In this document: piece by piece, positions 1-24,000 of the stretch
Numbering within the stretch: position 1 is the stretch's first letter
Layout of the letters: each line of letters begins with the position of its first letter
Source of the DNA: Clostridiales bacterium
Lineage (GTDB): Bacteria > Bacillota > Sulfobacillia > CADDZV01
Direction of reading: 5' to 3'
NCBI GenBank assembly: GCA_902812875.1
Contig: CADDZV010000002.1
Coordinates: forward strand, 19,318-43,317
DNA length: 24,000 bases
The notes under the pieces: model-generated
What the model was told of the DNA's origin: nothing
Seen by the model: the letters and a program-made list of their open reading frames with translations, nothing else
Database searches by the model: none
Position numbers and translations under genes: made by a program

Positions 1-778
1 CCACCGTAAGCATGATCTCCTCGCGTCTGCCATGCTCCTTTGCCCGCACGGTGATGACCGAGTTTGCGTCCACTACAAACGTTCGTATGGATATGAGTGA
101 ATATGGACAGATAGGGCTTACCAGCAACACATCGGCGGCGGGATCAACCACCGGCCCCCCGGCAGCAAAATTGTAAGCGGTCGACCCGGTAGGAGTCGAC
201 ACGATCACGCCGTCAGCCGGGTACTCGGCCGCCTGGCGGCCGTCCACCTGGACTTCCAAATGAATCAGGCGGGCCAGCGGGCCCTTGGTAAGGGTGACGT
301 CGTTGAGGGCAAAAAACCCCGGCCCGGGTCCTTGCGGACGCATGACGGTTGCTTCCAGCATCACGCGGTTGTCCAAGAGGCACCGGCCGGCAATATAGTC
401 CGGCAAGGCCGACCAGAGGTTTTTGAGCTCCACTTCCGTCAGAAATCCGATATGGCCGAGATTGACACCGAGAATCGGGACGTCCACCGCCGCCGCCAGC
501 CGTGCCGCAGCCAAAAGGGTCCCATCGCCGCCCATTACGATCAGGAAATCGCTTCCAATGAGGAAGTCCGCCTCTGAGCGGGCGAGGTCCGGCCTGCCGA
601 TCGCTTCCGCGTCCGCCGGCCGCAGCCTGACCTGGACGCCAGCCGACTCGAGCCACCTGGCCAGATCCGCTCCCACGGCCCGCGCCACCGGTTTTTCGGT
701 GTTGAGAAATATGCCTACGCGGCGTGCCCCGCCAGCGGCGGCCCAACCCGGTGAATCTTGCCAAGACCCCACCTTCAT
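1..778 (-). CDS. nadK: NAD(+) kinase (NadK/PpnK); C-terminal end runs off the left edge of the window
   Basis: Hand translation of the minus strand from ATG 778..776 gives MKVGSWQDSPGWAAAGGARRVGIFLNTEKPVARAVGADLARWLESAGVQVRLRPADAEAIGRPDLARSEADFLIGSDFLIVMGGDGTLLAAARL... This contains the GGDGT NAD-kinase signature (around 515-530). The frame stays open to position 1 (...VITVRAKEHGRREEIMLTV). It is absent from the ORF track because it has no in-window stop. Its ATG overlaps the dxs stop as ATGA (775..778). Confidence 0.9.
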   Translation of the reverse strand, partial: MKVGSWQDSPGWAAAGGARRVGIFLNTEKPVARAVGADLARWLESAGVQVRLRPADAEAIGRPDLARSEADFLIGSDFLIVMGGDGTLLAAARLAAAVDVPILGVNLGHIGFLTEVELKNLWSALPDYIAGRCLLDNRVMLEATVMRPQGPGPGFFALNDVTLTKGPLARLIHLEVQVDGRQAAEYPADGVIVSTPTGSTAYNFAAGGPVVDPAADVLLVSPICPYSLISIRTFVVDANSVITVRAKEHGRREEIMLTV

Positions 779-2694
779 ACCGTCCTCCTCTCGGCAGCAC
801 CCACCGGTACGGATGCCTTTTGTCCCAAAAGCTCCCGCGCCGCCTGGGCGATCCCCGCGGGGTCCAAACCATATTGCCGCAGATAGATCGCCCGGTCGCC
901 GTGTGGAACGATTCCGTCCGGCACGGCCAGTAGCCGTACCGGTGCTGCGACCCCCACGCGAGCCATCAACTCCAGCACAGCACTGCCGAAACCGCCGAGT
1001 GCCGTGTGTTCCTCGACGCAGAGCATGGCCCCGGTACGGCTCAGTTCCTGCACCAAGGTTTGTTCATCGAGTGGCTTGACAAACCGGGCATTGATGACGG
1101 AGGCATCAATGCCCTCGGACGCCAGCTGGGCGGCAGCTTCCATCGCCGGGTAGACCATGGCACCAATCGCGGCGATGCTTAGGTCGGTGCCCTGACGTAG
1201 TACTTCGGCACGGCCCACCGCGATGTGTTCTGGCCGGCGTCCCTGCAGGCCCACGGGCACGGTCCCCCGGGGGTACCGGATGGCCACCGGACCGGATAGC
1301 ATGAGCGCCGTTTTCAGCATGTCCCGCAACTCGTCTCCGTCCTTGGGAGCCATCACGGTCATGTTCGGAAGAACGCGCAGGTAAGCCAGATCGTAAAGGC
1401 CCTGGTGGGTCTCCCCGTCGTCCCCTACGATGCCGGCCCGGTCAAGGCTGAAAACGACATGGAGATTCTGCAGGCAGACGTCGTGTTCGATCTGGTCAAA
1501 AGCCCGTTGCAAGAAAGTCGAGTATATCGCCACGACCGGTACCCGGCCTGCCGCCGCCAGCCCGGCCGCGAAGGTGACCGCATGCTGCTCGGCGATTCCG
1601 ACGTCGAAAAACCGGTCGGGAAAAACCTCGGCGAAGTACTTCAACCCGGTACCCGTGGGCATTGCCGCGGTAATCGCCACTATGCGGTCATCTTCCCGTG
1701 CCAGTTCCGTCACCGTACGCCCGAATACCTGGGAGTAACTCGGCCGGCCGGAACCGTTGGTGATGGGGGTACCGGTGTCCGGATCGAACGGGCCGGAAGC
1801 ACCGTGCAGCCGCTCCGGATCGTTGATGGCCGGTTCATAGCCGTGGCCTTTTTCGGTCACCACATGTACGAGCACCGGGCCGTCGGCTCCTCCGGCCTCA
1901 CGCAGGACCTCTTCCAGGGCAGGAATATCGTGCCCGGGAATGGGCCCGAGGTACTTGAACCCGAGCTGCTCGAACAGCACCCCCGGAACCAAAAGATACT
2001 TGAGGGTGTCCCGGAGCTTTTCCACGCCGTGCCATACCAGCTTGCCGAGCCACGGCATGCGTGCGGACTGTCTTTGCAGGGAACGCTTCAGCCTCAGGTA
2101 GGCAGAGTGCGTGCGGGCCCTGGCCAGGTACCTGGCCAAGGCCCCAACGTTCGGGGCGATCGACATATTGTTGTGGTTGAGCACCACGATAAGATGGGTA
2201 CCCAGCTGACCGGCGTGGTTCAACGCCTCAAACGCCATCCCGGCGGTCATCGCCCCGTCGCCGATCACCGCTACCACCTGATAGTCCTCGTGCGCCAGGT
2301 CGCGGGCTTTGGCAAAACCGAGAGCTGCCCCCACCGAAGTGCCGGCGTGTCCGGCCTCGAATATGTCGTGCGGGCTTTCGCTGCGCTTGAGGTAGCCTGA
2401 GAGGCCGCCATACTGGCGTAAGGTATGGAACCGGTCAAGCCTCCCTGTAAGCAGCTTGTGGGCGTAAGCCTGGTGGCCGACGTCCCAGATGATCTTGTCG
2501 CGTGGGCTATCAAAAACCCGGTGCAAAGCAATGGCCAGTTCGACCGCTCCCAGGCTTGGGCCCAAATGGCCAGAGCCGTTGCGGGCAACCGTGTTGATAA
2601 TCACCTGGCGGATTTCCGCTGCCAGTATGGGCAAATCTTTTTCCGGCAACCGCTTTACGTCTTGTGGGCCATGTATGGTCTCAAGAATGCTCAT
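775..2694 (-). CDS. dxs: 1-deoxy-D-xylulose-5-phosphate synthase
   Basis: 639-aa ORF with a typical DXS N-terminus (MSILETIHGPQDVKRLPEKDLPILAAEIRQ...GHLGPSLGAVELAIALHRVFDSPRDKIIWDVGHQAYAHKLLTGR). It has the thiamine-diphosphate motif region (IGDGAMTAGMAFEALNHAG) and a transketolase-like C-terminal half. A GAGGGAG RBS lies 7 nt upstream of the ATG. Confidence 0.97.
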   Translation of the reverse strand: MSILETIHGPQDVKRLPEKDLPILAAEIRQVIINTVARNGSGHLGPSLGAVELAIALHRVFDSPRDKIIWDVGHQAYAHKLLTGRLDRFHTLRQYGGLSGYLKRSESPHDIFEAGHAGTSVGAALGFAKARDLAHEDYQVVAVIGDGAMTAGMAFEALNHAGQLGTHLIVVLNHNNMSIAPNVGALARYLARARTHSAYLRLKRSLQRQSARMPWLGKLVWHGVEKLRDTLKYLLVPGVLFEQLGFKYLGPIPGHDIPALEEVLREAGGADGPVLVHVVTEKGHGYEPAINDPERLHGASGPFDPDTGTPITNGSGRPSYSQVFGRTVTELAREDDRIVAITAAMPTGTGLKYFAEVFPDRFFDVGIAEQHAVTFAAGLAAAGRVPVVAIYSTFLQRAFDQIEHDVCLQNLHVVFSLDRAGIVGDDGETHQGLYDLAYLRVLPNMTVMAPKDGDELRDMLKTALMLSGPVAIRYPRGTVPVGLQGRRPEHIAVGRAEVLRQGTDLSIAAIGAMVYPAMEAAAQLASEGIDASVINARFVKPLDEQTLVQELSRTGAMLCVEEHTALGGFGSAVLELMARVGVAAPVRLLAVPDGIVPHGDRAIYLRQYGLDPAGIAQAARELLGQKASVPVGAAERRTV

Positions 2695-2706
2695 TACGCC
2701 ACTCCC

Positions 2707-3327
2707 TCAACGCTGGCGGGGCTTCGGCTTGGCACCCTTGTGGTTAGACGGTTCCTGAGCCCAAAAGTGTACACCAAAATGGGCTTCTAAAAATGAGAGC
2801 AGTCGTCCCACCACGAGCACTATATCATTGGCACGGTTGATTGCTAATCCCTTGGCCACGGCCTTGCCTCCGACCGTGAGGGCAGCAACCAATGAAACCA
2901 TAAGAGCACTGGCGAGAGCGTCGTTCAAGTGCGGTCGGGAAACCATGATCCGAAATACAATTGCCGCACCTGCCGAGCCTGAGATGGTCCCGGAGACGTC
3001 GCCTACGATGTCATTGCAAAAGCTCGTCACTTGGGCAGCGTGCCGCACGACCGCAATTGCCTGACGGGCCCCGTTGCGTTTTTTGGCCGCCATGGCATGA
3101 AATGGAGCTTCGTCAGCCGCCGCCGTAGCGACACCGACGATATCGAACACGATCCCTACGAAAATAATGGCGGCAAGTACCAGCCCAGCCACGACAATAC
3201 CGCTCACGCGCAAGGCCGCCTCGGACAGAGTACTGACAGCCAAGGCAGCGACGAATGTACTCGCTCCGATGGTGATGCCCCGCCGCCAGTCTTCACGCCC
3301 GAGACGGCCCTGACTCGCTGACGCCAA
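2707..3327 (-). CDS. oapA: Small integral membrane protein, candidate OLE-associated protein A (OapA)
   Basis: 206-aa ORF with about four hydrophobic segments and no enzymatic motifs. It contains a conserved-looking polar patch, FCNDIVGDVSGTISGSAG (D-x-x-x-D), inside a membrane segment. A TTG start at 3327 follows an AGGAG 9 nt upstream. It lies immediately downstream of the structured ORF-free region and immediately upstream of dxs, which is the published position of oapA in OLE loci. The name rests on synteny and size, not on an alignment I could run. Confidence 0.7.
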   Translation of the reverse strand: MASASQGRLGREDWRRGITIGASTFVAALAVSTLSEAALRVSGIVVAGLVLAAIIFVGIVFDIVGVATAAADEAPFHAMAAKKRNGARQAIAVVRHAAQVTSFCNDIVGDVSGTISGSAGAAIVFRIMVSRPHLNDALASALMVSLVAALTVGGKAVAKGLAINRANDIVLVVGRLLSFLEAHFGVHFWAQEPSNHKGAKPKPRQR

Positions 3328-3339
3328 CCACGCTCACTC

Positions 3340-3990
3340 CTGGTAGGAAATGCACGCAAAAAATATACAGTAGGTGGTAGCAGGCCGGGTAAACGTTATG
3401 GCTTGAGGTCCAGCTGGCTTTCCCAAAGCAGCTCCCAGGCGTCGCCGTCCCGGGCGGTTACCCTTTATGCCGCTTCTGCTCCGTCACCGCAAGCAGTGCT
3501 AGACGGCCACTGAGCACATACTGTAATCCCCGGCCTGCCTCTTTCGGGAAGAGCAGCCTAGGGGTTTTCCCCGCCGAATCCGATGACGGCTCCTAGCCTC
3601 TTTTGCGGCTGCGGTTTCGAACGCGTAACCGATGACGGGTAAGGCGCCATACCCGCCACCTCTGAACGTCTTCCACCGCCGCCACTCAAGGCAGGCTACG
3701 CTGCACACAGCCTGCTATAACCGCATGCAGGTTTCTCCCCGGGCCGTAGTAGCCATCATACCACCACGCACCCGGGTCTCCGCGGCAGCAGGGTCGGTCG
3801 CCTACATGCCGTTGTAGATCGCCCCGCTGCCTTAACTCCCAGCACCGGCACCCGGCTGGGCGCCGGCCGCCAGCACCAGAAGCTTCATCGATGTGCCCTT
3901 GGCGGATTTTTAGGCCCGCCCTCAGAGCCGCGGATCCGACTAGGATACTGCACCACCCACTAGAACTTTTGAATCCGCAAGGTCCTGCAA
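3340..3990 (-). ncRNA. ole: Candidate OLE (ornate, large, extremophilic) RNA, about 650 nt
   Basis: A 734-bp gap between bshA-like (stop 4062) and oapA-like (start 3327) holds only two implausible ORFs (61 and 69 aa, Arg/Cys/Gly-rich). It is dense in inverted repeats (plus-strand coordinates): 3691-3697/3709-3715 (7 bp), 3784-3793/3822-3831 (10 bp) enclosing 3802-3806/3813-3817, 3635-3641/3650-3656 (7 bp), 3847-3852/3859-3864 (6 bp), 3901-3905/3916-3920, and 3930-3935/3973-3978. Three of these stems contain a pair that is G-U in the minus-sense RNA but A-C in the plus sense, which sets the strand. The context ispA ... RNA, small membrane protein, dxs, nadK matches published OLE loci. The ends are approximate. 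Confidence 0.7.
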
Positions 3991-3993
3991 TTC

Positions 3994-4002
3994 ATTATAG
4001 CA
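3994..4002 (-). promoter_or_regulatory. Extended -10 promoter element (TGCTATAAT) upstream of the OLE candidate
   Basis: The minus strand reads TGCTATAAT (plus 3994-4002 = attatagca), a perfect TGnTATAAT. There is no recognisable -35 at 17 nt spacing (CGGGGC). It would place a start site near 3987. OLE could also be read through from bshA, since I see no terminator after 4062. Confidence 0.4.
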
Positions 4003-4061
4003 GATAGTTCTCGTACGCCCCGGCGTGCCTGGTGTTGGCTTGTCGGCTATATCCTGTACGG

Positions 4062-5204
4062 TCATCCTGGATACGAAGCCGCGGAATCTATGGCGACGTC
4101 ATCCGGTTCCACCAGGCTTTGGTACAACTCCTCGTAACGTGGTATTAGTTTGTCGGCGGTAAAATGCGCCATGACGTGGTCGCGGGCCGCCCGGCCCATC
4201 TCGTAGCGCCGCTCTGCGTCGAAAAGCAGTTTTTCGCCTGCCTCCGCCATGCCCTGTTCGTCGTCAGGATCGAAAAGAAAACCCGTTTCGCCGTCCACCA
4301 CTACCTCGGGCAAGCCGCCAACGCGGCTGGCAAGCACCGGCAGGCCGCAAGCCATGGCCTCCACGGCCGCCAAACCGAAACTTTCCTCCGCCGATGGCAA
4401 AAGGAACAAGTCCCCTGTGGCCAGGGCCGGCGCCACGTTTGGCACCTTGCCGGCAAAATGGACGTGTTCCCGGATGCCAAAACGTTCGACCAAGGCTTCG
4501 GCGGCTGCACGCTCCGGTCCGTCACCAACCAGCAGAAGTTTCGCCGGGTGACGGGAGACCATACGGGCAAAGACCCGTATCACCCTGTCGATCCGCTTGA
4601 CCGGGCGAAAATTCGACACGTGGATGACCACAGGCATCCGATCCTTTTCCTTGCGGAGACGGGGGCGAAACTGCCATACATCCACAAAATTCGGTATAAC
4701 CGTGATTGCTCTCGAGACGCCAAAAAGCTCGCGTGTGCGCCGGCGGAGATACCGCGAAACTGCCGTCACCCGGTCTACCTGCTCAAGCCCATCCCGCATT
4801 ACCGACGCCAAAGCAGCGTCGTGTCCAAGCACCGTGACATCCGTCCCGTGCAAAGTTACCACCAGGGGCACACGGTCGCGGCCCAAAAGCGTCTGGGCCA
4901 GCAAGGCCGCAGCCAAGTGGGGCACGGCGTAATGGACGTGCACCACATCAAGCTTGTGGGTGCGTACGACATCCGCGATTGATCCTGCGGCGGCCATCCC
5001 GTAAGGTTTGGACGGCAACACGGGATAGTCCGGTAGGCCGATCCTGTGCAAGTACACGCGCCCGGAAGAGTCATCCAACCGGAATGGCCGTTCCAGGCTG
5101 ATGAAATGTACTTCATGGCCGCGCGCCGCCAGGTGGCGGCCGAGCTCGGTTGCGACGACCCCGCTGCCGCCGTAGGTGGGATAGCAAACGATGCCAATGC
5201 GCAT
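4062..5204 (-). CDS. bshA: GT4-family glycosyltransferase, BshA-like (N-acetyl-alpha-D-glucosaminyl L-malate synthase, bacillithiol biosynthesis)
   Basis: [36 protein letters not shown]..., [76 protein letters not shown]. These blocks track the B. subtilis BshA (YpjH) sequence as I remember it ([76 protein letters not shown]). The start is set at ATG 5204, with AAGGAGGTG 6 nt upstream. The track's GTG at 5213 lies inside that RBS. Confidence 0.8.
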   Translation of the reverse strand: [380 protein letters not shown]

Positions 5205-5252
5205 GGAAAGCACCTCCTTGGCTCATTTGCCAGATTGCCCTGGGCAGGGGAT

Positions 5253-5311
5253 AAAAAAACCAGGAGAATTCCGCCTTGACGGCCTGAACGGTACTGGCGT
5301 ACCGCTCCCCT
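5253..5311 (-). terminator. Putative riboswitch expression platform ending in a U7 tract
   Basis: The minus strand after the aptamer reads AUAAAGGGGAGCGGUACGCCAGUACCGUUCAGGCCGUCAAGGCGGAAUUCUCCUGGUUUUUUUAU. It has a run of 7 U (plus 5253-5259) and a CGGUAC/GUACCG hairpin. UACGCC is perfectly complementary to the 3' P1 strand plus one base (GGCGUA), which allows alternative pairing. I could not draw a clean canonical terminator stem directly abutting the U tract. Confidence 0.4.
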
Positions 5312-5315
5312 TTAT

Positions 5316-5420
5316 ACGCCTACGAGGTTAGCTGACGGGCTCGGGCCAAAGGGTGGCCCTACGGTGAGATTCGCCCCAAACGACCTTTGGTTCCCCCGTT
5401 CCCGGATCGGGATTCGGCGT
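5316..5420 (-). promoter_or_regulatory. ydaO-yuaA motif riboswitch (c-di-AMP class) in the leader of the bshA-like gene
   Basis: The minus strand reads ACGCC GAAUC CCGAUCCGGG AACGGGGGAACCA AAGGUCGU UUGGGGCGAAUC UCACC GUAGGG CCACCCUUUGG CCCGAGCCCGUCAGCUAACCUCGUAGGCGU. It matches the remembered B. subtilis ydaO aptamer block by block: CGCUUAAUC, GCGGGGGACCCA, UGGGGUGAAUCC, GUAGGG, ACCCGAACCCGUCAGCUAACCUCGUAAGCG. P1 (ACGCC/GGCGU) is present. The hairpins CCCG-AUC-CGGG, CCAAA-GGUCG-UUUGG and GGCCA-CCCUU-UGGCC fall in the expected places. Confidence 0.9.
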
Positions 5421-5452
5421 TTCCCTGGGTATCGTGGCAGATATAGTGTTAT

Positions 5453-5482
5453 ATTTTCACACGAGCGGGTTTATGTTGTCAA
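5453..5482 (-). promoter_or_regulatory. Candidate sigma-A-type promoter for the riboswitch and bshA transcript
   Basis: The minus strand has TTGACA (plus 5477-5482), an 18-nt spacer, then GAAAAU preceded by TGT (plus 5453-5458). It lies 25 nt downstream of the ispA stop and about 30 nt upstream of the aptamer. Confidence 0.5.
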
Positions 5483-5506
5483 CCCGAGTCCCGGTGGCCG
5501 ATTGAA

Positions 5507-6373
5507 TCAATGGACGGGAGAGTCGAGGCGGGACCGTACCATGTCTGCCAGGACGGCCAGCGCGTCTCCCTGGGGGAAGCGAAGTGCGATGGCACTCGCC
5601 TGGTCAAAATACCGGCGGGCATTTTCCACCGCCCCGGCAACACCCGCCAGGACCGGATAAGACATGCGCCCGGCATCTTTATCCTGGTCCTCGAGATCGT
5701 CCACGATCTGGTACCCCAGCCCGAACGACCGCCCGAACTGGGCAAGAAGATCGACCGCGTCAGGGTCCGCTGCACACAGGATCGGACCAAGGCTGGCCGC
5801 GGCTTCAAAGAGGGCCGCGGTCTTCTTTCCATGGAGGTACTGCAGCTGTTCCATCGTAAAGGGAGCGTCCCCGTCGATGTCGGCCGCTTGCCCGGCGACC
5901 ATGCCTTGTGGCCCTGCCGCTCGGGACAGCACTGCCACCGCCTGCACCACCCGCTCCGGCGGCACGCCCGCCGCAGTCGCCTGTGCCAATACCTCAAACG
6001 CAAGCGTCAGTAGCCCGTCGCCCGCGAGAATGGCCATGGCTTCACCCTTTGCCCGGTGCAGGGTCGGGCGTCCCCGGCGGAAATCGTCGTTGTCCATCGC
6101 GGGCAGGTCGTCGTGGATAAGGGAGTAGGTGTGAATAAGCTCGATGGCTACGGCGCCGGGCAAAGCCGCCGCCACGCTGCCGCCGACTGCCCGGGCACCA
6201 GCCAATACCAAAAGTGGCCGTAACCTTTTCCCGCCGGAAAATGTGGCATACCGCATGGCGTCGTAAAGGCCTTCGCTGTGCGGATCAGGTGCTTGGAGCA
6301 CCGCGCGGATGCCGGTCTCGATCAAGGGTGCAACGTCCTCCAGAAATCGCTGGCCGCTTTCCGTACTAGTCAT
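5507..6373 (-). CDS. ispA: Farnesyl/geranylgeranyl diphosphate synthase (polyprenyl synthetase family)
   Basis: 288 aa. It has the first Asp-rich motif LIHDDLPAMDNDDFRRGRPT and the second Asp-rich motif GYQIVDDLED. The start ATG overlaps the xseB stop (ATGA at 6370-6373). Confidence 0.95.
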   Translation of the reverse strand: MTSTESGQRFLEDVAPLIETGIRAVLQAPDPHSEGLYDAMRYATFSGGKRLRPLLVLAGARAVGGSVAAALPGAVAIELIHTYSLIHDDLPAMDNDDFRRGRPTLHRAKGEAMAILAGDGLLTLAFEVLAQATAAGVPPERVVQAVAVLSRAAGPQGMVAGQAADIDGDAPFTMEQLQYLHGKKTAALFEAAASLGPILCAADPDAVDLLAQFGRSFGLGYQIVDDLEDQDKDAGRMSYPVLAGVAGAVENARRYFDQASAIALRFPQGDALAVLADMVRSRLDSPVH

Positions 6374-6654
6374 GATGCCTTGTCCCCACCCATGAACGGT
6401 TTCACCTCATAGGCGTTGTCGGCCGTCTTCTGGAGAAGCTCGATACGCGCCTCCGCCTCGTCCAAAATCGCGGCACACATGCGGGAAAGTCGCATTCCCT
6501 CCTCGAAAAGAGCAATCGCCCGCTCCAAAGGTATCTCCCCGTGCTCGAGCTCGTCGATCACCTGCTCGAGCCGCGCCAAGGCTTGCTCAAACGTGAGCGC
6601 CTGGTCGGATGCCGCCGGTTCGCGGCTGACAGGCTTAGCCCCTTCTTCATTCAT
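6370..6654 (-). CDS. xseB: Exodeoxyribonuclease VII small subunit
   Basis: The core LTFEQALARLEQVIDELEHGEIPLERAIALFEEGMRLSRMCAAILDEAEARIELL is typical of XseB. I prefer the start at ATG 6654, with GGAGG 9 nt upstream. ATG 6660 is an alternative. The track's start at 6690 lies inside xseA and is unlikely. Confidence 0.9.
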   Translation of the reverse strand: MNEEGAKPVSREPAASDQALTFEQALARLEQVIDELEHGEIPLERAIALFEEGMRLSRMCAAILDEAEARIELLQKTADNAYEVKPFMGGDKAS

Positions 6655-7891
6655 CACCATCGACCTCCCGCAATGATACGTGTTCGACAAGACAACCCGC
6701 CTGCCCGTCCTTCATGACCAGGGTGATATCTTCGCCTGCCTGCAGATTGCGGGCCGAAGAAATCACGGGACCGCCGCCCGGGCGGGTGGCCACCGCGTAG
6801 CCGCGCTCCAGGATGGAGAACGGACTGAGGGCCTCAAGCCTGCCAGCCAAAGCCTCATAATGCGCACGCACCGCCCGCAGGTAGTTGGCCTGTGCCTGCC
6901 AAAGCCGGCGCTCCAGCTCGTCGGCCCGTTGCAACCGTGCGGCCAGGGTTGAAAGCGGACGTGCCAGAACAGGTCTTGCGGAAAGCAGCCGCAAGCGCTG
7001 CCGGGCATCGGCCAGACGCCGCCGCAGCATCCTTGCCGCCACCAGGTTCAACTCGTCGATGCGAGAACGCAGGCTTTTCACATCCGGCACGACGAGCTCG
7101 GCAGCCGCCGATGGCGTGGGTGCCCGGCGATCGGCTACCAGGTCAGCCACGGTGAGATCGATCTCATGCCCGACCGCAGACACCACGGGTACGCGGGAAG
7201 CATAGATGGCACGTGCCACGCCTTCGTCGTTGAACGCCCAAAGGTCCTCCTGGGAGCCGCCGCCGCGTCCCACGATGATGACGTCACACTCACCGTAATG
7301 ATTGAGATCGGATAACGCTTCGACGATCTCCCGCGGGGCGCGCTCGCCCTGCACCGTCACCGGCCGGATAAGGATGTGCACACCCGGGTGGCGACGCACC
7401 GCCACGCTGATGATGTCCCGCACCGCAGCACCGGTGGGCGACGTCACGACCCCCACGCAGCGCGGCAAAAACGGCAGGGAGCGCTTCTGGTTGAAAAGGC
7501 CTTCCGCCGCCAGACGCTTTTTGAGAAGCTCGAGGGCCAGATACTGGGCTCCGAGCCCGAGCGGCTCCATGTATGACACATAGAGCTGGTAGGTACCATC
7601 GCGCTCATAGACACCCACGCTTCCGCGTGCTACCACGTGCATGCCGTTCTCGGGCGAAAACCAAAGGTGCTGGTTTTGTCCCCTGAACATGACCGCGTGG
7701 ATGGTAGACTGATCGTCTTTGAGGGTGAAATACATGTGGCCGGACGTATGCCGTTTGAAGTTGGCAATCTCACCAGTGACCACGAGATCCTGCAGCACAG
7801 GATCTGATCCCAAAAATTCCTTGATATAGCGGTTCAAGGCACTGACGGACCAGGGCTCACCGGCACTGGCCGGCTCCGGTAACCATGACAT
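6647..7891 (-). CDS. xseA: Exodeoxyribonuclease VII large subunit
   Basis: It has an OB-fold N-terminus (VVTGEIANFKRHTSGHMYFTLKD) and a catalytic region (VGVVTSPTGAAVRDI, IIVGRGGGSQEDLWAFNDE), followed by a long coiled-coil C-terminal segment. ATG 7891 is preferred, with GAGGTG 6 nt upstream. The track's GTG at 7900 lies within that RBS. Confidence 0.95.
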   Translation of the reverse strand: MSWLPEPASAGEPWSVSALNRYIKEFLGSDPVLQDLVVTGEIANFKRHTSGHMYFTLKDDQSTIHAVMFRGQNQHLWFSPENGMHVVARGSVGVYERDGTYQLYVSYMEPLGLGAQYLALELLKKRLAAEGLFNQKRSLPFLPRCVGVVTSPTGAAVRDIISVAVRRHPGVHILIRPVTVQGERAPREIVEALSDLNHYGECDVIIVGRGGGSQEDLWAFNDEGVARAIYASRVPVVSAVGHEIDLTVADLVADRRAPTPSAAAELVVPDVKSLRSRIDELNLVAARMLRRRLADARQRLRLLSARPVLARPLSTLAARLQRADELERRLWQAQANYLRAVRAHYEALAGRLEALSPFSILERGYAVATRPGGGPVISSARNLQAGEDITLVMKDGQAGCLVEHVSLREVDGDE

Positions 7892-7905
7892 GGCGGCCAC
7901 CTCGC

Positions 7906-8832
7906 CTACAGTGTAAACCGGCCGAAGGCTGCTGCCACCACGTGTTCAAGCAAAATCGCCATGGTCACCGGTCCCACCCCGCCGGGAACCGGCGTCAAAA
8001 AACCTGCCACCGCCGCCGCGGCCTCCGTATCAACGTCGCCGCGCAGGCTCCCATCCACGACGTTGGTACCCACATCGATGACCACAGCCCCCGGCTTGAT
8101 CATCTCCGCCTTGACAAGCCCCGCCCGTCCAACGGCAACCACGAGCACATCTGCCTGCGCGGTCACGGCGCCCAAGTCTGGCGTGCGTGAGTGGGCGATA
8201 GTCACGGTGGCGTGCCGTGCGAGGAGCATGGCGGCAGCCGGCTTTCCCACACGGGGAGAGCGCCCGACCACCACGGCATGCCGCCCCGCCAGCGACGCCC
8301 GCGGCAGATCAAGGGTGCCGTCCTGGGCGGCTTTATCCACTGCCTCGGTCGTCAAAGCGGCCAGTGCCAGGTCCACTAGTCGCATGACCGCCGACGGAGT
8401 GGCCGGAGCGAACCCAGGCTGCCCCTCCCAAAGCCGGCCGGCATTGGTCGGGTTGGTGCCGTCCACGTCGCGCCCGGGATCGATGCTTTCGCACAGCCGG
8501 GCAAAATCGACGCCCGGCGGGACCGGGGATTGGAGGATGATGCCGTCCACGCCGCCATCGGCAGGATCAGCGCCCAACCGCACGAGTTCGCGGCGCAGCT
8601 CGTCCTCGGACGCCGTGCCTGGCAGGCTGACGGTGCGGGCCTCGATGTTCACCTCCCGGCAGCCCTTCTCGATGCTCCGCACATAGCGGCGGGTGGCCCC
8701 GTCGTCGGTGGCCACGAGTATACCCAGGCGCACCGGGCGTCCCGATTCTTGGGCGAATTGAGCCGCCAGTTTGCCCACCCTGGCCCTGATGGCCCGAGAA
8801 AGTGCATTCCCATCCAGCATGACTGCACCCAT
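7906..8832 (-). CDS. folD: Bifunctional methylenetetrahydrofolate dehydrogenase/cyclohydrolase
   Basis: DGIILQSPVPPG, DPGRDVDG, AVVVGRSPRVGKPAAAMLL, VVIDVGTN and TPVPGGVGPVTMAILLEH are classic FolD blocks. The start is set at ATG 8832, which overlaps the nusB stop as ATGA. The 55 extra N-terminal residues in the track ORF are Arg-rich read-through of the nusB 3' end. Confidence 0.93.
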   Translation of the reverse strand: MGAVMLDGNALSRAIRARVGKLAAQFAQESGRPVRLGILVATDDGATRRYVRSIEKGCREVNIEARTVSLPGTASEDELRRELVRLGADPADGGVDGIILQSPVPPGVDFARLCESIDPGRDVDGTNPTNAGRLWEGQPGFAPATPSAVMRLVDLALAALTTEAVDKAAQDGTLDLPRASLAGRHAVVVGRSPRVGKPAAAMLLARHATVTIAHSRTPDLGAVTAQADVLVVAVGRAGLVKAEMIKPGAVVIDVGTNVVDGSLRGDVDTEAAAAVAGFLTPVPGGVGPVTMAILLEHVVAAAFGRFTL

Positions 8833-9254
8833 CAGCTGTTGTCCCCCTCCCCGGACTGACTTACCTTGTGGATGGTACCGAGAATCCCGTTTACGAACCG
8901 TGACGAGTCTTCGGTGCCGTATCTTTTGGCGATTTCCACGGCATCGTTGATCACTATGGCCGCCGGCACCTCTTTGCGGTACAGAAGCTCGTAGCACGCG
9001 AGCCGCAGCACGTTGCGGTCCACACTGGCCATGCGGTACACCGGCCAGTCGCCGGCATAGCGGTTGAGGATGTCGTCGATCTCGGCCAGATGTTCGTAGG
9101 TCCCGAGGTAGAGCGTGCGTGCCAGCATGGCCGTGTCGGCGCCAACGCCGGCCAGATCCTCTACGCTGGCCAGGACGGATTCCACTTCCTGGTGGCCAAC
9201 ATCAGTCTGAAAAAGCATACGCATGGCCAGCTCTCTGGCCTGCCGCCGACGCAT
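8832..9254 (-). CDS. nusB: Transcription antitermination factor NusB
   Basis: 140 aa. MRRRQARELAMRMLFQTDV..., VDRNVLRLACYELLYRKEVPAAIVINDAVEIAKRYGTEDSSRFVNGILG is typical of NusB. Confidence 0.95.
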   Translation of the reverse strand: MRRRQARELAMRMLFQTDVGHQEVESVLASVEDLAGVGADTAMLARTLYLGTYEHLAEIDDILNRYAGDWPVYRMASVDRNVLRLACYELLYRKEVPAAIVINDAVEIAKRYGTEDSSRFVNGILGTIHKVSQSGEGDNS

Positions 9255-9303
9255 GCCAAGAACCCCCTGTTATCGTGCAGGTGCCTGGGAATCGGTCCGG
9301 TTT

Positions 9304-9564
9304 TCACCGGCGTCCCGGAGGGAGAATGCGATCAATGAAGTCGGTGATATCCTCGCGGGCCGCGTCGAAGTAATGGCCTATCCATAACCCTGTGCCGACG
9401 CAGATGACAATAAACATGGTCCACAAAAAACCGTAGCGCATGACCAGGATGGCGAAAAGGCCGCCCAGAATCCCGCCGAGGGTTTTGCCGCGGTGGGCAC
9501 GCCAGAACCGGTCAAACCAGAACAACCCCTGCGCAAGGTAGTCGTTCGCAGCCCGCTTCTCCAT
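9304..9564 (-). CDS. Small two-segment membrane protein, DUF2273-like (third member of Asp23 modules)
   Basis: 86 aa from ATG 9564, with AGGTGA 7 nt upstream: MEKRAANDYLAQGLFWFDRFWRAHRGKTLGGILGGLFAILVMRYGFLWTMFIVICVGTGLWIGHYF... It has a Gly-rich hydrophobic hairpin. It lies directly after the amaP-like gene, as in described asp23 operons. The track's longer N-terminus overlaps amaP and is rejected. Confidence 0.7.
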   Translation of the reverse strand: MEKRAANDYLAQGLFWFDRFWRAHRGKTLGGILGGLFAILVMRYGFLWTMFIVICVGTGLWIGHYFDAAREDITDFIDRILPPGRR

Positions 9565-9571
9565 CTGCCGC

Positions 9572-10105
9572 TCACCTGGAGCCCCGGACTTCCGCGCTGA
9601 TGTTGACCACGTCCACGTTGACCTCGGCTGCCTTGACCCCGACGATTTCGCTGGCGGTGTCCCGCAGTGCCTTCTGCACAAGTTCCGTGGTCTCGGGCAC
9701 ACTGGCGTCAGGGCTAAGCACCAACCGCGTATGGACCGCGAGCCCGCCCGGCGTCATTTCCACCTCCGCCCTGGCCTCGCGCACACCCCGGGTCTGGGCG
9801 GCAACGCGGCGCATCAGATTACGCACCGCGTAGATCGATACCCGCACCTCACCGAGGTCGTTCTCCCGCACCAGGGCCTGTCCCACCGACGTCCGCCGAA
9901 AAGCCACATAGAAAAACCGGATGCTGATGAGAAAAACGATGCCGCTGATGATGCCAGTGAGCCAGCGGCCGTTTACGGTGTGCAACCCGGCCAAAACAGC
10001 ATTTAGCGGGCCGGTAACATCGAACACAGCCAGGAGTAACATCAGGGAAGCAACGGTGGTAACCAAGGCAAACACTACCAGCACTGCGCGGTCAAAAAAA
10101 CCCAT
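9572..10105 (-). CDS. amaP: Alkaline shock response membrane anchor protein AmaP-like
   Basis: 177 aa with two N-terminal TM segments followed by an Asp23-like soluble domain (LGEVRVSIYAVRNLMRRVAAQTRGVREARAEV...). It starts 1 nt after the asp23 stop. Confidence 0.75.
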   Translation of the reverse strand: MGFFDRAVLVVFALVTTVASLMLLLAVFDVTGPLNAVLAGLHTVNGRWLTGIISGIVFLISIRFFYVAFRRTSVGQALVRENDLGEVRVSIYAVRNLMRRVAAQTRGVREARAEVEMTPGGLAVHTRLVLSPDASVPETTELVQKALRDTASEIVGVKAAEVNVDVVNISAEVRGSR

Positions 10106-10528
10106 TTATCGCACCCCGGCCTCCTCACGTTTGTCTTCGTTATGGAAGGAAACCCCCTGGACGTGCACGTTGACTTCTGTCACCCGCAGGCCAGTCATGC
10201 TTTCGACCGCACTCTTGACATTCTCCTGCACCCGGGCGGCCACATCGGGAATCCGCACACCGTAGTTCACAATGAGGGAAATGTTGATCGAAACTTCTTT
10301 TTCCCCTATCTCGACGCTGATACCCCGGGAAGGATTTTTCCGTCCGAGCATCTCGGTGATACCGCCCACAAAACCGCTGGCCAGGGCGGTCACGCCTTCG
10401 ACTTCGCTCGCCGCGATACCAGCAATCACACCCACCACATCGTCCGCAATTTGCACGTCCCCGCCATTGATACCCTCGCTGGCAGGTACTATTGTTTCGG
10501 ACTTGTCATCGAAAGCATCTGTACTCAC
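10106..10528 (-). CDS. asp23: Asp23/Gls24 family envelope stress protein (YqhY-like)
   Basis: 140 aa with typical Asp23-family blocks: VQIADDVVGVIAGIAASEVEGV, GISVEIGEKEVSINISLIVNYGVRIPDVAARVQENVKSAVESMTGLRVTEVNVHVQGV. The GTG start is somewhat uncertain because the RBS spacing is long. Confidence 0.88.
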   Translation of the reverse strand: MSTDAFDDKSETIVPASEGINGGDVQIADDVVGVIAGIAASEVEGVTALASGFVGGITEMLGRKNPSRGISVEIGEKEVSINISLIVNYGVRIPDVAARVQENVKSAVESMTGLRVTEVNVHVQGVSFHNEDKREEAGVR

Positions 10529-10593
10529 AGAAAATCGCGCCCCTTTACCCGCACGGTTGCGCGTGCCACCAACGGGAATGGACTTATACCCAG

Positions 10594-10622
10594 TTTATAT
10601 CAGATGCCCACTGGCCGGACAA
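10594..10622 (-). promoter_or_regulatory. Candidate promoter for the asp23-amaP-DUF2273(-nusB...) genes
   Basis: The minus strand has TTGTCC (plus 10617-10622), a 17-nt spacer, then TATAAA (plus 10594-10599). It lies in the 132-nt accC-asp23 gap. Confidence 0.35.
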
Positions 10623-10660
10623 CCGCGAATGTTGTCGGGATCTGTCAGTTCGCCCCCTCT

Positions 10661-12004
10661 TCAGCTCCCGCGAAGCATTTCCTCGAGAAACTCCGTGTGG
10701 TAATCGCCAGCCTGAAAACGAGCGTCGGTCAACAGGCGTTGGTGCACCGGGATGGTAGTCTTGATCCCTTCAATCCAGTATTCATCGAGAGCACGTCTCA
10801 TGCGGGCGAGCACCTCGGGACGGGTCGGCGCCCAGGCGACCAGTTTGGCGATCATGGAGTCGTAATATGGTGTGACCGCGAAACCGGCGTGGGCACAGTC
10901 GTCCACACGAATGCCGGGGCCGGAAGGCGGCTGGTAGGCCAAGATAACCCCGGGCGAAGGCAATAGCGTCGTAGGGTCTTCGGCATTGATGCGACATTCC
11001 ATGGCCACGCCCCGCGGCTGCACATCTTCCTGCCCGAAGCCTAAAGGCTCGCCGGCGGCGATGCGGATCTGCTGCTGCACAAGATCGATACCGGTGACCA
11101 TTTCCGTGATGGTGTGCTCCACCTGGATCCTGGTGTTCATCTCGATGAAATAGAAATTTCGGTCCTCGTCCACGAGAAATTCGACCGTGCCCGCGTTCAC
11201 ATAGTTGACAGCCTTGGCCGCGGCGATCGCCGCGGCGGCCATGCGCGCCCGCAGGGCGTCGTCGAGTGCGGTAGACGGGGTCTCTTCCAGAAGCTTCTGC
11301 CGCCGCCGCTGGATCGACGAGTCCCGCTCTCCCAGGTGCACCACATGCCCGTGGCGATCGGCCAGGATCTGGAATTCGACATGCCGCGGCTCGACCAGGT
11401 ATTTTTCCACATAAACGTCGGCCCGGCCGAAGGTGGATTCCGCCTCGGACCGCGCCTGGTCCCACGCCCGCCGCAGATCGTCCGGCTGTCTGGCGATGCG
11501 TATGCCTCGCCCGCCGCCGCCGGCGGCCGCCTTCAGGAGCACCGGGTAGCCAATGGCGTCCGCCACTCGCAGGGCTTCTGCCTCGCTTTCCACTGCCCCC
11601 TCGCTGCCAGGCACCACCGGCACGCCTGCCCTTAACATGGTTACCCTGGCTTCCTGCTTCAGCCCCATGGCCGCAATGGACTGCGGATCAGGCCCGATGA
11701 ACACAAAGCCGAACGCCTGGCATACAGTAGCGAAGTCGGGGTTTTCGGAAAGAAAGCCATACCCGGGATGAATCGCGTCCACATGGGCCTTCTGGGCCAC
11801 TTCGATAATGCGGGGGATGTTGAGATAACTTTCCCGTGAGGGGGCCGGCCCGAGCAGATAGGCTTCATCAGCCTTGTGCACGTGCATGGAATCAGCATCC
11901 GGTTCCGAATAAACGGCCACCGCCTCGATACCAAGCTCATGGAGGGCCCGGATTACCCGGACCGCAATCTCACCCCGGTTTGCCACCAATACTTTTTTGA
12001 ACAT
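10661..12004 (-). CDS. accC: Biotin carboxylase (acetyl-CoA carboxylase subunit, or biotin carboxylase of another biotin enzyme)
   Basis: MFKKVLVANRGEIAVRVIRA, the ATP-grasp glycine loop GYPVLLKAAAGGGGRGIR, and IEMNTRIQVEHTITE are present. The start is ATG 12004, with GGGAG 8 nt upstream. The track's extra 13 residues overlap the aroQ end. Confidence 0.95.
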   Translation of the reverse strand: MFKKVLVANRGEIAVRVIRALHELGIEAVAVYSEPDADSMHVHKADEAYLLGPAPSRESYLNIPRIIEVAQKAHVDAIHPGYGFLSENPDFATVCQAFGFVFIGPDPQSIAAMGLKQEARVTMLRAGVPVVPGSEGAVESEAEALRVADAIGYPVLLKAAAGGGGRGIRIARQPDDLRRAWDQARSEAESTFGRADVYVEKYLVEPRHVEFQILADRHGHVVHLGERDSSIQRRRQKLLEETPSTALDDALRARMAAAAIAAAKAVNYVNAGTVEFLVDEDRNFYFIEMNTRIQVEHTITEMVTGIDLVQQQIRIAAGEPLGFGQEDVQPRGVAMECRINAEDPTTLLPSPGVILAYQPPSGPGIRVDDCAHAGFAVTPYYDSMIAKLVAWAPTRPEVLARMRRALDEYWIEGIKTTIPVHQRLLTDARFQAGDYHTEFLEEMLRGS

Positions 12005-12021
12005 CGCGCTTACTCCCGTTT

Positions 12022-12468
12022 CTACTTTTGTGGTGCAGTGCACAAGGCGATGGCAGCCGCAAGCCCCAGGTAATAGCTGTGGGCACCAAACCCCGTGATC
12101 TGACCTGTGACCACATCTGCCAGCACCGACTGCCGCCGGAAGGGCTCCCTGGCATAAATGTTGGAAAGGTGCACTTCCACGACCGGCAGTGAGATGGCCG
12201 CGATGGCGTCACGAAGAGCAAAACTATAGTGGCCGAGTGCCCCCGGATTGATCACGACGGCCTGCACGCGGCGGCGAGCCTGGTGCAGGCTGTCGATGAG
12301 CACACCCTCGTGGTTCGACTGCACGATTTCGAGCTCGAAACCTGCCTCCCGCGCCTGTGCACGCAACTGCGCGTTTATTTCTTCCAGGGTAACGTGGCCG
12401 TATACCGCAGGCTCCCTCTCCCCGGTCAGATTCAGGTTTGGTCCGTGTAGGACAAGAATGGTGGGCAT
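12022..12468 (-). CDS. aroQ: Type II 3-dehydroquinate dehydratase
   Basis: MPTILVLHGPNLNLTGEREPAVYG..., QSNHEGVLIDSLH, VINPGALGHYSFALRDA, VEVHLSNIYAREPFR are canonical AroQ blocks. The start is ATG 12468. Confidence 0.93.
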   Translation of the reverse strand: MPTILVLHGPNLNLTGEREPAVYGHVTLEEINAQLRAQAREAGFELEIVQSNHEGVLIDSLHQARRRVQAVVINPGALGHYSFALRDAIAAISLPVVEVHLSNIYAREPFRRQSVLADVVTGQITGFGAHSYYLGLAAAIALCTAPQK

Positions 12469-12483
12469 CCCCGGTTCCCCCCA

Positions 12484-12511
12484 CAATATAAAGCCCGGCA
12501 CCCTGGCCGGG
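12484..12511 (-). terminator. Weak candidate intrinsic terminator after spoIIIAH
   Basis: The minus strand reads CCCGGC-CAGGGU-GCCGGG followed by CUUUAUAUU. The stem is plus 12494-12499/12506-12511. The stem is short and the U tract is interrupted. Confidence 0.3.
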
Positions 12512-12554
12512 TAAAGACAATTTCGCCTCGCGAAGCCAGTATCCTTTTCGACCC

Positions 12555-13145
12555 CTATGGCCGACCGATGACGGTGACCTTGTCCGGGGCGATGCCCGCG
12601 ACCCGGTAAACCACGTCCGCAACCTGGGCCACCTGAACCTTGTCAAGCGTCGCCGCTTCCACGAGCACGATGGCGCCGGTCTCTTCCAGCATCACCACAG
12701 CCTCCGGAAATCCCTTGGCGACCAAAAGGCCTTCGATCGAAGCCTCCTGACTGATCCTCGTCGTGAGTGCAAAAAGCCTCTCGCTCGCCCGGGTACGAGT
12801 CTGGGTATCGGTGGCTTGGTCGTCCAGTAGCCGCTGCAAAAGCTCCATTTCCTGCGAACGTGCCCGGTCGCGGCTCAAACGCGTCAGGGCAAACAAGCCG
12901 CTCGTGTTGCCGGCTGCTGCCGCCGGCAGCTGGCCTTGGCCGGGGAGGGTGGCCGTACCCGGTGACGGGGCACCGGACGGAAAGATGTTTTCGGCTTGTT
13001 CCTCCAAACTCTCGTCGGTGGGCTTTTTCCCCTGGTCCATCACCTGACGACGGTAGGCCTGCAGTCTCGCGAACGCGGCGACGGCGACCAGGATGACAAG
13101 GATCGCGAGCAATAACGTGACGATAGTCCTCCGCCGCACGACCAT
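12555..13145 (-). CDS. spoIIIAH: Stage III sporulation protein AH
   Basis: It has one N-terminal TM segment (RRRTIVTLLLAILVILVAVAAF), a low-complexity linker, and a C-terminal YscJ/FliF-like domain (ISQEASIEGLLVAKGFPEAVVMLEETGAIVLVEA...VADVVYRVAGIAPDKVTVI). It is the last gene of the spoIIIA series. The start is ATG 13145, with GAGGGGA 5 nt upstream. Confidence 0.85.
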   Translation of the reverse strand: MVVRRRTIVTLLLAILVILVAVAAFARLQAYRRQVMDQGKKPTDESLEEQAENIFPSGAPSPGTATLPGQGQLPAAAAGNTSGLFALTRLSRDRARSQEMELLQRLLDDQATDTQTRTRASERLFALTTRISQEASIEGLLVAKGFPEAVVMLEETGAIVLVEAATLDKVQVAQVADVVYRVAGIAPDKVTVIGRP

Positions 13146-13161
13146 AACCGTCCCCTCTTCC

Positions 13162-13980
13162 TCAATGGCCGCTTGTCCGCGGCAGAATCGCAATCTTGTG
13201 CACGGGGATGCCGAGGACAGTTTGCACCGCCTGGTAAAGCATGGCGGATACGTGCGGATCGCTCGCCCCATCTGCCACCACCAAAACCCCACGGATCTCG
13301 GCGGCGAGGTACTGGGTGACCACCGGGGTTTCCGTGGCGCCGCCGGCAGTCCTGGCCATGAGGTACTGGCTTTGGGTGCTCTCTTGGATGGTCGTGCGCG
13401 TGCCGCCGTTCGAGTCTTTTTCTTCGATGTGCTGTGAGCTCGTGGTAGTGTTGGCGGCCAGTACCAGACGGCTGCTTGATTTGAGCAGCACTACTGCAGA
13501 TACCTTGCCGGCGCCGGGAACCTGCGAGAGGGTACGCTCCAGCATGCGCGCCAGGGCATCTTCCGTGGAAGCGGTTTTGGTGTCGACCGCGCCAGACGAT
13601 GCTTCGCCAGGTACAGCCAGTTCCGGTTGCAGGCCGGTGCCAGGAGGCGTGCTGCCGACCACTCCGGTGACCTGTTCTTTGGCCGGCGCGGGCTGTGCGG
13701 TGACCTGTACCGGGGCGCCTGCGCGCCGCCCGTAGAGCAGTAGGGCCACGCCGATCGTGCCGAGAACCAGCAAATACCAGTTGGTCGACCACACCCGGCG
13801 CCAACCACCTTGGGTTGGACTGCCTGACTGGCGGCTACGTTTTTGGTGGGTCAGCACTACCTTGCGGCTGCCGACCGTATACCGCCTGCCCGAAAGGCCG
13901 GTCCAGGGCGATTCTACCCGCCCACCAAACCACCCGGCCACACGCTCCCACCATGGAACCCGCGTTTTGTGAGGTCGCAT
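13162..13980 (-). CDS. spoIIIAG: Stage III sporulation protein AG
   Basis: It has a TM segment (WYLLVLGTIGVALLLY) and a conserved C-terminal ring-forming domain (VSAVVLLKSSS..., EIRGVLVVADGASDPHVSAMLYQAVQTVLGIPVHKIAILP). ATG 13980 is preferred, with GGGGGTGA upstream. The TTG at 14010 in the track has a poor RBS. Confidence 0.85.
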   Translation of the reverse strand: MRPHKTRVPWWERVAGWFGGRVESPWTGLSGRRYTVGSRKVVLTHQKRSRQSGSPTQGGWRRVWSTNWYLLVLGTIGVALLLYGRRAGAPVQVTAQPAPAKEQVTGVVGSTPPGTGLQPELAVPGEASSGAVDTKTASTEDALARMLERTLSQVPGAGKVSAVVLLKSSSRLVLAANTTTSSQHIEEKDSNGGTRTTIQESTQSQYLMARTAGGATETPVVTQYLAAEIRGVLVVADGASDPHVSAMLYQAVQTVLGIPVHKIAILPRTSGH

Positions 13981-13999
13981 GCCTTCACCCCCTGCGGTT

Positions 14000-14722
14000 T
14001 TAAGGCCCAAGCCGCACCACGATCATGTCCTCCGGGATACCCAGGCCCGTGGCGAGCGTCCGGCGGACATCAGCCAAAACCCCGCTCGCCCAGGCCGAAA
14101 CACCTTCCCCTGGCGGTTTCCTGCTAGAGGTATCTCCCGGGCCCCCGGAACCCGCTAACGGCGTCGGGATAACCCCGGTCGAAACTGGGCCTACCTGGAT
14201 TTGTACGGGCTCGACCAACGGTGTCATTCCGGACGACTCCTCTGTTGTGGTGCCGCTGCCATTGGCATTCTCAGGCTGAAGCTGGACGATCGTTTCCAGC
14301 CGTTCGAGAGTGCCGAAGCGGTCACTTTGTTGGTCAGTGTTCACGATGGCAGTGCTCGCGGCGGATCGCACGCCGGCCACCTGTGCCGCCAGCTCGTTGG
14401 CACGCCGCTCGAGGGCTTGCCGGAAGAGTGCTACCGCCAGCATGCCCGTCTCCCCGGACGACGCCTCGCCAGGCCAAACCGTCACGCCCTGCACGGCCAC
14501 CGTGCCACTGTCCTGCCAGGATACGGCCGGAACCCATACCTGCTGGCGGAGCAGTTTCCCCACCGGCCCGAGCACCGTAAGGATCAGAAGCAGCCCGACC
14601 ACAACCCGTGCCAGGCGTCGCGCCGCCGACGACGGCAAGAGAAGCTCCAGCACCGCCGCCAGAAAAACAATGATCACGAGCGTCCTGGTAAGCTCGGCCA
14701 GAGTAGCCATGAACCCCGTCAT
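14000..14722 (-). CDS. spoIIIAF: Stage III sporulation protein AF
   Basis: The N-terminus LAELTRTLVIIVFLAAVLELLLPSSAARRLARVVVGLLLILTVLGPVGKLL parallels B. subtilis SpoIIIAF (...IDMLLPSSSMQKYAKMVVSLLLIVVML). Its position in the operon agrees. ATG 14710 is an alternative start. Confidence 0.8.
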   Translation of the reverse strand: MTGFMATLAELTRTLVIIVFLAAVLELLLPSSAARRLARVVVGLLLILTVLGPVGKLLRQQVWVPAVSWQDSGTVAVQGVTVWPGEASSGETGMLAVALFRQALERRANELAAQVAGVRSAASTAIVNTDQQSDRFGTLERLETIVQLQPENANGSGTTTEESSGMTPLVEPVQIQVGPVSTGVIPTPLAGSGGPGDTSSRKPPGEGVSAWASGVLADVRRTLATGLGIPEDMIVVRLGP

Positions 14723-14742
14723 GGGATTTGCGTATCACCTGC

Positions 14743-15945
14743 CTACCGGAAGGCCACCGAAAGCCAACCGGCTCCAAGCATGATCCCGGCCGCCAAAAAG
14801 AACATCAGGGCGACGGCGGCCGTGGCCAGACCGACCAGTGTGAGGCCGTGCCCCATGCTGGCCAGGGTGTCGGCGACCAGGCCGGCCCCGAGCGGCTGTA
14901 CCAACGCCGCCGCCAGTTTATAGACCATGATGAGCACCACAAGCTTGATGAGCGGCAGGGTCACTGTCAGGACAAGGGCAAAAAGCCCTGCCAGACCGAC
15001 CACGCTTTTGACCAGCAACGACGTACCCACCACGACCTCAACGGCATCAGAGAACATCTTCCCGACCACCGGGACGAAAGACCCGGTAAGGAACTTAGCG
15101 GTGCGAACGGTGATGCCATCTGAAACGGCCGCTGCCGCCCCGGACACCGCCGTTACCCCCAGAAACACTGCCAAAAGTACCCCGAGCGTACCGGTCGCCA
15201 GGCTGCGAAAAAGATCTGCCAGCCGCGTCAGCCGGGCGGGTTCCGCCAGGTTGGATGCCACCTCCAGCACCACAGCGAAAACCATCAAAGGAACGGCCAC
15301 ATCGGCCACCAGCACACTGATCGTGTGAACGGCAATAATCATCGCCGGTGACAGGATGCCAGCCGTGGTCACCGCCCCGGCGCTGACGCACAACCCGGCC
15401 AGTAGCGGCAACAACGACAACATGTAATTTACAAGGTCACTGATCGCACCGCGGGAGACGCCCACGGCTGAGCGAAAGCCGCCCATGCCGAGAGCCAGAA
15501 TCACAAGATACGCTACGGTCCAGGCCGTCCGCCCTACCGTTTCCCCTTCGTAGGCCGCCTGCAGGTTGGCCAGTACCGCCGCCACGGCAGACAGCACCAC
15601 CAGCTGGCCAAGTAGACGCAGGTTGACTACCACTGCCCCCAAAAAGTAAGCCACCAGTGCCTGCCAAATCCCGTTCCAGTCAAAGGAACGACGGCCACGC
15701 ACCATGTCCCACCAGTCCCGCAAGGTCACGGGAGGCAGCTTGCCGCCCAGGTCGCGGTTGAGCTGTTCCAGGTAACGTTCGATCTCCTGGGCCTGGTCGG
15801 AGGAAAGCTCTTCCTGGATGATCTTTTCCTCCACGCCGTCAGAAGCTTCGTTCGCCGCTGTGCCAGTCTCCGCCACGGCACACACGGGCCATGCCAAGCC
15901 AGCCGCCACCACGATTACCGCTACCGCAATCTGCCAGGCCTTCAT
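14743..15945 (-). CDS. spoIIIAE: Stage III sporulation protein AE (polytopic membrane protein)
   Basis: 400 aa with a signal-like N-terminus (MKAWQIAVAVIVVAAGLAWPVCAVA), a soluble acidic segment, then about 7-8 TM segments. Size and operon position are typical of SpoIIIAE. Confidence 0.9.
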   Translation of the reverse strand: MKAWQIAVAVIVVAAGLAWPVCAVAETGTAANEASDGVEEKIIQEELSSDQAQEIERYLEQLNRDLGGKLPPVTLRDWWDMVRGRRSFDWNGIWQALVAYFLGAVVVNLRLLGQLVVLSAVAAVLANLQAAYEGETVGRTAWTVAYLVILALGMGGFRSAVGVSRGAISDLVNYMLSLLPLLAGLCVSAGAVTTAGILSPAMIIAVHTISVLVADVAVPLMVFAVVLEVASNLAEPARLTRLADLFRSLATGTLGVLLAVFLGVTAVSGAAAAVSDGITVRTAKFLTGSFVPVVGKMFSDAVEVVVGTSLLVKSVVGLAGLFALVLTVTLPLIKLVVLIMVYKLAAALVQPLGAGLVADTLASMGHGLTLVGLATAAVALMFFLAAGIMLGAGWLSVAFR

Positions 15946-15946
15946 A

Positions 15947-16333
15947 TCAACCGAGCAAAGACAGCACCAGATCCATCACCGCTACCAGGACCGGCACCGC
16001 CAGCACTAGAATGAGAACCTTGGCCGCCAGTTCCACCTTGGAAGCAAGCGCCCCCTCGCCCGCATCCCTGGCGATTTGGGCCGCGAACTCGGCCACATAC
16101 GAGATGCCAATGACGCGCAGCACAGTCCCGACGTAAAACTCGCCGGCCCCGGCCCGGTTGGCAAGATCGGAAACCACGTTCAGGATGGCCCGCAGTTCAT
16201 CGACCACGAGGAGCAGAATCAGAGCCGAGGCAGCCAGGGAAAGACCTACCGCCAGCTCAGGTATGTAGCGGCGTACGACCACGAGCAGCACCGCTGCCAC
16301 CACGCCGAGACCGGCCACCTGGAACACAGACAC
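15947..16333 (-). CDS. spoIIIAD: Stage III sporulation protein AD
   Basis: 128 aa. VLRVIGISYVAEFAAQIARDAGEGALASKVELAAKVLILVLAVPVL aligns with B. subtilis SpoIIIAD (ILKIIGIAYIAEFGAQITKDAGQGAIASKIELAGKILILVMAVPIL). Confidence 0.92.
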   Translation of the reverse strand: MSVFQVAGLGVVAAVLLVVVRRYIPELAVGLSLAASALILLLVVDELRAILNVVSDLANRAGAGEFYVGTVLRVIGISYVAEFAAQIARDAGEGALASKVELAAKVLILVLAVPVLVAVMDLVLSLLG

Positions 16334-16346
16334 GGCATATCCCCCT

Positions 16347-16562
16347 TTAGAGGTGGAACATCGCGCGCACAGCGTCGAAAAGCTGGTTAATCAACTGGAT
16401 CACCATCAGCGAAACGATGACCACGCCAGCTAACGCGATCATGTAGCCAAGCTCTTCCCGCCCGGCCCGGCTGACCACGGTCTGAAGTATGTACGTGATG
16501 ATGGCGATCCCGGCAATCTGAAACACCAGGTCGATGTTCACCCCGGTTCCTCCCTCCAGCAT
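16347..16562 (-). CDS. spoIIIAC: Stage III sporulation protein AC
   Basis: The core VNIDLVFQIAGIAIITYILQTVVSRAGREELGYMIALAGVVIVSLMVIQLINQLFDAVRAMF matches SpoIIIAC (about 65-70 aa). The start is either ATG 16562 or, perhaps better, GTG 16541 with GGAGG 7 nt upstream. The track's 134-aa version overlaps spoIIIAB and is rejected. Confidence 0.85.
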   Translation of the reverse strand: MLEGGTGVNIDLVFQIAGIAIITYILQTVVSRAGREELGYMIALAGVVIVSLMVIQLINQLFDAVRAMFHL

Positions 16563-16569
16563 TACCCTC

Positions 16570-17091
16570 CTAGTAAAGGGCCAGTGCCACTCCCAAGCCA
16601 CCGAAAAGGCCCAACGCCCGCCACACCCGGCCCAGCCGCCGGGCTTCGGCCTCGGCCGGGCCCACGGCCTCCCCGAGGCGGGCATGGGCAAGCCGCAGAT
16701 GCCGGATTTGGTCGTCCCGCCCCGAGGCCCCAAGCACATCTGCAAGCTCACTCATCGCCGCCCAGTCGGCTACACTGAGGGCCGCGGACGCCGACGCCTG
16801 CCGTATGGCGTTTTGCCAGGCTTCGGCTACCGGCGCCGGCCGAGGCCCCACCAACCCCCCGGCCGCGACGCGTGCCAAGGTCGCCGCCGGCTCGGCCACC
16901 GTTCGCTCGGCCCGGCGTAGAGCCTGCGGCAGCGGTACCGCAGCGTAAGCGATGTCGGTCTCCAGCACCTCCAATAGGTGCATTAGGGCCCTCAGCTCGC
17001 GTGGCCGCGCCTCCACCCGCGCCGCGACCTGCCAACCCCACAGGGTGGACGAAACTACCACCATCAAGGCACCAAGCGGCCGCACATTCAT
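16570..17091 (-). CDS. spoIIIAB: Stage III sporulation protein AB
   Basis: 173 aa from ATG 17091, which overlaps the spoIIIAA stop as ATGA. It has an N-terminal TM segment, then ERPRELRALMHLLEVLETDIAYAAVPLPQAL (compare B. subtilis ERPRQIRQLRAALQSLEAEIMYGHTPL), and a C-terminal TM segment. Confidence 0.87.
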   Translation of the reverse strand: MNVRPLGALMVVVSSTLWGWQVAARVEARPRELRALMHLLEVLETDIAYAAVPLPQALRRAERTVAEPAATLARVAAGGLVGPRPAPVAEAWQNAIRQASASAALSVADWAAMSELADVLGASGRDDQIRHLRLAHARLGEAVGPAEAEARRLGRVWRALGLFGGLGVALALY

Positions 17092-18167
17092 GGTGCTACC
17101 TCCCGGCGCCGCATACACGCCTTCGCAAGTGAAAAGAGGGCTTCGCCCTTTTCGTCCAACACAGCTTCGACAGTGCCAGGGCCCTGCCGCCGGCTGATGA
17201 TCACCACGCGCTGGAACACACCCTCGGCCACCAGCTGGCCCAAGCCCGGCCTGCGCAGTACTTCCTCACGCGTGCTGGCGTGCGCGGTGGCAAGTACCGA
17301 TACGCCGGCCACGGCTGCCTCCTGGATCGCCGCCACGTCCTGAGGCGTCCCGATTTCGTCTGTAGCCACGATTTCCGGGGCCAGGGTCCGGATGGCCAGC
17401 ATGAGACCGGCTCCCTTCGGGCAGGCATCGAGCACATCGGTACGCCAGCCAACGTCGCACTGGGGTACCCCCAGGTAGGAACAGGCCACTTCGCTCCGCT
17501 CGTCGACCAGCGCCACGCGGGCCCCCGGCCAACCGTCCGGCGGGTACCCGGCAGACAAAAGCCGCACGAGGTCACGCAACATGGTGGTCTTGCCGCCGCG
17601 GGGACGGGAAATGATCAGAGTGGGCAGAAAATACCGCTCTTCGCCACAGGCACGCGTCAGAAGAAAGGGCAGAATTGACGTGGCCAGGCCCGGCACCTCT
17701 CTTGGCAGCCGCACAGCCAGGGAACTGACGGGATGGATGGTCTTGACCGCACCCTCGTCCGCCACCACGTGTCCGGCTATGCCTACCCGGTAACCGCCGG
17801 CCAAGGTGAGAAATCCGCCCCGCAGTTCTTCTTCCCGGGCGTAGATGGAACCCTGGCACATCAGCTGCAGGGCAGCGGTAATGTCCTCCGGGCTCGGTTG
17901 CAACGCGGCCCCCGGATTGGTGGCCAGGGTGCCTTCCGGGGTTACCCAAAGGTCACGATCGAAAGCGGCGACCGTCAAGGGACGCTGTGCCCGGAGCCTG
18001 ATCTCCTCCGCAACCTGCCACACGGTGGATGGCAGGCGGGACAAGGCACCGCGGATGGTGGGTGGGAAATAACCTAATATGCTTGGGTCGCCGCGGCCTG
18101 ACCGGGGAGCCGTCGCGGCGGCGGGAGAACCGGACTCATATAAACCGCCAAAAACTTTAGCGGCCAC
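17088..18167 (-). CDS. spoIIIAA: Stage III sporulation protein AA (AAA+/secretion-ATPase-like)
   Basis: It has Walker A SRPRGGKTTMLRD and a Walker B-like PEIVATDEIG, and is the first gene of the spoIIIA series. The start is set at GTG 18167, with AAAGGAGG 7 nt upstream. The track's GTG at 18194 has no RBS. Confidence 0.9.
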   Translation of the reverse strand: MAAKVFGGLYESGSPAAATAPRSGRGDPSILGYFPPTIRGALSRLPSTVWQVAEEIRLRAQRPLTVAAFDRDLWVTPEGTLATNPGAALQPSPEDITAALQLMCQGSIYAREEELRGGFLTLAGGYRVGIAGHVVADEGAVKTIHPVSSLAVRLPREVPGLATSILPFLLTRACGEERYFLPTLIISRPRGGKTTMLRDLVRLLSAGYPPDGWPGARVALVDERSEVACSYLGVPQCDVGWRTDVLDACPKGAGLMLAIRTLAPEIVATDEIGTPQDVAAIQEAAVAGVSVLATAHASTREEVLRRPGLGQLVAEGVFQRVVIISRRQGPGTVEAVLDEKGEALFSLAKACMRRREVAP

Positions 18168-18205
18168 GCTCTGGCCTCCTTTGAACCTGTCCACGTGGTC
18201 GCTAA

Positions 18206-18235
18206 TAGATATGAGTCCTTGCTCCGGTTAATTAC
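18206..18235 (-). promoter_or_regulatory. Possible sigma-E-type (mother-cell) promoter for spoIIIA
   Basis: The minus strand has GTAATTA (plus 18229-18235, overlapping the upstream ORF's TAA), 15 nt, then CATATCTA (plus 18206-18213). This resembles the remembered sigma-E consensus (kmATATT ... CATACAnT). It is a match by eye only. Confidence 0.3.
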
Positions 18236-18504
18236 TGGCTTTGGGTGGTCTGCTCGGGCTGGGACTGCCCGGAGCCGTTCTGGTCACCAGCTACGCTCTC
18301 CTCCAGGCTCGCCAAGTCATCGTCCACGACGGAAACATACTCGTCGAGGTCCTCGATCGTCCTGGTGAGCTCGTCGATCTCTTTGGCCATGCCGTCAACG
18401 ACCTCGAGCAGTTCCACCACGATCTGGCCTTCCCTGCTCTGCGAACTGACGTCCAGGCCCCGGGCCAGACCCTGCAGGTAAGCGATTTTCTCTCTCCAGT
18501 CCAT
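18232..18504 (-). CDS. Small acidic, helical/coiled-coil-like protein of unknown function
   Basis: 90 aa: MDWREKIAYLQGLARGLDVSSQSREGQIVVELLEVVDGMAKEIDELTRTIEDLDEYVSVVDDDLASLEESVAGDQNGSGQSQPEQTTQSQ. AAGGGGGG lies 6 nt upstream of the ATG. It has the same orientation and tight spacing as efp and spoIIIAA. It has no TM segment or known catalytic motif. Confidence 0.6.
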   Translation of the reverse strand: MDWREKIAYLQGLARGLDVSSQSREGQIVVELLEVVDGMAKEIDELTRTIEDLDEYVSVVDDDLASLEESVAGDQNGSGQSQPEQTTQSQ

Positions 18505-18556
18505 GTCCTGCCCCCCTTGCCCACCGTATTCCCGCCTGGGACAGGACTAGTATGCT

Positions 18557-19114
18557 TCAGGCCCGTTCCACGTACTCACCGGTGCGGGTGTCGACGCGTA
18601 CGACTTCGCCCTCGTTCACGAACAGTGGCACCTGCACCACCACTCCGGTTTCCAACTTGGCCGGCTTGCGGCCACCGGTAGCCGTATCTCCCCGCACGCC
18701 GGGTTCAGTTTCCACGACTTTCAGCTCTACGACGTTCGGCAGTTCCACGCCCACGATCTGCCCCTGGTAGGTGGTGAGATAAACCGTCATGTTTTCTTTT
18801 AGATACAGGGGCGCATTGCCCAGCTGCTCACGCGCCAGGGTAGTCTGTTCGTAATTCTCCGTATCCATAAATGTATACTGGCCGTCCGCCTCATAGAGGA
18901 ACTGCGTCTCACGCCGCTCCAGATATGCGCGCGGCAGTTTTTCGCCGGCGTCAAACGTGCGCTCGATTACGTTCCCGGTGCGGATATTTTTCAGCTTTGC
19001 CCGCACGAAAGGCGAGCCCTTGCCTGGTTTCACATGTTGAAAATCCACTACCGACCAGATGTCACCGTCTACCTCGACGGTCACGCCAATGTGAAAATCG
19101 TTGGTCGAAATCAA
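18557..19114 (-). CDS. efp: Translation elongation factor P
   Basis: 185 aa with a canonical EF-P sequence: [54 protein letters not shown]... It uses a TTG start with GGGGGGA upstream. Confidence 0.97.
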
Positions 19115-19136
19115 ACCAATCCCCCCGTAGCCACTG

Positions 19137-20228
19137 TTAGAGTTGAATGAGTTCCTTTGGGCTGTGCGTTAGTACCCTGGCTTGCGTCGCCTCCACAACC
19201 ACCACGTCTTCGATTCGCACGCCGCCCCACCCTGGAATGTAGATGCCGGGCTCCACCGTCACAACCGCCCCTACGGGCAGCGTCTTTTGTTCCGTCGGGC
19301 TGAGCCGCGGTCCGGCATCGTGCACGTTGAGTCCGACGCCGTGGCCCAAGCCGTGCCCAAAGTATTGGCCGTAGCCAGCCCGGGCGATCACGTCACGGGC
19401 AATGGCATCGACGTCCCGGCCAACCTTGCCGGCCGCCACCGCGGCGATACCAGCCAGTTGGGCCGCGAGAACAGTCTCGTAAACTTTTTTCTGTTCCTCA
19501 CTAATTTTCCCCACCGCTACCGTCCGAGTCATGTCGGAGCAGTAGCGGTCGACGAGCACGCCGAAATCCAGGGTGATAAATTCTCCGGATTGCACCTGCC
19601 GGTCAGTGGGTTCCCCGTGCGGCAGCGCGCCCCGCGGTCCAGAGGCCACAATGCTGGGAAACGACATGGCCGTGGCGCCGCGCCGGCGGAGGTAAAATTC
19701 CAGCTCGACATTGATGTCGCGCTCAGACACCCCAGGTTTGATGAAACTCAAAATGTAGGTGAACCCCTCGTCCGCCAGGGCCACTGCCCGCTCGATCCGG
19801 GCGATTTCTTGCGGGTCTTTTACCGCCCGCAGTTCCTCGACGATCCCCTGCGTCGGCACGAGCTCTACGGGAGCCAGGGCCGCCGACATTTCCTCGAATG
19901 CCTGATAGGTTATGTGTTGCTTCTCAAACCCAAGCCGGCCCACGCGGAATTCGTCTACCAGTGATTTGACGGTCGCGAAGACAGGCGTCCCATGTTGTTC
20001 GACGCGATAACCAGCCGCTTCCAGGCGGGCCTGCTCCGTGTAGCGCGAGTCGGTAACCACCACCGCATTTTCCTGCGTCACAAGTAGCCCGGCCGTTCCC
20101 CCGGAAAACCCGCTCAAATAGAACATATTGGTCGGGTTGGTTACCCACATGCCATCCAGGTTACCTCCCTGCGCCATCGCCGCCCTGAACGCAGCCAGCC
20201 GCCGAGCAAAATCAATTTCCTCCGGCAT
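19137..20228 (-). CDS. pepP: Xaa-Pro aminopeptidase / M24B family peptidase (YqhT-like)
   Basis: 363 aa with an N-terminal creatinase/prolidase domain. M24 metal-ligand blocks are present: [56 protein letters not shown]. Confidence 0.9.
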
Positions 20229-20257
20229 CGCTTTGCAACCTCCCCCAATGACCTTGG

Positions 20258-21178
20258 TTATGATACCCTGGCCGCGTCCCCTGGCACAATCCGGGTCAAG
20301 GCAGCCGGTACACCTTCGCTGTCAACGCCGTGCTCGTTCCACGCCCTGGTCAGATACTTGTGTGCGAGAAGCCAATCCACACGGTTGGCTTCCTCCTCCG
20401 TTATTGCTGATGGCACAAACCTCAGGTCCAAGGCTTCGGCCATGCCGGCCACCACGGCATCCGCGAGCTCTTCCGCCGGCAACGGGCGGCCGAGAATATC
20501 CGCCAGGCCGGCCGCGTGGCTGGCAAAAGCTGCCTCGGCCTGCCGCCGTACGTCTGGATCGGGGATGTGGAACCCCCACAAGTGCCTTTGCGGATTGGCC
20601 TCGAGCAAGATGGCCCCGTGTTGCAGGAAATACCCGCCCCGGCGGACCTGGGCGCTTCCTACCACCTTCCGCCCGCCCACCATCAGTTCGTAGGCGGAAG
20701 GCGTGTCAAAACAGACACCGGCCCACTGCGATTCCCCGTCAGGTCCTGTTTCACCGGCCTCCGGTAGCATCGTTGCCGCGCGGTGGTGCGGCGGCTGGAG
20801 TTCTGCCTCCAGACCCAGCCGCCGCAAAGCTGCCACCAGCCCGGCACTTACACGCCGGTACACCGAAAGCACGTCACTGCCCAACCCGCGTACCGGGGCA
20901 ACCACCGCGTAGGTAAGCTCGCGATCGTGGAACACCGCACCGCCACCGGTCGGCCGGCGCACGAATTCCCATCCCATGGCTTGGCAATGGTCCCGGTCCA
21001 CCTGCCGGGCATCACCGTGGTAACCGATGGAGATCGCCGCCGGCTCCCACCGATAAAGGCGCAATACCGGCATCGAAGCACCCGAGGCCACGCTGAGGAA
21101 CAGGGCCTCATCGCACGCCATGTTATACGAAGCCGGATGAGCCCCGTCCAGAATCATGCGCCAGTCTTGTCCCGCCAC
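20258..21178 (-). CDS. Lipoate-protein ligase / octanoyltransferase family protein (LplA/LipM-like)
   Basis: 306 aa with the BPL/LPL catalytic-domain pattern: NMACDEALFLS..., VLRLYRWEPAAISIGYH, FVRRPTGGGAVFHDRELTYAVV, GRKVVGSAQVRRGGYFLQHGAILL (conserved Lys). It follows gcvPB directly, which fits lipoylation of GcvH. GTG 21178 is used as the start; ATG 21157 is an alternative. Confidence 0.85.
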   Translation of the reverse strand: MAGQDWRMILDGAHPASYNMACDEALFLSVASGASMPVLRLYRWEPAAISIGYHGDARQVDRDHCQAMGWEFVRRPTGGGAVFHDRELTYAVVAPVRGLGSDVLSVYRRVSAGLVAALRRLGLEAELQPPHHRAATMLPEAGETGPDGESQWAGVCFDTPSAYELMVGGRKVVGSAQVRRGGYFLQHGAILLEANPQRHLWGFHIPDPDVRRQAEAAFASHAAGLADILGRPLPAEELADAVVAGMAEALDLRFVPSAITEEEANRVDWLLAHKYLTRAWNEHGVDSEGVPAALTRIVPGDAARVS

Positions 21179-22657
21179 CTAACCATCTTCCTCTTTACGC
21201 ACGGACCGCCACGCCAGGTCGGGGTGCCGGGCTGCCCTGGTTTCGTCGAGCCGTCCTACGGGCGTAGTGTACGGAGCGTTTTGCACCTTTTCCGGCTCCA
21301 GCTCGGCCTCACGGGCGATTTCCGCCATGACGGAAATAAAGCGGTCAAGCGTCTCTTTGCTCTCGGTCTCGGTAGGCTCGATCATCAAGGCCTCCTCGAC
21401 AATGAGCGGGAAGTAAATGGTAGGCGGGTGGGTCCCGAAGTCGAGCAGTCGCTTCGCCACATCCAACGCCCGCACACCGTGTTTTTTCTGCTGGACAGCC
21501 GAGGCCACGAATTCGTGCTGGCAGAGCCCCGGGTATGGGATGTGGTAGTACGGCCGCAACCCGTTCATGACGTAGTTGGCGTTCAACACGGCATCTTTGC
21601 TCATCCGCACAAGCCCGTCCGGTCCGAGCATTCGGATGTAAGTGTATGCCTTCACAAGCACTCCGAAATTGGCATAGAACGTACGGACGCGCCCGATGGA
21701 CAGGGGCCCGCTGTAGTCGAGCCCGTACCGGTTTCCATCGAACGAGATCAGTGGCCGCGGCAAAAACGGTACCAAGTCCGCGCTTACGCCCACGGAGCCG
21801 GCCCCCGGACCGCCACCACCGTGCGGCGTGGAGAACGTCTTGTGAAGGTTGAAATGCACGATGTCGAAGCCCATGTCACCTGGGCGCGAGATACCGCAGA
21901 TAGCGTTGGCGTTGGCCCCGTCATAATAAAGGAGCCCGCCGGCGTCGTGAACAATACGCGCGATCTCCGCAATGTTTTTCTCAAACAACCCGAGGGTACT
22001 TGGATTCGTGAGCATCAAGGCCGCCGTGTTTGGACCCACCAGCCGCCTCAGTTCCTCGAGGTCTACACCGCCCGTGGCATCCGACTTCACCGTTACCACG
22101 TCAAAACCGCACATGGCGGCACTGGCGGGATTGGTCCCGTGGGCCGAGTCCGGCACGATCACCTGCCGGCGGTCCTGCCCCTTGTGGCGGTGGTACGCCT
22201 TGACGATGAGCATGCCGGTCAGCTCGCCGTGGGCGCCGGCCGCCGGCTGCAGGGTGGTGCGTGCCACACCCGCGATCTCCGACAGGTACTGTTCGAGCTC
22301 ATACATGAGCTTCAAAGCGCCCTGAGAGAGCTCTTCCGGTGTATAAGGATGAAGCCCTGTGAATCCCGGCAGGCTCGCCATGTCCTCGTTGATCTTGGGG
22401 TTGTATTTCATCGTGCACGAACCCAGTGGGTAAAACCCGTTGTCGACGCCATGGTTGCGACGGGATAGGCCGGTGTAATGCCGGATGACGTCAACCTCGG
22501 ATACCTCAGGCAGCGCAGGCGGTTTGTCACGTAGGGCCTGCGAGGGCAGAAGGTCCGCCACGCGCTTCCGCGGTACGTCACTGGCCGGCAGCGAAACCCC
22601 GCGCCGTCCCGGCTGTGACCGCTCAAAGATCAGCGGATAGTCCGTTTGGCTAGACAT
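21179..22657 (-). CDS. gcvPB: Glycine dehydrogenase (decarboxylating) subunit 2
   Basis: [24 protein letters not shown]..., [17 protein letters not shown], and the PLP-lysine block [18 protein letters not shown] are present. The start is ATG 22657, with GGAGGTG 7 nt upstream, and it overlaps the gcvPA end by 8 nt. Confidence 0.95.
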
Positions 22658-24000
22658 GCGCACCCACCTCCCCGAGAAGGTTGGCCAGACGCTCGATGTC
22701 ATCCCGCGTCCGTTTCTCCGTCACCGCCACGAGCAGGTGGTCGTCCATACCGGGGACAAACCGGCCAAGCGGCACCCCCGCCAGCACGCCGTGCTGTGCA
22801 CAGTAACGCACTACTTCGGTGGCGGGCACCGGTGTATGGATGGCAAACTCCTTGAAGAAGGGCGACCAGAATGACCCCTCGAAACCGGGAATGTTCACGA
22901 TCAACTCGCGGGCATAGTGGGATTTCTGCAGACACAGGTCCGCCACTTCACGGAGCCCTTCGGGACCCATGAGGGAGAGGTAGACGGCAGCCGTCAAGGC
23001 GTTAAGGGCATGGTTACTGCAGATGTTCGAGGTGGCGCGTTCGCGCCGGATGTGCTGCTCGCGGGCTTGCAAGGTGAGGACAAACCCCCGCCTGCCCTGC
23101 CCATCGACCGTGGCCCCGACGATACGCCCCGGCATCCGCCGCAGAAGAGCTTCCCTGGCGGCCAAAAAACCAAGGTAGGGCCCGCCGAACGAAAGTGACA
23201 TGCCGAGTGCCTGCCCGTCGCCCACTGCGATGTCGGCTCCGTAGTCGCCGGGGGACCGCAATATTCCCAACGATATGGGATCAACGCTCGCAATAAACAG
23301 GGCACCATGGGCGTGGACTATCTCCCCGATTTCGTCCACCGGTTCGAGGCAGCCGAAGAAGTTGGGGTGCTGCACCACCACGCCAGCAACGTCGTAACGT
23401 TGGAGGGCGTCTCGGAGATGGTCGAGGTCGGTCACGCCGTCGACCTGTGGCACCGCCACCACTTCCACCCCGGGCGCCGCCATGTACGTGTTGATCACCT
23501 GGCGGACCTCCGGGTGCACTGTCTCCGAGACCACGATGACCTGCCGCCGGGTAATGTCGCGGGCCATGAAACATGCCTCGGCTGCTGCGCTCCCGACGTC
23601 GTACATCGAGGCGTTGGTCACGTCCATCCCAGTCAGGGTGCAGATCATGCTCTGGTATTCATAAAACGACTGCAGGTTACCCTGGCTGACTTCCGGCTGG
23701 TACGGAGTGTATGACGTGTAGAACTCGGCACGGCCTGTAATGTGGTGCACAGCCGCCGGAATGAAATGGTCGTAGGCGCCGGCTCCGAGAAAACTGATGT
23801 AACGGTCGCTTGAGGCGTTCCGGGCTGCCAGGCTGCTGATAAGCCGCTCCGCCTCCATTTCGGAAAGCCCGGGCGGAAGCCGCAGGCTCCCCTGCACTCG
23901 CAGCGAAGCGGGAATGTTGGCAAAAAGCTCATCAACCGATTCGATGCCGAGCGCCTGGAGCATGGCCTGGCGGTCCTGGTCTGTATGAGGAAAGTACGGG
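22650..24000 (-). CDS. gcvPA: Glycine dehydrogenase (decarboxylating) subunit 1; 5' end just beyond the right edge
   Basis: The track ORF starts at an internal Met (23963). The frame stays open upstream to the window edge and reads [30 protein letters not shown]..., matching the usual GcvPA N-terminus (M-x-Y-I-P-H-T-x-x-D...). Only a few codons are missing. Confidence 0.95.

Follow-up and report, generated by a model that had tools for sequence, protein, structure and literature searches.

OLE (ornate, large, extremophilic) RNAs rank with the largest and most highly conserved non-coding RNAs of bacteria, and their biochemical activity is unexplained across the family. OLE RNA dimerises, has the membrane protein OapA, itself a dimer, as its anchor and recruits OapB, OapC and bS21, and the ribonucleoprotein aids adaptation to short-chain alcohols, cold, excess Mg2+ and poor carbon sources (PMC12265935, PMC11332333, PMC10898510, PMC12286853). 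The OLE RNAs of C. acetobutylicum and C. botulinum have been seen as dimers by cryo-EM (PDB 9LCR; PMC12286853, PMC12265935). In H. halodurans, ole lies within a large operon, has its own promoter in addition, and accumulates as an RNA of ~630 nt (PMC9723947), and the whole cluster has been reported as one polycistronic transcript (PMC12265935). The partner protein OapA is structurally similar to CorB (PDB 7M1U), and it is a DxxxD motif that sets it apart from true CNNM/MpfA proteins (PMC11332333). Furthermore, the Breaker group noted a co-occurrence of OLE with PgpH, the c-di-AMP phosphodiesterase, and a c-di-AMP connection was speculated upon, including the idea that OLE might be a c-di-AMP synthase ribozyme (PMC11332333). 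Since 730 OLE-bearing species have already been counted in the literature, one more copy adds little.

The window, by which we mean the whole 24-kb stretch of DNA analysed here, carries on its minus strand, from 3972 to 3358, a region that we regard as the ole gene of an uncultured endospore-forming member of the Bacillota, encoding a complete OLE RNA (probability about 0.97). This RNA is a further member of an already known class and is ordinary in itself. What is unusual about its locus is only a clade-specific insertion upstream, which consists of a c-di-AMP riboswitch and a bshA gene. The features of the locus are collected in Table 1.

Table 1. Features of the ole cluster, in the coordinates of the window
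Feature	Position	Strand	Basis
5′ part of nadK (NAD kinase), overlapping the dxs stop codon, truncated at the window edge	1..778	-	L001 counterpart
dxs (1-deoxy-D-xylulose-5-phosphate synthase)	775..2694	-	TIGR00204, 782.5 bits
oapA, 206 aa, TTG start, GGAG 9 nt upstream	2707..3327	-	homologues, DxxxD motif
OLE RNA gene (ole), complete, 615 nt	3358..3972	-	RF01071, consensus pairing, covariation, MFE z
Terminal helix, 3′ arm ACCACCUACU	3369..3378	-	pairs with 3952-3961, covaries
Terminal helix, 5′ arm AGUGGGUGGU	3952..3961	-	pairs with 3369-3378, covaries
Extended -10 promoter element TGcTATAAT	3994..4002	-	sequence reading, kept in L002 and L003
bshA-type GT4 glycosyltransferase, 380 aa, ATG at 5204 behind AAGGAGG	4062..5204	-	TIGR03999, Pfam
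Putative riboswitch expression platform, stem-loops ending in U7	5253..5310	-	fold, conservation
c-di-AMP riboswitch aptamer (ydaO class), bshA leader	5302..5429	-	RF00379
Promoter-like TTGACA-18-GAAAAT, TG before the -10, for a riboswitch-bshA transcript	5453..5482	-	promoter scan
ispA (farnesyl diphosphate synthase)	5507..6373	-	PF00348, NF045485
xseB	6370-6690	-	Pfam/NCBIfam
xseA	6647-7900	-	Pfam/NCBIfam
folD	7906-8997	-	Pfam/NCBIfam
nusB	8832-9254	-	Pfam/NCBIfam
DUF2273	9304-9702	-	neighbour upstream of nusB

Identity and conserved fold of the OLE RNA

A preliminary description of this DNA had proposed an OLE RNA at 3340-4002 from the position and the structure of the region, and had suggested a covariance-model search of the minus strand. 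When the whole window was run against Rfam 15 with cmscan, the minus strand gave a match to RF01071 (OLE) of 459.6 bits (E 3.8e-132; gathering score, 50 bits) that covers model positions 1-616 of 616, untruncated, over 615 nt, whereas the plus strand gave no match to this model. The identity is thus confirmed, with oapA directly downstream, and no observation made here contradicts it; the RNA lies inside the interval first given, but its true limits are those of Table 1. The scores of 38 other full-length OLEs that were scanned spread from 404 to 558 bits, a range in which the window OLE falls. Of 125 columns without any variation in 38 OLEs from outside the clade, it keeps 123, and it also keeps 175 of the 181 columns conserved at ≥97%. 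With its 615 nt, it displays the family trait of a length of ~600 nt in which ~25% of the nucleotides are very highly conserved.

There is a single real substitution at a highly conserved nucleotide, an A-to-U change at ~3458 that converts GGGAAACC to GGGUAACC in the covariance-model alignment. It is common to the clade and is also found in L044. Mismatches at two invariant columns, 3460 and 3457, were considered as two separate changes and rejected as such, because they come from a local one-column register shift in the MAFFT alignment, while the covariance model shows only the one.

Mapping the Rfam consensus structure of OLE (155 pairs) onto the window sequence shows 145 canonical pairs when it is read as minus-sense RNA, 26 of them G·U, as compared to 119 of 155 in the plus sense. 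Most of the ten non-canonical pairs are in variable helices. The minimum free energy is -311.5 kcal/mol for the minus strand (z = -7.68) and -243.6 for the plus strand (z = -2.82). A structured RNA on the minus strand had originally been argued from G-U pairs in three stems; with 26 such pairs among those that are canonical in the minus sense, and the lower count in the plus sense, the strand argument holds well beyond these three. Two of the stems belong to the conserved fold, 3784-3793/3822-3831 (10/10 pairs canonical, 9/10 in the consensus) and 3635-3641/3650-3656 (7/7 in both respects). The third one, 3847-3852/3859-3864, did not survive: it is complementary at 6/6 positions, but 0/6 are in the consensus, and it represents an off-register version of the hairpin 3862-3870/3848-3856.

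As an independent test of the structure, a sequence-only MAFFT alignment was made of 41 full-length OLEs (the window, its close relatives L002 and L003, L004 and 37 species-representative genomes retrieved through OapA), and the consensus structure was projected onto it through the window row. Standard pairs occupied 84.1% of 6100 cells, as opposed to 40-49% when the 3′ partners were slid by 1-3 columns, and double-sided changes were present at 120 of the 155 pairs. The covariation score was 0.479 versus 0.11-0.18 for controls, and none of 500 shuffles (0/500) reached the observed values. A similar picture is seen in pairwise comparisons, where 15 of 16 changed pairs are still canonical between the window and L003, and 47 of 52 between the window and L004, 33 of these via a double-sided change. 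To judge from these alignments, purifying selection can already be seen to act on the OLE structure.

The two ends of the RNA are joined by a 10-bp terminal helix, in which AGUGGGUGGU at the 5′ end (3961-3952) pairs with ACCACCUACU at the 3′ end (3378-3369). Its positions are unpaired in the Rfam structure line, and they are paired in 84.6% of cells, as compared to 33-62% in the slid versions, with double-sided changes at nine of the ten pairs. We do not claim this helix as new, because the published OLE consensus already lists a P1 in domain 2 (PMC12265935), with which it is most probably identical.

The ole cluster and its host

The 206-aa ORF downstream of ole has no Pfam or NCBIfam match at threshold. 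It has 603 homologues from OLE-bearing Bacillota, some of which are named CNNM-domain proteins (PF01595), and homologues of it adjoin OLE in every scanned locus with enough upstream sequence. The motif D106-x-x-G109-D110, i.e., DxxxD, is invariant in an alignment of 23 sequences. The gene is intact, with protein identities of 78-95% within the clade, and neither a frameshifted oapA nor any other decay of ole-oapA was seen in L002, L003 or L093.

The gene order of the cluster is nusB-folD-xseA-xseB-ispA-(c-di-AMP riboswitch)-bshA-OLE-oapA-dxs-nadK. The genes of the canonical ole cluster are thus all there and in order, bar tlyA, with one insertion, the riboswitch and bshA, between ispA and ole. 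The junction of dxs and nadK was checked on contig L001, which has an identical dxs; a 324-aa PF01513 gene begins there 4 nt before the dxs stop, and there is no tlyA in between. The conserved block of neighbours that the preliminary description had recognised is therefore right in its order, but the adjacency of ispA and OLE is broken and tlyA is missing. Such a cluster location is a typical association of ole and does not strictly define it. Further upstream, the window encodes Asp23, accC, aroQ, spoIIIAA-AH, efp, an M24 peptidase, a lipoate ligase and gcvPA/PB.

With respect to the host, the characterisation as a high-GC sporeformer agrees with a GC content of ~61% and with the spoIIIAA-AH operon in the window, which also supports affiliation with the Bacillota, as does Spo0A on the sister contig L093. 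Relatives were found in JGI metagenome 3300033233 and in ENA ERZ27248239. The closest ones are L002/L093, whose OapA is 95% and whose BshA is 91% identical to that of the window, and L003, with 78% for OapA and 75% for BshA, followed by L085 (OapA 57%) and L088 (OapA 49%). An identical dxs product and an identical BshA are encoded on the metagenomic Logan contig ERR3971850_5823. The OapA of the window is at most 60% identical to that of any named genome, the best identity being 50% among the matches listed from GTDB species representatives, and outside the clade nothing matches its BshA at more than 54% identity. The host lineage is uncultured, poorly represented and deep-branching.

Putative promoter and transcription of ole

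Reading the sequence upstream of ole directly reveals an extended -10 element, TGcTATAAT (TGCTATAAT), on the minus strand at 4002..3994, 22 nt upstream of the start of the OLE model, where it had been claimed to be. No recognisable -35 is found beside it, which is why a simple promoter scan did not call it. Both relatives keep the pattern TGnTATAAT, which reads TGCTATAAT in L002 and TGATATAAT in L003. Since the rest of the spacer between bshA and ole in L003 is essentially unalignable with that of the window, we take the retained element as the phylogenetic footprint of an ole-proximal promoter, from which ole would be transcribed on its own. The terminator scan detected no intrinsic terminator in either of the spacers that flank ole, towards bshA and towards oapA, so that co-transcription with the neighbours is plausible, and ole is probably also part of longer transcripts that come from upstream. 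The ends, the processing and the abundance of the window OLE are inferred.

Alternative readings of the region

Between the start of the oapA-like ORF (3327) and the stop codon of the upstream gene (4064-4062), both genes being on the minus strand, there is a gap of 734 nt. It is the longest intergenic stretch of the window, in keeping with the long non-coding gap that had been described. If this gap were to encode small proteins, the candidates would be the only two ORFs of at least 60 aa in it, one of 69 aa (3499-3708, minus) and one of 61 aa (3632-3817, plus), which are present in a mechanical sense. However, a stop interrupts the 69-aa frame in L003 (OLE 91% identical), and both L004 and L005 show stops or frameshifts in it. 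Furthermore, stop-free stretches, with a median of ~94 aa, arise by chance in all 41 OLE sequences. The gap is therefore non-coding; a coding role of either ORF was rejected, given that the frame is not kept among relatives, and the earlier view that neither strand holds a credible ORF stands. One might alternatively think of an RNA from the plus strand, which folds somewhat better than shuffled sequence. This was likewise rejected, because the 26 G·U pairs turn into A-C mismatches on that strand, its z-score is the weaker one, and the covariance-model match is restricted to the minus strand. We thus give small proteins or a plus-strand RNA virtually no chance of being what this gap encodes.

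A different question is whether the region acts mainly in cis, as a long structured 5′ leader by which oapA-dxs is regulated, and not as a stable RNA that works in trans. It would fit with such a role that only 30 nt separate the end of the OLE model (3358) from the oapA start (3327), that no terminator was detected between the two, and that the H. halodurans cluster has been reported as one polycistronic RNA (PMC12265935). A leader nevertheless is very unlikely, since OLE has been documented to be a discrete RNA of ~630 nt that is abundant, bound by OapA and localised at the membrane (PMC9723947, PMC12265935), since its conserved architecture of 616 positions far exceeds any known leader in size, and since the RNA, with its 5′ and 3′ ends brought together in the terminal helix, forms a closed domain that is complete in itself. 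We consider it extremely improbable that the window harbors a decaying or non-functional OLE remnant, left behind when the insertion of the riboswitch and bshA rearranged the locus. The canonical junction of ispA and ole is indeed broken, and one near-invariant nucleotide is changed. Against this stand the full-length model match with a score within the family range, the 123 of 125 invariant columns that are kept, the pairing preserved in 15 of 16 substitutions between clade members, an oapA that is intact at 78-95% identity in the clade, and the conserved promoter element.

The window OLE, then, is structurally intact and is accompanied by its cognate oapA. By homology to H. halodurans and to the cryo-EM structures from Clostridium, the RNA would dimerise and would bind OapA, a membrane protein that resembles CNNM/MpfA and is a putative transporter of divalent cations, together with OapB, OapC and bS21. 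The resulting membrane-localised ribonucleoprotein may help the cell under alcohol, cold, excess Mg2+ and poor carbon.

A c-di-AMP riboswitch and bshA between ispA and ole

The aptamer upstream of bshA matches RF00379 with 91.1 bits (gathering score 38; E 1.7e-20) over model positions 1-134 of 134. It begins 24 nt downstream of a promoter-like site, the TTGACA of which is invariant in 3/3 clade members, and ends 98 nt upstream of the bshA ATG. L002, L093 and L003 have the riboswitch in the same position. Between aptamer and bshA, the terminator scan called no terminator, and the fold, which has no classical terminator, consists of stem-loops with a U7 tract at 5259-5253, 45 nt before the ribosome-binding site of bshA. 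The stem-loops of this putative expression platform are conserved; the U-tract is interrupted in L003.

The protein encoded behind the riboswitch reaches 465.2 bits with TIGR03999 (cutoff 273.7) and has Pfam GT4/GT1 domains. TIGR03999 stands for BshA, the N-acetyl-alpha-D-glucosaminyl L-malate synthase. Neither the 24-kb window nor the 21-kb stretch of L093 contains bshB or bshC, which could be located elsewhere in the genome. The nearest homologues outside the clade, with 52-54% identity (a Bacillota MAG and NC10), are named BshA, and the outside homologues sit in bshC-bshB-bshA operons without a leader.

The riboswitch-bshA cassette is carried by the window and the contigs of the same sequence, L001 and L090, and by L002/L093 and L003. 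It is absent from 41 other OLE loci, i.e., 38 full-length OLE loci and L004, L085 and L088; in the latter three, for which the genes were listed, ole directly follows ispA. The insertion thus is limited to a narrow uncultured clade (the window, L002/L093 and L003). That ole loci outside the clade lack the cassette, and that bshA outside the clade is in leaderless bsh operons, argues that bshA was relocated or acquired, was given a riboswitch and was put upstream of ole.

Typically, c-di-AMP riboswitches control genes for cell-wall hydrolases and for transporters of K+ or osmolytes. Literature searches returned no report of a c-di-AMP riboswitch that controls bshA. From the arrangement of these elements, one can tentatively picture, though we hold it to be rather unlikely, that c-di-AMP partly gates the expression of ole-oapA(-dxs) in this clade. 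Transcripts from the TTGACA promoter at 5482 would pass the c-di-AMP riboswitch and run through bshA. Given that no terminator was detected, they could continue into ole and oapA, and both the level of the OLE ribonucleoprotein and the synthesis of bacillithiol would in that way be tuned by c-di-AMP.

In addition, ole has a putative promoter of its own.

If the c-di-AMP gating were true, this would be the first case in which c-di-AMP signalling and OLE are linked genetically in nature. The placement of riboswitch and bshA is, possibly, a modest lead on a c-di-AMP/OLE link, and it would add bshA to the c-di-AMP riboswitch regulon. In any case, a c-di-AMP riboswitch and a gene for a low-molecular-weight thiol upstream of ole provide a small, concrete comparative-genomic clue that bears on the proposed links of OLE with c-di-AMP, cell-envelope stress and ion homeostasis. 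Furthermore, the window OLE extends the family to a deep-branching uncultured lineage of ~61% GC and adds sequence diversity that is useful for covariation work.

Comparison with known systems

The closest described system is ole-oapA of H. halodurans (Halalkalibacterium/Bacillus). Like the window, it has an RNA of ~600 nt with the same conserved nucleotides and helices and with oapA immediately downstream, it is located in a nusB-folD-xseA-xseB-ispA / dxs-nadK cluster, and it combines its own promoter with an operon context (PMC9723947), the promoter in the window being a putative one. In contrast to H. halodurans, the window host is uncultured, has ~61% GC and carries an OapA at most 60% identical to those of named genomes; its locus has the riboswitch and bshA between ispA and ole, no tlyA, and the A-to-U change in GGGAAACC. 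As in the Clostridium OLEs, the helices of domain 1 (P3-P9) and domain 2 (P1, P2, P10-P15) are all present in the window, as read from its alignment to the model. Relative to the OLE model, its variable helices differ in length: the loop at 3756-3752 is shorter, and 3 nt are deleted at ~3660.

With the CNNM-domain Mg2+ transporters MpfA, CorB and CorC, the window protein shares that OapA homologues are sometimes annotated as CNNM (PF01595). However, it stays below the Pfam CNNM threshold, has the DxxxD motif and is without CBS and CorC domains, and is therefore OapA and not MpfA. The riboswitch of the window resembles other members of the c-di-AMP class (ydaO/kimA; RF00379) in that its full-length aptamer belongs to a 5′ leader, with a sigma-70-like promoter in front. 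It is unusual in that a BshA-type gene is located downstream of it, in its atypical putative expression platform, and in the position of the whole cassette directly upstream of ole.

A c-di-AMP riboswitch upstream of bshA

The leader of the bshA gene contains a full-length riboswitch of the c-di-AMP (ydaO) class, accompanied by a promoter-like site and a U7 tract (see table). Its expression platform did not match the classical terminator form. We found no report in the literature of bshA as a target of this riboswitch class.

Features of the ole neighbourhood and of genes further upstream
Feature	Position	Strand	Remarks
c-di-AMP (ydaO-class) riboswitch	5302-5429	minus	RF00379, 91 bits; in leader of BshA-type glycosyltransferase gene
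Promoter-like site of riboswitch	5453-5482	minus	
U7 tract of riboswitch	5253-5259	minus	
bshA	4062-5204	minus	solitary, inserted between ispA and ole
xseB, mechanical ORF	6370-6690	minus	106 aa; overlaps xseA
folD, mechanical ORF	7906-8997	minus	363 aa; overlaps nusB
aroQ	12022-12501	minus	class II dehydroquinase; immediately upstream of accC

Whereas bshA stands alone here, its closest homologues beyond the clade, at 52-54% identity, lie in bshC-bshB-bshA operons (loci L091 and L092 were compared), which suggests that the gene reached the ole locus by relocation or horizontal acquisition. These homologues come from a Bacillota MAG, from NC10, and from others named Planctomycetota and Terriglobia.

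Structure of the OLE RNA

The 5′ and 3′ ends of the OLE RNA are paired by a 10-bp terminal helix (3952-3961 with 3369-3378, minus strand), which displays strong covariation across 41 sequences and is probably the published P1. The structure line of Rfam RF01071 shows these positions as unpaired. At about 3458 (minus), the near-invariant OLE motif GGGAAACC is changed to GGGUAACC in the window and in its clade relatives L002 and L003, and the same replacement occurs in the OLE of L044.

Two Oscillospiraceae-type OLEs (L016 and L043) carry an additional insertion of approximately 20 nt, a small hairpin, past the P3 region (columns 144-163 of the alignment of full-length OLEs, A2); it is missing from the remaining 39 sequences.

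Gene starts and neighbouring genes

The mechanical ORFs of folD and xseB exceed the genes called in relatives (304 and 94 aa, respectively, in L093), and the true starts probably lie further downstream. The usual place of tlyA is between dxs and nadK. No tlyA was found at this junction in the window or in L001, L002 and L093, where the dxs stop lies within a 4-nt overlap with nadK (775-778 in the window). In the loci of the next-closest relatives (L085, L087), there is no dxs 3′ of oapA, which instead is followed directly by a tlyA-like S4/FtsJ gene.

No accB was present among the scanned ORFs; the position that aroQ occupies here is held by accB in Bacillus subtilis.

Follow-up and report, generated by a model that had tools for sequence, protein, structure and literature searches.

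A c-di-AMP riboswitch aptamer and a solitary bshA gene lie between ispA and OLE RNA in three lineages of uncultured Bacillota

The genes controlled by c-di-AMP riboswitches typically serve osmolyte and K+ transport or cell-wall remodelling, and in Streptomyces such a riboswitch precedes the cell-wall hydrolase gene rpfA. In aptamers of the ydaO class, the 3' tail forms a pseudoknot with the loop of a hairpin. A cell-wall hydrolase gene is also the cargo in Corynebacterium glutamicum, where a c-di-AMP riboswitch lies in front of nlpC (PMC9960051). Bacillithiol genes are controlled by the Spx protein upon disulfide stress (PMC5790435). For OLE RNA, links to c-di-AMP have come from the Breaker laboratory: co-occurrence with the phosphodiesterase PgpH, and the speculation that OLE might be a ribozyme that synthesises c-di-AMP (PMC11332333). 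Here we describe a 24-kb stretch of DNA (the window, meaning the whole of the sequence analysed) in which a c-di-AMP riboswitch aptamer, bshA and OLE RNA follow one another on the minus strand.

The window carries an operon of the order nusB-folD-xseAB-ispA-OLE-oapA-dxs, and a 1.45-kb cassette of promoter, riboswitch and bshA sits between its ispA gene and OLE RNA (Table 1). As in the OLE operon of Halalkalibacterium halodurans, nusB, folD, xseA, xseB and ispA lie upstream, OLE, oapA and dxs lie downstream, and OLE has a proximal promoter of its own. The locus has the full-length OLE, the oapA-like gene directly after it, and the flanking ispA and dxs genes of an OLE locus; the cassette is an addition that distinguishes it from H. 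halodurans and other Bacillota OLE operons. The same layout is found in two metagenomic relatives, L082 and L085, and in L082 dxs is followed by NAD kinase, argR and recN genes. Homologues of the oapA-like gene also directly follow OLE at three outgroup loci (L088, L090 and L096), several of them with a PF01595 match. An initial annotation of the leader did not mention its minus-strand placement within a long operon or the OLE RNA after bshA. Because OLE begins 90 nt past the bshA stop codon, the possible meaning of the finding is altered.

The riboswitch resembles those of B. subtilis kimA (ydaO) and ktrA (yuaA) in its match to the full RF00379 model, its P1 and pseudo-symmetric helices, its tail-loop complementarity and its position in a 5' leader preceded by a sigma-A-type promoter; like them, it is expected to be off at high c-di-AMP. 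It differs from them in its cargo, which is bshA rather than a K+/osmolyte transporter or a cell-wall hydrolase, and in having no short terminator hairpin, the sole stem abutting the U-tract being a predicted long-range pairing of the P1 flank. It also lies inside a long operon, with 24 nt between the ispA stop and its -35 box, rather than heading a transcription unit. Like the actinobacterial nlpC and rpfA switches, it comes from a host rich in G+C and precedes one gene for an envelope-related enzyme, but the phylum and the enzyme are different: BshA is cytoplasmic and draws on UDP-GlcNAc, and it does not cleave peptidoglycan. The enzyme belongs to the same TIGR03999 family as those encoded by the mgsA-bshB1-bshA operon of B. 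subtilis and the bshB1-bshA-perR operon of a Thermincola MAG. Those genes are clustered with bshB1 and have no riboswitch, whereas here bshA stands alone behind a second-messenger riboswitch. We regard this as a known riboswitch class with a new cargo, made more interesting by its adjacency to OLE.

Table 1. Positions of the genes, RNAs and leader elements in the window, with the evidence for each.
Feature	Position	Strand	Evidence or remark
dxs (1-deoxy-D-xylulose-5-phosphate synthase)	775..2694	-	TIGR00204, 782.5 bits
oapA-like gene, 206-aa CNNM/DUF21-type membrane protein	2707..3327	-	adjoins OLE
OLE RNA (RF01071), full length	3358..3972	-	459.6 bits, E = 3.8e-132
OLE extended -10 box TGCTATAAT	3994..4002	-	sole conserved block in the diverged bshA-OLE spacer
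bshA (GT4 N-acetyl-alpha-D-glucosaminyl L-malate synthase), 380 aa	4062..5204	-	TIGR03999
bshA Shine-Dalgarno (SD) sequence AAGGAGGUG	5211..5219	-	
Hairpin UGCCCAGG-GCAA-UCUGGCA	5228..5246	-	RNAalifold and alignment
U7 tract	5253..5259	-	
Hub segment UUCUCCUGG	5260..5268	-	complementary to P1 5' flank, tail GGGGAG and SD region
9-bp hairpin GAGCGGUAC-GCCA-GUACCGUUC	5286..5307	-	predicted in every fold
Aptamer 3' tail AAAGGG	5308..5313	-	complementary to hairpin loop CCCUUU (5353-5348)
c-di-AMP riboswitch aptamer	5302..5429	-	RF00379, 91.1 bits
P1 of aptamer	CGCC 5419-5416 pairs GGCG 5320-5317	-	
P1 5' flank ACCCAGGGAA	5421..5430	-	candidate 5' strand of a putative long-range helix, P0
Extended -10 box TG-n-GAAAAT	5453..5461	-	promoter scan; 18-nt spacer after TTGACA
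-35 box TTGACA	5477..5482	-	promoter scan; invariant in alignment of window, L082 and L085
ispA (farnesyl-diphosphate synthase), last gene before cassette	5507..6373	-	NCBIfam NF045485, E = 1.4e-77

The initial annotation had proposed a strong ydaO-class aptamer and a search with RF00379 (c-di-AMP/ydaO-yuaA), and an Rfam cmscan of the whole window confirms the assignment. The match (E = 1.7e-20) covers model positions 1-134 of 134 with zero non-canonical pairs flagged, and its score is to be read against a gathering score of 38 bits. The block CCCGAGCCCGUCAGCUAACCUCGUAGGCG quoted in that annotation lies at 5345..5317 on the minus strand, and the span it gave, 5253-5482, runs on that strand exactly from the promoter through the U-tract. 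The TTGACA-type promoter it placed upstream was also recovered, together with an extended -10 box; TG-n-NANAAT and an identical 18-nt spacing occur in 3/3 lineages according to promoter scans and the alignment, and transcription would start near 5446. Promoter (5482-5453), aptamer (5429-5302) and bshA start codon (AUG, 5204) are all arranged in cis on the minus strand, with 97 nt between aptamer and AUG. The downstream U7 tract that it reported is present, but no conventional short G+C-rich hairpin precedes it. The complementarity between the aptamer tail and the hairpin loop extends over 6 bp in the window and 5 bp in L082 and L085; judging from the sequence, this pairing is presumed to be the ydaO pseudoknot, and the tail is a candidate switching strand.

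The GT4 enzyme had been said to track BshA, and the protein comparisons agree. It scores 465.2 bits against the NCBI curated (NCBIfam) BshA equivalog model TIGR03999, for which the cut-off is 273.7, while sister GT4 models are weaker (147.6 bits for the next family and 101 bits for MshA, both under their own cut-offs). The closest solved structures are 2jjm/3mbo from B. anthracis (~4e-101) and 5d00, B. subtilis BshA (5.5e-91). Further solved BshA relatives, S. aureus BshA among them, follow at ~4e-80 (6d9t/6n1x), and the nearest chain that is not a BshA has a value of 1e-24. Conservation among 118 other BshA homologues reaches 95% or more in 81 columns; the window BshA retains 77 of these, and its four departures (V55I, T116V, S143V and L281V) are all conservative. 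The family-invariant GGSG loop, HGTD, NFR..K and E-x7-E residues are kept. The enzyme is predicted to make GlcNAc-malate from UDP-GlcNAc and L-malate.

This product may not be destined for bacillithiol: GlcNAc-malate itself, or an anionic glycoside like it, might be an end product such as a compatible solute or K+ counter-ion, or might be an envelope precursor, which would fit the osmotic and envelope theme usual for c-di-AMP regulons. Consistent with such a role, the window's bshA is solitary, whereas the locus of a Thermincola MAG (L001; 49% identity) reads bshB1-bshA-perR, and neither bshB nor bshC is found within the 24-kb window or the 13-kb L082 locus. The clade's BshA also sits on a long branch, its next relatives being at most 54% identical. 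However, the TIGR03999 score lies far over the cut-off, the few changes at conserved positions are conservative, and we know of no solute of the GlcNAc-malate type. Moreover, bshA, bshB and bshC are often unlinked, as illustrated by B. subtilis bshC, which lies in a separate operon (PMC5790435). A function apart from bacillithiol seems to us quite unlikely.

L082 and L085 carry OLE orthologues as well, and their BshA proteins are 91% and 75% identical to that of the window. Their aptamers score 90.7 bits (L082) and 92.3 bits (L085) against RF00379. All three lineages are uncultured Bacillota represented by metagenome assemblies only. The computational evidence supports the identity of both the riboswitch and BshA, and their pairing recurs in two diverged relatives. 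Aptamer and putative expression platform are under purifying selection: identity between the window and L085 reaches 86.8% in the aptamer and 86.0% in the 97-nt platform, against 45% in the spacer that separates bshA from OLE, 37% in the interval between the ispA stop codon and the -35 box, and 52% at bshA third codon positions. This conservation, at 86-87% versus 37-52% at neutral sites, and the full-length, high-scoring match without broken pairs make it barely credible that the aptamer is a degenerating remnant that no longer regulates anything, a reading to which the failure to find a canonical expression platform might otherwise lend some weight.

The outgroup OLE loci have the order ispA-OLE-oapA and carry neither the riboswitch nor bshA. 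Rfam confirmed this for L088 and L090; for L096 it is indicated by the order of the genes, a gap of 739 nt between ispA and oapA, a match to ispA and a motif search. The best explanation is an insertion of the cassette into the ispA-OLE interval within a single small clade of uncultured Bacillota that are rich in G+C and form spores. When the BshA protein was searched against a genome collection, the best match was the Thermincola MAG at 49%, and the majority of matches were from Bacteroidota. Neither RF00379 nor OLE was detected by Rfam at 8 other bshA loci of that collection, and the aptamer core motif CCGNCAGCTNACC occurred in 0/80 other bshA loci. With the platform hairpin as the pattern, a scan of metagenome DNA returned no lineage beyond two JGI contigs known beforehand; two pattern matches, L091 and L093, were discarded as chance occurrences inside unrelated coding sequence. 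The riboswitch-bshA-OLE wiring is known from the three lineages alone and is unreported in the searchable literature. There, 'ydaO' and 'bshA' appear together in no paper, and 'c-di-AMP riboswitch' and 'bacillithiol' are combined just in a GlmR study and its preprint, which treat the two separately and propose no link. The two papers there that combine 'OLE RNA' with 'c-di-AMP' describe no riboswitch at an OLE locus.

We favor, with moderate confidence, the reading that a functional c-di-AMP riboswitch, a sigma-A-type promoter and a solitary bshA form an inserted cassette that works as an OFF switch through a P0 terminator. With c-di-AMP bound, P1 (CGCC/GGCG) and the pseudoknot (AAAGGG/CCCUUU) would be locked, and the flank ACCCAGGGAA (5430-5421) would pair with UUCUCCUGG (5268-5260), directly abutting U7. 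The resulting long-range terminator stem would enclose the aptamer in its loop, and transcription would halt upstream of bshA. In the absence of ligand, the G-rich tail GGGGAG would be free to occupy CUCCU instead and allow read-through. The same gating would apply to transcripts from the cassette's own promoter and to those coming from ispA, and BshA, a consumer of UDP-GlcNAc and malate, would be made at low c-di-AMP. Since no terminator was detected after bshA and ahead of OLE, the switch might additionally tune the read-through share of OLE-oapA-dxs transcripts, though OLE has its own promoter.

A terminator scan found no conventional hairpin at U7 in the window, L082 or L085, and the local fold of 5345-5245 is no stabler than shuffled sequence (z = -0.64). 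P0, the pairing of the P1 5' flank with the segment abutting the U-tract, appears in the nascent-transcript MFE of 3/3 lineages, with duplex energies of -10.8, -11.1 and -13.4 kcal/mol that 1-4% of shuffles reach; in L085 it survives three substitutions via a register shift. P0 is also predicted in 'apo' folds, so any ligand dependence would need to be kinetic. When the aptamer was enforced or forbidden, there was no consistent shift in terminator or SD accessibility; with aptamer and pseudoknot enforced or penalised, the outcome varied with the 3' boundary and the lineage, and P0 pairing recurred. The candidate platforms are a long-range P0 stem with U7 or an anti-SD helix, and constrained folds do not separate them.

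In the three-lineage alignment, the stem of the 9-bp hairpin is invariant and a single loop base varies, and the loop of the hairpin at 5228..5246 is GCGA in L085, hence still GNRA. No credible further RNA element emerged in the 97-nt platform when 3950-5520 was scanned against Rfam with a permissive E-value. The RNAalifold covariation term is +0.23, indicating essentially no true covariation among just three close sequences. An apparent compensatory change beside the U-tract, CCAG/CUGG to CCGG/CCGG, was rejected, as it needs a register shift in the alignment. The counterparts of the U7 tract are U6C in L082 and UUCUUUCUUUU in L085. Counted against the P0 OFF model are the interruption of this tract in L085, the lack of a conventional hairpin before U7, and the equally good complementarity between hub and SD region, which favors a translational mechanism.

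In such a translational mechanism, CUCC(U)GGUUU and the U-tract (5266-5253) would form an anti-SD strand pairing with GAGCC-AA-GGAG (5224-5213), and the tail GGGGAG would be the anti-anti-SD in the absence of c-di-AMP; the U-tract would then belong to the anti-SD helix and not to a terminator. RNAalifold of the three leaders predicts just this SD-sequestering helix, and one-sided changes preserve the pairing (U-G to C-G, C-G to U-G). The hub/SD-region duplex, at -11.9 to -14.5 kcal/mol, is stronger than P0, and in the window fold with aptamer and pseudoknot constrained the unpaired probability of the SD is ~0.01. The interrupted L085 U-tract and the missing canonical terminator point the same way. 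On the other hand, the SD is open in all states once more coding sequence is added, the window apo fold hides the SD too, and the lineages disagree, so that the prediction is not robust. We consider control of translation a real but doubtful prospect.

The sign of the response could also be reversed. Without ligand, GGGAG would pair with CUCCU to close a three-way junction, U7 would follow 2 nt on and transcription would terminate, whereas binding of c-di-AMP would draw the tail into the pseudoknot and bring about read-through. The complementarity is present in the window, as CUUCC in L085 and as a 4-bp GGAG/CUCC in L082; its changes are wobble-compatible, and the pairing adjoins the U-tract. 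However, at -5.8 to -8.4 kcal/mol this helix is a weak one; it also closes a multibranch loop, and GG intervenes before the U-tract. To our knowledge, all c-di-AMP riboswitches characterised so far are OFF switches. The reporter logic described for the kimA riboswitch (PMC13046274) likewise speaks against an ON switch here, which we judge highly improbable.

Apart from the OFF switch on bshA that we favor, the main target might be OLE-oapA-dxs, with an operon-internal attenuator placing the OLE ribonucleoprotein and isoprenoid precursors under c-di-AMP and bshA as a passenger. The cassette lies exactly between ispA and OLE in 3/3 lineages, and the terminator scan of the window, L082 and L085 detected no hairpin terminator either from ispA to the riboswitch or from bshA to OLE. 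The OLE/c-di-AMP links proposed by the Breaker laboratory (PMC11332333) would also suit this reading. Against it, OLE retains a conserved TGnTATAAT promoter in an otherwise diverged spacer, 20-30 nt upstream of OLE and called by the promoter scan in L085, and in B. halodurans the active proximal promoter raises OLE expression >100-fold (PMC3413148). In addition, outgroup OLE loci do without the riboswitch, and the aptamer is placed as an ordinary bshA 5' leader. We regard OLE-oapA-dxs as an unlikely main target.

A conserved riboswitch-bshA unit would join an osmotic and envelope second messenger to the first committed reaction in the synthesis of low-molecular-weight thiols. The c-di-AMP-producing enzyme CdaA is tied to the GlcN-phosphate/UDP-GlcNAc pathway, and UDP-GlcNAc is consumed by BshA. 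The conserved platform without a canonical terminator offers a possible aptamer-inside-terminator design to study. The cassette lies immediately upstream of OLE, a bacterial non-coding RNA that ranks among the largest whose function is unknown; indirect arguments have been offered for a relation of this RNA to c-di-AMP. As a speculative extension to which we give little credence, the placement of the cassette would be no accident, and c-di-AMP might act in this clade as a gate on transcription into OLE-oapA-dxs, both from nusB-ispA and from the riboswitch promoter, so that BshA and the OLE ribonucleoprotein would be co-expressed in one membrane and redox stress response. If this reading is true, the locus would be the first to link c-di-AMP signalling and OLE RNA directly at the genomic level, where until now there has only been speculation (PMC11332333).

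Scanned in full (24 kb) against Rfam, the window gave two matches above curated thresholds, both on the minus strand: the c-di-AMP riboswitch (RF00379, ydaO-yuaA) and OLE RNA (RF01071). The initial annotation had claimed a strong ydaO-class aptamer match and asked for a check against the RF00379 covariance model; the whole model is matched at 91.1 bits (E = 1.7e-20, gathering score 38) with zero non-canonical pairs flagged, and the invariant block it had quoted can be read on the minus strand. The TTGACA-type promoter it described upstream was also found, with an extended −10 box, as was the U7 tract downstream. This promoter (TTGACA, 18 nt, TG-n-NANAAT) is common to all three lineages with the arrangement, namely the window and the metagenomic loci L082 and L085, together referred to as the clade. 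The aptamer 3' tail AAAGGG (5313..5308) has its complement in the hairpin loop CCCUUU (5353..5348), and we take this pairing to be the pseudoknot of the ydaO motif. The initial observation is confirmed; judged by its model score, the RNA is an ordinary, high-scoring RF00379 member.

Upstream of the riboswitch, the minus strand carries nusB, folD, xseA, xseB and ispA, whose stop codon (5507) lies just 24 nt from the −35 box; beyond nusB are accC, asp23/DUF2273, the spoIIIA operon, pepQ, lplA and gcvPA/PB. Downstream of the aptamer follow the Shine-Dalgarno (SD) sequence, bshA, OLE RNA (beginning 90 nt past the bshA stop codon), a gene in the oapA position and dxs. The initial annotation made no mention of OLE. 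The locus is a classical OLE operon (ispA-OLE-oapA-dxs) in which the promoter, the riboswitch and the glycosyltransferase gene add about 1.45 kb between ispA and OLE. The 206-aa protein at the oapA position has no Pfam or NCBIfam match of its own, and its closest relatives outside the clade are only ~60% identical; we regard it as the oapA equivalent because its homologues, some of which carry PF01595 (CNNM/DUF21 domain), always lie right after OLE.

Features of the riboswitch-bshA-OLE locus
Feature	Position	Strand	Remarks
−35 box TTGACA	5482..5477	−	promoter of riboswitch
TG-extended −10 box TGTGAAAAT	5461..5453	−	18 nt after TTGACA
P1 5' flank ACCCAGGGAA	5430..5421	−	
RF00379 aptamer	5429..5302	−	
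Conserved block CCCGAGCCCGUCAGCUAACCUCGUAGGCG	5345..5317	−	quoted in initial annotation
Hairpin GAGCGGUAC-GCCR-GUACCGUUC	5307..5286	−	invariant 9-bp stem
Hub segment UUCUCCUGG	5268..5260	−	directly before U7
U7 run	5259..5253	−	downstream of aptamer
UCCCCU	5251..5246	−	after U7
GNRA-capped hairpin	5246..5228	−	loop GCAA (GCGA in L085); before SD
SD sequence AAGGAGGUG	5219..5211	−	strong; before bshA
bshA (GT4 gene)	AUG 5204, stop 4062	−	380 codons
Conserved block TGCTATAAT/TGATATAAT	4002..3994	−	bshA-OLE spacer
OLE RNA (RF01071)	3972..3358	−	full length; 459.6 bits (Rfam)
CNNM/DUF21-type membrane protein gene	3327..2707	−	206 codons; oapA position
dxs	2694..775	−	

Several neighboring features deserve mention. 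The longest folD ORF (7906-8997, minus strand; 363 aa) has a ~58-residue N-terminal extension relative to called relatives (304-308 aa); since the ORF overlaps nusB (8832-9254), the true start is probably internal. A run of small Asp23-family and DUF2273 envelope/stress proteins (9304-10528, minus strand) between accC and nusB is also kept in L082, L085 and the outgroup locus L088. A 219-aa ORF without a family match (213-872, minus strand) overlaps the dxs 3' end and is probably spurious, as L082 has an NAD kinase after dxs whose equivalent here would extend past the window end. The host DNA is 62% G+C, and the spoIIIA sporulation operon (12555-18194, minus strand; AA, AE, AF, AG and AH recognised), upstream of accB/accC, shows by gene content that the host is an uncultured, endospore-forming member of the Bacillota.

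The gene downstream of the riboswitch had been called a BshA-like glycosyltransferase. Its GT4 product scores 465.2 bits against TIGR03999, the NCBIfam equivalog for BshA (N-acetyl-alpha-D-glucosaminyl L-malate synthase; cut-off 273.7 bits), whereas the next-best family (147.6 bits) and MshA (101 bits) fall far under their own cut-offs. Among all PDB sequences, the five best matches are BshA structures from B. anthracis, B. subtilis and S. aureus, at 3.7e-101 to 4e-80; the first protein after them appears at 1e-24. Aligned by MAFFT to 117 homologues from databases and to B. anthracis BshA, the clade proteins retain 77 of the 81 columns that are at least 95% conserved, including GGSG, HGTD, NFR..K and the two glutamates; the four changes (V55I, T116V, S143V, L281V) are all conservative. 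On the strength of the family score, the PDB relatives and the retained columns, we accept that the protein belongs to the BshA sequence family and consider it an ordinary member; enzyme activity and bacillithiol production are inferred. Together, the aptamer and enzyme family identities support the riboswitch-bshA interpretation computationally.

In public data, the exact BshA protein is confined to a single NCBI contig and a short SRA assembly. Two metagenomic proteins are 91% (P0002, on a 204-kb ENA contig and a JGI contig) and 75% (P0003) identical; past these, identity falls to at most 54%, in NC10, Acidobacteriota, Planctomycetota, Bacteroidota and a few Bacillota. Both relatives' loci read ispA, ~300-nt gap, bshA, ~735-nt gap, oapA, dxs, and by Rfam these gaps contain both the aptamer, at 90.7 and 92.3 bits, and OLE, which scores 466.8 and 486.8 bits. 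In the outgroup OLE loci L088, L090 and L096 (oapA homologues 57%, 51% and 58% identical), ispA leads directly to OLE and oapA with no cassette between. For L088 and L090, Rfam confirmed OLE and found no riboswitch; the L096 assignment draws on gene order, a 739-nt ispA-oapA gap, an ispA match and the lack of an aptamer core motif. Rfam scans of eight further bshA loci gave neither RNA, and the core motif was found in 0 of 80 bshA loci from the genome collection. Given these cassette-free outgroup and bshA loci, the cassette is a lineage-specific addition inserted into the OLE operon. It occurs in only three lineages, all uncultured, and has been retained over an evolutionary distance that leaves bshA third codon positions just 52% identical. 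The closest Bacillota locus among the 80, from a Thermincola sp. MAG (L001, 3202-5683), has bshB1 (TIGR04001, 277 bits), bshA and an adjacent gene for a PerR-family regulator (perR), without a riboswitch; bshA there lies in the usual bshB1-bshA cluster, whereas in the window it is solitary.

Between the window and L085, identity is 86.8% in the aptamer, 90.8% in OLE, 71% in the bshA coding sequence, 45% in the bshA-OLE spacer and 37% from the ispA stop to the −35 box. The platform, the 97 nt from aptamer to AUG, is 86.0% identical and so is constrained as strongly as the aptamer. It also holds a 3-bp hairpin between the 9-bp hairpin and the hub segment. The one weak point of the initial observation concerns the U-tract: the terminator scan found no ordinary G+C-rich hairpin before U7, and no fold of the leader contained a short terminator hairpin. 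When the nascent transcript was folded to the U-tract, the P1 5' flank paired with the hub segment in all three lineages. This helix, P0, ends exactly where the U-tract begins; its duplex energies (−10.8, −11.1 and −13.4 kcal/mol) are equalled by 1-4% of shuffles, and in L085 it survives three substitutions through a one-nucleotide register shift. We propose P0 as the terminator stem, stacked under P1 with the entire aptamer in its loop. With c-di-AMP bound, P1 and the pseudoknot would be locked in place and P0 favored; without ligand, the tail GGGGAG would be free to compete for CUCCU (−5.8 to −8.4 kcal/mol). The outcome would be an OFF switch, as in characterised class members and in the kimA riboswitch reporter logic (PMC13046274). 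We infer this model rather than assert it because P0 is predicted in apo folds as well, enforcing or forbidding the aptamer makes no consistent difference to the folds, covariation among the three near-identical sequences is essentially nil, and a helix with the SD region competes. In that rival, control would be translational, the hub segment and U-tract pairing with the SD region; at −11.9 to −14.5 kcal/mol, the complementarity is even greater than in P0, and RNAalifold prefers this helix. Separately, the leader's first 20 nt (AUCUGCCACGAUACCCAGGG; 5423-5442, minus strand) can form ~14 bp with the post-U-tract segment 5228-5246 (minus strand). All three lineages show this pairing in their full-length MFE folds, and it could be a second long-range helix competing with P0 and the local GNRA hairpin.

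In all three lineages scanned, no terminator-like element was found either in the stretch from ispA to the riboswitch or in that from bshA to OLE. Transcription begun in the upstream operon should thus run into the riboswitch, and any that gets past could extend through OLE, oapA and dxs. The notion that OLE is the main target is worth keeping, as OLE is reported to co-occur with the c-di-AMP phosphodiesterase PgpH and a c-di-AMP link has been the subject of speculation (PMC11332333), but OLE retains its own conserved promoter. The TGCTATAAT/TGATATAAT block, the sole conserved block of the bshA-OLE spacer, scored as a promoter in L085 and reads TGCTATAAT in the window. This agrees with B. halodurans, in which OLE has an active proximal promoter and some of the RNA is still co-transcribed with its neighbors (PMC3413148). 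Because of this promoter, we rate bshA well above OLE as the main riboswitch target. In the literature searched, no OLE locus was described as having a c-di-AMP riboswitch.

The known cargo of c-di-AMP riboswitches consists of K+ and osmolyte transport and cell-wall enzymes. An actinobacterial case has been described (PMC9960051), and the established regulation of bshA is by Spx (PMC5790435). In the literature searched, no mention of ydaO together with bshA was found. The few joint mentions of c-di-AMP riboswitches and bacillithiol (a GlmR study and its preprint) treat the two separately, with the kimA riboswitch as a reporter and bacillithiol noted only as needing UDP-GlcNAc. What appears to be new is the combination, a predicted c-di-AMP riboswitch on bshA, with two further unusual features: a highly conserved non-canonical platform and an insertion site adjoining OLE. 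Synthesis of the UDP-GlcNAc pool is coupled to the c-di-AMP cyclase CdaA via GlmM (PMC13046274). Speculatively, the rationale for this new regulatory connection may be that BshA draws on that same pool.
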